From Escherichia coli (GTDB taxonomy: Bacteria; Pseudomonadota; Gammaproteobacteria; Enterobacterales; Enterobacteriaceae): a stretch of DNA of 64,000 nucleotides. Under the pieces are notes generated by a model. The model searched no databases. It saw nothing but the letters and a program-made list of their open reading frames with translations, and had not been told where the DNA came from. Of the stretch, positions 1 through 64,000 are shown one piece after another. How positions within the stretch are numbered: position 1 is the stretch's first letter; every line of letters starts with the position of its first letter. The stretch lies in assembly GCF_044324875.1 (NCBI RefSeq), contig NZ_CP172185.1; one strand, given 5' to 3'. Made by a program: the position numbers and the translations under genes.

Positions 1-77
1 TCTACGGTCTGTGAAGGAGGCTGCGCGTGTACGGTAAAACTTGCCAGGGCTGCTAAAAACAGAAGTATTATTTTCAT
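1..77 (-). CDS. yqhG: 5' end (about 25 codons) of a secreted protein gene that runs off the window; probable yqhG
   Basis: Reverse complement of 1..77 reads ATG AAA ATA ATA CTT CTG ... = MKIILLFLAALASFTVHAQPPSQTV, a Sec-type signal peptide, with a GGAGAGG Shine-Dalgarno about 8 nt upstream; position downstream of dkgA matches K-12 order. Too short for the ORF track. Confidence 0.4.
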   Translation of the reverse strand, partial: MKIILLFLAALASFTVHAQPPSQTV

Positions 78-276
78 CTGTTTTTCACCTCTCCGTTGCG
101 TTTATCCCGGGTGTAGATGAGTTGTTCCTTTAAGAGCTTCCGGCTCTGCATGATGATGTCCTTATATTTGGCATTCCTGAACAAGGAAGAGTAACAATGG
201 GCAGGACGCGAGGGGAATAAATGATTTCTGAAAAGTCCGGTAGCGGAACAATACCGCCACCGGGAGAATTTGCACG

Positions 277-1104
277 TTAGCCGCCAAACTGGTCAGGATC
301 GGGACCGAGACGCTTGCCCTGATCGAGTTTTGCAATTTCGCCGAGTTCGTCTTTGTCGAGACGGAAATCCCAGACATCAAAGTTTTCGACAATGCGTGAA
401 GGTGTGACCGATTTCGGGATCACCACCAGGCCGCTATCCAGATGCCAGCGGATAACAATCTGCGCCGGGGTTTTGCCGTATTTATCTGCCAGATCGCGAA
501 TGACTTTCTGATCGAAAACGCCTTTCCCTCCTTGCGCTAATGGGCTCCAGGATTCGGTCTGGATTTTGTGTGTCGCGTTCCAGGCATGTAGCTGGCGTTG
601 TTGCATCAGCGGGTGAAGTTCGATCTGATTAATAACAGGCGTCACGCCAGTTTCATCAATCAGGCGTTGCAGGTGATGGATCTGGAAGTTGCACACGCCG
701 ATGCTTTTGATTAATCCCTCTTTTTGCAATTCGATCATGCCTTTCCATGCTTCGACATAATGGTCGATAGCGGGAACGGGCCAGTGCATTAAGTAGAGGT
801 CGATATAATCAAGCTGGAGTTTTTTCAGGCTGTCGAGCAGGGCTTCGCGGGGGCGCTTGTGGTCGTCGTTCCACAGTTTAGTGGTGATGAACAGTTCTTC
901 TCTGTTGACTGAGGCATTTTTCAGGGCTTTGCCGACACCTTCTTCGTTCTTATAGGCCGCGGCGGTATCAATCGAGCGATAACCCACGTCTAACGCTTTT
1001 TGAATGGCGGTGATTACTTCCTCATTACTTGCTTGCCAGACGCCCAGTCCCAGCTGGGGCATGACATTGCCATCCTGTAGCTTAATAACGGTTGGATTAG
1101 CCAT
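277..1104 (-). CDS. dkgA: 2,5-diketo-D-gluconate reductase A / methylglyoxal reductase (aldo-keto reductase)
   Basis: 275-aa ORF starting MANPTVIKLQDGNVMPQLGLGVW; matches E. coli DkgA in length and sequence as I recall it. Confidence 0.93.
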   Translation of the reverse strand: MANPTVIKLQDGNVMPQLGLGVWQASNEEVITAIQKALDVGYRSIDTAAAYKNEEGVGKALKNASVNREELFITTKLWNDDHKRPREALLDSLKKLQLDYIDLYLMHWPVPAIDHYVEAWKGMIELQKEGLIKSIGVCNFQIHHLQRLIDETGVTPVINQIELHPLMQQRQLHAWNATHKIQTESWSPLAQGGKGVFDQKVIRDLADKYGKTPAQIVIRWHLDSGLVVIPKSVTPSRIVENFDVWDFRLDKDELGEIAKLDQGKRLGPDPDQFGG

Positions 1105-1208
1105 ACGTTCCTCCTTTATATGAACTCACCGGAGCAGGCTCCGGTGAGGTGTTGTGAACTTAAGTCTGGACGAAATGCCCGAAAACGAAAGTTTGAGGCG
1201 TAAAAAGC

Positions 1209-2372
1209 TTAGCGGGCGGCTTCGTATATACGGCGGCTGACATCCAGCGTAATGTCATGATTTTCGCCCAGTTGGGTCATGCCGTGCTCTTCCAGTTTTT
1301 TCAGCAAAGCCGGGATGGAGCTGCCGTCCAGACCGTAGTCGGAGAGGTGGGTAGGCACGCCTAATTGCTCAAAGAAATTGCGGGTTGCGGCAATCGCGGC
1401 GTCAATACGCTCATCGTCGGAACCTTCAGTGATGTTCCAGACGCGTTCAGCATATTGCAGCAGCTTAGCGCGCTTGGTATCGCGTTTTTCATTCCACAGT
1501 GCAGGCAGGACGATAGCCAGTGTTTGCGCGTGATCCAGACCGTGCATCGCAGTCAGTTCGTGGCCCAGCATATGCGTTGCCCAGTCCTGCGGTACGCCAG
1601 CGCCAATCAAACCGTTCAGCGCCTGCGTCGCCGCCCACATAACGTTGGCGCGCACATCGTAGTTTTCTGGCTCTTTCAGGGCTTTCGGACCATCTTCGAT
1701 CAGCGTCAACAAAATGCCTTCTGCGAAACGGTCCTGAATTTTGGCATCAACCGGTTTGGTAACATACTGTTCCACGGTGTGTACAAAGGCGTCCACTACA
1801 CCGTTAGCCACCTGACGCGGCGGCAGGGTGTAGGTATAAACCGGATCGAGCACGGCAAATACGGGCTGAACATGGGCAGAATGGAACGCCTGCTTGTCGC
1901 CTGTGGTTTTACGGGAGATCACCGCACCTGCGTTGGATTCTGAACCGGTTGCTGGCAGCGTCAGCACACAGCCCATCGGGATGGCGCTTTTAATCTCTTT
2001 ACCGCCCGTTTGCAGAATGTGCCACGGATCGATATTTTCCGGATAGTTAGCCGCTGCGGCGATAAATTTGGTGCCGTCCAGTACAGAACCGCCGCCAACT
2101 GCCAGCAGGAAAGTCACTTTTTGTTCGCGAACCAGTTTCACGGCGTTCATCAGCGTTTCATAAGCCGGGTTTGGCTCAATACCGCCAAATTCCAGCACGT
2201 CCATGCCTTTCAGGGCATCCAGAACTTGATCGAGAACGCCGGTTTTTTTCACGCTGCCGCCACCGTAGGTAATCAATACGCGAGCATCGTGAGGAATTTG
2301 TTCGCGTAAACCAGCGATTGCGCCTTTACCAAACAGAATGCGGGTTGGGGTGTGCAGATTAAAGTTGTTCAT
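1209..2372 (-). CDS. yqhD: NADPH-dependent aldehyde reductase (iron-containing alcohol dehydrogenase family)
   Basis: ORF 1209..2396; known N-terminus [17 protein letters not shown] begins 8 codons into the track ORF, giving 387 aa; forms the yqhD-dkgA pair. Confidence 0.93.
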
Positions 2373-2508
2373 TACTTGCTCCCTTTGCTGGGCCAATATG
2401 AGGGCAGAGAACGATCTGCCTGATGTTTTTCATTGTGATCGCCAGCGCCCTGGCTCTCAATGCTCATTTCTGCCAATGTCTTGCCTATTTCTCCAGAGTG
2501 CTGGAGAA

Positions 2509-3465
2509 ATGCTACAAAATTGCGCACAATCAAATTGCCGCATTATTCCTAAGAAATTACGCGATATGAAACGTGAAGAGATTTGCCGCTTGCTGGCGGA
2601 TAAAGTTAATAAACTGAAAAATAAAGAAAATAGTTTGTCAGAACTGTTGCCCGATGTGCGTTTGTTGTATGGCGAGACGCCTTTCGCACGTACACCGGTG
2701 ATGTACGAGCCTGGCATCATAATTCTCTTTTCCGGACATAAAATCGGTTATATCAATGAACGCGTGTTTCGTTATGATGCCAATGAATACCTGCTGCTGA
2801 CGGTGCCGTTGCCGTTTGAGTGCGAAACCTATGCCACGTCAGAGGTGCCGCTGGCAGGGTTGCGTCTCAATGTCGATATTTTGCAGTTACAGGAACTGTT
2901 GATGGACATTGGCGAAGATGAGCATTTCCAGCCGTCGATGGCAGCCAGCGGGATTAACTCCGCCACGTTATCAGAAGAGATTTTATGCGCGGCGGAGCGG
3001 TTACTCGACGTGATGGAGCGACCACTGGATGCGCGTATTCTCGGCAAACAGATCATCCGCGAAATTCTGTACTACGTGCTGACCGGACCTTGCGGCGGCG
3101 CGTTACTGGCGCTGGTCAGTCGCCAGACTCACTTCAGCCTGATTAGCCGCGTGCTGAAACGGATTGAGAATAAATACACCGAAAACCTGAGCGTCGAGCA
3201 ACTGGCGGCAGAAGCCAACATGAGCGTATCGGCGTTCCACCATAATTTTAAGTCTGTCACCAGCACCTCGCCGTTGCAGTATTTGAAGAATTACCGTCTG
3301 CATAAGGCGCGGATGATGATCATCCACGACGGCATGAAAGCCAGTGCGGCAGCGATGCGCGTCGGTTACGAAAGCGCATCGCAATTTAGCCGTGAGTTTA
3401 AACGTTACTTTGGTGTGACGCCGGGGGAAGATGCGGCAAGAATGCGGGCGATGCAGGGGAATTAA
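2509..3465 (+). CDS. yqhC: AraC/XylS-family transcriptional activator of yqhD-dkgA
   Basis: ORF 2338..3465; protein from [24 protein letters not shown] (codon 58 of the track ORF) gives 318 aa; C-terminal AraC-type HTH region; divergent from yqhD. Confidence 0.88.
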
Positions 3466-3504
3466 ATACGTTCCCGGTACAGCAACCGGGAACGGGGAAA
3501 ATCG

Positions 3505-4164
3505 TCAGGCGTTACAGTATTTTTTTTTAATCACCACAAACAGCGTGCCTAACAAGCCAGCGGTTAACAAGGCAATTGGCAGGATCATCAGGATCGTCAT
3601 TACCTGATCTTCATGGCGTTTAACGAACGGAATCATACTTAATGCATAGCCGAAACTGGTTACCACGCTGACCCACAGCAATCCACTTAACCAGTTGAAA
3701 AACTGGAAGCGGCGGTTTGGCAGACCGGAAATTCCCGCCATGGTTGGCAGCAACGTACGGACAAATGCAAGAAAACGTCCAGCCAGCAGCGCCAGCAGAC
3801 CGTGGCGGTCAAACATGCAGGTGGCGCGCTGGTGATATTTAGCGGGAAGCTGTGCCAGCCAGCCTTTCACCGTTTTGGTATTCCCTAACCAGCGCCCCTG
3901 AATATAACTTAACCAGCAGCCCAGACTTGCTGCGGCGGTCAGAATCGCAATCGTAGGCAGAAAATCCATAACCCCCTGGGCAATCAATGCGCCAGCCAAT
4001 ATCAACAAGCTGTCGCCTGGCAAAAATGAGGCGGGCAGCAGGCCGTTTTCTAAAAACAGCGTGGCAAACATGACAAAGTAAACAACGCTAACAATATGAG
4101 GATCCGCCAGCGCGGCAAAGTCGTGTTGCCAGAGCGCAGCGATGATATCTTGAATAACAGCCAT
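3505..4164 (-). CDS. yghB: DedA-family inner membrane protein
   Basis: 219-aa [26 protein letters not shown]..., multi-pass hydrophobic; matches YghB. Confidence 0.9.
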
Positions 4165-4303
4165 GGACTTTCCTGTGGAACAGCGTTTAAGCCTTTATCT
4201 GCCTATTGTACTCCTGAATCGTCCGGGACGCCTTGATCCCGGACGCAACAATTTAAGACTTTTCACAATAAAATGTCTGCAAAATTGTCCAAAAGTGGCA
4301 ATG

Positions 4304-5491
4304 TTATACAATTCGCGCAAAACCGGCGTCCAGATCGGCAATCAGATCGTCGACATCTTCCAGACCAATATGCAGGCGAATCAAGGTCCCGCTAAAATCG
4401 ATCTCGCCTTGCGGGCGAATGGCGGCGATATGTTCTGGTTGATTTGCCAGGATCAACGATTCATAACCGCCCCACGAGTAGGCCATGCTGAATAAACTGA
4501 AGTTATCCAGATAGTTCGCCAGCTCTTCATCATTGAGTTTTTTCTTAAGCACAAAGGAAAATAGCCCGCTGCTACCTGTAAAGTCTCGTTTCCAGAATTC
4601 GTGGCCTTTACTGCCAGGCAGAGCAGGGTGGTTAACTCGCGCTACTTGCGGATGTTCTGCCAGCCATTCAGCCACTTTCAGACTGCTTTCATGATGTTGA
4701 CGCAGGCGAACACCCAAAGTGCGCAGGCCACGGCTGGTTATATAGGCGGTATCGGCATCGACCATCTGGCCCATCAGATAGGCATTCTCCCGCAGCTGCT
4801 CCCAGCAACGGGCATTGCACACGGCAGTGCCAATCATCGCATCTGAATGCCCCACCAGATATTTGGTAGCGGCCTGAATGGAAACATCGATGCCAAAATC
4901 CAGCGCCTTAAACAGCACACCGGCCGCCCAGGTGTTATCGATCATAATGATGGCATCTGGCACCACATTGCGCACGGCGGCAACAATCGCCGGAACGTCG
5001 TGGACTTCCATGGTGATGGAGCCTGGGGATTCCAGAAACACGATTTTAGTGTTTGGCTGCACATGTTTAACGATATCTGCGCCAATCAGCGGATCAAACC
5101 ACGATGTCGTTACGCCCAGTTTGCTGAGGATTTTGCTACAGAAATCCTGACTCGGTTCATAGGCAGTGTTGGTCATTAACACATGATCGCCCTGTTCGAC
5201 AAAAGCAAGAATAGAATTAGCAACCGCCGCTGCCCCGCAGGGGAACAGCACGCAGCCTGCGCCACCTTCCAGTTCACACATCGCTTGTTGTAAGGAAAAA
5301 TGGGTTAACGTTCCGCGCCGCCCATAGAACAACTCGCCATTGGCGCGATTGCGTGTCGCGTGCTTTTTGGCTTCCACACTGTCAAAGACCAGCGAAGAAG
5401 CGCGCTGAATCACGCTATTTACCGCGCCGAGAGTGTATTTTTTGCTGCGTCCTGCATTCACCAGTTGAGTATCAAGCTTTTTGTCCGCCAT
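4304..5491 (-). CDS. metC: cystathionine beta-lyase (PLP-dependent)
   Basis: ORF 4304..5626; known N-terminus [20 protein letters not shown] is codon 46 of the track ORF, giving 395 aa. Confidence 0.93.
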
Positions 5492-5509
5492 GTCGGGATT
5501 CCTGTTTTT

Positions 5510-5525
5510 ATACGTCTGGATGTCT
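5510..5525. promoter_or_regulatory. candidate MetJ operator (tandem met-box-like octamers ATACGTCT GGATGTCT) just upstream of metC
   Basis: Two adjacent 8-mers resembling the AGACGTCT met box, 19-34 bp upstream of the metC ATG; metC is a MetJ regulon member. Confidence 0.3.
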
Positions 5526-5742
5526 AAACTAGCATGAATATTCTCGGGCGCATCCTGAAGAATTGGCATAAAGCAGAAAATTTTCGCAAATGGCGTGCTG
5601 GTGACTTTTTTACTGCGTAAACGCAAGGAAAAGAAAGCAAAGGTACGGCAGTATGCAAATAGTAATGAGAACGACTATCAATTCGACGTCGTTTTGATAT
5701 TATTATGCGCAGATTTTGTGACTTGCGTCCTGGAGATACACA

Positions 5743-6477
5743 GTGGGTAATAATTTAATGCAGACGGACCTTTCCGTCTGGGGTATGTATCAGCACGCCG
5801 ATATTGTCGTTAAGTGCGTGATGATTGGGCTTATTTTGGCCTCCGTAGTCACCTGGGCAATCTTCTTCAGTAAGAGCGTAGAGTTCTTCACTCAGAAGCG
5901 TCGCCTTAAGCGCGAGCAGCAACTGCTGGCTGAAGCGCGTTCCTTAAACCAGGCCAACGATATCGCCGCTGATTTTGGTAGCAAAAGCTTAAGCCTGCAT
6001 TTGCTCAATGAAGCGCAGAATGAGCTGGAACTGTCAGAAGGCAGCGACGATAACGAAGGTATTAAAGAACGTACCAGCTTCCGTCTGGAGCGTCGGGTCG
6101 CCGCAGTAGGTCGTCAAATGGGCCGCGGTAACGGTTATCTGGCAACCATCGGCGCGATTTCGCCGTTCGTTGGTCTGTTTGGTACGGTCTGGGGCATCAT
6201 GAACAGCTTTATTGGTATCGCGCAAACGCAGACCACTAACCTGGCAGTCGTTGCGCCGGGTATTGCAGAAGCTCTGTTAGCAACGGCAATCGGCCTCGTG
6301 GCAGCGATTCCGGCGGTCGTTATCTATAACGTATTTGCACGTCAGATTGGCGGCTTTAAAGCGATGCTGGGTGATGTCGCAGCGCAGGTATTGTTGCTGC
6401 AAAGCCGTGACCTGGATCTGGAAGCCAGCGCCGCTGCGCATCCGGTTCGTGTCGCACAAAAATTACGCGCAGGATAA
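5743..6477 (+). CDS. exbB: TonB-system energising protein ExbB
   Basis: 244-aa ORF MGNNLMQTDLSVWGMYQHADIVVKCVM..., GTG start as printed; matches ExbB. Confidence 0.95.
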   Translation: MGNNLMQTDLSVWGMYQHADIVVKCVMIGLILASVVTWAIFFSKSVEFFTQKRRLKREQQLLAEARSLNQANDIAADFGSKSLSLHLLNEAQNELELSEGSDDNEGIKERTSFRLERRVAAVGRQMGRGNGYLATIGAISPFVGLFGTVWGIMNSFIGIAQTQTTNLAVVAPGIAEALLATAIGLVAAIPAVVIYNVFARQIGGFKAMLGDVAAQVLLLQSRDLDLEASAAAHPVRVAQKLRAG

Positions 6478-6483
6478 TGTCCG

Positions 6484-6909
6484 ATGGCAATGCATCTTAA
6501 CGAAAACCTCGACGATAACGGCGAAATGCATGATATCAACGTGACGCCGTTTATCGACGTGATGTTGGTTTTGCTGATTATCTTTATGGTGGCGGCACCG
6601 TTAGCGACGGTAGATGTGAAGGTGAATTTGCCTGCTTCTACCAGCACGCCGCAGCCGCGCCCGGAAAAACCGGTTTATCTGTCGGTGAAAGCAGACAACT
6701 CGATGTTTATTGGTAACGATCCGGTCACCGATGAAACAATGATTACGGCGTTGAATGCGTTAACCGAAGGCAAGAAAGACACCACCATCTTCTTCCGAGC
6801 GGACAAAACCGTCGATTACGAGACGTTGATGAAGGTAATGGATACGCTGCATCAGGCGGGTTACCTGAAAATAGGTCTGGTCGGCGAAGAAACTGCGAAA
6901 GCGAAATAA
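6484..6909 (+). CDS. exbD: TonB-system protein ExbD
   Basis: 141-aa ORF MAMHLNENLDDNGEMHDINVTPFIDVMLVLLIIFM...; 6 nt after exbB stop. Confidence 0.95.
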   Translation: MAMHLNENLDDNGEMHDINVTPFIDVMLVLLIIFMVAAPLATVDVKVNLPASTSTPQPRPEKPVYLSVKADNSMFIGNDPVTDETMITALNALTEGKKDTTIFFRADKTVDYETLMKVMDTLHQAGYLKIGLVGEETAKAK

Positions 6910-6914
6910 AAATG

Positions 6915-6949
6915 ATGCCCGGTTGCTTTTCACAACCGGGCATTTTTTT
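6915..6949. terminator. bidirectional rho-independent terminator between convergent exbD and yghA
   Basis: Inverted repeat ATGCCCGGTTG / CAACCGGGCAT with 8-nt loop, followed by TTTTTTT. Confidence 0.5.
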
Positions 6950-7832
6950 AACCTAAATGCTCGCCGCCGCAGACACCGTGCACTTCTGCGGTGACGTAGC
7001 TCGACTCCTGACTTGCCAGGTAAACATATACAGGGGCCAGTTCCGCCGGTTGCCCCGCACGCTTCATCGGCGTTTTCTGACCAAACTGCGGGATCTTATC
7101 CTGCGTCTGTCCGCCGGAAATTTGCAGTGCTGTCCAGATCGGGCCAGGTGCAACAATATTCACACGAATACCTTTCTCCGCGACCTGTTTTGCCAGGCCT
7201 CGGCTGTAGTTCAGAATCGCCGCCTTCGTAGCCGCATAGTCCAGTAAATGCGGGCTTGGCTGGTATGCCTGGATTGACGAAGTGGTGATGATACTAGCAC
7301 CTTTCGGTAGCAGGGGGAGCGCTTCCTGGGTTAGCCAGAACAGCGCGAAAACGTTAATGGTAAAGGTCTTTTGAAACTGTTCGCTGGTGAGGTCTGCAAT
7401 ATCAGGAATGGCAACCTGTTTCCCGGCGACCAGCGCCATAATATCCAGCCCGCCTAACGCCTTGTGCGCTTCGTGAACCAGCGAACGGGCGAATTTCTCA
7501 TCGCTTAAATCGCCTGGCAGCAGGACGGCTTTGCGTCCGCATTCTTCAATGATCTTTTTCACATCCTGAGCGTCTTGTTCTTCTACGGGAAGATAACTAA
7601 TCGCCACGTCAGCCCCTTCACGCGCGTAAGCAATGGCGGCAGCGCGACCGATTCCGGAATCGCCCCCTGTCACCAGTGCTTTACGATCTTTCAGGCGACC
7701 GCTACCAACATAGGTTTTCTCGCCGCAATCCGGTACCGGTGTCATCTTCGCCTGGATGCCTGGCGTCGGTTGTTTCTGTTTGGGATATTCACCAGTGTAA
7801 TACTGCGTGGTCGGGTCTTTTAAATGAGACAT
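6948..7832 (-). CDS. yghA: NAD(P)-dependent short-chain dehydrogenase/reductase
   Basis: 294-aa ORF; [10 protein letters not shown] glycine-rich cofactor loop; matches YghA. Confidence 0.9.
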
Positions 7833-7953
7833 CGTTTTTCTCCCTTCAGGTTCAACGTCCTTTAAGGGTAGACGCTCTCGATGCGTTGATAAGGGAACCA
7901 GGAAGATCCCTAAACCTCGGATTTATGCGACAAAGGTTTAACGGATATGTTGA

Positions 7954-8517
<564 letters not shown>

Positions 8518-8524
8518 TCTGATT

Positions 8525-8550
8525 CGGGCGCGGTTCTCGCGCCCGTTATT
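8525..8550. terminator. hairpin terminator between convergent yqhA and gpr
   Basis: CGGGCGCG gttct CGCGCCCG perfect 8-bp GC stem followed by TTATT. Confidence 0.4.
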
Positions 8551-8556
8551 AACAGG

Positions 8557-9597
8557 TCATTTATCGGAAGACGCCTGCCACAGATTCAGCTCGCCATCGG
8601 CGATATGCTGATCAATCTGCGCCAGCTCCTCGGCACTGAATGCCAGGTTGTTTAACGCCTGCACGTTCTCTTCCAGTTGTTCCGGACGGCTGGCACCAAT
8701 CAACACCGAGGTGACGCGTTCATCTTTCAGCAACCAGCTTAACGCCATTTGCGCCATTGATTGTCCACGCTGCTGTGCCATTTCATTCAATAACCGCAGG
8801 CTGTTGAGGTTGGCTTCGGTGAGCATTTTCGGCGTCAGACCACGAACTTTATTCCCTTCACGATGCATCCGTGAATCTTGCGGAATACCGTTGAGATATT
8901 TTCCGGTCAGCAATCCCTGAGCCAGAGGAGTAAAGGCAATGCAGCCCACGCCGTTATGTTGCAGGGTATCCAGCAGGCCGCTTTTATCCACCCAGCGGTT
9001 CAGTAAATTGTACGAAGGTTGATGAATTAACAGCGGAATTTTCCACTCGCGCAGCAACTCGACCATTTTTTGCGTCCGCTCTGGCGAGTAAGAGGAGATC
9101 CCGACATAAAGCGCCTTACCGCTTTGTACCGCATGAGCCAGCGCAGAGGCGGTTTCTTCCATCGGCGTATTTTCATCGACGCGATGAGAGTAAAAGATAT
9201 CGACATACTCAAGCCCCATACGCTTCAGGCTTTGGTCGAGGCTGGCGAGCAGGTATTTACGTGAACCGCCAGAGCCGTAAGGGCCGGGCCACATATCGTA
9301 GCCAGCCTTGGTAGAGATAATCAGTTCATCGCGATAAGCGGCAAAATCCTCCCGCAGCAGGCGACCAAAGTTCTCTTCTGCGCTTCCTGGAGGCGGCCCG
9401 TAATTGTTGGCTAAATCAAAGTGCGTAATGCCTAAATCAAACGCTTTACGCAGGATCGCACGCTGTGATTCCAGCGCGTTAACGTGACCGAAATTGTGCC
9501 ATAAACCGAGCGATAACGCGGGCAGGCGTAAACCGCTTTTTCCGCAATAACGGTACTGCATCTGCCCGTAACGCTCGGGATTCGCTAACCAGACCAT
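8557..9597 (-). CDS. gpr: L-glyceraldehyde 3-phosphate reductase (aldo-keto reductase)
   Basis: 346-aa ORF MVWLANPERYGQMQYRYCGKSGLRLPALSLGLW...; matches YghZ/Gpr. Confidence 0.9.
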   Translation of the reverse strand: MVWLANPERYGQMQYRYCGKSGLRLPALSLGLWHNFGHVNALESQRAILRKAFDLGITHFDLANNYGPPPGSAEENFGRLLREDFAAYRDELIISTKAGYDMWPGPYGSGGSRKYLLASLDQSLKRMGLEYVDIFYSHRVDENTPMEETASALAHAVQSGKALYVGISSYSPERTQKMVELLREWKIPLLIHQPSYNLLNRWVDKSGLLDTLQHNGVGCIAFTPLAQGLLTGKYLNGIPQDSRMHREGNKVRGLTPKMLTEANLNSLRLLNEMAQQRGQSMAQMALSWLLKDERVTSVLIGASRPEQLEENVQALNNLAFSAEELAQIDQHIADGELNLWQASSDK

Positions 9598-9753
9598 GAC
9601 CTCTCCTTTCCACCATTCAATTTCGAAACAATGTTTCTAGTTTAGCGATTCATCAGCGCGTATCCCGTAGTCTGGCTCACAGAGTGACGAAAAACTGGGC
9701 AAAAACACGCGCTTATGCTTTGCTTAAAAAAACACCAGTTGAGGAGTGCAACG

Positions 9754-10637
9754 ATGCCGCGTTTAACCGCCAAAGATTTCCCACAAGAGTTGCTGGATTA
9801 CTACGACTATTACGCTCACGGGAAAATCTCGAAACGTGAGTTCCTCAACCTTGCGGCGAAGTATGCGGTAGGCGGGATGACGGCATTAGCGTTGTTTGAT
9901 TTGCTCAAGCCAAATTATGCGCTGGCGACTCAGGTAGAGTTTACCGACCCGGAGATTGTTGCTGAGTACATCACGTATCCTTCACCAAATGGTCACGGCG
10001 AGGTACGGGGTTATCTGGTGAAGCCCGCAAAGATGAGCGGCAAAACGCCAGCCGTGGTGGTGGTGCATGAGAATCGTGGACTGAATCCGTATATCGAAGA
10101 TGTGGCACGGCGAGTGGCGAAGGCGGGGTATATCGCCCTGGCACCTGACGGCTTAAGTTCCGTTGGAGGTTATCCGGGTAATGATGATAAAGGTCGTGAG
10201 CTGCAACAGCAGGTTGATCCAACCAAACTGATGAATGATTTCTTTGCCGCAATTGAGTTTATGCAACGCTATCCGCTAGCGACAGGCAAAGTGGGTATTA
10301 CCGGATTTTGCTATGGCGGTGGCGTATCGAACGCGGCGGCTCGTATCCGGAACTGGCCTGCGCGGTGCCGTTTTATGGTCGACAGGCACCCACCGCCGAT
10401 GTGGCGAAGATTGAAGCGCCTTTACTACTCCACTACGCGGAACTGGACACCCGAATCAACGAGGGCTGGCCTGCTTACGAGGCGGCGTTGAAAGCCAATA
10501 ATAAGGTCTATGAGGCGTATATCTATCCGGGGGTTAATCACGGATTCCATAATGATTCCACGCCCCGTTATGACAAATCTGCCGCCGATCTTGCCTGGCA
10601 AAGGACGCTGAAATGGTTCGATAAATATCTCTCCTGA
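9754..10637 (+). pseudogene. yghX: dienelactone-hydrolase-family gene disrupted by a frameshift
   Basis: Track ORF 9715..10491 encodes the N-terminal hydrolase part up to [13 protein letters not shown] and then runs into nonsense; overlapping ORF 10308..10637 in another frame encodes the continuation [14 protein letters not shown]...KWFDKYLS. Frame switch near 10339-10346. Confidence 0.8.
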
Positions 10638-10755
10638 TAGGTTTATCTCTTACGGGATTACGTCTTAAACAAGCATGAAAAAATAGCGTGCGCAAAAGTC
10701 GTTCTTTGCCTAAAATATCGCTATATATGGCAATATATAGCGAATGAGGTGAACG

Positions 10756-11043
10756 ATGAATAACCATTTTGGTAAAGGCTTAATGGCGGGATTAAAAGCA
10801 ACGCATGCCGACAGTGCGGTTAATGTGACAAAATACTGTGCCGATTATAAACGCGGTTTTGTATTAGGCTACTCACACCGGATGTACGAAAAGACCGGAG
10901 ATCGCCAGCTTAGCGCCTGGGAAGCGGGTATTCTGACGCGCCGCTATGGACTGGATAAAGAGATGGTAATGGATTTCTTTCGTGAGAATAATTCCTGTTC
11001 TACGTTGCGCTTTTTTATGGCCGGTTATCGCCTCGAAAATTGA
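10756..11043 (+). CDS. yghW: small protein of unknown function (DUF2623-type)
   Basis: 95-aa [30 protein letters not shown]...; position upstream of hybO as in K-12. Confidence 0.75.
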
Positions 11044-11231
11044 TCAAACATACGTATTATCTTGCTTTAATTAATTACACTAATGCTTCTTCCCTTCGTT
11101 TTAGCGCCCCGCCGCAGTATCATGATATCGATAACCATAATAAATGTGTGGTAAATGGCGCATCGATCGCATTATTGATTTTGCGATTGAGGCAAAATAT
11201 ATGCCAGGTCTTCGCAACGGAATAACTATAA
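11044..11231 (+). promoter_or_regulatory. hyb operon promoter/control region
   Basis: 188-bp AT-rich non-coding interval immediately upstream of hybO; inference from position only. Confidence 0.4.
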
Positions 11232-12350
11232 ATGACTGGAGATAACACCCTCATCCATTCTCACGGCATTAACCGTCGTGATTTCATGAAGCTTTGTGCA
11301 GCATTAGCCGCCACCATGGGGTTAAGTAGCAAAGCCGCTGCAGAGATGGCCGAATCGGTTACTAACCCGCAGCGTCCGCCAGTTATCTGGATTGGCGCGC
11401 AGGAGTGCACCGGTTGTACGGAATCTCTGCTTCGTGCAACGCATCCAACGGTAGAAAACCTCGTGCTGGAGACTATCTCTCTGGAATATCACGAAGTGCT
11501 TTCCGCCGCCTTCGGTCATCAGGTCGAAGAGAACAAACATAACGCTCTCGAGAAGTACAAAGGGCAGTATGTGTTAGTGGTGGATGGTTCCATCCCATTA
11601 AAAGATAATGGTATTTATTGCATGGTTGCCGGTGAGCCGATTGTGGATCACATCCGCAAAGCGGCGGAAGGCGCAGCAGCCATTATCGCTATCGGTTCCT
11701 GCTCTGCGTGGGGCGGTGTTGCCGCGGCTGGGGTTAACCCAACTGGCGCGGTCAGTCTGCAAGAAGTTCTGCCAGGCAAAACTGTAATCAACATTCCTGG
11801 CTGCCCGCCGAACCCGCACAACTTCCTCGCGACCGTTGCGCACATCATCACTTACGGCAAACCACCGAAGCTGGATGATAAAAACCGTCCGACTTTCGCC
11901 TACGGTCGTCTGATTCACGAACACTGTGAACGTCGCCCGCACTTCGATGCTGGTCGCTTTGCGAAAGAGTTCGGCGACGAAGGCCACCGTGAAGGCTGGT
12001 GCCTGTACCACCTCGGCTGTAAAGGGCCAGAAACTTACGGCAACTGCTCAACGCTGCAATTCTGCGACGTTGGCGGCGTGTGGCCGGTGGCGATTGGTCA
12101 CCCGTGCTATGGCTGTAACGAAGAAGGTATCGGCTTCCATAAAGGCATCCATCAGCTTGCCAACGTCGAAAACCAGACTCCGCGTTCACAGAAACCGGAC
12201 GTTAACGCTAAAGAAGGCGGCAACGTCTCTGCAGGCGCTATTGGTTTGCTCGGCGGTGTGGTTGGGCTGGTTGCCGGTGTCAGCGTGATGGCGGTGCGTG
12301 AACTGGGTCGTCAGCAAAAGAAAGATAACGCTGACTCACGGGGAGAATAA
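11232..12350 (+). CDS. hybO: hydrogenase 2 small subunit (Tat-exported)
   Basis: 372-aa ORF; twin-arginine signal RRDFMK near N-terminus; Cys-rich FeS cluster motifs. Confidence 0.95.
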
Positions 12351-12352
12351 CC

Positions 12353-13339
12353 GTGAACAGACGTAATTTTATCAAAGCAGCCTCCTGCGGGGCATTGCTG
12401 ACGGGCGCGTTGCCGTCTGTCAGTCATGCGGCTGCTGAAAACCGCCCGCCAATTCCGGGATCGCTGGGGATGTTGTACGACTCGACCTTGTGCGTTGGCT
12501 GCCAGGCTTGCGTCACCAAGTGTCAGGATATCAATTTCCCTGAACGTAACCCGCAAGGGGAACAGACCTGGTCGAACAACGACAAACTGTCGCCGTATAC
12601 CAATAACATCATTCAGGTGTGGACCAGCGGCACAGGGGTCAACAAAGACCAGGAAGAGAACGGCTACGCGTACATTAAGAAACAGTGTATGCACTGCGTC
12701 GATCCGAACTGTGTCTCCGTGTGTCCGGTCTCTGCGCTGAAAAAAGATCCGAAAACCGGCATTGTCCATTACGACAAAGATGTGTGCACTGGCTGCCGTT
12801 ACTGCATGGTCGCCTGCCCATACAACGTGCCGAAGTACGACTACAACAACCCATTTGGTGCGCTGCATAAGTGTGAACTGTGCAACCAGAAAGGTGTGGA
12901 ACGTCTTGATAAAGGCGGTCTGCCTGGCTGCGTAGAAGTGTGCCCGGCGGGCGCGGTGATTTTTGGTACGCGTGAAGAGCTGATGGCTGAGGCGAAAAAA
13001 CGTCTGGCGCTGAAGCCAGGCAGCGAATACCACTATCCGCGTCAGACGCTGAAATCTGGCGACACTTACCTGCATACGGTGCCGAAATATTATCCGCATC
13101 TGTACGGCGAGAAAGAGGGCGGCGGTACTCAGGTTCTGGTACTGACGGGTGTGCCTTATGAAAATCTCGACCTGCCGAAACTGGACGATCTTTCTACCGG
13201 TGCGCGTTCCGAAAATATTCAACACACCCTGTATAAAGGCATGATGCTACCACTGGCTGTGCTGGCGGGCTTAACCGTGCTGGTTCGTCGCAACACCAAA
13301 AACGACCATCACGACGGAGGAGACGATCATGAGTCATGA
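12353..13339 (+). CDS. hybA: hydrogenase 2 ferredoxin-type 4Fe-4S subunit
   Basis: 328-aa ORF, GTG start, Tat motif RRNFIK, several CxxCxxCxxxCP motifs. Confidence 0.95.
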
Positions 13340-14507
13340 TCCACAACCGCTGGGCGGCAAAATCATCAGTAAACCGGTCATGATTTTTGGACCGTTAATC
13401 GTCATCTGTATGCTCCTGATTGTGAAGCGTCTGGTGTTCGGTCTGGGCTCTGTCTCTGACCTGAACGGCGGCTTCCCGTGGGGCGTGTGGATCGCGTTTG
13501 ACCTGCTGATTGGCACCGGCTTTGCCTGTGGCGGCTGGGCGCTGGCGTGGGCGGTATACGTCTTTAACCGTGGGCAATACCATCCGCTGGTGCGTCCGGC
13601 GCTGTTGGCGAGTCTGTTTGGTTACTCACTGGGTGGCTTGTCGATCACTATCGACGTGGGTCGCTACTGGAACCTGCCGTACTTCTACATTCCGGGTCAC
13701 TTCAACGTGAACTCGGTACTGTTCGAGACGGCGGTCTGTATGACCATCTATATCGGCGTGATGGCACTGGAGTTTGCTCCGGCACTGTTTGAACGTCTGG
13801 GCTGGAAGGTGTCGCTACAGCGTCTGAACAAGGTGATGTTCTTCATCATTGCACTTGGCGCGCTGCTGCCGACTATGCACCAGTCTTCAATGGGGTCGCT
13901 GATGATCTCGGCGGGCTACAAGGTGCATCCGTTGTGGCAGAGCTATGAAATGTTGCCGTTGTTCTCGCTGCTGACGGCGTTCATCATGGGCTTCTCGATT
14001 GTCATCTTTGAAGGTTCGCTGGTGCAGGCGGGTCTGCGTGGCAACGGTCCGGATGAAAAGAGTCTGTTCGTTAAGCTGACCAACACCATCAGTGTGTTGC
14101 TGGCGATTTTCATCGTGCTGCGCTTTGGCGAGCTTATCTATCGCGACAAGCTGTCGTTAGCGTTTGCCGGTGACTTCTATTCCGTGATGTTCTGGATTGA
14201 AGTCCTGCTGATGCTCTTCCCGCTGGTCGTTCTGCGTGTGGCGAAGCTGCGTAATGATTCCCGCATGCTGTTCCTGTCAGCACTGAGCGCGCTGTTAGGT
14301 TGTGCAACCTGGCGTCTGACCTATTCGCTGGTGGCATTCAACCCGGGCGGCGGTTACGCCTACTTCCCGACCTGGGAAGAACTGTTGATTTCTATTGGTT
14401 TTGTGGCTATTGAGATTTGCGCTTACATCGTACTCATTCGTCTACTGCCGATACTTCCTCCTTTAAAACAAAACGATCATAATCGTCATGAGGCGAGCAA
14501 AGCATGA
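13329..14507 (+). CDS. hybB: hydrogenase 2 integral membrane (cytochrome b-type) subunit
   Basis: 392-aa polytopic ORF overlapping hybA stop by 11 nt. Confidence 0.93.
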
Positions 14508-16207
14508 GCCAGAGAATTACTATTGATCCGGTAACCCGTATTGAGGGGCATTTACGCATCGATTGCGAAATCGAAAATGGCGTCGTTTCGAAAGCATGGG
14601 CTTCCGGTACCATGTGGCGCGGCATGGAAGAGATCGTGAAAAACCGCGATCCGCGCGATGCATGGATGATTGTGCAACGTATCTGTGGCGTATGTACTAC
14701 CACTCACGCGCTGTCTTCCGTTCGTGCGGCAGAAAGTGCGCTGAATATCGACGTTCCGGTTAACGCGCAATACATCCGTAACATCATTCTGGCTGCGCAC
14801 ACCACGCATGACCATATCGTTCATTTCTATCAACTTTCGGCGCTGGACTGGGTGGATATCACTTCTGCACTGCAAGCTGACCCAACCAAAGCCTCCGAAA
14901 TGCTGAAAGGCGTTTCGACCTGGCATCTGAACAGTCCGGAAGAGTTCACTAAAGTTCAGAACAAGATCAAAGATCTGGTTGCCAGCGGTCAGTTGGGAAT
15001 TTTCGCCAATGGCTACTGGGGTCACCCGGCGATGAAACTGCCGCCGGAAGTGAACCTGATTGCGGTAGCGCACTACCTGCAGGCGCTGGAGTGCCAGCGT
15101 GACGCTAACCGCGTCGTGGCGCTGCTGGGCGGTAAAACGCCGCACATTCAGAACCTGGCAGTAGGTGGGGTCGCTAACCCGATCAACCTCGACGGTCTGG
15201 GCGTGCTGAATCTTGAGCGTCTGATGTACATCAAGTCCTTCATCGACAAGCTGAGCGACTTTGTTGAGCAGGTTTATAAGGTTGATACCGCGGTTATCGC
15301 CGCGTTCTACCCGGAATGGCTGACGCGCGGTAAAGGTGCGGTGAACTACCTGAGCGTGCCGGAATTCCCGACCGACAGTAAAAACGGCAGCTTCCTGTTC
15401 CCGGGCGGCTACATTGAGAATGCGGATCTGTCCTCGTATCGTCCGATCACTTCTCATTCCGATGAATACCTGATCAAAGGCATTCAGGAAAGCGCGAAGC
15501 ACTCCTGGTATAAAGACGAAGCGCCGCAGGCACCGTGGGAAGGTACCACCATTCCGGCTTATGATGGTTGGTCTGACGACGGTAAATACTCCTGGGTGAA
15601 ATCACCGACTTTCTACGGCAAAACGGTAGAAGTGGGGCCGCTGGCTAACATGCTGGTGAAACTGGCGGCAGGTCGCGAATCTACCCAGAATAAACTGAAT
15701 GAAATCGTTGCGATTTATCAGAAACTGACTGGCAACACGCTGGAAGTGGCGCAGCTGCACTCCACGCTGGGCCGTATTATTGGTCGTACCGTTCACTGCT
15801 GCGAATTGCAGGATATCCTGCAAAATCAATACAGTGCACTGATCACCAATATCGGCAAAGGCGATCACACCACCTTCGTGAAACCGAACATTCCGGCAAC
15901 GGGTGAGTTCAAAGGTGTTGGCTTCCTCGAAGCGCCGCGCGGTATGCTCTCTCACTGGATGGTGATCAAAGACGGTATCATCAGCAACTACCAGGCAGTT
16001 GTTCCATCAACCTGGAACTCTGGCCCGCGTAACTTCAATGATGACGTCGGTCCTTACGAGCAGTCGTTGGTGGGTACACCGGTTGCTGATCCGAATAAAC
16101 CGCTGGAAGTGGTGCGTACCATTCACTCCTTCGATCCGTGCATGGCCTGTGCGGTACACGTAGTGGATGCCGACGGCAACGAAGTGGTTTCAGTGAAGGT
16201 TCTGTAA
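14504..16207 (+). CDS. hybC: hydrogenase 2 [NiFe] large subunit
   Basis: 567-aa ORF; N-terminal RICGVCTTTH and C-terminal DPCMACAVH Ni-binding motifs, with a C-terminal extension for HybD cleavage. Confidence 0.95.
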   Translation: MSQRITIDPVTRIEGHLRIDCEIENGVVSKAWASGTMWRGMEEIVKNRDPRDAWMIVQRICGVCTTTHALSSVRAAESALNIDVPVNAQYIRNIILAAHTTHDHIVHFYQLSALDWVDITSALQADPTKASEMLKGVSTWHLNSPEEFTKVQNKIKDLVASGQLGIFANGYWGHPAMKLPPEVNLIAVAHYLQALECQRDANRVVALLGGKTPHIQNLAVGGVANPINLDGLGVLNLERLMYIKSFIDKLSDFVEQVYKVDTAVIAAFYPEWLTRGKGAVNYLSVPEFPTDSKNGSFLFPGGYIENADLSSYRPITSHSDEYLIKGIQESAKHSWYKDEAPQAPWEGTTIPAYDGWSDDGKYSWVKSPTFYGKTVEVGPLANMLVKLAAGRESTQNKLNEIVAIYQKLTGNTLEVAQLHSTLGRIIGRTVHCCELQDILQNQYSALITNIGKGDHTTFVKPNIPATGEFKGVGFLEAPRGMLSHWMVIKDGIISNYQAVVPSTWNSGPRNFNDDVGPYEQSLVGTPVADPNKPLEVVRTIHSFDPCMACAVHVVDADGNEVVSVKVL

Positions 16208-16701
16208 TGCGTATTTTAGTCTTAGGGGTTGGCAATATTTTGCTGACCGATGAAGCCATCGGTGTGCGGATTGTCGAAGCGTTAGAGCAACGATATATTC
16301 TGCCGGATTATGTTGAGATCCTCGATGGCGGCACGGCGGGAATGGAGCTGCTTGGCGACATGGCAAATCGCGATCATCTGATCATTGCGGATGCCATTGT
16401 GTCGAAGAAGAGCGCGCCGGGAACGATGATGATCCTGCGGGATGAAGAAGTTCCGGCGTTGTTTACCAACAAAATCTCTCCGCATCAGCTTGGCCTGGCC
16501 GACGTATTGTCGGCCCTGCGCTTCACCGGTGAGTTTCCGAAAAAGCTGACCCTGGTCGGCGTGATCCCGGAATCGCTGGAGCCACACATCGGCTTAACGC
16601 CGACGGTTGAAGCAATGATTGAACCTGCGCTTGAGCAGGTTCTGGCTGCGCTGCGCGAATCAGGCGTGGAAGCCATCCCACGGGAGGCGACTCATGACTG
16701 A
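16207..16701 (+). CDS. hybD: hydrogenase 2 maturation endopeptidase
   Basis: Start MRILVLGVGNILLTDEAIGVR (codon 24 of track ORF 16138..16701), 164 aa; ATG overlaps hybC stop. Confidence 0.9.
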   Translation: MRILVLGVGNILLTDEAIGVRIVEALEQRYILPDYVEILDGGTAGMELLGDMANRDHLIIADAIVSKKSAPGTMMILRDEEVPALFTNKISPHQLGLADVLSALRFTGEFPKKLTLVGVIPESLEPHIGLTPTVEAMIEPALEQVLAALRESGVEAIPREATHD

Positions 16702-17182
16702 AGAGATAGCAGGTTTCCAGACCTCCCCGAAGGCGCAAGTACAGGCAGCTTTTGAAGAAATTGCCCGGCGTTCGATGCATGATCTCTCTTTTCTGCATCC
16801 TTCAATGCCGGTGTATGTTTCTGACTTTACGCTGTTCGAAGGTCAGTGGACGGGGTGTGTGATCACCCCGTGGATGCTGAGTGCAGTTATCTTCCCCGGC
16901 CCGGATCAACTCTGGCCGCTGCGCAAAGTGAGTGAAAAAATTGGTCTGCAACTGCCGTATGGCACCATGACCTTTACCGTTGGCGAACTGGACGGTGTTT
17001 CGCAATACCTCTCCTGCTCGCTGATGTCGCCGCTTTCGCACAGCATGTCGATTGAAGAGGGCCAACGCCTGACGGATGACTGCGCACGAATGATCCTTTC
17101 GCTGCCAGTCACGAATCCGGATGTACCACACGCAGGGCGTCGCGCCCTGCTGTTTGGCCGCAGGAGTGGCGAAAATGCATGA
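16694..17182 (+). CDS. hybE: hydrogenase 2-specific chaperone
   Basis: Start MTEEIAGFQTSPKAQ (codon 26 of track ORF 16619..17182), 162 aa. Confidence 0.88.
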   Translation: MTEEIAGFQTSPKAQVQAAFEEIARRSMHDLSFLHPSMPVYVSDFTLFEGQWTGCVITPWMLSAVIFPGPDQLWPLRKVSEKIGLQLPYGTMTFTVGELDGVSQYLSCSLMSPLSHSMSIEEGQRLTDDCARMILSLPVTNPDVPHAGRRALLFGRRSGENA

Positions 17183-17516
17183 GTTGTCGCTTTGCCAGAG
17201 CGCCGTTGAAATTATCCAACGGCAGGCGGAGCAGCACGATGTTAAGCGCGTCACCGCCGTGTGGCTGGAAATTGGCGCGCTCTCCTGCGTTGAGGAGAGC
17301 GCCGTCCGTTTTAGTTTTGAAATTGTCTGCCACGGAACGGTGGCGCAAGGGTGCGATTTACATATCGTCTATAAACCCGCCCAGGCCTGGTGCTGGGATT
17401 GCAGCCAGGTGGTGGAGATTCATCAGCACGATGCGCAGTGTCCGCTCTGTCATGGCGAGCGGTTGCGTGTCGATACCGGCGATTCGCTGATCGTCAAAAG
17501 TATTGAAGTTGAATAA
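17175..17516 (+). CDS. hybF: hydrogenase nickel-incorporation protein (HypA paralogue)
   Basis: Start MHELSLCQSAVEII (codon 19 of track ORF 17121..17516), 113 aa; CxxC...CxxC zinc motif. Confidence 0.9.
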   Translation: MHELSLCQSAVEIIQRQAEQHDVKRVTAVWLEIGALSCVEESAVRFSFEIVCHGTVAQGCDLHIVYKPAQAWCWDCSQVVEIHQHDAQCPLCHGERLRVDTGDSLIVKSIEVE

Positions 17517-17528
17517 CCGGAGTTAACA

Positions 17529-17777
17529 ATGTGTATTGGCGTTCCAGGCCAGGTGCTGGCTGTCGGTGAGGATATTCACCAGCTTGCGCAGGTTGAAGTA
17601 TGTGGTATCAAGCGCGACGTGAATATCGCCCTGATTTGTGAAGGTAACCCTGCCGATCTGCTGGGCCAGTGGGTGCTGGTACACGTCGGATTTGCCATGA
17701 GCATCATCGACGAAGATGAAGCCAAAGCCACATTAGACGCGCTGCGCCAAATGGATTACGACATTACCAGCGCGTGA
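17529..17777 (+). CDS. hybG: hydrogenase maturation factor (HypC paralogue)
   Basis: 82-aa ORF beginning MCIGVPGQV (the conserved MC(L/I)(G/A)(L/V)P HypC N-terminus). Confidence 0.9.
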
Positions 17778-17785
17778 TGATTAAA

Positions 17786-17815
17786 GCCGGATGCGGCGTA
17801 AATGCTTTATCCGGC
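17786..17815. repeat. REP (repetitive extragenic palindromic) element between convergent hybG and yghU
   Basis: GCCGGATGCGGCGTAAATGCTTTATCCGGC, the canonical REP pattern with imperfect dyad symmetry. Confidence 0.55.
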
Positions 17816-17846
17816 TACATAGCGATAAGCCTGCCAATGTTGCGAC

Positions 17847-18713
17847 TTACCCCTGACGCTTATCTTCCGTATTCGTCTCAAAATCACTGGCGTCATGGCG
17901 CTCATGCAACTGCTCGTTCAGCGGCCCGTTGGTGCGGTTAACAATACGCCCACGCTTCACCGCCGGACGTTCGCCCACTTCTTTCGCCCAGCGTTGTACG
18001 TGTTTATAACTTCCCGCATCCAGAAACTCTGCGGCATCATACACGCCGCCTAACACCACGTTGCCAAACCACGGCCAAATCGCCATATCCGCAATGGTGT
18101 ACTCATCGCCCGCAACAAACTTATGCTGCGCCAGTTGCTTATCCAGCACGTCGAGCAGGCGCTTGGCTTCCATGGTAAAGCGATTGATGGCGTACTCAAT
18201 TTTCACCGGCGCGTAATGGTAAAAGTGACCAAAACCACCGCCGAGAAACGGCGCAGCACCCTGTAACCAGAACAACCAGTTCATTGCTTCAGTACGCTTT
18301 GCCAGATCCTGCGGCAGGAAGTAGCCAAATTTCTCCGCCAGATAAAGCAGAATCGATCCAGACTCAAACACGCGGATCGGCGGATTATGCGTATGATCGC
18401 GCAGCGCCGGGATCTTCGAGTTTGGGTTTACTTCGACAAAACCGCTGGAGAATTGATCGCCATCGCCTATGCGTATCAGCCAGGCATCGTACTCTGCGCC
18501 AGTAACGCCCAGCTCCAGCAGCTCCTCAAGCATAATCGTTACTTTCTGACCGTTCGGCGTTCCCAGCGAATAGAGTTGCAGCGGATGTTTGCCCACCGGC
18601 AGCGTTTTTTCATGCGTCGGACCAGAAACCGGGCGATTGATATTGGCGAACGCGCCGCCAGCGGATTTATCCCACGTCCAGACTTTCGCGGGCTGATAAG
18701 TATTGTCTGTCAT
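17847..18713 (-). CDS. yghU: glutathione S-transferase-like protein (nu-class GST, disulfide-bond reductase)
   Basis: Start MTDNTYQPAKVWTWDKSAGGAF (codon 17 of track ORF), 288 aa. Confidence 0.9.
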   Translation of the reverse strand: MTDNTYQPAKVWTWDKSAGGAFANINRPVSGPTHEKTLPVGKHPLQLYSLGTPNGQKVTIMLEELLELGVTGAEYDAWLIRIGDGDQFSSGFVEVNPNSKIPALRDHTHNPPIRVFESGSILLYLAEKFGYFLPQDLAKRTEAMNWLFWLQGAAPFLGGGFGHFYHYAPVKIEYAINRFTMEAKRLLDVLDKQLAQHKFVAGDEYTIADMAIWPWFGNVVLGGVYDAAEFLDAGSYKHVQRWAKEVGERPAVKRGRIVNRTNGPLNEQLHERHDASDFETNTEDKRQG

Positions 18714-18917
18714 AGTGAGTTGCCTTCTCAGTGGTAGTGTTGAAGCAGTGTAGCAGGTCACTTGCTGTACAGAATGTGAATTTTTTAACCCTTTGCGCCA
18801 GCCGCTGCGATGAGGTGTATGATTAGTCTGACCTCTGTCCGGTTAATGTCGCTGAGCAGGTAATCAGAGCACAACAATTACGCCAACTGCTTAGGTTGTA
18901 TTGTTAAAGGTAAAGTG

Positions 18918-20777
18918 ATGAGCAAAGGAACGACCAGCCAGGATGCCCCGTTCGGGACATTATTGGGCTACGCCCCAGGTGGGGTAGCAATCTACTCTTC
19001 AGATTACAGTTCTCTCGATCCGCAGGAATACGAAGATGACGCCGTATTCCGTAGCTATATCGACGACGAATATATGGGCCACAAATGGCAATGCGTTGAA
19101 TTTGCTCGCCGTTTTCTCTTTCTGAATTACGGTGTGGTCTTTACTGACGTGGGTATGGCGTGGGAGATTTTCTCGCTGCGCTTCCTGCGTGAAGTGGTTA
19201 ATGACAACATCCTGCCATTGCAGGCATTTCCTAATGGCTCGCCGCGTGCACCGGTCGCGGGCGCGCTTCTTATCTGGGATAAAGGCGGTGAATTTAAAGA
19301 CACTGGCCATGTCGCCATCATTACCCAATTGCATGGCAACAAAGTCCGTATTGCGGAACAGAACGTGATTCATTCCCCGTTACCGCAAGGGCAACAGTGG
19401 ACACGCGAGCTGGAGATGGTGGTCGAAAACGGCTGCTATACCCTTAAAGACACGTTTGATGACACCACCATTCTGGGCTGGATGATCCAGACGGAAGATA
19501 CTGAATACAGCTTACCGCAGCCGGAAATTGCAGGCGAGCTGCTGAAAATCAGCGGAGCGCGCCTGGAAAACAAAGGTCAGTTTGACGGTAAATGGCTGGA
19601 TGAAAAAGATCCGCTACAAAACGCCTATGTGCAGGCCAACGGTCAGGTGATCAATCAGGATCCGTATCATTACTACACCATTACCGAGAGTGCCGAGCAG
19701 GAGCTGATTAAAGCCACCAACGAACTGCACCTGATGTATCTTCACGCCACCGACAAGGTGCTGAAAGATGACAACCTGCTGGCGCTGTTCGACATTCCGA
19801 AAATCCTTTGGCCACGTTTGCGTCTCTCCTGGCAGCGTCGCCGTCACCATATGATCACCGGTCGTATGGATTTCTGTATGGACGAACGTGGCCTGAAGGT
19901 CTACGAATACAACGCCGATTCCGCCTCCTGTCATACCGAAGCGGGCTTGATCCTCGAACGTTGGGCGGAGCAGGGCTATAAAGGCAACGGCTTCAATCCG
20001 GCGGAAGGGCTGATTAACGAACTGGCCGGTGCCTGGAAACACAGTCGTGCACGTCCGTTTGTCCATATCATGCAGGACAAAGATATCGAGGAAAACTATC
20101 ACGCGCAGTTTATGGAGCAGGCGCTGCACCAGGCGGGCTTTGAAACGCGTATCTTGCGCGGGCTGGATGAACTGGGCTGGGATGCTGCCGGGCAACTGAT
20201 TGATGGGGAAGGGCGACTGGTTAACTGCGTGTGGAAAACCTGGGCGTGGGAAACCGCGTTTGATCAGATTCGTGAAGTTAGCGACCGTGAGTTTGCTGCG
20301 GTGCCGATCCGTACCGGTCATCCGCAAAATGAAGTGCGTCTTATCGACGTATTGCTGCGCCCGGAAGTGCTGGTCTTTGAACCTCTGTGGACAGTGATCC
20401 CCGGCAACAAAGCGATTCTGCCGATCCTCTGGTCGCTGTTCCCGCACCATCGTTACCTGCTGGATACTGATTTCACTGTTAATGATGAACTGGTAAAAAC
20501 AGGTTACGCAGTGAAACCGATCGCCGGTCGCTGTGGCAGTAACATCGACCTCGTCAGCCATCATGAAGAGGTGCTGGACAAAACCAGCGGTAAATTTGCC
20601 GAGCAGAAAAACATCTATCAGCAACTGTGGTGTTTGCCGAAAGTGGACGGTAAATACATTCAGGTATGTACCTTCACCGTTGGCGGCAACTACGGTGGGA
20701 CGTGTTTGCGCGGTGATGAATCACTGGTCATTAAAAAAGAGAGTGATATTGAACCGTTAATTGTGGTGAAAGAGTAA
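18918..20777 (+). CDS. gss: bifunctional glutathionylspermidine synthetase/amidase
   Basis: 619 aa from MSKGTTSQDAPFGTLLGYAPGGVAIY; N-terminal CHAP-type amidase region (GHKWQCVEFARR) and C-terminal ATP-grasp synthetase region. Confidence 0.95.
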   Translation: MSKGTTSQDAPFGTLLGYAPGGVAIYSSDYSSLDPQEYEDDAVFRSYIDDEYMGHKWQCVEFARRFLFLNYGVVFTDVGMAWEIFSLRFLREVVNDNILPLQAFPNGSPRAPVAGALLIWDKGGEFKDTGHVAIITQLHGNKVRIAEQNVIHSPLPQGQQWTRELEMVVENGCYTLKDTFDDTTILGWMIQTEDTEYSLPQPEIAGELLKISGARLENKGQFDGKWLDEKDPLQNAYVQANGQVINQDPYHYYTITESAEQELIKATNELHLMYLHATDKVLKDDNLLALFDIPKILWPRLRLSWQRRRHHMITGRMDFCMDERGLKVYEYNADSASCHTEAGLILERWAEQGYKGNGFNPAEGLINELAGAWKHSRARPFVHIMQDKDIEENYHAQFMEQALHQAGFETRILRGLDELGWDAAGQLIDGEGRLVNCVWKTWAWETAFDQIREVSDREFAAVPIRTGHPQNEVRLIDVLLRPEVLVFEPLWTVIPGNKAILPILWSLFPHHRYLLDTDFTVNDELVKTGYAVKPIAGRCGSNIDLVSHHEEVLDKTSGKFAEQKNIYQQLWCLPKVDGKYIQVCTFTVGGNYGGTCLRGDESLVIKKESDIEPLIVVKE

Positions 20778-20792
20778 TACATGTTGTAGCAA

Positions 20793-20827
20793 CCCTGCAC
20801 TGATTATGAAGAATAATCAGTGCAGGG
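20793..20827. terminator. strong stem-loop downstream of gss (perfect 15-bp inverted repeat)
   Basis: CCCTGCACTGATTAT gaaga ATAATCAGTGCAGGG; no clear U-tract, so terminator function is uncertain. Confidence 0.35.
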
Positions 20828-21068
20828 ATTAATCAAAATATTCAATATTTATATATTCCAATATTTATTCATTTCATATGTGAATGTATTAACCAGTGGA
20901 ATACCTGTGTTTTGATTATTTCTAAAGGTTTTGAATGAATGCTTATTATCTGATACACAAGAAATAACACGCTTTTTATCGTTAAAAAATGATATTTCAC
21001 TTTGCCCACGCCGTTAAAGTCACTGATAATGCGTCCGTTCGTAAATTCAAAATGGCGTAATCTAATAT

Positions 21069-22568
21069 ATGCTAAATTTATTTGTTGGCCTTGATATATA
21101 CACGGGGCTTTTGTTATTACTTGCTCTGGCATTTGTGTTGTTCTACGAAGCAATCAATGGTTTTCATGATACGGCGAATGCGGTGGCAACCGTTATTTAT
21201 ACTCGTGCCATGCAACCACAACTTGCTGTGGTGATGGCGGCATTTTTTAACTTTTTTGGCGTATTGCTAGGCGGACTTAGCGTTGCCTATGCCATTGTCC
21301 ATATGTTGCCAACCGATTTGTTGCTGAATATGGGGTCAACTCACGGCCTGGCGATGGTCTTTTCCATGCTGCTGGCGGCGATTATCTGGAACCTGGGAAC
21401 GTGGTTCTTTGGTTTACCGGCCTCCAGTTCGCATACCTTGATTGGTGCGATTATCGGCATCGGTTTAACCAACGCGCTGTTAACCGGCTCATCGGTGATG
21501 GATGCGTTAAACCTGCGTGAAGTGACCAAAATTTTCTCCTCGCTGATTGTTTCCCCTATCGTCGGCCTGGTCATTGCGGGAGGTCTGATATTCCTGCTGC
21601 GCCGCTACTGGAGCGGGACGAAAAAGCGTGACCGTATTCACCGCATTCCGGAAGATCGCAAAAAGAAAAAAGGCAAACGTAAGCCACCATTCTGGACGCG
21701 TATTGCGCTGATTGTTTCCGCTGCGGGCGTGGCGTTTTCGCACGGCGCGAACGACGGGCAGAAAGGGATCGGCCTGGTGATGCTGGTACTGGTGGGGATT
21801 GCTCCTGCTGGTTTCGTCGTCAATATGAATGCGTCCGGCTATGAAATTACCCGTACCCGCGATGCCGTCACCAACTTTGAACACTATCTGCAACAGCATC
21901 CTGAACTGCCGCAGAAGTTAATTGCGATGGAACCTCCATTGCCTGCGGCATCGACTGATGGCACGCAAGTAACGGAGTTTCATTGTCATCCGGCAAATAC
22001 CTTTGATGCGATTGCGCGCGTTAAAACGATGTTGCCAGGTAATATGGAAAGCTACGAGCCGTTAAGCGTGAGTCAGCGCAGCCAGCTGCGCCGCATTATG
22101 CTGTGCATCTCTGATACCTCTGCGAAGCTGGCGAAACTGCCAGGCGTCAGTAAAGAAGATCAGAACCTGCTGAAAAAACTGCGCAGCGATATGTTAAGCA
22201 CCATTGAGTACGCTCCGGTGTGGATCATCATGGCGGTAGCACTGGCGCTCGGCATTGGTACCATGATTGGCTGGCGTCGTGTAGCGATGACCATCGGTGA
22301 GAAGATTGGTAAGCGCGGCATGACGTATGCGCAAGGGATGGCGGCGCAGATGACGGCGGCGGTATCTATCGGCCTTGCCAGTTATATTGGGATGCCTGTT
22401 TCCACAACACACGTCCTCTCGTCTGCGGTAGCAGGGACGATGGTGGTGGACGGCGGTGGGTTACAGCGTAAAACGGTAACCAGCATCCTGATGGCGTGGG
22501 TGTTTACTTTACCGGCGGCGATTTTTCTGTCTGGTGGGTTGTACTGGATAGCATTGCAGTTGATTTAA
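21069..22568 (+). CDS. pitB: low-affinity inorganic phosphate transporter (PiT family)
   Basis: 499-aa polytopic [51 protein letters not shown]... Confidence 0.9.
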
Positions 22569-22578
22569 CCTTCCTGAA

Positions 22579-22612
22579 AATGCCCGGTCCTGGCGATCGG
22601 GCATTTCCATTT
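22579..22612. terminator. hairpin between convergent pitB and yghT
   Basis: ATGCCCG ...13 nt... CGGGCAT followed by TTTCCATTTTT. Confidence 0.4.
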
Positions 22613-22616
22613 TTGG

Positions 22617-23309
22617 CTAGTGATAACCACGCGCGGTCATAAAATCCGTAATCGCTTTTTCTGCATCAACCAGCACCTTTTCCAGTGGCTGATTGGCATC
22701 GATATCAACCAGTTGTGCACCACCAAAGGTTAACTGTGGCGTTATTGCAATCTTCCTCGCCAGCGATTCCCGTTTATGGTCGGGTTTACGCGCGCAGGCA
22801 ACTTCAAGGTCAACATTGAGTTTGATGACCAGATCAGGTTTATGGCTCGCCATCCAGTGAAACGCTTTACGTTCCTGGCTTGCCAGCCATGAGACAAACC
22901 GGCCGCCTTCAACGTTAGGCGGGAACACTGTACCATCGTAAGCGCCAGGAATTTGGTCCTGAGGATAACGGTCGGTTAGAACAATTAACCCGCGACGACG
23001 ACAGGCAAGCATATGACGAAAGCGCAGTAAGCGACGGGCGACAAACGCTGTAATTACCAGCGCCGGAACAGGGCCAGGCAATTTTTTTGCTGTTTTCACC
23101 TGATTTCGTTCAATTGTTTTATGTAAGGATTTTCCCATCAACGGTAATTTTGTCACTGCACGACCGACATTTCCGGCCTGTTTTCCTAAATGAACTCTTT
23201 CGGCTGCACCATATTTTTCGACAACGGTAATGAGATGTTCACACACCGTTGACTTGCCTGAACCATCGCTACCAATAACGGCAATTAATGGAGGTGTTAT
23301 TGACTGCAT
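22617..23309 (-). CDS. yghT: P-loop NTPase/kinase-like protein of unknown substrate
   Basis: 230-aa ORF; Walker [10 protein letters not shown]; shares DRYPQ and ARKPDH motifs with the two proteins below. Confidence 0.85.
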
Positions 23310-23482
23310 GAATATATCCTTTAATTTAAATATCCATTAAAAATATTTATTTGGTTAATATGTTTTTATGAAAGCGTAATTCAGGTCAATGTCACAATTA
23401 ACCATTGTCACAATAAGGTTGAACGGATATTCTGAGCACGGACCACGTAATATTCAATACATTATTTGCTGCCGGGTTTTTC

Positions 23483-24196
23483 GTGAATCAACGTAATATG
23501 TCAATAATTAATTCCACGCCAGTGCGTGTTATTGCCATTGTAGGATGTGATGGTTCAGGTAAATCGACCCTCACGGCAAGCCTGGTAAATGAACTGGCAG
23601 CAAGAATGCCAACAGAACACATTTATCTCGGGCAATCGTCCGGGCGAATTGGCGAATGGATTTCACAGCTCCCTGTTATTGGCGCACCTTTTGGGCGTTA
23701 TCTGCGAAGTAAAGCGGCACATGTGCACGAAAAGCCCTCAACACCGCCTGGCAATATTACTGCGCTGGTTATCTATCTGCTTTCCTGCTGGCGGGCGTAT
23801 AAGTTTCGCAAAATGTTGTGTAAAAGCCAGCAAGGCTATCTGCTCATCACCGACCGCTACCCGCAGGTTGAAGTGCCGGGTTTTCGCTTTGATGGCCCGC
23901 AATTGGCAAAAACCACGGGCGGTAACGGTTGGATAAAAATGTTAAGGCAGCGCGAGCTGAAGCTGTACCAATGGATGGCGTCTTATTTGCCCGTATTGTT
24001 GATTCGTCTTGGCATTGATGAACAAACGGCGTTTGCGCGTAAACCTGACCACCAACTGGCGGCGTTACAGGAAAAAATCGCCGTTACGCCGCAACTGACA
24101 TTCAATGGCGCAAAGATCCTTGAACTGGATGGTCGGCAACCAGCCGATGAAATTATGCAAGCGTCACTACGCGCAATTCACGCCGCGCTTTCCTGA
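23483..24196 (+). CDS. yghS: P-loop NTPase/kinase-like protein (paralogue of YghT/YghR)
   Basis: 237-aa ORF (GTG start as printed; alternative ATG 15 nt downstream at MSIINSTP); Walker A GCDGSGKST. Confidence 0.85.
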   Translation: MNQRNMSIINSTPVRVIAIVGCDGSGKSTLTASLVNELAARMPTEHIYLGQSSGRIGEWISQLPVIGAPFGRYLRSKAAHVHEKPSTPPGNITALVIYLLSCWRAYKFRKMLCKSQQGYLLITDRYPQVEVPGFRFDGPQLAKTTGGNGWIKMLRQRELKLYQWMASYLPVLLIRLGIDEQTAFARKPDHQLAALQEKIAVTPQLTFNGAKILELDGRQPADEIMQASLRAIHAALS

Positions 24197-24227
24197 TCAC
24201 CAAAATGGATAGGGGATGATTTAACGA

Positions 24228-24986
24228 ATGGATGCACTACAAACACAAACTGTTAATAGTACAACCGCGCCGCAGCCCAACTACATTCCGGGGCTGATTG
24301 CGGTGGTCGGGTGTGATGGCACCGGTAAATCCACGCTGACCACCGACCTGGTGAAATCGCTGCAACAACACTGGCAAACCGAGCGCCGCTATCTGGGGCT
24401 GCTCTCCGGCGAAGACGGCGACAAAATCAAACGATTGCCGTTGGTTGGCGTCTGGCTGGAACGGCGACTGGCGGCCAAATCCTCGAAAACCCAAAGCATG
24501 AAAACCAAATCTCCAGCGCTATGGGCGGCGGTGATTATGTACTGCTTCTCGCTGCGAAGAATGGCGAATCTACGCAAGGTTCAGCGACTGGCGCAAAGTG
24601 GCGTTCTGGTGGTCAGCGATCGCTTCCCGCAGGCTGAAATTTCGGGCTTTTATTATGACGGACCGGGGATCGGCGTCGAACGTGCGACCGGGAAAATCAG
24701 CATGTTTCTGGCGCAGCGCGAACGGCGTTTATACCAAAAAATGGCGCAATACCGTCCTGAATTAATCATTCGTTTGGGGATTGATATTGATACTGCCATC
24801 TCCCGCAAGCCTGACCATGACTATGCCGAGCTGCAGGACAAAATCGGCGTCATGTCGACGATTGGCTATAACGGCACAAAAATTCTTGAGATTGATTCCA
24901 GAGCGCCCTACAGCGAAGTGCTGGAACAGGCACAGAAGGCGGTTTCTCTGGTTGCCATCGTTTCTGACCGCCGAAGTTTAACTTAA
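24228..24986 (+). CDS. yghR: P-loop NTPase/kinase-like protein (paralogue of YghS/YghT)
   Basis: 252-aa ORF; Walker A GCDGTGKST, DRFPQ, SRKPDH. Confidence 0.85.
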   Translation: MDALQTQTVNSTTAPQPNYIPGLIAVVGCDGTGKSTLTTDLVKSLQQHWQTERRYLGLLSGEDGDKIKRLPLVGVWLERRLAAKSSKTQSMKTKSPALWAAVIMYCFSLRRMANLRKVQRLAQSGVLVVSDRFPQAEISGFYYDGPGIGVERATGKISMFLAQRERRLYQKMAQYRPELIIRLGIDIDTAISRKPDHDYAELQDKIGVMSTIGYNGTKILEIDSRAPYSEVLEQAQKAVSLVAIVSDRRSLT

Positions 24987-25031
24987 GGCTGGCGGGATAC
25001 TTTTTACTATCAACGATAAGGTCAGGCTGAA

Positions 25032-26381
25032 TTGGCGGGTTTTAACATCAAACATTGGTTTGCAGATGGCGCGTTTCGCACCATTATTCGCAATAGCGCC
25101 TGGTTAGGCTCCAGTAATGTCGTGAGCGCCTTGCTGGGTCTGTTGGCGCTCTCGTGTGCCGGTAAAGGGATGACGCCCGCCATGTTTGGCGTACTGGTGA
25201 TTGTGCAATCGTACGCCAAGTCGATCAGCGATTTTATTAAGTTTCAGACATGGCAGTTGGTGGTGCAGTACGGAACACCAGCATTAACCAACAATAATCC
25301 ACAGCAATTCCGCAATGTCGTCTCATTTTCCTTCTCGCTGGATATCGTCAGCGGCGCGGTGGCGATTGTCGGCGGCATTGCCTTACTCCCTTTTCTTTCC
25401 CATTCATTAGGTCTGGATGACCAAAGCTTTTGGCTGGCAGCGCTGTATTGCACGCTCATTCCTTCAATGGCTTCCTCCACGCCGACCGGCATTCTGCGTG
25501 CGGTAGATCGCTTCGACTTAATTGCTGTACAGCAGGCGACGAAACCTTTTCTGCGCGCAGCGGGGAGCGTCGTTGCCTGGTATTTTGACTTTGGTTTTGC
25601 GGGTTTTGTTATTGCCTGGTACGCCTCGAATCTTGTTGGCGGCACCATGTACTGGTGGTTTGCCGCACGTGAATTACGCCGCAGAAATATCCATAACGCG
25701 TTCAAATTGAATCTGTTTGAGTCTGCCCGACACATCAAAGGCGCGTGGAGTTTTGTCTGGTCAACCAACATTGCCCATTCCATCTGGTCGGCGCGTAATT
25801 CGTGCAGCACAGTGTTGGTGGGGATCGTGTTAGGACCCGCTGCCGCCGGGTTATTTAAAATCGCCATGACATTCTTCGACGCCGCCGGAACGCCAGCGGG
25901 TTTACTGGGCAAAAGTTTTTACCCAGAGGTGATGCGTTTAGATCCGCGTACCACCAGACCGTGGTTGTTAGGCGTGAAGTCAGGTTTACTGGCGGGCGGA
26001 ATCGGTATTCTGGTGGCGCTCGCGGTGTTGATCGTCGGCAAGCCGCTCATTTCGCTGGTGTTTGGCGTTAAGTATCTCGAAGCGTATGACCTGATTCAGG
26101 TGATGCTGGGCGCAATTGTGATCTCGATGCTGGGCTTCCCTCAGGAGTCATTGCTATTGATGGCGGGAAAACAGCGCGCTTTTCTCGTGGCGCAAACCAT
26201 CGCCTCAATCGGCTACATCGTATTGCTGTTCATGTTCTGTCATCTGTTTGGCGTGCTGGGGGCTGCATTTGCTTACTTCGGTGGGCAATGTCTGGATGTG
26301 GTGTTCTCGCTAATTCCGACCTTAAAGGCATTTTTTCAGCGCCATTCCTTGCTTTATAACTCAGCCGGAGAGAAATCCTGA
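25032..26381 (+). CDS. yghQ: Wzx/MurJ-like (MOP superfamily) polytopic membrane protein, putative lipid-linked substrate flippase
   Basis: Track ORF is 449 aa with a TTG start; first in-frame ATG about 46 codons in (MTPAMFGVLV). Longer than the 355-aa K-12 YghQ I remember. Start uncertain. Confidence 0.75.
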   Translation: MAGFNIKHWFADGAFRTIIRNSAWLGSSNVVSALLGLLALSCAGKGMTPAMFGVLVIVQSYAKSISDFIKFQTWQLVVQYGTPALTNNNPQQFRNVVSFSFSLDIVSGAVAIVGGIALLPFLSHSLGLDDQSFWLAALYCTLIPSMASSTPTGILRAVDRFDLIAVQQATKPFLRAAGSVVAWYFDFGFAGFVIAWYASNLVGGTMYWWFAARELRRRNIHNAFKLNLFESARHIKGAWSFVWSTNIAHSIWSARNSCSTVLVGIVLGPAAAGLFKIAMTFFDAAGTPAGLLGKSFYPEVMRLDPRTTRPWLLGVKSGLLAGGIGILVALAVLIVGKPLISLVFGVKYLEAYDLIQVMLGAIVISMLGFPQESLLLMAGKQRAFLVAQTIASIGYIVLLFMFCHLFGVLGAAFAYFGGQCLDVVFSLIPTLKAFFQRHSLLYNSAGEKS

Positions 26382-27217
26382 TGATGAGAAAATATTTCCC
26401 GCTTGAGGCGAGCGAGCGTCTATTTGTTGCGATTGAAGAAGATGATGTTGTTGATGCACAGGTCAGTTTGCCGCCGACTATCGCACTAAGTTGTACCACC
26501 GAAATCATCCATGATAATTACGCGTTATGCCTGCAATTCTGGCTCAATGGCGTCAATCGCCAGGAGTTACTGCGTTTAATATGCAAACAGGCCAAAGGCG
26601 ATGAGCTGACTGCTGATGAGCGCAAACAATTTAAATACATGCGAGCGCGCTACAAGCACCTGCGTTTTGCGCAACGGCTGTATTTAAAAAAGCATCAGGC
26701 CGGATTTTTATTCGGCAAAACGACCGTTTTTTTGGGGCGTTTTCAGGACGGCTTTCGTAACGGTAAGAAAAATATTGTGTCGTATTACGGCAACCTGTTA
26801 CGGGTTTATTTAAGCTCTCCGGTCTGGTCGTTGGTGAACTATTCATTACGCCATAGCCAGTTAGAAAGCGTAAGCGGTTTTATTGCCTATCGGCAAAAGC
26901 AAATGCATACCCTGAAAGAGATAATTGCCAAACCGCGACTAACTGGCAGGGAATTTCATGATGTGCGAAAAATCATCAGCCAGCAGGTTTCTTATTACGA
27001 CACCTTAAGATCGCTTGATCCTGAAAATAAAGAGGCGTTACTGATTTCCCGTTTTCTCGCCGCCATTAATGGTCTGATGGGGGATAAGCACGACGACATG
27101 GTGGCGGATGATATGGAAAACCGCCAGTCGTATGATGCACCGGTGGCGCTGGATAGCGATATTCGCCAGCGTTTAGAACTGCTGATTTCGCGTTTCCCAC
27201 TCTATCCGGAGCAATAA
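26381..27217 (+). CDS. hypothetical soluble protein, 278 aa, basic and predicted helical
   Basis: ATG overlaps yghQ stop (ATGA) with GGAGAGAAA Shine-Dalgarno; no family recognised. Confidence 0.6.
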   Translation: MMRKYFPLEASERLFVAIEEDDVVDAQVSLPPTIALSCTTEIIHDNYALCLQFWLNGVNRQELLRLICKQAKGDELTADERKQFKYMRARYKHLRFAQRLYLKKHQAGFLFGKTTVFLGRFQDGFRNGKKNIVSYYGNLLRVYLSSPVWSLVNYSLRHSQLESVSGFIAYRQKQMHTLKEIIAKPRLTGREFHDVRKIISQQVSYYDTLRSLDPENKEALLISRFLAAINGLMGDKHDDMVADDMENRQSYDAPVALDSDIRQRLELLISRFPLYPEQ

Positions 27218-27777
27218 TGCCATCTCGTTGGATTTTCGCTCTGATCATCGCACTCTTAGCGCCAGGCGCGGTGGCACACAATTTCGTCACTGGCAAAACG
27301 GTTACCCCTGTTTATATCCAGGAAGGCGGTGAGTTGCTTCTGAAAAGCGACGACGAAATTCACTACCAAAAGTGGAACAGCACACAGCTGGCGGGAAAAG
27401 TTCGCATTATTCAGTATATCGCCGGGCGTAAGTCGGCGAAGAAAAAGAACTCACTGTTAATTAAAGCGGTTGAAGCGGCAAACTTTCCGCAGGATCGTTT
27501 TCAGCCCACCACCATTGTGAACACCGATGATGCCATTTTTGGTACTGGCTATTTTGTCGTTGGCAAAATCGAAAAAAATAAACGCCGCTATCCGTGGGCG
27601 CAATTCGTTATTGACGGCAATGGACAGGGACGCGTTGCCTGGCGGTTGCCGGAGCAGAGTTCAACCATTCTGGTGCTGAATAAAGACGGGCAAATTCAGT
27701 GGGCAAAGGACGGCAGCCTGACGCCGGAAGAGGTAGATCATGTCATTGCGCTGGCGCAGAAACTGATCAATGAATAA
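27217..27777 (+). CDS. secreted/periplasmic protein, YtfJ-like, 186 aa
   Basis: N-terminal signal peptide MPSRWIFALIIALLAPGAVA; start overlaps previous stop (TAATG); resemblance to YtfJ is from memory. Confidence 0.55.
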   Translation: MPSRWIFALIIALLAPGAVAHNFVTGKTVTPVYIQEGGELLLKSDDEIHYQKWNSTQLAGKVRIIQYIAGRKSAKKKNSLLIKAVEAANFPQDRFQPTTIVNTDDAIFGTGYFVVGKIEKNKRRYPWAQFVIDGNGQGRVAWRLPEQSSTILVLNKDGQIQWAKDGSLTPEEVDHVIALAQKLINE

Positions 27778-27807
27778 AAAATTCAAAGGATTGAGGGCGT
27801 TAGCGAG

Positions 27808-28878
27808 ATGAAGCTGGTTGAACACTACATCATGCGTGGTACGCGCCGTCTGGTGTTGATTATCGTCGGTTTTCTGATCTTTATTTTCGCCAGCTACTCC
27901 GCACAGCGTTATCTGACCGAAGCGGCAAATGGGACATTAGCTCTTGATGTTGTGCTGGATATCGTTTTCTACAAAGTGCTGATTGCACTGGAGATGTTGT
28001 TACCTGTTGGACTGTATGTGTCAGTTGGCGTGACGCTAGGGCAGATGTATACCGATTCGGAAATTACCGCTATCTCTGCGGCGGGGGGCAGTCCGGGACG
28101 CTTGTACAAAGCCGTTCTTTATCTGGCGATACCGCTAAGTATTTTTGTCACCCTTCTGTCGATGTATGGTCGTCCGTGGGCTTATGCGCAGATTTATCAA
28201 CTGGAGCAACAGTCACAGTCGGAGCTGGATGTTCGCCAGTTGCGGGCAAAGAAATTTAACACTAACGATAACGGACGAATGATCCTTTCCCAGACGGTTG
28301 ATCAGGATAATAATCGCCTGACTGACGCGCTGATTTATACTTCTACTGCCAATCGAACCCGCATTTTCCGCGCCCGTTCGGTTGATGTGGTTGACCCATC
28401 TCCCGAGAAACCGACCGTTATGTTGCACAACGGGACAGCCTATCTTCTCGATCATCAGGGGCGTGACGACAACGAACAGATCTACCGTCATCTGCAATTA
28501 CATCTGAATCCGCTGGATCAAAGCCCTAACGTCAAACGCAAAGCGAAATCGGTCACGGAGCTGGCGCGCTCCGTCTTTCCAGCCGATCATGCCGAACTGC
28601 AATGGCGACAAAGCCGTGGCCTGACAGCATTGTTGATGGCGCTGCTGGCCATTTCATTAAGTCGGGTAAAACCGCGGCAAGGGCGATTTTCAACATTATT
28701 GCCACTGACGTTGCTGTTTATTGCCATTTTTTATGGCGGCGACGTCTGCCGTACGCTGGTGGCTAACGGCGCGATTCCCCTCATTCCTGGTTTGTGGTTA
28801 GTACCCGGACTCATGCTAATGGGCCTGCTGATGCTGGTCGCACGCGACTTCTCTTTGCTGCAGAAATTTTCCCGATGA
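27808..28878 (+). CDS. YjgP/YjgQ-family permease (LptF-like paralogue)
   Basis: 356-aa ORF with N-terminal TM cluster, long periplasmic middle region and C-terminal TM helices, the LptF/LptG architecture. Confidence 0.7.
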   Translation: MKLVEHYIMRGTRRLVLIIVGFLIFIFASYSAQRYLTEAANGTLALDVVLDIVFYKVLIALEMLLPVGLYVSVGVTLGQMYTDSEITAISAAGGSPGRLYKAVLYLAIPLSIFVTLLSMYGRPWAYAQIYQLEQQSQSELDVRQLRAKKFNTNDNGRMILSQTVDQDNNRLTDALIYTSTANRTRIFRARSVDVVDPSPEKPTVMLHNGTAYLLDHQGRDDNEQIYRHLQLHLNPLDQSPNVKRKAKSVTELARSVFPADHAELQWRQSRGLTALLMALLAISLSRVKPRQGRFSTLLPLTLLFIAIFYGGDVCRTLVANGAIPLIPGLWLVPGLMLMGLLMLVARDFSLLQKFSR

Positions 28879-29954
28879 ATGTTTTCAGTCGCTATTTAAT
28901 CCGTCATCTCTTTCTCGGTTTTGCCGCCGCCGCAGGGCTATTGCTGCCGCTTTTTACCACCTTCAACCTGATTAACGAACTGGATGATGTCAGCCCGGGT
29001 GGTTATCGCTGGACTCAGGCGGTGCTGGTGGTGCTGATGACCTTACCGCGCACACTGGTCGAACTTTCGCCGTTTATCGCATTATTGGGAGGGATTGTTG
29101 GCCTGGGGCAGTTATCGAAAAACAGTGAGCTTACCGCCATTCGCAGCACGGGGTTTTCTATCTTCCGTATTGCACTAGTGGCGCTGGTTGCCGGGATATT
29201 TTGGACTGTTTCGTTAGGCGCGATAGATGAGTGGGTGGCGTCGCCATTGCAGCAACAGGCGCTGCAAATCAAATCGACTGCCACCGCGTTGGGGGAGGAC
29301 GATGACATTACCGGCAATATGCTTTGGGCCAGGCGCGGTAATGAATTTGTGACGGTGAAATCGCTGAACGAGCAGGGCCAGCCTGTGGGCGTGGAGATAT
29401 TTCATTATCGCGACGATCTCTCGCTCGAATCCTACATTTTTGCACGCAGTGCCTCCATTGAAGACGACAAAACGTGGATCCTGCATGGTGTGAATCATAA
29501 AAAATGGTTGAATGGCAAAGAAACGCTGGAAACATCAGATAATCTTGCCTGGCAATCGGCCTTCACCAGTATGAATCTTGAAGAGTTATCGATGCCGGGA
29601 AATACTTTTTCTGTCCGTCAACTTAATCATTACATCCATTATTTGCAGGAAACTGGGCAACCCAGCAGCGAATACCGCCTTGCACTGTGGGAAAAACTGG
29701 GACAACCCATCCTGACCCTGGCGATGATTTTGCTGGCTGTGCCGTTTACCTTTAGTGCCCCGCGTTCGCCTGGGATGGGTAGCCGTCTCGCTGTAGGCGT
29801 CATCGTGGGCTTACTTACCTGGATCAGCTATCAAATCATGGTCAATCTGGGATTGCTATTTGCGTTGAACGCACCTGTTACCGCGCTCGGTTTACCGGTA
29901 GCGTTTGTGCTGGTGGCGTTGAGCCTGGTGTATTGGTATGACAGACAACATTAA
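28875..29954 (+). CDS. YjgP/YjgQ-family permease (LptG-like paralogue)
   Basis: Track ORF 28794..29954 is over-extended; start MNVFSRYLIRHLFLGF overlaps the upstream stop (ATGA), giving 359 aa with LptG-like topology. Confidence 0.7.
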   Translation: MNVFSRYLIRHLFLGFAAAAGLLLPLFTTFNLINELDDVSPGGYRWTQAVLVVLMTLPRTLVELSPFIALLGGIVGLGQLSKNSELTAIRSTGFSIFRIALVALVAGIFWTVSLGAIDEWVASPLQQQALQIKSTATALGEDDDITGNMLWARRGNEFVTVKSLNEQGQPVGVEIFHYRDDLSLESYIFARSASIEDDKTWILHGVNHKKWLNGKETLETSDNLAWQSAFTSMNLEELSMPGNTFSVRQLNHYIHYLQETGQPSSEYRLALWEKLGQPILTLAMILLAVPFTFSAPRSPGMGSRLAVGVIVGLLTWISYQIMVNLGLLFALNAPVTALGLPVAFVLVALSLVYWYDRQH

Positions 29955-29988
29955 ACCCGCCGTGGCGCAACACCACAGCGGGCTCACA

Positions 29989-31161
29989 TTACTGCTTCAG
30001 AGTAGCGAACGCTTGAATGATGGCATCAATTTGCTCACGACTGTGGGCAGCGTTTACGCTACAGCGCAGCAGCGTGATGCCTGCAGGCGCGGCAGGTGGC
30101 AGGATAAGATTCACATAAACGCCCAGCGAAATAAGCTCGCGCCAGATGCGTAAACCTTCCTCTTTCGAACCGATTATTACTGGCACTACCGGGCTAATAT
30201 GTGAACTTAACTCATAACCCAGTTTTTGCAGACCGTCATACAGATGGTTGGCATTATCCATCAGCTTTTGCCGCAACTCTGGTTGTGTAGCAATGGTTCT
30301 TAACGACGAGCGCACGGTCGCAATGCAGGACGGAGAAGGAGAGGCGGTAAAAATATACGGGCGGCTGCCGTAGCGCAGCACTTCCATCGCTTCCGAACCG
30401 ACAGCAAAACCGCCAATCGAGGCCAGACTTTTACTGAAAGTACCAACGATAATATCCACATCATCTTCAACGCCAACGGCTTCAGCCAGTCCGCGCCCCG
30501 TTGCGCCTAACACGCCAAACGAATGCGCTTCATCGACAATCAAATAACCACCGAGACGACGTTTGATATCAACAATTTCCGCCAGCGGCGCAACGTCACC
30601 GAGCATACTGTAGATGCCTTCAACGATGATAATCGCCTCTTTTGCCCGTTCACCGAGGCGAACCATGCGCCGTTCCAGATCTTTAGCATCGTTATGGCGG
30701 AAACGAATAATTTCCGCGCCACCGAGAGAACAGGCGTCATAAATACTGGCGTGGCTGTCGGCATCCAGTAACACCACGGCGTTATGGTCGGCAAGTGCGC
30801 TGATGACGCCTAAATTAGCGGTATAACCGGTTGAAAAAACGATAGCGGTAGGGCGATTAAAAAACTCGGCGATCTCTTTCTCTAACGCCAGATGCGGCGC
30901 ATAACTGCCGTTTGCCATACGAGAACCGGTGGTGCCGGTGCCTTGGGCCGCTAACGCTGCCTGACCTTCGGCGATGGCATCATGATTGAAGGTTAATCCG
31001 AGATAATTATTGGTCCCGGCCAGAATCACTTTTTTATTGCCGATCCGGCCTTCGGTGGCGGAATACACTTCATCAATACAGGTACCAAACGGCGTTAACC
31101 CGTTGTCACTAAATTGCAGTCGCTCGCCAGCAAGACGCGCATATTTATCGTATAGCCCCAT
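29989..31161 (-). CDS. PLP-dependent alpha-oxoamine synthase, serine-palmitoyltransferase-like
   Basis: 390 aa; motifs DEAHSFG and VGTFSKSLASIGGF (PLP lysine about residue 244, codon near 30430..30432). Confidence 0.8.
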   Translation of the reverse strand: MGLYDKYARLAGERLQFSDNGLTPFGTCIDEVYSATEGRIGNKKVILAGTNNYLGLTFNHDAIAEGQAALAAQGTGTTGSRMANGSYAPHLALEKEIAEFFNRPTAIVFSTGYTANLGVISALADHNAVVLLDADSHASIYDACSLGGAEIIRFRHNDAKDLERRMVRLGERAKEAIIIVEGIYSMLGDVAPLAEIVDIKRRLGGYLIVDEAHSFGVLGATGRGLAEAVGVEDDVDIIVGTFSKSLASIGGFAVGSEAMEVLRYGSRPYIFTASPSPSCIATVRSSLRTIATQPELRQKLMDNANHLYDGLQKLGYELSSHISPVVPVIIGSKEEGLRIWRELISLGVYVNLILPPAAPAGITLLRCSVNAAHSREQIDAIIQAFATLKQ

Positions 31162-31409
31162 TATTTATTCTCCAGCCATGGAAGTAGTGTTTCCATTAAT
31201 TGCGCAGGGGTTTTGACATCCAGCAGAATATTAATAGGAATGGAAATATCGAATCTGTCTTCCAGCATCATTAAGAGATCCATCACTTTGATCGACTCCA
31301 GGCCAAGATCGTTGACGAGATCGCTGTCGGGCTTAATTTCCACACCGTTTTCGACCAAATCCTGTAAACAGGAAAGGATGTAATCCATTACTATTTCACG
31401 ATTTACCAT
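31161..31409 (-). CDS. acyl carrier protein (dedicated, 82 aa)
   Basis: Small acidic protein with DLGLESIKVMDL (candidate phosphopantetheine serine); stop overlaps the downstream synthase start. Confidence 0.7.
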   Translation of the reverse strand: MVNREIVMDYILSCLQDLVENGVEIKPDSDLVNDLGLESIKVMDLLMMLEDRFDISIPINILLDVKTPAQLMETLLPWLENK

Positions 31410-31440
31410 AGAAACGTTAACACACCTTTAAACAAGACAA

Positions 31441-32355
31441 TCAAAATAGCCCGTTGCGTAATGCGTGTTCCAGGCTAATCCCGGGAAACCAATTAATATC
31501 TTCAGAAATACGGTTATTACTTGCTGACCAGTCGGCGTGGGTTAATTCACGGATTTTCGAGCGGGTCAGCATAGGTTCTTTACCTGCCAGGCGACTCAAC
31601 GTGGTACTGATATCCGCAAGGCAGGTGAGTACCGACAGAGGAATACCAACCATTCGAACGGAACCACAACGGGCGTCGGCGGCAAGCTGTCTTACGCGTT
31701 GCCAGTCATAGCCGCCGGCGACGCCATCGCATAATTCATAGGTTTGCGTCTGTACAGTTTCGGCGCTTAACCACTGCCCCACGGCTTGCGCGAAATCGGT
31801 GACGTGCAGGAAAGAGAGCTGTGTATCTGGCGCACCAAGTCGTGGCAGTAGGCCGCGCAGCATCCAGTCAAACAGCGGTTTTAACTCTTTATCGCCGGGA
31901 CCATACACGGCTGTCGGGCGAAAAATGCCCAGCGTAATTTCGTCAGCCATTGCGGTCAGTCGTTGTTCGGCGACGTGTTTGGAATTTGCGTACCAGGAGA
32001 GTTCGGGATGGCGCGCCGCCAGCGAAGAGATAAACAGAAAACGTTGGCAAAAGCCGCTCTCTTTTGCCGCTTGCATCAGGCGCAGGCTGCCGTCAACGTT
32101 ACAGCGGGTAAAAATCTCTTCTTTGTGTCCGCGCACTTGTCCGGCGCAATGGACCACCGCGCTGGCTCCGGCAACCAGTTCGCTAAGCGAATGTGTATCT
32201 TCCAGCGAACCGCGCACCCAGATGAGATTATCATTGACGTGAGCGCGGGCAGTACGCGTCAATGCGCGAACGTGAAAGCCGCGGGCGAGCAGGTTATCGA
32301 TAATATATTTACCGATAAACCCGGTAGCGCCCGTCACCGCGACAGTTTGATTCAT
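31441..32355 (-). CDS. NAD(P)-dependent epimerase/dehydratase-family (extended SDR) oxidoreductase, putative keto-reductase
   Basis: 304 aa; Rossmann VTGATGFIGKYI, catalytic YANSK; start overlaps upstream ligase stop by 4 nt. Confidence 0.75.
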   Translation of the reverse strand: MNQTVAVTGATGFIGKYIIDNLLARGFHVRALTRTARAHVNDNLIWVRGSLEDTHSLSELVAGASAVVHCAGQVRGHKEEIFTRCNVDGSLRLMQAAKESGFCQRFLFISSLAARHPELSWYANSKHVAEQRLTAMADEITLGIFRPTAVYGPGDKELKPLFDWMLRGLLPRLGAPDTQLSFLHVTDFAQAVGQWLSAETVQTQTYELCDGVAGGYDWQRVRQLAADARCGSVRMVGIPLSVLTCLADISTTLSRLAGKEPMLTRSKIRELTHADWSASNNRISEDINWFPGISLEHALRNGLF

Positions 32356-34073
32356 GCCAGGGATTCCTGCACATGAAGGCTTGCAGCATAAGCCTTCTGA
32401 TAGCGTTTTTTCGCTTCCGCACGGGCAGGCTTGCCGGAGGACGTTCGGGGAATACTGTGGGGCGGCAACAGATCGATAGCCGCGGTCACGCCAAATTCGC
32501 TTTGGATCCGTGCTGCCAGCGCGTGGATAAGCTGCCCGCGACGTTCTTCATCGCTGATCCGACACTGGATCTGCAAAATGATTTTTTCCTGGGCGGTAAC
32601 AAAAGCAATCGCATCGCCAGAATGAATTTCCGGTTCCTGTTCCGCAATATATTCAATATCTTGCGGCCAGATATTGCGGCCACGAATAATAATCAGATCT
32701 TTAATGCGTCCGGTGACATACAGATAACCGTCCAGCAGATAACCGAGGTCGCCGGTGTCTAACCAGCCCGTCGCGGCAATCTCGTCTTGTGAAATCTGGT
32801 CGCCAAAGTAACCGCTCATCAGGCTAGGGCCGGAGATGCAAATATGGCCTACCACACGTTCCGCGACAGGTATACCTGCTTCATTGCGGATTTCAATGCC
32901 ATGTTCCGGCAACGCTTTACCGCAGTTGACGAAAGTCGATACGGCGCGTGTTTCAGCATCCGGCGCGACGGCTTTGCCCTGATATTCGAGGATGTCGCGA
33001 TCCACTTCGTTAACCACAACCCCGGAAGCTTCATCAGAGAAGCTGACAGCCAGCGCATTTTCTGCCAGTCCGTAGCACGGCATGAACGTTTTATCGTCAA
33101 AGTTAACCTGACGAAAACATTCAGCGAATTGATGGAGTTGTTCTGCGGAGATCGGTTCTGCGCCAATACCAGCGACGCGCCAGCAGGAAAGATCCAGTTC
33201 AGCGAGATCTTTTTCATTCACGCGGCGCTGGCACAATTCATAGCCAAACGGCGGCGCAACGGAAACGGTGCCGCGATTTTTACTGATCAATTTAAGCCAT
33301 TGCAGAGGACGCATGGCAAAATCCTGAGTGCGCAAATAATCTACTGAGAGCTGCGTGGCGACGGGGGTCAGGAGAAAGCCGACCAGTCCCATATCATGGT
33401 AGAAAGGCAGCCAGGAGACGCAGCGGTCGCCAGGGCGTAATTTAATGCCATCGTGGCTTATAGCACGTAGATTAGCCATCACTTCGCGATGGGTGATAAT
33501 GACGCCACGGGGAAAACGGGTGCTGCCGGAGGTGTACTGGAGGTAGGCGATATCGTTCGGAACTGGACGCTGGAGTGCAACATCGGCTTCCGGTAATGCC
33601 TTAAACCAGGCGTGGCTTAAAACATGTAATTCGGGTTTGTTATGCGTCGCGGCATTGACCAGCGGTAACCACTCATCACCAGTGATAATGGCTGCGGGCT
33701 GGCAACTTGCCAGTAAACCCTGCAGTTTGGCGCTCCAGGAATCCCGCTGACCGACGCCCATTGGAATCGCCAACGGGACGGCGACTAAGCCGGCATACTG
33801 GCAGGAAAAAAAAGCCTCTACGAACCCGCTACTGGTTTCGGCAATCAGCGCCACGCGATCGCCTTTTTTCAGGTTCAGCGATAACAACCGCTTCGCACCA
33901 GCTTCGGCACGCGCTTTTAACGTCTGATATTCCAGTTGATCTTCAAGTTGGCAACGTCTGTCATAAAAATTCATTCCGGCGCTACTCAGAGCGGCGTAGT
34001 CCAAAGCATCAACCAGCGTTGGAAAATCGGCATAGCGCATAGGTAGGGAATGCGTAAAGATTTTATTAGACAT
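32352..34073 (-). CDS. fatty acyl-AMP ligase / acyl-ACP synthetase-type adenylating enzyme
   Basis: Track ORF 32352..34100 (582 aa); AMP-binding motif YTSGSTRFPRGV. Start uncertain (candidates at 34100, 34073, 34040); 34073 ATG chosen. Confidence 0.75.
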   Translation of the reverse strand: MSNKIFTHSLPMRYADFPTLVDALDYAALSSAGMNFYDRRCQLEDQLEYQTLKARAEAGAKRLLSLNLKKGDRVALIAETSSGFVEAFFSCQYAGLVAVPLAIPMGVGQRDSWSAKLQGLLASCQPAAIITGDEWLPLVNAATHNKPELHVLSHAWFKALPEADVALQRPVPNDIAYLQYTSGSTRFPRGVIITHREVMANLRAISHDGIKLRPGDRCVSWLPFYHDMGLVGFLLTPVATQLSVDYLRTQDFAMRPLQWLKLISKNRGTVSVAPPFGYELCQRRVNEKDLAELDLSCWRVAGIGAEPISAEQLHQFAECFRQVNFDDKTFMPCYGLAENALAVSFSDEASGVVVNEVDRDILEYQGKAVAPDAETRAVSTFVNCGKALPEHGIEIRNEAGIPVAERVVGHICISGPSLMSGYFGDQISQDEIAATGWLDTGDLGYLLDGYLYVTGRIKDLIIIRGRNIWPQDIEYIAEQEPEIHSGDAIAFVTAQEKIILQIQCRISDEERRGQLIHALAARIQSEFGVTAAIDLLPPHSIPRTSSGKPARAEAKKRYQKAYAASLHVQESLA

Positions 34074-34444
34074 ATACACCACGAAAAAATTGGATATCAA
34101 AAATAAAATGACAATAATGCGGTGGATTATATAGGCATAAAAGATAAATGAGATAGTATTTTCATCAGTGTGAAAATGAACATTGATTTAAATAATGAGT
34201 TTGAGTTTTTTTGTTTTTATTGTGAATGATATTTAATTTATGAATGTATTAAGAAGAAGCCTTGTCCGGTCGCCTTAAATCGACAAAAGGCATTGTGGCG
34301 CTTCTGTGTAGTCTCTGACCTTATCGTAATCATTAATAAATACTATTTATTCGTCGTTTGTATTCATTGGGTTGATTATTAAGGTGCCGTTCGTTGCTGT
34401 TGCAACCTGTTTGTCACCGTTAATTATTTGTTACCCACAGAACT
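34074..34444. promoter_or_regulatory. AT-rich divergent control region between the ligase operon and yghO
   Basis: About 370 bp non-coding and strongly AT-rich, between divergently oriented starts. Confidence 0.45.
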
Positions 34445-35587
34445 ATGGAATGCGATCTGCTGATGATTAAAATTGAAAAAGTAATTAATAAAAATGACCT
34501 TAAGGCATTTATCGCTTTTCCGTCATCACTTTATCCCGACGATCCAAACTGGATACCCCCTTTATTCATTGAACGCAACGAGCATTTGTCTGCGAAAAAT
34601 CCGGGGACGGACCATATCATCTGGCAGGCGTGGGTGGCAAAAAAAGCAGGGCAGATAGTTGGGCGTATTACCGCGCAAATCGATACCTTGCACCGCGAGC
34701 GTTACGGCAAAGATACCGGTCATTTCGGCATGATTGACGCCATTGATGATCCGCAGGTTTTTGCCGCGTTGTTTGGCGCAGCGGAAGCGTGGTTGAAGTC
34801 ACAAGGTGCAAGTAAGATCAGCGGTCCTTTCAGCCTGAATATCAATCAGGAAAGCGGATTACTGATTGAAGGTTTCGATACACCACCCTGTGCGATGATG
34901 CCACACGGCAAACCGTGGTATGCCGCGCATATTGAACAATTGGGTTATCACAAAGGCATTGATTTACTGGCGTGGTGGATGCAGCGAACCGATCTCACTT
35001 TCTCTCCGGCCCTAAAAAAACTGATGGATCAGGTGCGCAAAAAAGTGACCATTCGCTGCATCAATCGCCAGCGGTTTGCCGAAGAGATGCAGATCCTGCG
35101 TGAGATTTTCAACTCTGGCTGGCAGCATAACTGGGGATTTGTGCCGTTTACCGAACATGAGTTCGCGACTATGGGCGATCAGCTTAAGTACCTGGTGCCG
35201 GACGATATGATCTACATCGCCGAGATTGATTCTGCACCCTGTGCGTTTATTGTCGGCTTACCGAACATCAACGAGGCGATTGCCGATCTGAACGGATCGC
35301 TCTTTCCCTTCGGCTGGGCAAAATTGCTGTGGCGTTTAAAAGTCAGCGGTGTGCGAACTGCGCGAGTACCGCTGATGGGCGTGCGGGACGAGTATCAGTT
35401 TAGCCGCATCGGCCCGGTGATTGCGCTGTTATTGATTGAAGCCTTACGCGATCCGTTTGCCCGCCGGAAGATCGATGCGCTGGAAATGTCATGGATCCTC
35501 GAAACCAATATAGGCATGAATAACATGCTGGAACGCATTGGGGCGGAGCCGTACAAGCGTTACCGATTGTATGAAAAGCAGATTTAA
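34445..35587 (+). CDS. yghO: YghO-family protein, predicted acyl-CoA N-acyltransferase-like fold (intact here)
   Basis: 380-aa ORF MECDLLMIKIEKVINKNDLKAFIAFPSS... adjacent to glcC as yghO is in K-12; fold assignment is from memory. Confidence 0.65.
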   Translation: MECDLLMIKIEKVINKNDLKAFIAFPSSLYPDDPNWIPPLFIERNEHLSAKNPGTDHIIWQAWVAKKAGQIVGRITAQIDTLHRERYGKDTGHFGMIDAIDDPQVFAALFGAAEAWLKSQGASKISGPFSLNINQESGLLIEGFDTPPCAMMPHGKPWYAAHIEQLGYHKGIDLLAWWMQRTDLTFSPALKKLMDQVRKKVTIRCINRQRFAEEMQILREIFNSGWQHNWGFVPFTEHEFATMGDQLKYLVPDDMIYIAEIDSAPCAFIVGLPNINEAIADLNGSLFPFGWAKLLWRLKVSGVRTARVPLMGVRDEYQFSRIGPVIALLLIEALRDPFARRKIDALEMSWILETNIGMNNMLERIGAEPYKRYRLYEKQI

Positions 35588-35607
35588 TACCAGATCCTGT
35601 TAAGCGC

Positions 35608-35656
35608 AGGGGCGATCCCTCGCCCCTCGGGGAAAGGGTTAGGGTGAGGGTGAAAA
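35608..35656. repeat. GC-rich palindromic intergenic element between convergent yghO and glcC
   Basis: AGGGGCGA tccc TCGCCCCT perfect dyad followed by GGGGAAAGGGTTAGGGTGAGGGTG. Confidence 0.4.
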
Positions 35657-35662
35657 CTCGGC

Positions 35663-36433
35663 TCACATTCCCACCTTGTTCATCTCCAGCGGCACCGCCG
35701 AGCGAATCAAATGGTGGCCTTCCAGCTCGATATCGTGGAGATTCTTTTTCACGGTCCGCACATGATCGCGTGCTGCGCGCTGGGCGACGTGCGGCAGCCG
35801 CTGCAACACCGCGTTGTAGATCCGCGCATGCTGGCGATCGATCTGCTTTTTTTGCTGTGGTCGATGGTAGAGATTATTTACGCTGGCAAACACTGAATTA
35901 AACATCAGATCGGTCAATGATTGCAGCGTAAACACCAACACCTGATTGTGAGAAGCCTGACAAATGGCGAGATGGAAAGCGTGATCCAACTGCGCATGTT
36001 CGATCAGCGAAATCTCTTTGTTGTTCTCACTGGCGGCGAGCATTTTTTCATAACAGCGGGTTATCACAACAAAATCAGCCTGGGTTCCCAGCGTTGCCGC
36101 AAGCCTTGCCGATTCACCCTCCAGCAATGCGCGAACGTCGAGCAGATCGTACAGCGTTCGCGGCTGCGTGCTGAACAGATGAATTAGCGGGCTGGTGTCC
36201 TGCACCCGATTAAGCCGTGCGACACGAGAATCGCGACCCTGCGCCGTTTCAATAATCCCGCGCCCGCGCAGCACGGTCAGCCCTTCACGCAGTGCGGAGC
36301 GTGAGAAGCCGAGCTTTTCACACAGTCGACGTTCCGAGGGAAGCGGCTGACCGACCTTCAGTACGCCGTCGATAATTAACCGTTCGATACTCTCTGCAAC
36401 CACTTCGCAAATAGGGCGACGTTCATCTTTCAT
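35663..36433 (-). CDS. glcC: GntR/FadR-family transcriptional activator of the glycolate operon
   Basis: Start MKDERRPICEVVAESIERLIIDGVLKVGQPLPSERRL (codon 21 of track ORF). Confidence 0.9.
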   Translation of the reverse strand: MKDERRPICEVVAESIERLIIDGVLKVGQPLPSERRLCEKLGFSRSALREGLTVLRGRGIIETAQGRDSRVARLNRVQDTSPLIHLFSTQPRTLYDLLDVRALLEGESARLAATLGTQADFVVITRCYEKMLAASENNKEISLIEHAQLDHAFHLAICQASHNQVLVFTLQSLTDLMFNSVFASVNNLYHRPQQKKQIDRQHARIYNAVLQRLPHVAQRAARDHVRTVKKNLHDIELEGHHLIRSAVPLEMNKVGM

Positions 36434-36683
36434 TCCCGGACCTCGTGCACAGGTAGGACCAATTTTTCTGTTCTTGACTCGCAAAACACGCACATCACGT
36501 AAGTGATTATGTTACATCAATTTAACATTAAGTTAACCAAGACAAGGTCACAGAGCTGGAAAAAAAATGGTCTGACCGGTAGCTAAAGAGATAGACGAAA
36601 ACGAAAAGCCCGCTTAATAACTGTTCACAGAAGCAGCGCGCAAAAATCAGCTGCCACACAACACAACAAAGCGAAGCCTACTC
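36434..36683. promoter_or_regulatory. glcC / glcDEFGBA divergent promoter region
   Basis: 250-bp non-coding interval between divergent glcC and glcD; inference from position. Confidence 0.45.
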
Positions 36684-38183
36684 ATGAGCATCTTGTACGA
36701 AGAGCGTCTTGATGGCGCTTTACCCGATGTCGACTGCACATCGGTACTGATGGCACTGCGTGAGCATGTCCCTGGACTTGAGATCCTGCATACCGATGAG
36801 GAGATCATTCCTTACGAGTGTGACGGGTTGAGCGCGTATCGCACGCGTCCATTACTGGTTGTTTTGCCAAAGCAGATGGAACAGGTGACGGCGATTCTGG
36901 CTGTCTGCCACCGCCTGCGTATACCGGTGGTGACCCGTGGTGCAGGCACCGGGCTTTCTGGTGGCGCGCTGCCGCTGGAAAAAGGTGTGTTGTTGGTGAT
37001 GGCGCGCTTTAAAGAGATCCTCGACATTAATCCCATTGGTCGCCGCGCGCGCGTGCAGCCGGGCGTGCGTAACCTGGCGATCTCCCAGGCCGTTGCGCCG
37101 CATAATCTCTATTACGCGCCGGATCCTTCCTCACAAATCGCCTGTTCAATTGGCGGCAATGTGGCGGAAAATGCCGGTGGCGTACACTGCCTGAAATATG
37201 GTCTGACCGTACATAACCTGCTGAAAATTGAAGTGCAAACGCTGGACGGCGAGGCGCTGACGCTGGGATCGGATGCGCTGGATTCGCCTGGTTTTGACCT
37301 GCTGGCGCTGTTCACCGGATCGGAAGGTATGCTCGGCGTGACCACCGAAGTAACGGTGAAGCTGTTGCCGAAGCCGCCCGTGGCGCGGGTTCTGTTAGCC
37401 AGCTTTGACTCGGTAGAAAAAGCCGGACTTGCAGTTGGTGACATCATCGCCAATGGCATTATCCCCGGCGGGCTGGAGATGATGGATAACCTGTCGATCC
37501 GCGCGGCGGAAGATTTTATTCATGCCGGTTATCCCGTCGACGCCGAAGCGATTTTGTTATGCGAGCTGGACGGCGTGGAGTCTGACGTACAGGAAGACTG
37601 CGAGCGGGTTAACGACATCTTGTTGAAAGCGGGCGCGACTGACGTCCGTCTGGCACAGGACGAAGCAGAGCGCGTACGTTTCTGGGCCGGTCGCAAAAAT
37701 GCGTTCCCTGCGGTAGGACGAATCTCCCCGGATTACTACTGCATGGATGGCACCATCCCGCGCCGTGCCCTGCCTGGCGTACTGGAAGGCATTGCCCGTT
37801 TATCGCAGCAATATGATTTACGTGTTGCTAACGTCTTTCATGCCGGAGACGGCAACATGCACCCGTTAATCCTTTTCGATGCCAACGAACCCGGTGAATT
37901 TGCCCGCGCGGAAGAGCTGGGCGGGAAGATCCTCGAACTCTGCGTTGAAGTTGGCGGCAGCATCAGTGGGGAACATGGCATCGGGCGAGAAAAAATCAAT
38001 CAAATGTGCGCCCAGTTCAACAGCGATGAAATCACGACCTTCCATGCGGTCAAGGCGGCGTTTGATCCCGATGGTTTGCTGAACCCAGGAAAAAACATTC
38101 CCACGCTACACCGCTGTGCTGAATTTGGTGCCATGCATGTGCATCACGGTCATTTACCTTTCCCTGAACTGGAGCGTTTCTGA
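36684..38183 (+). CDS. glcD: glycolate oxidase FAD-binding subunit
   Basis: 499-aa ORF MSILYEERLDGALPDVD... Confidence 0.95.
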   Translation: MSILYEERLDGALPDVDCTSVLMALREHVPGLEILHTDEEIIPYECDGLSAYRTRPLLVVLPKQMEQVTAILAVCHRLRIPVVTRGAGTGLSGGALPLEKGVLLVMARFKEILDINPIGRRARVQPGVRNLAISQAVAPHNLYYAPDPSSQIACSIGGNVAENAGGVHCLKYGLTVHNLLKIEVQTLDGEALTLGSDALDSPGFDLLALFTGSEGMLGVTTEVTVKLLPKPPVARVLLASFDSVEKAGLAVGDIIANGIIPGGLEMMDNLSIRAAEDFIHAGYPVDAEAILLCELDGVESDVQEDCERVNDILLKAGATDVRLAQDEAERVRFWAGRKNAFPAVGRISPDYYCMDGTIPRRALPGVLEGIARLSQQYDLRVANVFHAGDGNMHPLILFDANEPGEFARAEELGGKILELCVEVGGSISGEHGIGREKINQMCAQFNSDEITTFHAVKAAFDPDGLLNPGKNIPTLHRCAEFGAMHVHHGHLPFPELERF

Positions 38184-39235
38184 TGCTACGCGAGTGTGAT
38201 TACAGCCAGGCGCTGCTGGAGCAGGTGAATCAGGCGATTAGCGATAAAACGCCGCTGGTGATTCAGGGCAGCAATAGCAAAGCCTTTTTAGGTCGTCCTG
38301 TCACCGGGCAAACGCTGGATGTGCGTTGTCATCGCGGCATTGTTAATTACGACCCGACCGAGCTGGTGATAACCGCTCGTGCCGGAACGCCGCTGGTGGC
38401 GATTGAAGCGGCGCTGGAGAGCGCCGGGCAAATGCTCCCCTGCGAGCCGCCACATTATGGTGAAGAAGCCACCTGGGGCGGGATGGTCTCCTGCGGGCTG
38501 GCGGGGCCGCGTCGCCCGTGGAGCGGTTCGGTCCGCGATTTTGTCCTCGGCACGCGCATCATTACCGGCACTGGAAAACATCTGCGTTTTGGTGGCGAAG
38601 TGATGAAAAACGTTGCCGGATACGATCTCTCACGGTTAATGGCCGGAAGCTACGGTTGTCTGGGGGTGCTCACTGAAATCTCGATGAAAGTGTTACCGCG
38701 ACCACGCGCCACCCTGAGTCTGCGTCGGGAAATCAGCCTGCAAGAAGCCATGAATGAAATCGCCCAGTGGCAACTCCAGCCATTACCCATTAGTGGCTTA
38801 TGTTACTTCGACAATGCGTTGTGGATCCGCCTTGAGGGCGGCGAAGGATCGGTAAAAGCAGCGCGTGAACTGCTGGGGGGCGAAGAGGTTGCGGGTCAGT
38901 TCTGGCAGCAATTGCGTGAACAACAACTGCCGTTCTTCTCGTTACCAGGTACCTTATGGCGCATTTCCTTACCCAGCGATGCGCCGATGATAGATTTACC
39001 CGGCGAGCAACTGATCGACTGGGGCGGGGCGCTACGCTGGCTGAAATCGACAGCCGATGACAATCAAATCCATCGCATCGCCCGCAACGCTGGCGGTCAT
39101 GCGACCCGCTTTAGTGCCGGAGATGGTGGCTTTGCCCCGCTACCGGCTCCTTTATTCCGCTATCACCAGCAGCTTAAACAGCAGCTCGACCCTTGCGGCG
39201 TGTTTAACCCCGGTCGCATGTACGCGGAACTTTGA
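38183..39235 (+). CDS. glcE: glycolate oxidase FAD-binding subunit GlcE
   Basis: 350-aa ORF; start overlaps glcD stop. Confidence 0.93.
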   Translation: MLRECDYSQALLEQVNQAISDKTPLVIQGSNSKAFLGRPVTGQTLDVRCHRGIVNYDPTELVITARAGTPLVAIEAALESAGQMLPCEPPHYGEEATWGGMVSCGLAGPRRPWSGSVRDFVLGTRIITGTGKHLRFGGEVMKNVAGYDLSRLMAGSYGCLGVLTEISMKVLPRPRATLSLRREISLQEAMNEIAQWQLQPLPISGLCYFDNALWIRLEGGEGSVKAARELLGGEEVAGQFWQQLREQQLPFFSLPGTLWRISLPSDAPMIDLPGEQLIDWGGALRWLKSTADDNQIHRIARNAGGHATRFSAGDGGFAPLPAPLFRYHQQLKQQLDPCGVFNPGRMYAEL

Positions 39236-39245
39236 GGAGCAGGCT

Positions 39246-40469
39246 ATGCAAACCCGATTAACCGAAGAGATGCGGCAGAACGCGCGCGCGCTGGAAGCCG
39301 ACAGCATCCTGCGCGCCTGTGTTCACTGCGGATTTTGTACCGCAACCTGCCCAACCTATCAGCTTCTGGGCGATGAACTGGACGGGCCGCGCGGGCGCAT
39401 CTATCTGATTAAACAGGTGCTGGAAGGCAACGAAGTCACGCTTAAAACACAGGAGCATCTCGATCGCTGTCTCACTTGCCGCAATTGTGAAACCACCTGT
39501 CCTTCTGGTGTGCGCTATCACAATTTGCTCGATATCGGGCGTGATATTGTCGAGCAGAAAGTGAAACGCCCACTGCCGGAGCGAATGCTGCGCGATGGAT
39601 TGCGCCAGGTAGTGCCGCGTCCGGCGGTGTTTCGTGCGCTGACGCAGGTAGGGCTGGTGCTGCGACCGTTTTTACCGGAGCAGGTCAGAGCAAAATTGCC
39701 TGCCGAAACGGTGAAAGCTAAACCGCGTCCGCCGCTGCGCCATAAGCGTCGGGTTTTAATGCTGGAAGGCTGCGCCCAGCCTACGCTTTCGCCCAACACC
39801 AACGCGGCAACTGCGCGAGTGCTGGATCGTCTGGGGATCAGCGTCATGCCAGCTAACGAAGCAGGCTGTTGTGGCGCGGTGGACTATCATCTTAATGCGC
39901 AAGAGAAAGGGCTGGCGCGGGCGCGCAATAATATTGATGCCTGGTGGCCCGCGATTGAAGCAGGTGCCGAGGCAATTTTGCAAACCGCCAGCGGTTGTGG
40001 CGCGTTCGTCAAAGAGTATGGGCAGATGCTGAAAAACGATGCGTTGTATGCCGATAAAGCGCGTCAGGTCAGTGAGCTGGCGGTCGATTTAGTCGAACTT
40101 CTGCGCGAGGAACCGCTGGAAAAACTGGCAATTCGAGGCGATAAAAAACTGGCCTTCCACTGCCCGTGTACCCTACAACATGCGCAAAAGCTGAACGGCG
40201 AAGTGGAAAAAGTGTTACTTCGTCTTGGATTTACCTTAACGGACGTTCCCGACAGCCATCTGTGCTGCGGTTCAGCGGGAACATATGCGTTAACGCATCC
40301 CGATCTGGCACGCCAGCTGCGGGATAACAAAATGAATGCGCTGGAAAGCGGCAAACCGGAAATGATCGTCACCGCCAACATTGGTTGCCAGACGCATCTG
40401 GCGAGCGCCGGTCGTACCTCTGTGCGTCACTGGATTGAAATTGTAGAACAAGCCCTTGAAAAGGAATAA
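39246..40469 (+). CDS. glcF: glycolate oxidase iron-sulfur subunit
   Basis: Start MQTRLTEEMRQNARALEADSILRACVHCGFCTATCP (codon 64 of track ORF 39057..40469), 407 aa; two CxxCxxCxxxCP motifs. Confidence 0.93.
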   Translation: MQTRLTEEMRQNARALEADSILRACVHCGFCTATCPTYQLLGDELDGPRGRIYLIKQVLEGNEVTLKTQEHLDRCLTCRNCETTCPSGVRYHNLLDIGRDIVEQKVKRPLPERMLRDGLRQVVPRPAVFRALTQVGLVLRPFLPEQVRAKLPAETVKAKPRPPLRHKRRVLMLEGCAQPTLSPNTNAATARVLDRLGISVMPANEAGCCGAVDYHLNAQEKGLARARNNIDAWWPAIEAGAEAILQTASGCGAFVKEYGQMLKNDALYADKARQVSELAVDLVELLREEPLEKLAIRGDKKLAFHCPCTLQHAQKLNGEVEKVLLRLGFTLTDVPDSHLCCGSAGTYALTHPDLARQLRDNKMNALESGKPEMIVTANIGCQTHLASAGRTSVRHWIEIVEQALEKE

Positions 40470-40473
40470 CAAA

Positions 40474-40878
40474 ATGAAAACTAAAGTCATTCTTAGCCAG
40501 CAAATGGCGAGTGCAATTATTGCCGCAGGTCAGGAAGAGGCGCAGAAAAATAACTGGTCTGTTTCCATTGCTGTTGCCGATGACGGCGGTCATCTGCTGG
40601 CGTTAAGTCGCATGGACGATTGCGCGCCGATTGCGGCTTACATCGCCCAGGAGAAAGCGCGTACCGCCGCGCTGGGGCGTCGTGAAACTAAGGGCTATGA
40701 AGAGATGGTGAACAACGGACGTACCGCGTTCGTGACTGCGCCGTTACTGACGTCGCTGGAAGGTGGCGTACCGGTTGTTGTGGATGGGCAAATTATTGGT
40801 GCCGTGGGCGTTTCTGGTTTAACCGGAGCACAGGATGCGCAGGTCGCGAAAGCGGCAGCAGCGGTGTTGGCGAAATAA
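40474..40878 (+). CDS. glcG: GlcG (heme-binding DUF336-family protein)
   Basis: Start MKTKVILSQQMASAIIAAG (codon 7 of track ORF), 134 aa. Confidence 0.88.
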   Translation: MKTKVILSQQMASAIIAAGQEEAQKNNWSVSIAVADDGGHLLALSRMDDCAPIAAYIAQEKARTAALGRRETKGYEEMVNNGRTAFVTAPLLTSLEGGVPVVVDGQIIGAVGVSGLTGAQDAQVAKAAAAVLAK

Positions 40879-40899
40879 GCGAAAACGAGGAGATAAACA

Positions 40900-43071
40900 A
40901 TGAGTCAAACCATAACCCAGGGCCGTTTACGCATTAACGCCAATTTTAAACGTTTTGTGGATGAAGAAGTTTTACCGGGAACAGGGTTGGACACTGCGGC
41001 GTTCTGGCGCAATTTTGATGAGATCGTTCACGATCTGGCACCAGAAAATCGTCAGTTGCTGGCAGAACGCGATCGCATTCAGGCGGCGCTTGATGAGTGG
41101 CATCGCAGCAATCCGGGGCCGGTTAAAGATAAAGAGGCCTATAAATCTTTCCTGCGTGAACTGGGCTACCTGGTGCCACAACCGGAGCGCGTGACGGTGG
41201 AAACCACGGGCATTGACAGCGAAATCACCAGCCAGGCGGGGCCACAGCTGGTGGTTCCGGCAATGAACGCCCGCTACGCGCTGAACGCGGCGAACGCTCG
41301 CTGGGGCTCACTGTACGATGCGTTATACGGCAGCGACATCATCCCGCAGGAAGGGGCGATGGTCAGCGGCTACGATCCGCAGCGCGGTGAGCAGGTTATC
41401 GCCTGGGTTCGGCGTTTCCTCGATGAATCACTACCGCTGGAAAACGGCAGCTATCAGGATGTGGTGGCGTTTAAGGTGGTTGATAAACAATTACGCATCC
41501 AGTTGAAAAATGGTAAAGAAACCACGTTACGCACCCCGGCGCAGTTTGTCGGTTACCGTGGCAATGCCGCTGCGCCGTCCTGCATTTTGCTGAAAAATAA
41601 CGGCCTGCATATTGAGCTGCAAATTGATGCCAACGGACGGATTGGCAAAGACGATCCGGCGCACATCAACGATGTTATCGTCGAAGCTGCCATCAGTACC
41701 ATTCTCGACTGCGAAGATTCGGTCGCGGCGGTTGATGCGGAAGATAAAATCCTGCTGTACCGCAATCTGCTGGGTCTGATGCAGGGAACTCTGCAAGAGA
41801 AAATGGAAAAAAACGGTCGGCAAATCGTGCGTAAACTGAATGACGATCGTCATTACACCGCCGCCGATGGCTCTGAAATTTCTCTGCACGGACGCTCGCT
41901 GCTGTTTATCCGCAACGTGGGTCATTTGATGACCATTCCTGTGATTTGGGACAGCGAAGGCAATGAAATCCCGGAAGGCATTCTTGATGGCGTCATGACT
42001 GGCGCGATTGCCCTCTATGATTTAAAAGTGCAGAAAAACTCGCGCACTGGCAGCGTCTATATTGTGAAACCGAAAATGCACGGTCCGCAGGAAGTGGCGT
42101 TCGCCAACAAACTGTTTACCCGCATTGAGACAATGCTCGGTATGGCACCGAATACCCTGAAAATGGGCATTATGGATGAAGAACGTCGGACCTCGCTGAA
42201 CTTGCGTAGCTGTATCGCTCAGGCGCGCAACCGCGTGGCGTTCATCAATACCGGTTTCCTCGACCGTACCGGCGATGAAATGCATTCGGTGATGGAAGCT
42301 GGCCCGATGCTGCGTAAAAACCAGATGAAATCGACGCCGTGGATCAAAGCCTACGAGCGTAATAACGTGCTTTCCGGTCTGTTCTGTGGGCTGCGCGGTA
42401 AAGCGCAAATTGGTAAAGGCATGTGGGCAATGCCGGACCTGATGGCAGACATGTACAGCCAGAAGGGCGACCAACTGCGTGCCGGGGCAAACACAGCCTG
42501 GGTTCCGTCACCAACCGCTGCTACGCTCCATGCGCTGCACTACCACCAAACCAACGTACAGAGCGTGCAGGCCAACATTGCCCAGAGCGAGTTCAATGCT
42601 GAATTTGAACCGTTGCTGGACGATCTGCTGACTATTCCGGTGGCTGAAAACGCTAACTGGTCGGTGGAAGAGATCCAACAAGAGCTGGATAACAACGTGC
42701 AGGGGATTCTGGGGTACGTGGTGCGTTGGGTGGAGCAGGGGATTGGTTGTTCAAAAGTGCCGGATATTCACAACGTGGCGCTGATGGAAGACCGCGCAAC
42801 GCTGCGTATCTCCAGCCAGCATATCGCCAACTGGTTATGTCACGGTATTCTGACCAAAGAACAGGTGCAGGCGTCGCTGGAGAATATGGCGAAAGTGGTT
42901 GATCAGCAAAACGCTGGCGATCCGGCTTATCGTCCGATGGCGGGGAATTTCGCTAACTCGTGTGCTTTTAAAGCTGCCAGCGATTTAATCTTCCTCGGCG
43001 TGAAACAGCCAAACGGCTATACCGAACCGTTATTACACGCCTGGCGTTTACGCGAAAAAGAAAGTCATTAA
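40900..43071 (+). CDS. glcB: malate synthase G
   Basis: 723-aa [34 protein letters not shown]... Confidence 0.95.
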
Positions 43072-43084
43072 TAGCGTCAAAAAA

Positions 43085-43110
43085 GCCCCGGCAAGTTTTA
43101 TTGTCGGGGC
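43085..43110. terminator. hairpin immediately after glcB (possible attenuator/processing site)
   Basis: GCCCCGGCAA gtttta TTGTCGGGGC, 10-bp stem with one mismatch; no strong U-tract. Confidence 0.35.
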
Positions 43111-43425
43111 TATGATAGTAACTGCGGTAGTACATTTATCCCGGAAATAACCGGAGCGATTATCAGGGTTTAACAATATTAAATACCCGTAGCGCATTAC
43201 TAGCGGGCCTAAAACAACAATATGGACATCTTAACGATATTCTGCGCCTGCGTGTGCGGAACAGAAACACTTACCCGATATACTTGTTATGCCAGAGGTA
43301 GCAATTGCGTTAGCAGCGTACTGTTGCTGTAAAGTATAACGCCTATATTTTACAGTTCAGTCCTCTTTTGCTTATTACAACCTTAAGTATATCAAGCATA
43401 TAAAGATAATAAGAGACTGAACAAT

Positions 43426-45108
43426 ATGGTTACCTGGACCCAAATGTATATGCCGATGGGAGGACTGGGGCTATCCGCTCTGGTCGCCCTGATCCCGATA
43501 ATATTCTTCTTCGTTGCACTCGCGGTATTACGTCTGAAAGGACATGTCGCCGGAGCAATAACCCTTATATTATCTATCCTGATTGCAATATTCGCCTTTA
43601 AAATGCCGATTGATATGGCATTTGCTGCTGCGGGCTATGGCTTTATTTATGGATTATGGCCTATTGCGTGGATTATTGTTGCGGCGGTGTTCCTCTATAA
43701 ATTAACCGTTGCCAGCGGTCAGTTCGATATTATCCGCAGCTCGGTTATCTCCATCACTGACGATCAGCGTTTGCAGGTGTTACTGATTGGTTTCTCCTTT
43801 GGCGCGCTGCTGGAAGGGGCGGCTGGCTTTGGTGCGCCGGTGGCGATTACCGGTGCGCTGCTGGTGGGCCTGGGCTTCAAACCGTTATACGCGGCGGGGC
43901 TGTGTCTGATTGCCAATACTGCGCCGGTGGCGTTTGGTGCGTTGGGCGTGCCGATTCTGGTCGCCGGTCAGGTAACGGGAATCGATCCGTTCCACATTGG
44001 CGCAATGGCGGGACGTCAGTTACCGTTCCTGTCGGTTCTTGTGCCGTTCTGGCTGGTAGCAATGATGGACGGCTGGAAAGGGGTGAAAGAGACGTGGCCA
44101 GCGGCGCTGGTTGCTGGGGGAAGCTTCGCTGTCACGCAGTTCTTTACCTCTAACTATATTGGTCCGGAACTGCCGGATATTACTTCGGCGCTGGTGAGTA
44201 TCGTCTCACTCGCTTTATTCCTTAAAGTCTGGCGGCCGAAAAATACCGAAACGGCAATCAGCATGGGACAATCCGCAGGTGCGATGGTGGTGAATAAACC
44301 ATCTTCTGGCGGTCCCGTGCCTTCAGAATATAGTCTGGGGCAAATCATTCGTGCGTGGTCACCGTTTTTAATCTTAACGGTGCTGGTCACCATCTGGACG
44401 ATGAAGCCATTTAAAGCGTTATTTGCTCCGGGCGGCGCGTTTTATTCGCTGGTGATTAATTTCCAGATCCCTCATTTGCATCAACAAGTGTTGAAAGCGG
44501 CACCCATTGTCGCCCAGCCAACGCCAATGGATGCGGTATTTAAATTCGACCCTCTCTCTGCTGGCGGCACCGCTATTTTTATTGCAGCGATTATCTCTAT
44601 CTTCATCCTCGGCGTGGGGATCAAGAAAGGTATTGGCGTCTTTGCCGAAACGCTAATTAGCCTGAAGTGGCCGATACTGTCGATTGGCATGGTGCTGGCG
44701 TTCGCCTTCGTCACCAACTATTCCGGTATGTCCACCACGCTGGCGCTGGTACTGGCAGGTACAGGCGTGATGTTCCCGTTCTTTTCGCCATTCCTCGGCT
44801 GGCTGGGGGTATTCCTTACCGGCTCGGACACTTCCTCTAACGCCCTGTTTGGTTCACTGCAATCGACCACGGCGCAGCAAATCAACGTCTCCGACACCCT
44901 GCTGGTGGCAGCAAATACCAGCGGCGGCGTAACTGGCAAGATGATCTCCCCGCAATCTATCGCCGTGGCCTGCGCCGCGACGGGCATGGTGGGCCGAGAA
45001 TCTGAACTGTTCCGCTACACCGTGAAGCACAGTCTGATTTTTGCCAGCGTTATCGGCATTATCACGCTGTTGCAGGCGTATGTGTTTACCGGGATGTTAG
45101 TTTCGTAA
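43426..45108 (+). CDS. glcA: glycolate/lactate permease (LctP family)
   Basis: 560-aa polytopic [25 protein letters not shown]... Confidence 0.9.
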
Positions 45109-45117
45109 GTCAATAAT

Positions 45118-45144
45118 GCCGGATGATCGTTAATATCATCCGGC
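45118..45144. terminator. hairpin after glcA (end of glc operon)
   Basis: GCCGGATGAT cgttaat ATCATCCGGC, perfect 10-bp stem. Confidence 0.45.
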
Positions 45145-45593
45145 TACATTTACATTATTCTGTCTTATTAATTGAAAATTATTTCCCTCTTTATTATCCA
45201 TGCAGCAATAATGTTTTGCGTTCAGATAACCTGCTAAATAATTAAGAACGTGAGAATATCTATTTTTTTTATCACGCAAAACAAGTTTGTACTAATTATG
45301 TTCGCTTGATGAGCAAACACCGTGCTATCTGTTGCTTTTGCAATCGCAATCGTTAAAACTATCAACAACTTGGGATAGTTACATTGTGAATAATTGTTAC
45401 TTTTTTGTTTGTTGAATCTTTTTATAAATACCCCGTCTGACATCGAATAGGGGATATTCTTATAAATTTCACCTGTTTCGTTATCAATAATGCAGTTTTT
45501 TAAGAATGGAGGAAGTTATTAGAGAAGATAAAGCATAAAACTATTTCTCCCAGTTACGAATTTTTTAACATTGTTTTGTCACTTGCGTTATTA

Positions 45594-48500
45594 ATGAATA
45601 AGAAATTTAAATATAAGAAATCGCTTTTAGCGGCTATTTTGAGCGCAACCCTGTTAGCCGGTTGTGATGGCGGTGGTTCCGGATCTTCCTCCGATACGCC
45701 GCCTGTAGATTCTGGAACAGGGTCTTTGCCGGAAGTGAAACCTGATCCAACACCAAACCCGGAGCCGACGCCTGAGCCAACGCCGGACCCAGAACCTACG
45801 CCGGAACCGATACCTGATCCTGAGCCAACACCAGAACCGGAGCCAGAACCTGTTCCTACGAAAACGGGTTATCTGACCCTGGGCGGAAGCCAGCGGGTAA
45901 CTGGTGCTACCTGTAATGGTGAATCCAGCGATGGCTTTACATTTACACCTGGTGAGGACGTTACTTGCGTGGCGGGTAACACGACAATTGCCACCTTCAA
46001 CACTCAGTCAGAAGCTGCGCGTAGCCTGCGTGCGGTTGAAAAAGTGTCGTTTAGTCTTGAGGACGCGCAAGAACTGGCGGCTTCCGACAATAAGAAAAGC
46101 AATGCGGTTTCGCTGGTAACGTCCAGTAACAGCTGTCCGGCGGATACAGAACAGGTTTGCCTGACGTTCTCCTCTGTGATCGAGAGTAAACGTTTCGACT
46201 CGCTGTATAAGCAAATCGATCTGGCACCGGAAGAGTTCAAAAAGCTGGTCAATGAAGAGGTGGAAAACAATGCCGCGACCGATAAAGCGCCATCCACTCA
46301 TACTTCACCGGTCGTGCCTGTCACCACGCCGGGAACAAAACCGGATCTGAACGCCTCCTTCGTGTCGGCTAACGCGGAACAGTTTTATCAGTATCAACCT
46401 ACGGAAATCATTCTCTCCGAAGGCCGACTGGTAGATAGCCAGGGATATGGTGTTGCTGGCGTCAACTACTACACCAATTCAGGCCGTGGCGTGACAGGGG
46501 AAAATGGTGAATTTTCCTTTAGCTGGGGCGAAACCATCTCCTTTGGTATCGATACCTTTGAACTGGGTTCAGTGCGCGGCAATAAGTCGACCATTGCGCT
46601 GACTGAACTGGGTGATGAAGTTCGCGGGGCGAATATTGATCAGCTTATTCATCGCTATTCGACGACCGGGCAAAATAATACCCGTGTTGTTCCGGACGAT
46701 GTACGCAAGGTCTTTGCCGAATATCCCAACGTGATCAACGAGATTATCAATCTCTCGTTATCCAACGGTGCGACGCTGGATGAAGGTGAGCAAGTTGTTA
46801 ATCTGCCAAACGAATTTATTGAGCAGTTTAAGACGGGTCAAGCCAAAGAGATCGATACCGCGATTTGTGCGAAAACCGACGGTTGTAACGAGGCTCGCTG
46901 GTTCTCGCTGACGACGCGCAATGTTAATGACGGCCAGATTCAGGGCGTTATTAACAAGCTGTGGGGTGTGGATACAAGTTACAAATCTGTCAGCAAGTTC
47001 CATGTATTCCATGACTCTACCAACTTCTATGGCAGCACCGGTAATGCGCGCGGTCAGGCGGTGGTGAATATCTCCAACGCGGCATTCCCGATTCTGATGG
47101 CGCGTAATGATAAAAACTACTGGCTGGCCTTCGGCGAAAAACGCGCCTGGGATAAAAATGAGCTGGCGTACATTACGGAAGCGCCTTCCATTGTGCGCCC
47201 GGAAAACGTGACTCGCGAAACTGCCACCTTCAACCTGCCGTTTATCTCGCTGGGGCAAGTCGGCAAAGGTAAGCTGATGGTTATCGGTAACCCGCACTAC
47301 AACAGCATTCTGCGCTGTCCGAACGGTTACAGCTGGGAAGGCGGTGTTGATAAAAACGGTCAGTGTACGCGTAACAGTGATTCTAATGATATGAAGCACT
47401 TTATGCAGAACGTGTTGCGCTATCTGTCCAACGATAAATGGACGCCGGACGCGAAAGCCAGCATGACCGTAGGCACCAACCTGGATACTGTCTATTTCAA
47501 ACGTCATGGTCAGGTTACAGGAAACAGTGCTGAGTTCGGCTTCCATCCGGATTTTGCGGGTATCTCCGTTGAGCATTTAAGTAGCTATGGCGATCTCGAT
47601 CCGCAGAAAATGCCGCTGCTGATCCTTAACGGCTTTGAGTATGTGACTCAGGTGGGGGGCGATCCCTATGCAGTGCCTCTGCGTGCAGATACCAGCAAAC
47701 CGAAGCTGACCCAGCAGGATGTGACCGATTTGATCGCCTATATGAACAAAGGTGGCTCGGTGCTGATCATGGAAAACGTGATGAGCAATCTTAAGGAAGA
47801 GAGCGCGTCTGGCTTTGTGCGTCTGCTGGATGCCGCAGGCCTGTCAATGGCACTGAACAAGTCGGTGGTGAATAACGATCCGCAGGGTTATCCAGACCGC
47901 GTGCGCCAGCGTCGAGCGACTGGCATTTGGGTTTATGAACGTTATCCGGTTGTGGAGGGTGAGCTGCCGTACACCATTGATTCCAAAACAGGAAAAGTTA
48001 CCTGGAAATATCAGATTGATAACAAGCCTGATAAGAAACCGAAACTGGAAGTAGCCAGCTGGCAAGAAGAGGTTGATGGTAAACAGGTAACTCAATTCGC
48101 CTTTATCGATGAAGCCGACCACAAAACGACTGAATCTCTGGATGCTGCGAAGAAGAAAATTCTGGAAAAATTCAAGGGATTAGAGGAGTGTAAGTACTCG
48201 ACATATCACTACGAAATCAACTGCCTGGAATACCGTCCTGGCACGAACGTTCCGGTTACTGGTGGCATGTATGTTCCGCGCTATACGCAACTGAATCTCA
48301 GCGCCGACACTGCAAAAGCGATGGTGCAGGCGGCGGATTTAGGCACCAACATTCAGCGTCTGTATCAGCATGAGCTCTACTTCCGGACCAATGGTCGCAA
48401 AGGTGAGCGTCTGAGCAGCGTCGATCTGGAACGTCTGTACCAGAACATGTCGGTCTGGCTGTGGAATGAAATTGAATACAGCTATGACAGCAGCAAGGAA

Positions 48501-50156
48501 GACGAGCTGGGCTTTAAAACGTTCACCGAGTTCCTGAACTGCTACGCCAACGATGCCTATACTGGCGGCACGCAGTGTTCTGATGAGCTGAAAAAATCGC
48601 TGGTCGATAACAACATGATCTACGGCGAGAAGAGCGTTAATAAAGCGGGCATGATGAACCCCAGCTATCCGCTCAACTATATGGAAAAACCGCTGACGCG
48701 CCTGATGCTGGGTCGTTCCTGGTGGGATCTGAACATCAAAGTTGATGTCGAGAAGTATCCGGGAGCGGTATCGGCAGAAGGTGAGAAGGTTACTGAAACC
48801 ATCAGCCTGTACTCGAATCCGACCAAATGGTTTGCGGGTAACATGCAGTCTACTGGCCTATGGGCTCCGGCTCAGAAAGAGGTCACCATTGAGTCTTCTG
48901 CATCAGTTCCTGTGACTGTCACCGTGGCGCTGGCCGACGATCTGACCGGACGCGAGAAGCATGAAGTCGCGCTGAACCGTCCGCCAAAAGTGACGAAAAC
49001 CTATGATCTGAAAGCCAATGATAAGGTGACCTTCAAGGTGCCTTACGGTGGTCTGATTTATATCAAGGGCAACAGCCCAAAGAATGAGTCAGCCGAATTC
49101 ACCTTTACTGGTGTGGTAAAAGCGCCGTTCTATAAAGACGGCGAATGGAAAAACGCTCTGAACTCCCCTGCGCCGCTGGGCGAGCTGGAATCAGACGCTT
49201 TCGTTTATACCACGCCGAAGAAGAACCTTGAGGCCAGCAATTTCACTGGTGGTGTAGCAGAATTCGCTAAAGATCTGGATACCTTTGCCAGCTCGATGAA
49301 TGACTTCTACGGTCGTAATGATGAAGACGGTAAGCACCGGATGTTTACCTATAAAAACTTGACGGGGCACAAGCATCGTTTCACCAACGATGTGCAGATC
49401 TCCATCGGTGATGCGCACTCTGGTTATCCGGTAATGAACAGCAGCTTCTCGACGAACAGCACCACGCTGCCGACGACGCCGCTGAACGACTGGCTGATCT
49501 GGCACGAAGTTGGTCACAACGCCGCCGAAACGCCGCTGACTGTTCCTGGCGCAACTGAAGTAGCGAACAACGTGCTGGCGCTGTACATGCAGGATCGCTA
49601 TCTCGGCAAGATGAACCGTGTCGCTGACGACATTACCGTCGCGCCGGAATATCTGGAGGAGAGCAACGGTCAGGCATGGGCGCGCGGCGGTGCGGGTGAC
49701 CGTCTGCTGATGTACGCACAGCTGAAAGAGTGGGCAGAGAAAAACTTTGATATCAAGACGTGGTATCCAGATGGCAATCTGCCAGCGTTCTACAGCGAGC
49801 GTGAAGGGATGAAAGGCTGGAACCTGTTCCAGTTGATGCATCGTAAAGCACGCGGCGATGAGGTTGGCAAAACCAAGTTTGGCGAAAGAAATTACTGTGC
49901 CGAATCCAACGGTAACGCTGCCGACACGCTGATGCTGTGTGCATCCTGGGTCGCCCAGACGGATCTTTCGGAGTTCTTTAAGAAATGGAATCCAGGTGCG
50001 AATGCTTACCAGCTGCCGGGGGCGAGCGAGATGAGCTTCGAGGGCGGTGTGAGCCAGTCGGCGTACAACACGCTGGCGTCACTCAAGCTGCCGAAACCGG
50101 AACAGGGACCGGAAACCATTAACAAGGTTACCGAGCATAAGATGTCTGTCGAGTAA
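45594..50156 (+). CDS. sslE: SslE/YghJ secreted lipoprotein, M60-like zinc metalloprotease (mucinase), substrate of T2SS-beta
   Basis: About 1520 aa from MNKKFKYKKSLLAAILSATLLAGC (lipobox LLAGC); Pro/Glu/Thr-rich linker; HEVGH zinc-binding motif at about 49503..49517. Confidence 0.9.
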   Translation: MNKKFKYKKSLLAAILSATLLAGCDGGGSGSSSDTPPVDSGTGSLPEVKPDPTPNPEPTPEPTPDPEPTPEPIPDPEPTPEPEPEPVPTKTGYLTLGGSQRVTGATCNGESSDGFTFTPGEDVTCVAGNTTIATFNTQSEAARSLRAVEKVSFSLEDAQELAASDNKKSNAVSLVTSSNSCPADTEQVCLTFSSVIESKRFDSLYKQIDLAPEEFKKLVNEEVENNAATDKAPSTHTSPVVPVTTPGTKPDLNASFVSANAEQFYQYQPTEIILSEGRLVDSQGYGVAGVNYYTNSGRGVTGENGEFSFSWGETISFGIDTFELGSVRGNKSTIALTELGDEVRGANIDQLIHRYSTTGQNNTRVVPDDVRKVFAEYPNVINEIINLSLSNGATLDEGEQVVNLPNEFIEQFKTGQAKEIDTAICAKTDGCNEARWFSLTTRNVNDGQIQGVINKLWGVDTSYKSVSKFHVFHDSTNFYGSTGNARGQAVVNISNAAFPILMARNDKNYWLAFGEKRAWDKNELAYITEAPSIVRPENVTRETATFNLPFISLGQVGKGKLMVIGNPHYNSILRCPNGYSWEGGVDKNGQCTRNSDSNDMKHFMQNVLRYLSNDKWTPDAKASMTVGTNLDTVYFKRHGQVTGNSAEFGFHPDFAGISVEHLSSYGDLDPQKMPLLILNGFEYVTQVGGDPYAVPLRADTSKPKLTQQDVTDLIAYMNKGGSVLIMENVMSNLKEESASGFVRLLDAAGLSMALNKSVVNNDPQGYPDRVRQRRATGIWVYERYPVVEGELPYTIDSKTGKVTWKYQIDNKPDKKPKLEVASWQEEVDGKQVTQFAFIDEADHKTTESLDAAKKKILEKFKGLEECKYSTYHYEINCLEYRPGTNVPVTGGMYVPRYTQLNLSADTAKAMVQAADLGTNIQRLYQHELYFRTNGRKGERLSSVDLERLYQNMSVWLWNEIEYSYDSSKEDELGFKTFTEFLNCYANDAYTGGTQCSDELKKSLVDNNMIYGEKSVNKAGMMNPSYPLNYMEKPLTRLMLGRSWWDLNIKVDVEKYPGAVSAEGEKVTETISLYSNPTKWFAGNMQSTGLWAPAQKEVTIESSASVPVTVTVALADDLTGREKHEVALNRPPKVTKTYDLKANDKVTFKVPYGGLIYIKGNSPKNESAEFTFTGVVKAPFYKDGEWKNALNSPAPLGELESDAFVYTTPKKNLEASNFTGGVAEFAKDLDTFASSMNDFYGRNDEDGKHRMFTYKNLTGHKHRFTNDVQISIGDAHSGYPVMNSSFSTNSTTLPTTPLNDWLIWHEVGHNAAETPLTVPGATEVANNVLALYMQDRYLGKMNRVADDITVAPEYLEESNGQAWARGGAGDRLLMYAQLKEWAEKNFDIKTWYPDGNLPAFYSEREGMKGWNLFQLMHRKARGDEVGKTKFGERNYCAESNGNAADTLMLCASWVAQTDLSEFFKKWNPGANAYQLPGASEMSFEGGVSQSAYNTLASLKLPKPEQGPETINKVTEHKMSVE

Positions 50157-50164
50157 TCCTGTAT

Positions 50165-50194
50165 GCCGGATAAGGCGTTCACACCGCATCCGGC
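50165..50194. repeat. REP element (with a second degenerate copy at about 50250..50283) between sslE and pppA
   Basis: GCCGGATAAGGCGTTCACACCGCATCCGGC is the canonical REP sequence; downstream TGCAGGCCCGCATCCGGCAAG is a partial second unit. Confidence 0.6.
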
Positions 50195-50303
50195 ATGAAA
50201 TAAGGCGCACCGGGTTGCGCCAGCTTATCGGGCCTGGAGGAAAGCCGTATGGCATACACTTGCAGGCCCGCATCCGGCAAGTTACAACAAACAACCTTTA
50301 ACC

Positions 50304-51113
50304 ATGCTTTTTGATGTTTTTCAGCAATACCCCGCGGCGATGCCCGTCCTGGCTACCGTCGGAGGATTGATTATCGGCAGTTTTTTGAATGTGGTGATTT
50401 GGCGTTACCCCATCATGCTGCGCCAACAAATGGCGGAGTTTCACGGTGAAATGCCGAGTACGCAGTCAAAAATAAGCCTGGCGCTGCCACGCTCGCACTG
50501 TCCGCATTGCCAGCAGACTATCCGCGTTCGTGACAATATTCCGCTGCTCTCCTGGCTGATGCTCAAAGGGCGCTGCCGCGACTGTCAGGCGAAAATCAGC
50601 AAGCGTTATCCGCTGGTGGAGTTATTGACGGCACTCGCTTTTTTGCTGGCGAGTCTGGTGTGGCCAGAAAGTGGATGGGGGCTGGCGGTGATGATATTAT
50701 CCGCCTGGCTGATTGCCGCGAGCATCATTGACCTCGATAACCAATGGCTGCCCGATGTTTTTACTCAGGGCGTATTGTGGACCGGGCTGATTGCGGCATG
50801 GGCGCAGCAGAGTCCGTTAACGCTACAAGACGCAGTTACCGGCGTACTGGTGGGATTTATCACTTTTTACTCCCTGCGCTGGATAGCCGGAATAGTTCTG
50901 CGTAAAGAAGCATTAGGCATGGGCGATGTATTACTCTTCGCCGCTTTAGGTGGCTGGGTGGGGGCGTTATCACTGCCCAATGTTGCTTTAATCGCCTCAT
51001 GCTGCGGCCTGATATATGCCGTTATTACAAAAAGAGGATCAACCCCGCTGCCTTTTGGACCGTGTTTAAGTCTGGGCGGTATAGCAACACTTTATCTACA
51101 GGCATTGTTTTAA
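50304..51113 (+). CDS. pppA: prepilin peptidase (GspO-type) of the T2SS-beta
   Basis: 269-aa ORF; Cys-rich CPHC...CRDC zinc-binding motif typical of type IV prepilin peptidases. Confidence 0.9.
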
Positions 51114-51178
51114 TGATAACCACGTCATTATCGAAGTGACATTTTTACTCTTATTAATAACCTTAGAGATTATTTACC

Positions 51179-51589
51179 ATGTCGATAAAACAAATGCCAG
51201 GGAGGGTATTAATATCGCTATTGTTGAGCGTTACAGGATTATTAAGTGGCTGTGCCAGCCATAATGAAAATGCCAGTTTACTGGCGAAAAAACAGGCGCA
51301 AAATATCAGCCAAAACCTGCCGATTAAATCTGCGGGATATACCTTAGTGCTGGCGCAAAGTAGCGGCACGACGGTAAAAATGACCATTATCAGCGAAGCG
51401 GGTGCTCAGACCACGCAGACGCCTGATGCCTTTTTAACCAGCTATCAACGACAAATGTGCGCTGACCCGACGGTGAAATTAATGATTACCGAGGGAATTA
51501 ATTACAGCATAACGATTAATGATACACGTACAGGTAACCAGTATCAGCAGAAACTGGATCGTACCACCTGTGGAATAGTCAAAGCATAA
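51179..51589 (+). CDS. yghG: small outer-membrane lipoprotein, T2SS-beta pilotin-like
   Basis: 136-aa ORF with lipoprotein signal and lipobox LLSGC. Confidence 0.85.
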   Translation: MSIKQMPGRVLISLLLSVTGLLSGCASHNENASLLAKKQAQNISQNLPIKSAGYTLVLAQSSGTTVKMTIISEAGAQTTQTPDAFLTSYQRQMCADPTVKLMITEGINYSITINDTRTGNQYQQKLDRTTCGIVKA

Positions 51590-51606
51590 CGTCGGGTAGA
51601 TATAAA

Positions 51607-52566
51607 TTGGCGCGGGTTGTTTTTCGTGACGCACGAATTTATCTCATTCAATGGCTGACAAAAATTCGTCACACTCTTAACCAGAGACAATCTCTTAATA
51701 CAGACAAAGAGCATCTGCGAAAAATTGTACGCGCGATGTTCTGGCTGATGCTGCTTATTATTTCTGCAAAAGTGGCGCATTCACTCTGGCGCTATTTCTC
51801 CTTTTCTGCGGAATATACGGCGGTTTCCCCATCGGCGAATAAACCGCCCCGTGCAGATGCAAAAACGTTCGATAAAAATGACGTGCAATTAATCAGCCAG
51901 CAAAACTGGTTTGGCAAATATCAGCCTGTCGCCGTGCCGGTAAAACAACCTGAACCTGCGCCTGTGGCAGAAACACGTCTTAATGTGGTGCTGCGCGGGA
52001 TCGCCTTTGGTACCAGACCTGGCGCGGTTATTGAAGAAGGCGGCAAACAGCAGGTCTATTTGCAGGGGGAACGGCTTGGTTCTCACAACGCGGTGATTGA
52101 GGAAATCAACCGCGACCATGTGATGCTGCGCTATCAGGGAAAAATAGAGCGCCTGAGCCTGGCTGAAGAGGAGCGTTCCACCGTAGCCGTGACCAACAAA
52201 AAAGCTGTCAGTGACAAAGCAAAGCAAGCTGTTGCTGAGCCTGCTGCCAGTGCGCCAGTTGAGATCCCGACTGCTGTGCGTCAGGCACTGGCGAAAGATT
52301 CGCAGAAAATTTTTAACTATATCCAGCTTACGCCTGTGCGTAAGGAGGGGATTGTCGGTTATGCAGTGAAGCCGGGGGCAGATCGTTCTCTGTTCGATGC
52401 CAGCGGTTTCAAGGAAGGCGATATCGCCATTGCGCTAAATCAGCAGGATTTCACTGATCCACGAGCAATGATTGCTCTGATGCGGCAGTTACCTTCAATG
52501 GATTCCATTCAACTTACGGTTTTACGCAAGGGTGCGCGCCACGACATTTCCATCGCGCTGCGCTAA
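51607..52566 (+). CDS. gspC: GspC-like T2SS inner-membrane component (PDZ-containing), intact here
   Basis: 319-aa ORF (TTG as printed; start uncertain) with one N-terminal TM segment and Pro-rich periplasmic linker; corresponds to yghF. Confidence 0.75.
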   Translation: MARVVFRDARIYLIQWLTKIRHTLNQRQSLNTDKEHLRKIVRAMFWLMLLIISAKVAHSLWRYFSFSAEYTAVSPSANKPPRADAKTFDKNDVQLISQQNWFGKYQPVAVPVKQPEPAPVAETRLNVVLRGIAFGTRPGAVIEEGGKQQVYLQGERLGSHNAVIEEINRDHVMLRYQGKIERLSLAEEERSTVAVTNKKAVSDKAKQAVAEPAASAPVEIPTAVRQALAKDSQKIFNYIQLTPVRKEGIVGYAVKPGADRSLFDASGFKEGDIAIALNQQDFTDPRAMIALMRQLPSMDSIQLTVLRKGARHDISIALR

Positions 52567-52595
52567 CCGCATTTAATCCAGGAGAATCATTCATC

Positions 52596-64000: not shown

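Follow-up and report, generated by a model that had tools for sequence, protein, structure and literature searches.

What is the GC-rich element that lies between the convergent genes yghO and glcC in this Escherichia coli DNA, and does it carry a signal for either of them? The window (the whole stretch of DNA analysed, 64 kb) contains yghO on the + strand, with its TAA stop at 35585-35587, and glcC on the - strand, whose stop reads as TCA on the + strand at 35663-35665. The spacer measures 75 nt from stop to stop, and the element (35604-35660) sits inside it, 8-30 nt from both stop codons. The first-pass annotation had reported a GC-rich dyad and G-tracts between these genes, and the sequence is exactly as it stated: direct reading gives a perfect 8-bp dyad with arms at 35608-35615 and 35620-35627, which reads AGGGGCGA-TCCC-TCGCCCCT (35608-35627) and is followed by CGGGGAAAGGGTTAGGGTGAGGGTG, and four G-tracts lie 3' of the dyad on the + strand, at 35629-35650. 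The same annotation had listed an 88-aa - strand ORF that begins as the translated element; the ORF is present, as a mechanical call only. It runs antisense to the 3' end of yghO and has no PGAP annotation in ChlosBP-23-1 (NZ_CP048603.1), which is 100% identical to the window over 35000-36300 (1,301 nt). The yghO gene of the window (34445-35587) encodes 380 aa and is free of IS5, and in K-12 MG1655 an IS5 overlaps the annotated yghO start.

Each by itself, the dyad and the G-quadruplex (G4) motif are statistically unremarkable. Perfect 8-bp dyads with 3-8 nt loops give 31 overlapping matches in the 64-kb window, at about 20 separate places, compared to 7.3 expected from Markov simulations, and the canonical G4 motif is found once, compared to 0.8 expected. 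The element is non-random because it recurs elsewhere, and not because of the dyad or the G4 motif by themselves. The first-pass annotation had proposed a search of the genome for other copies, and BLAST with 35596-35668 (73 nt) finds 76,487 places, spread over 5,408 of the 5,426 complete E. coli genomes. BoxC-like places number 16 per genome in the median (range 1-28), they are nearly all chromosomal, and the element is thus not unique but one of multiple dispersed copies. Among the matches listed, those at other loci have no annotated gene beneath them, and they cover query positions 1-55 to 1-67 of 35596-35668 with 81-91% identity. The copies compared, at glnH-glnP, yhjD-yhjE, argE-ppc, flgF-flgG, zntA-tusA, and ybcF-purK, match over 43-67 nt with E values down to 5e-8, and similarity to family copies is significant over about 50 nt or more. 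An alignment of nine copies from seven loci over about 60 nt gives the consensus CCTGnnAAGCGCACGGnCnGTCCCCTCGCCCCTTTGGGGAGAGGGTTAGGGTGAGGGGGAAAAC, in which the block GGGTTAGGGTGAGGG is invariant.

Judged by sequence, the yghO-glcC element is a slightly mutated copy of an already known family, BoxC (PIT, TMECO type A, HPG1), and the earlier suggestion of an intergenic repeat family was right, as BLAST, the alignment, and the published consensus agree. The repeat was named BoxC first (Bergler 1992; Bachellier 1999) and was later re-described as PIT (Hoyne & Maher 2000, 2002), TMECO (Holder 2015, PMC4666352), and HPG1/HPG2 (Kaplan 2016, PMC5100583). BoxC is an interspersed intergenic repeat of about 60 nt, with a core of about 35 nt that consists of one C-rich and two G-rich arms. 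The features of the window copy are as follows.

35594-35677, no strand: 84-nt block, in the place of which K-12-type genomes have 9 nt (CTAACTCAG), from allele alignments
35596-35658, + strand: full BoxC unit, which begins with the left flank CCTGTTAAGCGCAGGGGCGAT, continues with the three-block core, and closes with a tail of GAAAAC, from the nine-copy alignment and BLAST
35608-35627, no strand: locus-specific perfect dyad, used by the minimum free energy (MFE) folds, with a left arm that is not conserved in the family
35617-35625, + strand: C-rich arm CCCTCGCCC of the 'mm' subtype (G at the N position), which fits the CCCTCNCCC block
35629-35650, + strand: canonical G-quadruplex motif GGGGAAAGGGTTAGGGTGAGGG, the sole G3+N1-7 x4 motif in the 64-kb window
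35630-35638, + strand: first G-rich arm GGGAAAGGG (consensus GGGNGAGGG; G>A at 35634), from strict and relaxed pattern matching
35639-35641, + strand: second loop TTA, the mark of type A (HPG1) by the definitions of Holder 2015 and Kaplan 2016
35642-35650, + strand: second G-rich arm GGGTGAGGG, the proposed triplex third strand, invariant in nine of nine aligned copies and fitting the consensus
35400-35666, - strand: spurious 88-aa ORF from the mechanical ORF list, which starts MSRVFTLTLTLSPRGEGSPL and has the translated repeat as its N-terminus

The consensus of Holder 2015 is CCCTCNCCC N3-6 GGGNGAGGG N3 GGGNGAGGG[GTC-], with a TTA loop in type A and a CCG loop in type B (PMC4666352). In the window copy, the first loop, between the C-rich arm and the first G-rich arm, is CTCG, and the base after the second G-rich arm is T; because its second loop is TTA, the copy is of type A. 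The strict TMECO pattern has no match in the 64-kb window, and the pattern relaxed at one position has a single match, at 35617-35650, with 0 expected. The strict pattern fails because of one substitution, 35634 G>A, which is the sole departure of the window copy from it; the allele of strain CX12 reads GGGAGAGGG there. Since a 'TMECO mutated' category exists for near-consensus copies (Holder 2015, PMC4666352), we file the window copy as a degenerate member, and the K-12 table of that study lists near-identical sequences. The HPG1 core is GGGAGAGGGTTAGGGTGAGGG, and the HPG1 grouping tolerates one mismatch (Kaplan 2016, PMC5100583); GGGGAAAGGGTTAGGGTGAGGG has four tracts of the G3+N1-7 form and one mismatch to this core. 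Sequence and pattern searches find no second BoxC copy in the 64-kb window, and a covariance-model search of 35400-35850 against Rfam finds nothing with an E value of 10 or below. When the published K-12 and 56-strain tables were searched as text, as far as the supplement of PMC4666352 was accessible, no yghO-glcC entry turned up.

An intact copy at the same locus shows how the window copy has changed. In CX12, the yghO-glcC element reads AGGGGCGGTCCCCTCGCCCCTCGGGGAGAGGGTTAGGGTGAGGGGG, an exact TMECO type A mm that matches the strict pattern. When the window copy is set against this allele and the family consensus, four of its bases or runs prove to be derived: 35615 G>A, the loss of one C in the run 35617-35619, 35634 G>A, and 35651 G>T. 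The family hairpin is formed by the C-rich arm paired with the first G-rich arm. The dyad described at first is a different structure, in which AGGGGCGA of the left flank pairs with TCGCCCCT; its left arm is not conserved in the other aligned copies, and going by this alignment the dyad at 35608-35627 is specific to the yghO-glcC locus and is not the family-defining hairpin. The two compete because the right arm of the dyad overlaps the C-rich arm. With ssDNA energies, the family hairpin is at -4.4 kcal/mol in the window copy versus -7.1 in the intact allele, and the locus-specific dyad is at -9.5 kcal/mol versus -7.9. All MFE folds of the window copy computed without the G4 option (the DNA and the RNA of either strand) use the locus-specific dyad stem. 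The + strand RNA folds at -33.3 kcal/mol (z = -2.3 compared to shuffles), and the folds of the DNA and of the minus-strand RNA do not stand out from shuffles (z from about -0.9 to -1.0). The drift of the window copy would thus have weakened the family hairpin and strengthened the locus hairpin while leaving the G4 motif intact, so the drifted copy is probably less able to form the triplex.

The element stands at yghO-glcC in only 186 of the 5,426 complete E. coli genomes. The junction itself is found in about 4,544 genomes, of which about 96% are without the element, and it has at least five alleles.

K-12 type: 9 nt (CTAACTCAG) for the 84 nt of the window (35594-35677); GlcC ends ...LEMNLS; about 3,070 genomes
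Second 'empty' type: TCACCCCTGC; GlcC ends ...LEMKQG; about 1,285 genomes
Degenerate filled allele, that of the window: GlcC ends ...LEMNKVGM; 172 genomes
Intact filled allele: about 10 genomes, for example CX12
Shigella flexneri allele: yghO 3' end duplicated in tandem together with the left half of the element; glcC frameshifted

The 84-nt block takes in the last codons and the stop of the glcC allele of the window, and E. coli GlcC proteins differ at their C-terminus according to the junction allele (...LEMNLS, ...LEMKQG, ...LEMNQS, and ...LEMNKVGM). Many GlcC protein entries of 315-321 aa are frameshifted variants that run past the usual stop and continue antisense to yghO, in the frame that the spurious 88-aa ORF of the window also uses. 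In the S. flexneri allele (retrieved stretch 2180-2460, reverse strand), the remaining core is without the third arm, and the frameshifted glcC, of 280 aa, reads through the repeat. In BS-01 (NZ_CP172816.1), the element is shown as runs of G and C (GGGGGGGGCCCCTCCCCCCCCCGGGGG...) between otherwise identical flanks, which looks like a base-calling or assembly error in structured G/C-rich sequence and not like a real allele. Over 129 nt, 172 genomes carry the window allele without a single difference, among them the ST131 strain EC958 and SMS-3-5. This identity does not look like rapid ongoing decay, and it could reflect retention or recombinational spread. The number of BoxC-like places is 4 in NZ_CP048603.1, compared to the E. 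coli median of 16, and 2-3 in further genomes with this allele, EC958 among them; a repeat-poor genome thus has a copy at yghO-glcC, where the repeat-rich K-12 has none.

We compared filled and empty spacers at three loci, and their lengths are 84 versus 9 nt at yghO-glcC, 106 versus 39 nt at tauD-hemB, and 55 versus 14 nt at ilvC-ppiC. A clean insertion with target-site duplication is rejected, as the spacers are replaced and direct repeats are found at none of the three loci. At tauD-hemB without BoxC, the whole stop-to-stop spacer is an unrelated 39-nt sequence with its own hairpin, ATGCCGGGTTGGATAACCCGGCAT. Derivation of the empty alleles from the filled one is rejected as well: the empty spacers of 9-10 nt can be aligned with stretches of 7-8 nt in the filled allele (AACTCAG/AACTCGG, and TCACCCCT/TCGCCCCT or the right flank), and these matches are ambiguous, with a chance p of roughly 0.1. 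Among the nearest GlcC homologues outside Escherichia/Shigella are Pseudomonas and Stutzerimonas proteins with about 70% identity and C-termini that cannot be aligned. Because the outgroup GlcC is too distant and its C-terminus unalignable, gain and loss are not polarised. A metagenomic GlcC homologue with 87% identity has no element downstream, and the nearest distant GlcC homologues end ...RLEGW(N/M/A/S). TMECO-carrying loci are unusually variable between strains (Holder 2015, PMC4666352); the junction replacements agree with this variability, and both insertion and deletion are compatible with them.

Taken jointly, we hold with high confidence that the element is a degenerate BoxC copy, a dispensable, structure-prone passenger and not a regulatory signal, and that its folding plausibly lies behind the variability of the junction. 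The copy at yghO-glcC would be a passenger repeat in an early stage of decay and is probably neutral. Transient folding of a single strand during replication or transcription would be the most plausible driver of the indels and rearrangements at this junction; the link between structure and instability in the literature is a correlation (PMC4666352).

A broader origin for the core was also considered. Scanning one genome per species for the strict motif gives at least 120 stretches over 11 genomes, counted among the matches listed. Among these, a Polaromonas MAG has at least 32, an Archangium MAG at least 39, and an unclassified MAG at least 26, and the motif is also listed for Verrucomicrobia, Hyphomicrobiales, Contendobacter, Armatimonadetes, a Bacteroidaceae MAG, and a deltaproteobacterial MAG. 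The flanks of the motif are unrelated in most matches listed. In the MAG JANYBJ01 and the Polaromonas MAG, many matches have flanks in common, of at least 35 nt on the upstream side and about 20 nt on the downstream side, with two subfamilies in JANYBJ01, and because of these shared flanks the core looks there like a module of larger genome-specific repeats. In the Archangium MAG, the motif between co-directional genes usually lies 3-23 nt past the upstream stop, in the sense orientation, by ORF calls that are unreliable at 66% GC. Among the 136 matches listed from other bacteria, positions that the pattern leaves free recur as the same bases: the N of the second G-rich arm is T in 126 and that of the first is A in 131, and the N of the C-rich arm is T in 81 and G in 52. 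Holder 2015 had already reported the motif from 262 proteobacterial genomes, with 3,610 copies, and from cyanobacteria as well (PMC4666352), and the range is therefore only extended here and not discovered.

Holder 2015 found no plasmid association (PMC4666352). We find BoxC-like copies on 447 of 72,556 plasmid records, some of which are megaplasmids, chromids, or mislabelled chromosomes, and 96 of the 447 are predicted to be conjugative; the hosts include Klebsiella, Sinorhizobium, Rhizobium, Azospirillum, Aeromonas, Enterobacter, Citrobacter, and others. Phage records are essentially free of BoxC-like copies. Two Campylobacter phage records, MG065686.1 and MG065691.1, hold three E. coli-like copies each at about 91% identity, which may be contamination or misassembly. 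One reading of these data is that the core of about 35 nt is a pan-bacterial module, spread horizontally or made by some sequence-specific machinery. We count the recurring free-position bases toward it, since they are not obviously required by triplex, hairpin, or G4 folding, and we still consider it unlikely. If it were true, presence and absence at yghO-glcC would be the trace left where such a unit was gained and lost.

Three readings would give the yghO-glcC copy a function in place of passenger status. The first is a REP-like role at the RNA level, in which a 3'-UTR stem-loop would shield the mRNA of yghO, glcC, or both against 3'-5' exonucleases, or Rho would load downstream of glcC on a C-rich antisense transcript. 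The short distance to both stop codons, the -33.3 kcal/mol fold of the + strand RNA, and a G-free, C-rich run of about 24 nt in the glcC-sense RNA are consistent with it, and so is the placement of the family. Both Holder 2015 (PMC4666352) and Kaplan 2016 (PMC5100583) found family elements solely between genes. By Table 1 and Supplementary Table S2 of Holder 2015 (PMC4666352), 7 of 18 K-12 regions with the element lie between convergent genes and 2 of 18 between divergent ones, and the intergenic window copy fits this habit of lying near gene 3' ends and between convergent pairs. An orientation bias, suggested by the first seven loci, which were all sense and just 3' of a gene, is rejected on the K-12 counts: single copies between co-directional genes are 2 sense and 3 antisense, going by the same tables (PMC4666352). 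Naive ORF calls for the 136 matches in other bacteria place 25 sense, 13 antisense, and 58 inside miscalled ORFs. The remaining placement bias is only toward gene 3' ends and convergent pairs, and an orientation bias is unsupported, which counts against the RNA-level role. PIT elements, as Holder 2015 relays the work of Hoyne & Maher (2002), showed neither promoter nor terminator activity, nor any effect on RNA polymerase, in vivo (PMC4666352). With about 96% of the junction genomes doing without the element, we regard the RNA-level role as quite unlikely.

The second reading is a regulatory switch between G4, hairpin, and duplex, as proposed for HPG1/HPG2, in which the locus dyad would sequester the C-rich arm and free the G-tracts. 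The first-pass annotation had raised a G-quadruplex-like structure; the sequence potential is real (motif at 35629-35650), and nothing beyond that potential is supported. The four G-tracts of the window copy are intact despite its substitutions, and ViennaRNA with the G4 option predicts an MFE structure of the dyad hairpin plus a three-layer G4, with G4 parameters that are not calibrated for DNA. For HPG2, Kaplan 2016 observed K+-dependent, G4-like CD, with hairpin-like spectra in Li+/Mg2+ and a duplex when the complement was present (PMC5100583). Against this stand the data of Holder 2015, in which single-stranded family oligonucleotides gave very stable triplex-type CD/NMR signatures, the 18 imino signals in NMR favoured an intrastrand triplex over G4, the duplex formed once the complement was present, and neither guanine protection nor a stable triplex was seen in vivo (PMC4666352). 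As the switch also has no known regulatory phenotype, we find it very unlikely.

The weakest reading, the bidirectional intrinsic terminator suggested in the first-pass annotation, in which the GC-rich hairpin would end the convergent yghO and glcC transcripts, is extremely improbable, because its position between two convergent stop codons, its stable 8-bp GC-rich stem with a 4-nt loop, and the z of -2.3 for the + strand RNA are outweighed by the lack of a T/U-run within 0-2 nt of the stem on either strand (CGGGGAAA follows on the + strand and GCGCTTAA on the - strand), by consensus terminator and promoter scans that find no site at the element, by DNA and minus-strand RNA folds not beyond shuffles, by the inactivity of PIT elements in the published tests as relayed in PMC4666352, and by a stop-to-stop distance of only 6 nt in most genomes, which therefore have no such signal there.

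The passenger reading has little consequence for the window, as the element is a known repeat that most E. coli lack at this locus. It has practical uses: it accounts for the spurious 88-aa ORF, it points to a hypervariable junction whose changes reach into the C-terminus of GlcC, and it warns of a sequence context that is prone to assembly errors. The abundance and spread of the exact three-block sequence across bacteria are the broader question, to which the single yghO-glcC copy adds nothing.

Compared to known systems, the element resembles an intrinsic terminator in its GC-rich stem-loop directly 3' of stop codons, and it differs in having no U-tract on either strand and no consensus-scan match. 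It is like REP/BIME in being a short, structured, multi-copy intergenic repeat with strain-variable presence and in being enriched 3' of genes and between convergent genes, whereas the sequences are unrelated. A REP is a plain imperfect palindrome to which a RAYT transposase belongs; in BoxC a third arm, rich in G, is added, and no mobilising enzyme is known. As to HPG1 (PMC5100583), GGGAAAGGGTTAGGGTGAGGG is one base off the core GGGAGAGGGTTAGGGTGAGGG, within the one-mismatch rule, and all four G-tracts are intact with a C-rich region upstream, although the mismatch of the window copy falls in the first G4 loop. The element has the three-block core of BoxC/PIT/TMECO with the spacing unchanged, a C-arm of the 'mm' form (CCCTCGCCC), and the TTA loop of type A. 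Outside the core, it agrees with the family in its 5' flank (AAGCGCA..G.C..T) and in its tail, GAAAAC, and it likewise occurs between genes near their 3' ends, in multiple copies, and with polymorphism between strains. Unlike the intact family members, the window copy carries 35634 G>A, which breaks the strict pattern and one Watson-Crick pair or triplet, and two left-flank changes that complete the perfect 8-bp dyad overlapping its C-arm.

Follow-up and report, generated by a model that had tools for sequence, protein, structure and literature searches.

The DNA analysed is a stretch of 64,000 nucleotides from Escherichia coli, called the window here, and the locus of interest within it is the junction between two genes of the glc operon. 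The ORF list places glcB at 40900..43071 and glcA at 43426..45108, both on the + strand, which leaves a gap of exactly 354 bp at 43072..43425. The gene names come from RefSeq E. coli genomes that are 99.9% identical, where the products are malate synthase G (glcB) and the glycolate permease GlcA. The annotation of these genomes has no feature within the glcB-glcA gap, and K-12 (NC_000913.3) has none there either, C0719 and small proteins included. According to Nunez et al. in 2001, glcA is reportedly the sixth gene of glcDEFGBA. The operon carries this name in the literature (PMC10272880), and RNA-seq shows co-regulation of glcA with glcB, G, F, and E (PMC10507321). The other junctions of the operon in strain 118UI are one overlap followed by spacings of 10, 4, and 21 bp. 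Since none of these exceeds 21 bp, the glcB-glcA junction is out of scale for the operon, and the earlier note was right to call the gap unusually long. The GC content of the gap is 0.40 compared to 0.53 in the flanking genes. Its sequence is present in 4543 of 5426 complete E. coli genomes, with a median of one and a maximum of two copies per genome, and in some strains IS-mediated breakpoints lie within it. A repeat or mobile element as the identity of the gap was ruled out because the sequence is single-copy. The features of the gap and the spacers found in other lineages are given in Table 1.

Table 1. Features at the glcB-glcA junction of the window and lengths of the corresponding spacers in other lineages
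Feature	Position in the window, or length	Strand	Basis
glcB stop TAA (43069-43071) followed by an in-frame TAG	43069..43074	+	Sequence reading, ORF end
A6 run directly 5' of the stem (+), which is a U6 tract directly 3' of the stem (-)	43079..43084		Sequence reading
GC-rich stem-loop, 11 pairs including one G.U, 6-nt loop	43084..43111	+	Inverted-repeat search, folding
Mapped RNA 3' end	43115..43115	+	Term-seq K-12 3121590, converted; printed flanking sequence agrees
C0719 RNA, Rfam RF00117, 222-nt candidate sRNA	43126..43347	-	Full-length covariance-model match
Conserved block, Escherichia to Raoultella and Citrobacter	43222..43275	+	Alignments
Almost invariant glcA leader of ~150 nt	43272..43425	+	~2 substitutions compared to E. 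albertii
AU-rich hairpin CUGUAAAGUAUA / UAUAUUUUACAG, 12 pairs, one G.U	43327..43355	+	Inverted repeat, + sense centroid
Predicted helix of GUUCAGUC(C)UCUU (43354-43366) with AAGAGACUGAAC (43411-43422)	43354..43422	+	MFE and centroid structures
glcA translation initiation region GATAATAAGAGACTGAACAATATG	43405..43428	+	Alignments
glcB-glcA spacer, Klebsiella/Raoultella	397-401 bp
glcB-glcA spacer, Citrobacter	415 bp
glcB-glcA spacer, P. veronii-type loci	315-331 bp
Spacer before glcA, other Pseudomonas and Azotobacter	117-488 bp

The gap had been described as 354 bp of non-coding sequence and this holds, because its ends match those of the two reading frames exactly and no ORF in it is conserved. 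The + strand candidate for a small protein, at 43222..43332 (36 codons), was rejected on a hand count of 3 synonymous and 4 non-synonymous changes within Escherichia; this reading frame is shortened to 12 codons in Raoultella and its ATG is lost in Citrobacter. Two - strand candidates, one of 35 amino acids at 43163..43270 and one of 83 amino acids in Raoultella that has a good Shine-Dalgarno sequence, were rejected because neither is conserved between lineages.

The stem-loop that follows glcB starts 12 nt past the glcB TAA and its arms are 43084-43094 (AGCCCCGGCAA) and 43101-43111 (TTGTCGGGGCT). Folded as a + sense RNA it has a free energy of -21.5 kcal/mol with a z-score of -6.2, and 0 of 200 shuffled sequences were as stable. 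Thus, the GC-rich stem-loop reported earlier right after the glcB stop is real and is far beyond what chance would give. On the + strand the sequence 3' of the stem is AUGAUAGUAAC, and when it is read from the last G-C pair it is UAUGAUAG, with 3 U in 8. A U-rich tract directly 3' of the stem is absent on the glc-sense strand, and the consensus terminator scan reported no intrinsic terminator on this strand. As the + strand offers no U-tract, this stem is not canonical and would make a poor intrinsic terminator for the glc transcript. On the - strand, GCCCCG...CGGGGC is followed by UUUUUUGA, and this combination of a stem and a U-tract is that of a canonical intrinsic terminator. The - sense stem contains one A x C mismatch and folds at -15.2 kcal/mol (z = -5.0); the terminator scan missed it because of its limits on loops and mismatches. 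From their sequence, the hairpin and the A-run would be expected to terminate any antisense transcription that comes from the spacer.

An RNA 3' end has been mapped at this stem-loop. In the Term-seq data of Adams et al. 2021 it is at K-12 position 3121590 on the '-' strand, thus in the sense of the glc genes, with an average count of 47630 (PMC7815308), and it was obtained in LB at OD600 2.0 (PMC7815308, Supplementary file 1, sheet LB 2.0). K-12 positions were converted by subtraction, the window position being 3164705 minus the K-12 position. In that study the end is classed as 'antisense' to C0719 and as 'primary' for glcB, a term used there for ends that follow a gene on its own strand by no more than 50 bp (PMC7815308). 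The end lies 4 nt beyond the last paired base of the stem. RNAs that carry glcB thus have a discrete 3' end at the stem-loop in vivo and, since an RNA end is observed there, the hairpin works on the glc transcript. The earlier note would have been refuted by read-through coverage of the gap without discrete transcript ends, but the published Term-seq data contain such an end in the glc sense; of the four roles which that note offered for the gap, an attenuator or RNA processing site is the best supported by this glcB-sense end so close to the stem. No other 3' end is found in the gap on either strand in the three Term-seq conditions, and, for the exponential cells used, in which glc was not induced, the gap contains no listed region of Rho termination (PMC7815308). 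The supplements of SMRT-Cappable-seq and Cappable-seq have no entry for the glcB-glcA interval. As it stands, the position of the end is compatible with termination and with trimming alike, and a genuine terminator of partial efficiency would explain it just as well.

The strand on which the hairpin acts was also addressed by comparison. In E. coli the + sense hairpin is more stable than its - sense counterpart by the energies given above, and the same asymmetry is seen in E. albertii (-19.1 vs -15.2 kcal/mol), Citrobacter (-25.9 vs -16.8 kcal/mol), and Raoultella (-20.1 vs -18.5 kcal/mol). In the P. veronii-type loci it is reversed, with -11.4 kcal/mol in the + sense and -17.0 kcal/mol in the - sense. 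When eight enteric sequences were aligned, every pair of the hairpin was kept in the + sense, with G.U and U.G wobbles at differing positions, whereas the same alignment read in the - sense had 6 broken cells. These comparative data lean towards the + strand as the one on which the hairpin has been maintained in enteric bacteria. The A-run next to the stem is retained in Escherichia, Citrobacter, and Raoultella; the P. veronii-type loci lack it or have it elsewhere. A conserved A-run in this place is what an intrinsic terminator on the - strand needs, and it counts against the + strand reading.

The gap has changed little in evolution. Its divergence is 5.4% from E. albertii and 1.1% from K-12, compared to 28% and 5.0% at 4-fold sites of glcB, 32% and 8.6% at 4-fold sites of glcA, and 23.5% and 8.6% in the glcA-sslE intergenic region. 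The gap has thus diverged about 5 times less than 4-fold sites and 4 to 8 times less than the neighbouring intergenic region. Its substitutions cluster in the first 150 nt; the coding flanks have 4-15 differences per 100 nt from E. albertii, and the conserved zone stops sharply at the glcA start codon. Recent recombination was rejected as the cause of the low divergence: since both coding flanks diverge normally and there is a sharp step at the glcA start, selective constraint and not a recombination patch accounts for it. The pattern of substitutions argues for strong purifying selection on the gap. For 43272-43425, conservation would also fit the promoter and the 5' end of a real - strand RNA.

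Close homologues of GlcA have a patchy distribution. They were found in Escherichia, in a few Klebsiella/Raoultella, in one Citrobacter, and then in Pseudomonas and Azotobacter, and in every lineage found a long spacer of 117-488 bp precedes glcA. What is kept among Escherichia, Citrobacter, and Raoultella is the hairpin with its A-run, the block 43222-43275, and about 45 nt before the glcA ATG. Inside the block there is a further hairpin at 43241-43260 (+ strand; UCUGCGC / GUGCGGA; RNAalifold columns 294-313) with two wobble pairs, which would be mismatches in the - sense. A metagenome scan with the motif of the glcA start region yielded just three further loci, all of the P. veronii type. 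It is conceivable from the patchy distribution of GlcA that the spacer is inert, being either the leftover junction of a horizontal acquisition of glcA or a decayed gene; the foreign GC content of the P. veronii-type glc module (0.48-0.50), the AT-richness of the gap, and the IS-mediated breakpoints would go along with such an origin. We regard this as very improbable. An inert sequence would hardly diverge so much less than the adjacent intergenic region and the 4-fold sites, with a sharp boundary at glcA, and it is because of these conservation data that the proposal is strongly disfavoured; in addition, a mapped RNA end lies at the hairpin, and the lineages have no ORF in common there.

The long spacers and the mapped end can also be read in another way, namely, that the hairpin is the true terminator of glcDEFGB and that glcA is a separate unit with its own sigma-S- or activator-dependent promoter in the conserved 150-200 nt. 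The discrete glcB 3' end is what such a terminator would produce, and the conserved zone sits where a promoter and operators would be. Long spacers before glcA are universal among the lineages found and, in several Pseudomonas loci, glcG is followed by the terminator-like GCGGGGCTTTTTC, a spacer of about 290 bp, and then glcA, which suggests an independent unit there. However, the + strand stem has no U-tract, and the promoter that this proposal needs was not seen. The consensus scan found no sigma-70-like promoter in the gap on either strand, and the best scores of the PWM scan, 7.3 on the + strand and 8.0 on the - strand, do not reach the 9.1 that shuffled sequence gave as its median best; these scans cover sigma-70-type consensus promoters only and would miss an activator- or sigma-S-dependent one. 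Within that scope the separate glcA promoter suggested in the earlier note is without sequence support. A GlcC operator in the gap was rejected because the words in common between the gap and the glcC-glcD control region are at chance level. The co-regulation of glcA with glcBGFE and the operon structure given in the literature also speak against a separate unit, and altogether we consider it unlikely.

The opposite strand of the gap has a history of its own. C0719 is said to have been first reported by Tjaden et al. in 2002 from oligonucleotide-array transcript mapping. In a search of all Rfam families, the sole significant match was that to RF00117, with 294.5 bits against a gathering score of 50, E = 4.8e-78, and model positions 1-222 of 222 covered; on the + strand, Rfam families including riboswitch and leader models gave chance-level matches only, with E of at least 1.9 and scores under the gathering scores. 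The coordinates of C0719 in K-12, U00096.2 3119380-3119601 on the + strand (Rau et al. 2015; PMC4676190), convert to 43126-43347 of the window, the glc genes being on the - strand of K-12. The suggestion in the earlier note that C0719 had been predicted between glcB and glcA is thus borne out by the family match, but its antisense orientation had been missed. Lying antisense to both genes, C0719 cannot simply be a portion of the glc mRNA. The locus agrees with the RF00117 family, which is found in E. coli and Shigella, in sequence, in the flanking genes (glcB and glcA = yghK), and in antisense orientation. No difference in sequence sets it apart; what differs is that the structural and evolutionary signals described here favour the other strand. 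Annotation derived from EcoCyc retains C0719 as gene G0-8912 (PMC7815308). It is among the variably present sRNAs and has been lost in phylogroup E and some Shigella (PMC3318445).

If C0719 is a genuine - strand sRNA, it would start at about 43347 or upstream and run toward glcB, ending at the U-tract of the hairpin. Such an RNA would have its 3' end near 43078 and a length of about 270 nt instead of 222 nt; a cis effect on the glcA leader and a trans-acting role would both be conceivable, and the conservation of the gap would reflect its promoter and body. Several observations are in its favor besides the full-length match to RF00117 on that strand: the - strand stem is followed by U6, and the A-run that encodes it is conserved in three genera; the most conserved zone, 43272-43425, takes in the C0719 5' end together with its upstream sequence; and strand-specific RNA-seq detected C0719, with a 3.5- to 7.4-fold increase in transition and stationary phase (PMC4676190). 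A mariner insertion at the C0719 site lowered group II intron retrohoming by a route that was left unexplained (PMC3636086). The RNA-seq counts are, however, very low (PMC4676190), and since they rise only when sense glc transcription is induced, leakage from the sense strand is possible. The three Term-seq conditions gave no C0719-sense 3' end (K-12 + strand, 31212xx-31216xx), which is a weak negative because expression may be too low (PMC7815308). No promoter-like site above background is present upstream of 43347, and when C0719 was extended to the terminator its fold was no better than shuffles (z = -0.64). The wobbles in the stem-loop after glcB and in the 43241-43260 helix are mismatches in the - sense, and Raoultella and Citrobacter either lack the 5' third of C0719 or have sequence there that cannot be aligned. 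A screen for effects on biofilm and motility saw no phenotype when C0719 was over-expressed (PMC4606813). The Hfq CLASH supplements contain no chimeras of C0719, and no interactions of glcA, among the entries listed; C0719 is also unannotated in K-12 RefSeq. Hence the small RNA that the earlier note offered as one option survives as an array and RNA-seq candidate of low expression, but a 3' end, a promoter, or folding in excess of shuffles was not found for it, and we doubt that a functional - strand sRNA is made from the gap.

Structure signals favour the glc-sense strand for the gap as a whole. Consensus folding of eight enteric gaps gave -35.05 kcal/mol in the + sense compared to -18.19 kcal/mol in the - sense. 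The z-score of the whole gap was -3.37 (+) vs -1.89 (-), and that of the conserved 225 nt was -2.02 (+) vs -0.41 (-), the last of these values being, like that of the extended C0719, in the range of shuffled sequence. Toward glcA the fold of 43321-43440 had a z-score of -2.8. In the predicted helix at 43354..43422 the arm AAGAGACUGAAC spans AAGAGA, the Shine-Dalgarno-like sequence of glcA, and within this helix 43355-43362 and 43415-43422 form a perfect 8-bp inverted repeat. The sequence ATAAT(A/T)AGAGA before the glcA start is conserved in every lineage found with the glcB-gap-glcA arrangement, the P. veronii type included, and the RBS-pairing helix 43355-62 / 43415-22 is confined to Escherichia. 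Raoultella, Citrobacter, and the P. veronii-type loci have a different helix that encloses the start, in which CCAGGUA...UACCUGG is replaced by CCAUGU...ACAUGG. Of the cells of this start-enclosing helix 91.8% are paired, compared to 11-37% when one arm is slid, and it has one compensatory pair; in E. coli it is weakened by 2 mismatches. A 9-bp perfect inverted repeat, 43277-85 / 43385-93, was rejected because two of its positions, 43387-88, are substituted in other Escherichia with no compensating change in the opposite arm. What the lineages would share is a glcA start site enclosed in structure; the evidence for this, covariation included, is modest because there are very few independent lineages.

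The reading that we prefer, and to which we give about even chances of being correct, is that the gap is an intercistronic region of glcDEFGBA that functions mainly in the glc sense, with the stem-loop fixing a stable 3' end for glcDEFGB and a structured leader holding back glcA translation. RNAs initiated at the glcD promoter would continue through glcB, and a large share of them would gain a stable 3' end at the stem-loop. This end would arise when 3'-to-5' exonucleases degrade transcripts that have stopped, or been cleaved, within the untranslated spacer until they reach the foot of the stem, or alternatively by weak hairpin-dependent termination. Trimming is judged the more probable origin because the U-tract is missing on the glc strand. 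Exonuclease trimming of the 3' ends of Rho-terminated RNAs is described by Adams et al., citing Dar and Sorek 2018 (PMC7815308). The glcDEFGB segment would in this way have a protected 3' end, while glcA would be carried by read-through molecules only. The remaining ~310 nt would then serve as the leader of glcA, in whose last ~150 nt the glcA RBS is predicted to be base-paired, and this would limit or gate translation. The expected outcome is that, from one promoter, the permease is made at a lower level than the enzymes. As part of this best explanation, 'C0719' would be the database name for a low-level signal from the opposite strand of the same conserved sequence. A genuine C0719 sRNA and a separate glcA unit are both compatible with this intercistronic reading and do not exclude it.

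The arrangement can be compared with three kinds of known systems. The REP hairpins of malE-malF, as Newbury et al. are said to have described in 1987, give intercistronic protection from 3' exonucleases and unequal expression within an operon. Like stabilisers of the malE-malF type, the glcB hairpin is located just past the upstream cistron and the downstream gene encodes a membrane transporter; it is also stabiliser-like in that the 3' end is at the base of the stem, no U-tract follows, and a long untranslated spacer comes next. It differs from the malE-malF REP in being single-copy, and since the gap sequence is single-copy the glcB hairpin is not a REP/BIME element. Bidirectional intrinsic terminators, in which a hairpin lies between an A-tract and a U-tract, were reportedly described by Ju et al. 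in 2019. The glcB hairpin is like these in its GC-rich stem and in the A6 run on one side, so that it is a terminator with a U-tract on the - strand and a hairpin on the + strand. It is unlike them in that no U-tract follows on the + side (UAUGAUAG), the two neighbouring genes point the same way and do not converge, and at this hairpin only the + strand 3' end is observed. Leaders that sequester an RBS are resembled in that a segment containing CCUCUU is predicted to pair with the glcA Shine-Dalgarno sequence and in that a start-enclosing helix is conserved elsewhere, but here there is no + strand Rfam family and the form of the helix varies across lineages.

The glc operon with its spacer of ~350 bp, the Rfam family of C0719, and the glcB 3' end in a Term-seq table are already on record. 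What is added here is how these are related in strand, the absence of promoters and ORFs, a quantified conservation, and a structural tilt to the glc-sense strand. The spacer could explain how one operon makes far less permease than soluble enzymes. The annotation of C0719 and glc would gain from recording that C0719 is antisense, that a glc-sense 3' end is published, and that conservation is well above that of neutral sites and goes with structure signals in the glc sense; practical value is limited. A stronger proposal is that 43222-43425 is an undescribed cis-regulatory leader in the glc sense that gates translation of glcA or read-through into it, in which case C0719 would be a by-product or mis-stranded. 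We consider this improbable. Were the leader a true regulatory RNA, it would be one more case of post-transcriptional tuning in a catabolic operon and no new principle. Candidate inputs to such a putative glcA leader are a metabolite, Hfq, an sRNA, and growth phase.

The glc module of Pseudomonas and the Enterobacteriaceae looks like a horizontally mobile unit that is common to both. The glc loci of the Pseudomonas veronii/migulae type, which have a GC content of 48-50%, carry the gene order glcG-glcB-(324-331 bp spacer)-glcA-malic enzyme, and the order glcA-malic enzyme recurs in Klebsiella/Raoultella, with 72% identity for the malic enzyme. These loci and the enterics also have in common the motif ATAATTAGAGA before glcA. 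In all lineages an A-rich, AAnAAnAA-like motif precedes or overlaps the ribosome-binding region of glcA, its form being AACAACAA or AACAAUAA in Pseudomonas and AAUAAUUA or AAUAAGAG in the enterics. We take this motif to resemble the Hfq/Crc catabolite-repression motif of Pseudomonas.

Coordinates of the features in the window and in the comparison loci (L-numbers)
Feature	Sequence	Positions	Remark
Tandem stops of glcB	window	43069-43074	
AAnAAnAA-like motif	window	43405-43416	glcA ribosome-binding region
AAnAAnAA-like motif	L011, L014, L015, L017, L019, L020, L022, L023, L047	~2975-2995	
glcA-sslE intergenic region	window	45109-45575	467 bp
P. veronii/migulae-type loci	L009, L010, L086, L090-L094, L125, L191, L203	~1-6000	
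PEC408	L083	3001-3200	starts at window 43072 equivalent
2013C-3277	L084	3001-3473	starts at window 43072 equivalent
Citrobacter freundii insertion and hairpin	L085	2815-2847	

The glcB-glcA gap diverges much more slowly than the glcA-sslE intergenic region, which differs by 8.6% from K-12 and by 23.5% from E. albertii; downstream of glcA, the sequence or genes are different in E. albertii and in one clade of Escherichia (L004). In C. freundii there is a 23-nt insertion within the block of the gap that is conserved in Escherichia, Raoultella and Citrobacter. This insertion creates a terminator-like hairpin on the plus strand, AGCCTG-GTTCAT-CAGGCT followed by TTTTAATTT, which Escherichia and Raoultella lack.

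When window positions 42800-43700 were compared with 5426 complete E. coli genomes, 882 had no match to the 3' end of glcB, the gap or the 5' end of glcA. This fits a published report (PMC3318445) that C0719, the candidate sRNA in the gap, has been lost from phylogroup E and from some Shigella. A rearrangement breakpoint lies inside the gap in some strains of E. coli, among them PEC408 and 2013C-3277, and in neither of these two is glcA found beside glcB. In PEC408 the gap is cut to its first 47 nt, namely the hairpin, beyond which lie an ISKpn26 transposase and a Zorya system; in 2013C-3277 it breaks off at 238 nt, with a traT fragment and cptA beyond. The glcB gene itself is closed by tandem in-frame stops, TAA TAG.

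Follow-up and report, generated by a model that had tools for sequence, protein, structure and literature searches.

Regulation of sslE and of comparable promoters

The mucinase SslE is broadly conserved, contributes to biofilms and is a vaccine candidate; the operon that encodes it also builds the exporter of the heat-labile toxin, and the timing and strength of operon expression thus bear on colonisation and on vaccine coverage. Control of sslE is known in outline, with roles described for H-NS, Fis, TypA and temperature. Tan et al. (2016, PMC5012682) cloned the glcA–sslE interval as the sslE promoter and mapped a single transcription start by 5' RACE in UTI89, in agreement with H10407. At 22 °C, deletion of hns raised the sslE transcript 3.5-fold in UTI89 and 2.2-fold in EC958; at 37 °C, UTI89 showed a rise of just 1.7-fold and EC958 one of 7.2-fold (PMC5012682). 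As summarised in that paper, H-NS repression had been described earlier in ETEC H10407 (Yang et al. 2007, J Bacteriol 189:142), in which the region is AT-rich, is predicted to be curved (BEND-IT) and is bound by purified H-NS. Activation by Fis depends on three overlapping sites at -41 to -68, since it is lost when they are mutated, while a further site centred at -138 (F1) is dispensable, its mutation being without effect; Fis and H-NS antagonise each other at this promoter, and TypA, a ribosome-binding GTPase, promotes SslE expression (PMC5012682). The yghJ/glcA gap of K-12 is bound by H-NS in all compiled ChIP-chip data sets (PMC3661553), and the H-NS-sensitive genes for which Lang et al. 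(2007) listed several motif matches include yghJ.

The virF promoter of Shigella and EIEC, repressed by H-NS at 30 °C and activated by Fis at 37 °C, is the analogy drawn in PMC5012682: both are AT-rich promoters associated with virulence that H-NS keeps off in the cold and at which Fis counters H-NS at 37 °C. However, virF belongs to another locus and gene class and has no sequence relationship to sslE, and a bent-DNA thermosensor geometry like that of virF would be hypothetical at sslE, where AA/TT phasing does not exceed that of composition-matched shuffles. The eltAB promoter of ETEC likewise shows temperature-dependent silencing by H-NS, and its toxin is secreted by the same type II system. 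It differs in being plasmid-borne. Its silencing uses DNA downstream of the transcription start, and a downstream element at sslE is only suggested by the AT-rich leader and by a deletion analysis by Yang and colleagues, which is said to point to one. Finally, the K-12 orthologue of the gap is an H-NS-bound member of the E. coli promoter islands (Panyukov & Ozoline 2013, PMC3661553). These islands mostly adjoin horizontally acquired genes of low GC, whereas the body of the sslE operon has a GC of 0.54 and only one of the five foreign-gene predictors tabulated in PMC3661553 flags the yghJ/glcA locus.

The region described here lies in a window of 64 kb (the whole stretch of DNA that was analysed) and corresponds to the sslE promoter of ETEC H10407 and of UPEC UTI89 and EC958 in its locus, flanking genes and cloned interval. 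It is AT-rich as well, and F1, F2 and the -35 and -10 elements are all present. It differs in being a rare allele (138 of 5,426 genomes) that is 9-11% diverged overall and 13-17% diverged near the start. The gap is very probably the cis-regulatory region of sslE-pppA-gspS-gspC..M, in which a weak promoter silenced by H-NS (and, reportedly, StpA) and activated by Fis is followed by a long AT-rich leader. Its anatomy, composition, conservation and Fis-rule matches were determined on the present sequence, the H-NS, Fis, temperature and start-site results are from other strains, and we infer that the present allele is governed in the same way. Nothing in this is new in principle; the additions are the placement of the known elements at base resolution, a gap that for the most part evolves neutrally with conserved islands at the promoter and the start codon, and the finding that the window carries a rare regulatory allele.

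Features of the glcA–sslE intergenic region

The features of the region are as follows.

45109..45593, + strand: glcA–sslE gap, very probably the regulatory region of the sslE-pppA-gspS-gspC..M operon; GC 0.309
45118..45144, + strand: glcA hairpin, GCCGGATGAT-CGTTAAT-ATCATCCGGC; perfect 10-bp stem, 7-nt loop, REP-like ends
45220..45234, + strand: putative Fis site F1, GTTCAGATAACCTGC; centre at about -140 here, -138 in UTI89 numbering
45263..45270, + strand: T8 run between F1 and F2; length-polymorphic
45300..45325, + strand: Fis region F2, three overlapping 15-mers matching the Fis rule, GTTCGCTTGATGAGC, GCTTGATGAGCAAAC and GAGCAAACACCGTGC
45332..45359, + strand: putative core sigma-70 promoter; -35 TTGCTT at 45332-45337, 16-bp spacer, -10 TAAAAC at 45354-45359
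45367, + strand: putative transcription start, an A, +/- 1-2 nt; alignment column 268
45367..45593, + strand: leader (5' UTR), about 227 nt, AT-rich, counted from the putative start
45497..45593, + strand: conserved end, the last ~100 nt before the ATG and the best-conserved part of the gap
45594..50156, + strand: sslE (yghJ), lipoprotein M60 metalloprotease, the first gene of the operon

The interval is the whole glcA–sslE intergenic region (485 bp, + strand), lying between the TAA that ends glcA (45106-45108) and the sslE ATG (45594-45596), with both genes on the same strand. No annotated features are present inside it in RefSeq genomes or in K-12. Its GC is 0.309 vs 0.518 across the window, and segments of 485 bp with an equally low GC make up 0.12% of all those in the 64 kb, every one of them overlapping the glcA–sslE locus. 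The minimum among such segments (0.289) falls at 45145-45629, so the AT-rich patch extends ~36 nt into sslE. Five T runs occur in the gap: T8 (45263-45270), T6 (45401-45406), T5 (45419-45423), T6 (45496-45501) and T6 (45561-45566). The GC of the flanks is ordinary (glcA 0.534, sslE 0.517, sslE to gspM 0.54), and the 354-bp glcB–glcA gap taken for comparison has a GC of ~0.41-0.44, well above that of the glcA–sslE gap. The sslE product possesses Peptidase_M60 and DUF4092 domains and a lipoprotein signal (N-terminus MNKKFKYKKSLLAAILSATLLAGC), and in a genome with an identical gap the gene is followed by pppA, gspS-beta and gspC to gspM. A preliminary description of this DNA had pictured an AT-rich non-coding interval of 485 bp with homopolymer runs, placed upstream of sslE, a secreted protease gene, and of its secretion system. 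This picture is borne out at each point, the interval being exactly the gap and having the lowest GC in the 64 kb, with T runs of five to eight bases inside it and the M60 protease and secretion genes downstream.

The genes that would be silenced do not themselves have the low GC that marks a xenogeneic island (sslE 0.517, sslE–gspM 0.54). As the operon body has a GC of 0.54 and AT-richness is confined to the regulatory patch, silencing would be local and not that of a low-GC island.

Immediately 3' of glcA is a hairpin whose stem is invariant in all nine alleles compared. The segment 45100-45170 folds at -19.3 kcal/mol vs -8.45 +/- 2.34 for shuffled sequences (z = -4.64), with none of 200 shuffles as good. 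The stem lacks a 3' U-tract, the next bases being TACATTTACATTATTC, and for that reason the hairpin was missed by a promoter/terminator scan, which returned two weak terminator-like sites, both in coding sequence. The hairpin, terminator-like or REP-like, is probably a terminator or a 3'-end stabiliser of the glc transcript.

The glcB–glcA gap contains a full-length match to the C0719 sRNA (Rfam RF00117, 294.5 bits) at 43126-43347 on the minus strand. Identity to K-12 is 99% in that gap vs 91% in the glcA–sslE gap.

Promoter, transcription start and Fis sites

The promoter was placed by applying the F1 and F2 coordinates of Tan et al. (2016) to an alignment of nine alleles. Their forward primer 5570 (gtcaataatgccggatgatc) is identical to window positions 45109-45128, meaning that their clone begins at the first intergenic base, and reverse primer 5571 corresponds to 45379-45400 with three allelic differences; by primer identity the clone spans 45109-45400. 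The transcription start must lie upstream of 45379-45400 because the reverse cloning primer is located there. Alignment column 268 lies exactly 138 nt 3' of the F1 centre in the UTI89-like allele, in which F2 then occupies -67 to -42. On the published coordinates and the alignment, the start of the present allele would be at 45367, and the sequences TTGCTT and TAAAAC would be its -35 and -10 hexamers. Both hexamers are invariant in the nine alleles, with GC in the spacer here vs TT elsewhere. A 10-mer overlapping the -10 element, TCGTTAAAAC (45350-45359), is one base off the gadX H-NS site listed by Lang et al. (2007). A scan of the region for consensus sigma-70 sites returned none vs 2.3 expected in shuffles; the promoter is too weak for such a scan.

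Fis sites were called by an inclusion/exclusion rule (G at -7, not A at -4, R at -3, Y at +3, not T at +4, C at +7) that reportedly goes back to Shao and colleagues. Upstream of the start, this rule identifies one isolated site and three overlapping sites, which is the layout of Tan et al. (2016) at the published spacing. The isolated match, the sole one in the upstream part of the gap, corresponds to their F1. The overlapping matches form F2, which ends 6 nt before the -35 element, a placement that fits a class I-like Fis-activated promoter, and is nearly invariant in the nine alleles. An additional match to the rule is found in the leader (45445-45459). Between F1 and F2, the T run varies in length among strains (T8 here, T7 in K-12, T6 in NU14, TTATTT in E67), so that the spacing between F1 and the promoter moves by 1-2 bp.

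F1 and the T8 run are bracketed by a perfect 10-nt inverted repeat, TGTTTTGCGT (45212-45221) and ACGCAAAACA (45274-45283). Its right arm is invariant in the nine alleles, and the repeat could be due to chance in AT-rich DNA. Other repeats in the gap are short and at chance level only.

H-NS silencing and temperature

The H-NS nucleation motif (a 10-mer resembling tCGATAAATT) has no match in the gap at up to 2 mismatches, and at up to 3 mismatches its nine matches compare with 10.0 +/- 3.0 in shuffles, which is not beyond composition. For AA/TT periodicity in the range of 9.5-11.5 bp, the highest value in the gap (45211-45360) ranks at the 97.8th percentile of the window and is reached by 97 of 200 composition-matched shuffles. 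Since neither motif nor phasing rises above composition, the support for H-NS consists of the literature and the base composition, with no specific motif. Nucleoid-protein silencing and environmental control had been proposed for this interval from its composition. Both agree with published results: H-NS repression and binding at the same intergenic region in other strains (PMC5012682, PMC3661553), and, for UTI89 and EC958, strong repression of sslE by H-NS at 22 °C (PMC5012682). H-NS and temperature control of sslE is thus already established in the literature, and the proposal was right without being new. It is refined in two respects: regulation also takes in Fis activation and TypA at one mapped promoter, and silencing would be local to the regulatory patch.

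A sequence of events consistent with these data can be outlined. The hairpin at 45118-45144 would end the glc transcript, and one weak sigma-70 promoter starting at ~45367 would drive the leader of ~227 nt and then the operon. H-NS, reportedly together with StpA, would coat the AT-rich DNA upstream and downstream of the start and so keep transcription from initiating at ambient temperature. H-NS repression would relax at 37 °C to an extent that depends on the strain, and Fis bound at 45300-45325, next to the -35 element, would then activate the promoter and antagonise H-NS. TypA would add a positive effect, possibly by a translational route.

A different reading, possible though doubtful, is that the gap acts as a promoter island in place of one defined, regulated promoter: RNA polymerase would be caught in abortive cycles at many promoter-like sites that overlap, and H-NS would maintain a heterochromatin-like state. 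The yghJ/glcA gap of K-12 is one of 78 PlatProm-predicted islands (entry 3117080_374, bound by H-NS in all studies; PMC3661553), and from its K-12 coordinates this entry maps to approximately 45276-45649 of the window, assuming an offset of 1,977 bp between genome versions. Against this stand the single start found by 5' RACE in UTI89 and matched in H10407 (PMC5012682), as well as the absence of consensus sigma-70 sites where 2.3 were expected from shuffles. An island is compatible with a single regulated promoter and does not exclude it.

Divergence and distribution of the allele

Of 5,426 complete E. coli genomes, 4,291 contain sequence similar to the gap and 138 contain the central 221 nt of the present allele; O166:H15, PCN033 and MS14384 are among these 138. 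The gap is 100% identical to that of the uropathogenic strain 118UI, the rest of the window being ~98% identical to this strain, with indels, so the window belongs to a different strain with the same allele. Divergence of the gap from K-12, an O78 strain and E67 amounts to 8.7-10.7%, and to 13-14% in its middle third, while four-fold sites of glcA in the same strains are 7.4-9.5% divergent and their GlcA proteins show no or almost no differences. For the most part, then, the gap evolves at an approximately neutral rate. Conserved blocks in the nine-allele alignment comprise F2, the -35 and -10 elements and the final ~100 nt. Near the start site, in the promoter and early leader, divergence rises to 13-17%, roughly double that of neutral glcA sites. 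Relative to the alleles that have been studied, the present one carries G for T at the 3' edge of F2, GC for TT between the hexamers, and numerous differences from +3 to +130.

It is conceivable, if unlikely, that this rare divergent allele changes expression of the operon, as a cis-regulatory polymorphism that sets strain-specific levels of SslE and type II secretion and that possibly also acts on translation in connection with TypA. The 13-17% divergence, the changes in the spacer and early leader and the stronger predicted occlusion of the start codon (see below) point in this direction. If true, it would be a natural polymorphism tuning SslE and type II secretion among strains.

When 100,044 species-representative genomes were scanned with the F2 core (19 nt), one true match was obtained, in Escherichia sp. 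E1V33, whose allele is K-12-like; three more matches were by chance and no distant orthologue was found. The gap is without any match in approximately 1,100 of the 5,426 complete E. coli genomes. The sslE gene is mosaic in structure and contains blocks that are 87-89% identical to other strains. In the commensal strain HS, an IS1A copy (2248-2945 of the extracted HS locus) lies in the gap at about window position 45223, approximately at the F1 site and ~140 bp 5' of the putative start. In strain FCI29, an IS4 copy directly follows the glcA hairpin (window 45145 onward) and sslE through most of gspK is deleted (3037-4663 of the extracted FCI29 locus for insertion and deletion).

Leader and sslE start codon

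No Shine-Dalgarno sequence precedes the sslE ATG, the best anti-SD duplex in -25..-1 having an energy of +0.7 kcal/mol. As a whole, the leader is no more structured than its shuffles (z = +0.66), and a scan of 44800-45900 with the covariance models of Rfam 15 gave no matches at E <= 1. The start region (-12..+3) is nevertheless predicted to be 0.91 paired in the present allele vs 0.58 +/- 0.12 in shuffled leaders (0 of 200 as high), through long-range pairing with leader segment 45457-45495. The same folding of six glc genes gave 0.32-0.72, and in the eight other alleles the start region is 0.68-0.75 paired, within ~1.4 SD of shuffles. Between 22 and 42 °C predicted pairing of the present allele is unchanged (0.92 to 0.91), and in the consensus fold of eight alleles none of the 40 predicted pairs shows compensatory changes. 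An RNA thermometer in the sslE leader was rejected as a candidate on this flat temperature response, the weaker pairing in the eight alleles and the lack of covariation. Conservation is highest at 45497-45593, with ~9 of 97 columns variable vs ~40 of 176 in 45325-45500, and continues into sslE, the first 300 nt of which are 97.7-99% identical between strains.

These data bear on a post-transcriptional switch, either a thermometer or a TypA-dependent translation element, in which the SD-less start codon would be occluded by 45457-45495. The lack of an SD sequence, pairing above that of both shuffles and glc genes, the conserved last 100 nt and the positive effect of the ribosome-binding GTPase TypA on SslE expression all fit such a switch. 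Yet the other eight alleles pair less at the start, predicted pairing is insensitive to temperature and has no compensatory changes, the leader as a whole is unremarkable, and the published temperature effect is transcriptional and dependent on H-NS; a switch of this kind is decidedly unlikely.

Unconstrained drift and small open reading frames

That the AT-richness of the gap reflects unconstrained drift of a spacer, with no regulatory meaning past a basic promoter, is very unlikely. Overall divergence is approximately neutral, motif and phasing signals stay at the level of composition, and IS1 and IS4 insertions in or beside the gap are tolerated in some strains, all as drift would have it. 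However, drift would leave the published hns and fis phenotypes and H-NS binding unaccounted for, along with the conservation seen at F2, in both promoter hexamers and over the final 100 nt and a GC that is the lowest in 64 kb and well under that of other gaps (glcB–glcA, ~0.41-0.44). An unannotated gene for a small protein or sRNA in the gap is hardly credible: a 40-codon ORF (45123-45245, + strand) is open in nine of nine alleles, but its ATG lies inside the glcA hairpin stem with no SD sequence and its differences between alleles are mostly amino-acid changing, a 69-codon ORF (45234-45443, - strand) is broken at its 3' end in five of nine alleles, neither ORF has an NCBIfam match, Rfam gives none at E <= 1 and nothing is annotated in RefSeq or K-12, so the small ORFs of both strands were rejected.

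Other features of the window

A second strongly AT-rich gap of ~1 kb (GC ~0.32) follows the end of gspM/yghD at 62051-63190. At its end is a JUMPstart element (Rfam RF01707, 53.6 bits; 63152-63190), and the gene after this element encodes an ABC-transporter permease in 118UI, identity to 118UI being 90-95% there; the gap looks like a capsule-type regulatory region. A match to the ES173 sRNA family (Rfam RF02753, 99 bits) is located at 1143-1206 on the minus strand. Between yghA and exbD, strain 118UI carries ~975 bp of extra sequence containing an IS200C copy (26645-27620 of the extracted 118UI locus), which is absent from the window (6910-6942).

What the first reader, a model, noticed from the sequence alone, without database searches (positions are those of the whole stretch)
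45741..45860. Degenerate PEPTP tandem repeats in the SslE N-terminal linker
Translation reads PDPTPNPEPTPEPTPDPEPTPEPIPDPEPTPEPEPEPVP; the DNA is a run of near-identical 12-18 nt units. Such repeats are prone to slippage and could vary in length between strains, changing linker length of a surface-exposed protease.
Basis: seen in the sequence. Interest (0 to 1): 0.3.

Follow-up and report, generated by a model that had tools for sequence, protein, structure and literature searches.

The report
Proline-rich tether of SslE lipoprotein
This is the known proline-rich, unstructured spacer that links the lipid anchor of the E. coli mucin-degrading protease SslE to its first folded domain; its length varies a little between strains, which is ordinary for such spacers.

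Summary
Window 45741-45857 encodes residues 50-88 of SslE, a strict X-Pro alternation of 20 dipeptides counting K49. No other run in the window's six reading frames exceeds 4.

The DNA description is overstated. Units of 12 or 18 nt are only about 58% identical, the longest exact repeat is 11 nt, and no two adjacent hexamers are identical.

The tract makes up the distal two thirds of a 65-residue tether between lipidated Cys24 and the first globular domain. The literature already calls this region an unstructured flexible linker.

Length does vary among about 4,090 complete E. coli genomes that carry the gene, but narrowly:
- 39 aa in about 81% of sampled records
- 37 aa in about 14%
- 35 aa in about 2%
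- 41 aa in under 5% (1 of 169 sampled rows; allele searches suggest more)
- 43, 21, 19 and 13 aa are rare

All changes are multiples of 6 nt. Four large deletions lie exactly between 8-10 nt direct repeats. Frequent length change is seen only in allele families that evolved perfect tandem hexamers, which the window allele lacks.

Distant SslE/AcfD homologues keep a Pro-rich acidic tether but not its sequence. The feature is already known and of low interest.

The parts
45594..50156 (+). sslE (yghJ) coding sequence, 1520 aa plus stop. It encodes a lipoprotein M60-like zinc metalloprotease (mucinase).
   Evidence: ORF and translation. NCBIfam metallo_SslE scores 3490 bits over residues 1-1520. 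Pfam finds DUF4092, M60-like_N and Peptidase_M60. The HEVGH motif is visible. The first 507 nt are 100% identical to annotated sslE of strains 118UI and noe1104.
45594..45665 (+). Signal peptide with lipobox LAGC. Cys24 (codon 45663-45665) is the residue predicted to be lipidated.
   Evidence: The sequence MNKKFKYKKSLLAAILSATLLAGC is read directly. C24 is invariant in the family alignment A1. The lipoprotein nature is stated in PMC8881592.
45666..45740 (+). Proximal 25 residues of the tether (D25-K49), rich in Gly, Ser, Thr and Asp: DGGGSGSSSDTPPVDSGTGSLPEVK. Asp is at position +2 after the lipidated Cys.
   Evidence: Translation. AlphaFold2 pLDDT is 42-50 with no secondary structure. The segment is nearly invariant among the E. 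coli alleles fetched.
45741..45857 (+). The X-Pro tract, residues P50-P88 (39 aa; 19 CCN-NNN hexamers plus a final CCT). X is D/E (11), T (5), N, I or V. This is the finding itself.
   Evidence: There is no DSSP element, and pLDDT rises from 50 to 81 along the tract. Pro codons are CCT 7, CCA 7, CCG 6, which is depleted in CCG relative to the rest of the gene (p=0.015).
45813..45830 (+). Hot spot for single-unit changes: hexamers CCTGAT-CCTGAG-CCAACA.
- The 37-aa alleles lack CCAACA.
- The 41-aa and 43-aa alleles of the F11/N24 type carry 2 or 3 copies of CCTGAT.
- The TC24/TW11681 family has replaced this stretch with (CCAGAT)m(CCAGAG)n.
   Evidence: Codon alignment and allele sequences. Isolates N17 and N24 differ by one CCTGAT unit and one SNP over 24 kb.
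45771..45782 (+). The 12-nt unit CCTGAGCCAACG (PEPT), lost in the 35-aa alleles of NY1601 and ATCC 8739. It lies within the period-12 array reported by Tandem Repeats Finder (45762-45784).
   Evidence: This allele is found at >=99% identity in 40 records.
45759..45844 (+). Pair of 8-nt direct repeats CCGGAGCC (45759-45766 and 45837-45844), 78 nt apart. A 78-nt in-frame deletion joins them in a Logan assembly allele, leaving a 13-aa tract.
   Evidence: Repeat list and the L014 sequence. In that contig sslE is also truncated next to an IS66 transposase.
45789..45851 (+). Pair of 9-nt direct repeats CCAGAACCT (45789-45797 and 45843-45851), 54 nt apart. A 54-nt deletion between the equivalent repeats gives the 21-aa tract of strain UPEC957C, whose gene is annotated intact.
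45747..45833 (+). Pair of 9-nt direct repeats CCAACACCA (45747-45755 and 45825-45833), 78 nt apart. A deletion between them gives the 13-aa tract of strain 1919D3, whose sslE is annotated as a pseudogene.
45861..46289 (+). First globular domain (NT1 of the literature), starting at K90 with a beta-strand.
   Evidence: AlphaFold2 gives pLDDT 88-96 from residue 90, with strands E90-96 and following. PMC8881592 defines NT1 as mature residues 67-211. Family homology starts here.
50304..62068 (+). Downstream type II secretion system beta operon (pppA, gspS-beta, gspC to gspM), which exports SslE. Included as context only.
   Evidence: ORFs. Annotation of the 98%-identical region in strain 118UI. Secretion dependence is reported in PMC3707838 (listed) and in the 2026 preprint.

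Best explanation
The tract encodes a 39-residue acidic X-Pro segment. It forms the distal two thirds of the 65-residue non-globular tether between the lipidated Cys24 and the first folded domain of SslE.

**Shown**
- It lies in frame in sslE.
- It has no predicted secondary structure.
- Every SslE/AcfD homologue examined has a Pro-rich, acidic, nearly Lys/Arg-free segment of 28-65 residues at the same place, but with unrelated sequence.

**Inferred**
- Alternating X-Pro cannot form helices or sheets and tends to an extended polyproline-II-like chain. At about 0.3 nm per residue, that is up to about 12 nm.
- The segment would therefore act as a semi-rigid, negatively charged spacer. [quoted passage not shown]
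- Composition and approximate length matter. Exact sequence does not.

**How the length changes**
At the DNA level the 6-nt periodicity allows occasional in-frame gain or loss of hexamer units by replication slippage. Rarely, larger deletions occur between 8-10-nt direct repeats. In the window's allele this is infrequent because no perfect tandem copies exist.
For: **Identity and position**
-.
- The literature describes 'an unstructured ~5 kDa region' and 'L: flexible linker' after the lipobox, and removes it from recombinant constructs (PMC8881592).

**Structure prediction**
- AlphaFold2 gives no DSSP element before residue 90. pLDDT is 42-81 across residues 1-89 and above 88 in NT1.

**Family comparison**
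- Eleven full or partial homologues at 32-86% identity have tethers of 28-65 aa.
- These tethers contain 18-36% Pro, 12-25% Asp+Glu and 0-7% Lys+Arg.
- Strict X-Pro alternation (17-20 units) occurs only in the two Escherichia-type sequences.

**Tolerance of change**
- Thr is replaced by Ile at residue 73 in the window and K-12, and by Glu/Asp in the TC24 family.
- Lengths of 19-43 aa occur in genes annotated as intact.

**Slippage signature**
- All indels are multiples of 6 nt.
- Four large deletions map exactly to short direct repeats.
- A family with perfect (CCAGAG)n shows five length classes in 51 records.
- Near-clonal isolates N17 and N24 differ by one CCTGAT unit.

**General principle**
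- For long disordered N-terminal linkers of E. coli lipoproteins, length and disorder matter and sequence does not (preprint 10.1101/2021.01.05.425367).
Against: - No experiment has tested the SslE linker. I found no paper on its length or function.
- The dominance of exactly 39 aa in about 81% of records could reflect shared ancestry rather than selection on length.
- Alleles with 19 or 21 aa in apparently intact genes suggest that half the tract is dispensable, at least in those backgrounds.
- AlphaFold2 confidence of 78-81 for residues 71-89 hints that the distal end may pack against NT1 rather than being free.
- The polyproline-II geometry and the roughly 12 nm reach are inferred from general knowledge. 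They were not computed from a model.
Confidence: 0.8

Rival explanations
1. Contingency or VNTR locus. The tract would be a slippage-prone repeat whose frequent length changes tune or diversify the reach or antigenicity of the surface protease.
For: - Length polymorphism exists, with eight length classes.
- Independent events recur at the same hexamers in different allele backgrounds.
- The (CCAGAT)m(CCAGAG)n family shows 35, 37, 39, 41 and 43 aa within 51 records.
- N17 and N24 differ by one unit with only 1 SNP in 24 kb.
Against: - The window allele has no perfect tandem unit and its longest exact repeat is 11 nt.
- About 81% of sampled records share 39 aa.
- Sets of related isolates from the same study keep one length.
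- All changes are in frame, so no on/off switching is possible.
- The range of the common alleles is only +/-4 residues in a 65-residue tether, which is unlikely to change reach much.
- Several members of the variable family carry truncated sslE annotated as pseudogenes, so relaxed constraint is an alternative.
Confidence: 0.12
2. O-glycosylation or mucin-mimic module. The Thr residues in P-T-P context would be glycosylated, as YghJ is reported to be hyperglycosylated, giving a mucin-like stalk that resists proteolysis or shapes antigenicity.
For: - ETEC YghJ carries 54 mapped O-linked Ser/Thr sites (PMC8417355).
- The tract has Thr at positions 53, 59, 63, 69 and 79.
- The tract is invisible to that study. 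There is no usable tryptic site between Cys24 and Lys90, because K49 is followed by Pro. The first mapped peptide starts at residue 91.
Against: - The Thr positions are not conserved. Residue 73 is Ile here and in K-12 but Thr in most alleles. The TC24 family replaces the distal Thr with Glu/Asp, and the 37-aa alleles lose a P-T unit.
- Distant homologues have few Thr or Ser in the Pro-rich part.
- No site in the tract has been demonstrated.
Confidence: 0.05
3. Lol-trafficking linker. The tract would be the long disordered N-terminal linker that outer-membrane lipoproteins need for efficient extraction and transfer by the Lol system.
For: - About half of E. coli outer-membrane lipoproteins have such linkers of more than 22 residues. 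For these, length and disorder are required and sequence is not.
- Even the shortest SslE alleles (13-21 aa tract plus the 25 proximal residues) stay above 22 residues.
Against: - SslE has Asp at +2 after the lipidated Cys. By the established '+2 rule' for E. coli, and by analogy with pullulanase PulA, this is an inner-membrane retention (Lol-avoidance) signal. This rests on my own knowledge and was not tested here.
- SslE reaches the surface through the T2SS-beta encoded next to it.
- SslE is not mentioned in the linker paper's main text.
Confidence: 0.03

Closest known systems
The 'flexible linker / unstructured ~5 kDa region' of SslE itself (Corsini et al. 2022, PMC8881592)
   Same: It is the same gene, position and segment. 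It lies after the signal sequence and lipobox and before domain NT1, and it is described as disordered and left out of recombinant protein.
   Different: The paper does not discuss the X-Pro periodicity, the DNA repeat structure or length differences between strains. Those details are added here.
Long intrinsically disordered N-terminal linkers of E. coli outer-membrane lipoproteins (RcsF, NlpD, Pal; El Rayes et al. preprint 10.1101/2021.01.05.425367)
   Same: Both start right after the lipidated Cys, exceed 22 residues and lack secondary structure. In both, the sequence is replaceable while length matters.
   Different: Those linkers serve Lol-dependent sorting. SslE has Asp at +2 and is exported by a type II secretion system, so the same role is doubtful. 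SslE's linker is much longer (65 aa) and strictly periodic.
Proline-rich spacer of TonB, (Glu-Pro)n-(Lys-Pro)n
   Same: Both are alternating X-Pro dipeptides forming an extended, non-globular spacer in an envelope protein. One TonB-annotated protein was pulled in by the tract (P0052).
   Different: TonB has an acidic half followed by a basic half and spans the periplasm. The SslE tract is only acidic or neutral and follows a lipid anchor. This is a compositional resemblance with no homology (from my own knowledge of TonB).
Trypanosome procyclin EP repeats (Pfam PF05887 Trypan_PARP)
   Same: Both are acidic Glu/Asp-Pro dipeptide repeats forming an extended stalk on a membrane-anchored surface protein. 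Pfam reports a weak match at residues 40-88.
   Different: The score is 31 bits against a cut-off of 100, so this is a composition-driven match and not membership. The organism and anchor type are unrelated.
In-frame coding tandem repeats (VNTRs) of bacterial surface proteins
   Same: Length changes come in whole units and preserve the frame. Perfect hexamer arrays in some sslE alleles vary between close relatives.
   Different: The window allele lacks perfect tandem copies. The units are only 6 nt, the range is small, and there is no evidence of phase or antigenic switching.

Membership tests
SslE (NCBIfam NF037973 metallo_SslE; SslE/AcfD lipoprotein zinc metalloproteases) | Full-length match to the curated model above its cut-off | tested here: met
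   The score is 3490 bits against a cut-off of 3000, covering residues 1-1520. SslE_AcfD_Zn_LP scores 1973 bits against 800.
SslE (NCBIfam NF037973 metallo_SslE; SslE/AcfD lipoprotein zinc metalloproteases) | Lipoprotein signal peptide with lipobox Cys | tested here: met
   The sequence LLAGC is present with Cys24. The Cys is invariant in the 13-sequence family alignment.
SslE (NCBIfam NF037973 metallo_SslE; SslE/AcfD lipoprotein zinc metalloproteases) | C-terminal M60-like peptidase domain with HExxH motif | tested here: met
   Pfam Peptidase_M60 has E=8e-38 at residues 1173-1465, with M60-like_N also found. HEVGH is present in the translation.
SslE (NCBIfam NF037973 metallo_SslE; SslE/AcfD lipoprotein zinc metalloproteases) | Genetic linkage to the T2SS-beta operon (pppA, gspS-beta, gspC-M) | tested here: met
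   ORFs follow directly downstream. They are annotated in the 98%-identical region of strain 118UI.
Long disordered N-terminal lipoprotein linker (El Rayes et al.) | Unstructured segment of more than 22 residues between the lipidated Cys and the first secondary-structure element of a globular domain | tested here: met
   The tether is 65 residues (25-89). AlphaFold2 shows no DSSP element before strand 90-96 and pLDDT of 42-81.
Long disordered N-terminal lipoprotein linker (El Rayes et al.) | The linker is required for optimal Lol-dependent outer-membrane targeting | not testable with these tools
   This needs fractionation of linker-deletion variants. Asp at +2 argues that SslE avoids Lol; that rests on my own knowledge of the +2 rule.
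Slippage-prone tandem repeat / contingency locus | Head-to-tail DNA copies that are identical or nearly so | tested here: not met
   For the window allele:
- There are 0 identical adjacent hexamers.
- 12-nt and 18-nt units are 58-59% identical.
- The longest exact repeat is 11 nt.
- Tandem Repeats Finder finds only about 2 copies at 78-90% matches.

The feature is met in other alleles: TW11681 has (CCAGAG)5 and N24 has (CCTGAT)3.
Slippage-prone tandem repeat / contingency locus | Copy number differs between strains | tested here: met
   Tracts of 13, 19, 21, 35, 37, 39, 41 and 43 aa were found. However, 39 aa accounts for about 81% of 169 sampled rows.
Slippage-prone tandem repeat / contingency locus | Copy number changes within clones (a high rate) | tested here: inconclusive
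   There is one case. N17 and N24 differ by 1 SNP and one CCTGAT unit over 24 kb, in an allele with a perfect duplicate. Sets of related isolates are uniform. No rate could be estimated.
Slippage-prone tandem repeat / contingency locus | Length changes switch expression on and off (frameshift) | tested here: not met
   All indels seen are multiples of 6 nt. The only frameshifted versions are singleton Logan assemblies (P0024, P0031).
Pfam PF05887 Trypan_PARP (procyclin EP repeat) | Score at or above the Pfam gathering threshold | tested here: not met
   The score is 31 bits against a cut-off of 100, at residues 40-88. This is a compositional match only.

The most novel reading that the evidence does not exclude
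Linker length could be an adaptive, heritable 'reach' setting. Lineages would adjust the number of X-Pro units to match the thickness of their O-antigen or capsule layer, or to alter the balance between surface retention and release of the mucinase. Some allele families would have evolved perfect hexamer arrays, (CCAGAG)n or (CCTGAT)n, that make this adjustment fast. Optionally, the Thr residues could carry O-glycans that the published tryptic mass-spectrometry map could not see.
Probability: 0.06. Interest if true: 0.4.

Novelty: already known. Interest (0 to 1): 0.12.

Why it matters
It matters little.

SslE is a vaccine candidate and a model T2SS lipoprotein substrate. It is mildly useful to know three things:
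- Its N-terminal tether is a composition-conserved, sequence-free spacer.
- About four fifths of sslE-positive strains share exactly the same 39-residue tract.
- Natural alleles down to 19-21 residues exist in apparently intact genes. These are ready-made variants for testing whether tether length affects surface display.

The contrast between the stable interrupted repeat, as in this window, and the variable perfect-hexamer alleles is a tidy textbook illustration. It shows that slippage depends on repeat purity at the DNA level, not on peptide periodicity.

Tried and rejected
1. **Selection against DNA repetitiveness (codon scrambling).** Rejected. Synonymous permutation gives the same longest repeat (11 against a mean of 11.2) and the same count of repeated 9-mers (5 against 5.0). 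Even gene-wide codon usage gives only a mean of 12.9. The only signal is modest CCG depletion among Pro codons (p=0.015).

2. **Homology to procyclin or ClfB repeat families.** Rejected as compositional. Both matches are far below their cut-offs.

3. **Assembly collapse.** Rejected on sequence grounds. The tract is 117 nt and has no exact repeat above 11 nt. The Logan 13-aa allele has a clean junction at an 8-nt repeat, and a second, independent 13-aa allele occurs in a complete genome.

4. **Full census of about 4,090 genomes.** Not possible, because the search tool lists at most 60 rows. I used four systematic 'spread' samples (169 rows, some records repeated) together with allele-specific counts at >=99% identity. 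Only net length is inferred for rows that were not fetched.

5. **Protein database search with residues 1-300.** It returned mostly truncated fragments and unrelated Pro-rich proteins. It was useful only for P0009, P0035 and P0056.

6. **Literature searches for a functional study of the linker, or for the paper behind PDB 23px.** Nothing was found.

7. **Glycosylation of the tract.** The published site map cannot see residues 25-90, so this remains untested.
Full report
**The observation**

Window 45741-45860 lies in frame inside a 1520-codon ORF (45594-50156, + strand). The ORF is SslE/YghJ:
- NCBIfam metallo_SslE scores 3490 bits against a cut-off of 3000 over the whole length.
- Pfam finds DUF4092, M60-like_N and Peptidase_M60.
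- The translation contains HEVGH.
- The first 507 nt are 100% identical to annotated sslE of strains 118UI and noe1104.

Residues P50-P88 alternate strictly between Pro and D/E/T/N/I/V. Counting K49, this makes 20 X-Pro dipeptides. The next longest X-Pro run in any of the six frames of the 64-kb window has 4 units, so the periodicity is real.

The DNA description is not confirmed:
- Tandem Repeats Finder reports only a period-30 array (2.1 copies, 78% matches) and a period-12 array (1.9 copies).
- In-register 12-nt and 18-nt units are on average 58-59% identical, with maxima of 75-78%.
- The longest exact direct repeat is 11 nt.
- No two neighbouring hexamers are identical.

The periodicity is 6 nt and follows from CCN at every second codon. 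Self-match is 54-69% at lags that are multiples of 6, against 14-26% at odd multiples of 3.

**Is the DNA unusually scrambled or unusually repetitive?**

It is neither. I shuffled synonymous codons among identical residues 2000 times. This gave the same longest repeat (mean 11.2, observed 11) and the same number of repeated 9-mers (5.0, observed 5). Sampling codons from the rest of the gene gave a mean longest repeat of 12.9, and the observed value falls inside that distribution.

Pro codons in the tract are CCT 7, CCA 7 and CCG 6. The rest of the gene uses CCG for 42 of 65 Pro codons (p=0.015). This is a modest bias and I do not interpret it further.

**What it is**

The protein begins with a signal peptide and the lipobox LAGC, with Cys24. 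The tether that follows has two parts:
- 25 residues rich in Gly, Ser, Thr and Asp (D25-K49)
- the 39-residue X-Pro tract, then Thr89

The first domain starts at K90.

An AlphaFold2 model of residues 1-232, built on a 13-sequence family alignment, has no secondary-structure element before strand 90-96. pLDDT by blocks of ten residues is 42, 48, 45, 47, 50, 57, 64, 78, 81, then 88-96 in the domain.

The literature already describes this segment. SslE has 'an unstructured ~5 kDa region' after the lipobox, drawn as 'L: flexible linker', and the recombinant protein used for structural work starts after it (PMC8881592). A full-length 1520-residue chain is deposited in the PDB (23px, 23py, 23pz). 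I could not see which residues are modelled in it.

**Context**

The gene follows glcCDEFGBA and precedes pppA, gspS-beta and gspC-M, the T2SS-beta operon that exports SslE. Over the compared region the window is about 98% identical to strain 118UI.

**Variation among strains**

A 200-nt query around the tract matches 4,088 of 5,426 complete E. coli genomes. The tool lists at most 60 rows per search. I therefore inferred net tract length from the span of each match in four evenly spaced ('spread') samples, using four different alleles as query. I also fetched representatives of each length class to see the sequence (read).

| Tract length | Rows out of 169 informative | Share |
|---|---|---|
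| 39 aa | 137 | 81% |
| 37 aa | 24 | 14% |
| 35 aa | 4 | 2% |
| 41 aa | 1 | <1% |
| Large deletions | 3 | see note |

The three large deletions are each the last, weakest row of a list, so they are over-represented.

Allele-specific counts agree with the sample:
- The main 37-aa allele (M7424, D10, BL21(DE3)) is found at >=99% identity in 487 of 4,072 records.
- The 35-aa allele (NY1601, ATCC 8739) is found in 40 records.
- The 41-aa allele of strain F11 is found in 32 records at >=99%. In addition, 28 of the 30 best-ranked rows have the 41-aa span.

The strains K-12, ST131 5392, SM107, STEC299 and TC24 all have 39 aa. So does ETEC H10407, judging from the residue numbering of its published peptide map, in which TGYLTLGG starts at 91.

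**How lengths change**

Every indel seen is a multiple of 6 nt, so the X-Pro register and the reading frame are kept.

| Allele (aa) | Strains | Change relative to the window |
|---|---|---|
| 37 | M7424, D10, BL21(DE3) | lacks hexamer CCAACA (window 45825-45830) |
| 35 | NY1601, ATCC 8739 | lacks the 12-nt unit CCTGAGCCAACG (45771-45782), inside the period-12 array from Tandem Repeats Finder |
| 41 / 43 | F11 / N24 | has 2 / 3 copies of CCTGAT (window 45813-45818) |

These changes are shown.

Four large in-frame deletions each join a pair of short direct repeats. Three of those pairs head the repeat list computed from the window itself.

| Deletion | Direct repeat (window positions) | Strain | Tract left | Gene status |
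|---|---|---|---|---|
| 54 nt | CCAGAACCT 9-mers (45789/45843) | UPEC957C | 21 aa | annotated intact |
| 78 nt | CCAACACCA 9-mers (45747/45825) | 1919D3 | 13 aa | pseudogene |
| 78 nt | CCGGAGCC 8-mers (45759/45837) | Logan assembly | 13 aa | truncated next to IS66 |
| 60 nt | GAGCCGACAC repeats of its own allele type | BEN2908 | 19 aa | annotated intact |

**Repeat purity predicts instability**

One allele family (TC24, TW11681, OkiPb017xx, Res13, 08-00022, EC09) has replaced the distal part of the tract with perfect hexamers, (CCAGAT)m(CCAGAG)n. Among the 51 best matches to this family I count the following:

| Tract length | Records |
|---|---|
| 35 aa | 8 |
| 37 aa | 11 |
| 39 aa | 23 |
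| 41 aa | 8 |
| 43 aa | 1 |

Several of these records are repeated isolates from one study. Several carry sslE annotated as incomplete, so relaxed constraint may contribute.

In the F11-type family, which has a perfect CCTGAT duplicate, the two cerebrospinal-fluid isolates N17 and N24 differ over 24 kb by one SNP and one extra CCTGAT.

By contrast, the roughly 4,000 records with interrupted hexamers, like the window, fall almost entirely into two classes: 39 and 37 aa. The window's allele is therefore of the stable kind.

**Beyond E. coli**

I searched 1.84 billion representative proteins with residues 90-600 and found full-length and partial homologues at 31-86% identity. Eleven of these, at 32-86% identity, were measured. 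In all of them the segment between the lipobox Cys and the first domain has these properties:
- 28-65 residues long
- 18-36% Pro
- 12-25% Asp+Glu
- 0-7% Lys+Arg

The sequences are unrelated to each other, for example IEIPPDIPPP repeats, PPxE motifs and PELP motifs. Strict X-Pro alternation (17-20 units) is limited to the Escherichia-type proteins.

An unrelated hypothetical lipoprotein, P0056, has the same design: Cys-GGGSGS followed by (PEPTPD)n.

Position, composition and approximate length are conserved, while sequence is free. This is the signature of a spacer rather than of a binding or catalytic element.

**Mechanism**

Shown:
- The tract is a non-globular, acidic, Pro-rich segment between the lipid anchor and the first domain.
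- It tolerates substitutions and unit gain or loss.

Inferred from general knowledge:
- Alternating X-Pro cannot form helix or sheet and favours an extended polyproline-II-like chain, at about 0.3 nm per residue and up to about 12 nm.
- The tract would therefore act as a semi-rigid stand-off that keeps the large mucinase clear of the membrane and LPS and keeps the anchor-proximal region unfolded.

The general rule for long lipoprotein linkers fits this reading: length and disorder matter, sequence does not. The Lol-dependent role proposed there probably does not apply. SslE has Asp at +2, a Lol-avoidance signal by the classical +2 rule (my own knowledge), and it uses the T2SS.

**Rivals**

See the membership table.
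- *Glycosylated, mucin-like stalk.* It cannot be excluded, because the published O-glycosite map starts at residue 91. There is no usable tryptic site between Cys24 and Lys90. However, the Thr positions are not conserved among alleles.
- *Specific binding motif.* It is unlikely given the lack of sequence conservation in the family.

**Verdict**

The feature is real, correctly located and already described as the flexible linker of SslE. The new detail is small. It consists of the distribution of lengths, the direct-repeat origin of the rare large deletions, and the contrast between interrupted and perfect hexamer alleles.

Novelty: already known. Interest: 0.12.

Noticed in passing
window about 27000-34100: Upstream of yghO and the glc operon lies a gene cluster. 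In the near-identical strain 118UI it is annotated as a YtfJ-family protein, LptF and LptG paralogues, serine palmitoyltransferase (spt), acyl carrier protein, an epimerase and a fatty acyl-AMP ligase. In 118UI the lptG paralogue and the ligase are pseudogenes. In the window the corresponding ORFs (28794-29954 + and 32352-34100 -) look intact.
   Followed up: partly
window 45594-46100 compared with E. coli complete genomes: The sslE 5' region is found in only 4,088-4,091 of 5,426 complete genomes, so about a quarter of the genomes lack it. Five matching places are on plasmids.
   Followed up: no
window about 45912 (between codons 106 and 107 of sslE): A one-codon indel with neighbouring substitutions in the first domain (TG-ATCNGE against TGDITCNDE) separates major allele groups. 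Together with further differences downstream, it explains most of the length differences in the first 507 nt, and these have nothing to do with the proline tract.
   Followed up: partly
L009 (strain VTB96935v) 1-90; L014 3346-4458: Insertion sequences hit sslE in some strains. An IS1A transposase gene ends at the 5' end of sslE in VTB96935v, where the annotated start is shifted. An IS66 transposase follows a truncated 485-aa sslE in a Logan assembly.
   Followed up: no
P0056 (JGI metagenome protein, 366 aa), residues 19-75: An unrelated hypothetical lipoprotein has almost the same tether design: Cys-GGGSGSDSK followed by (PEPTPD)n. This suggests the arrangement recurs among lipoproteins.
   Followed up: no
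L024 and L025 (strains N17 and N24), locus position 12093: Two cerebrospinal-fluid isolates are identical over 24 kb except for one SNP in glcE and one extra CCTGAT unit in the sslE tract (41 against 43 aa). This looks like a very recent slippage event.
   Followed up: yes
P0024 and P0031 (Logan assemblies): These are singleton predicted proteins in which the proline tract is read in another frame (QHQTRSRRLSQRRTQ...) before returning to the SslE frame. They are probably sequencing or assembly errors rather than real frameshift alleles.
   Followed up: no
NZ_CP070902.1 (strain 99COLEC), 789647-789799: The feature annotated under the sslE tract match is 'type II secretion system pilot lipoprotein GspS-beta'. 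This suggests a mis-annotation or a rearrangement in that genome.
   Followed up: no
window 45804-45860 (residues 71-89): AlphaFold2 confidence rises to 78-81 in the last 19 residues of the tether although no secondary structure is assigned. The distal end may lie against the first domain.
   Followed up: no
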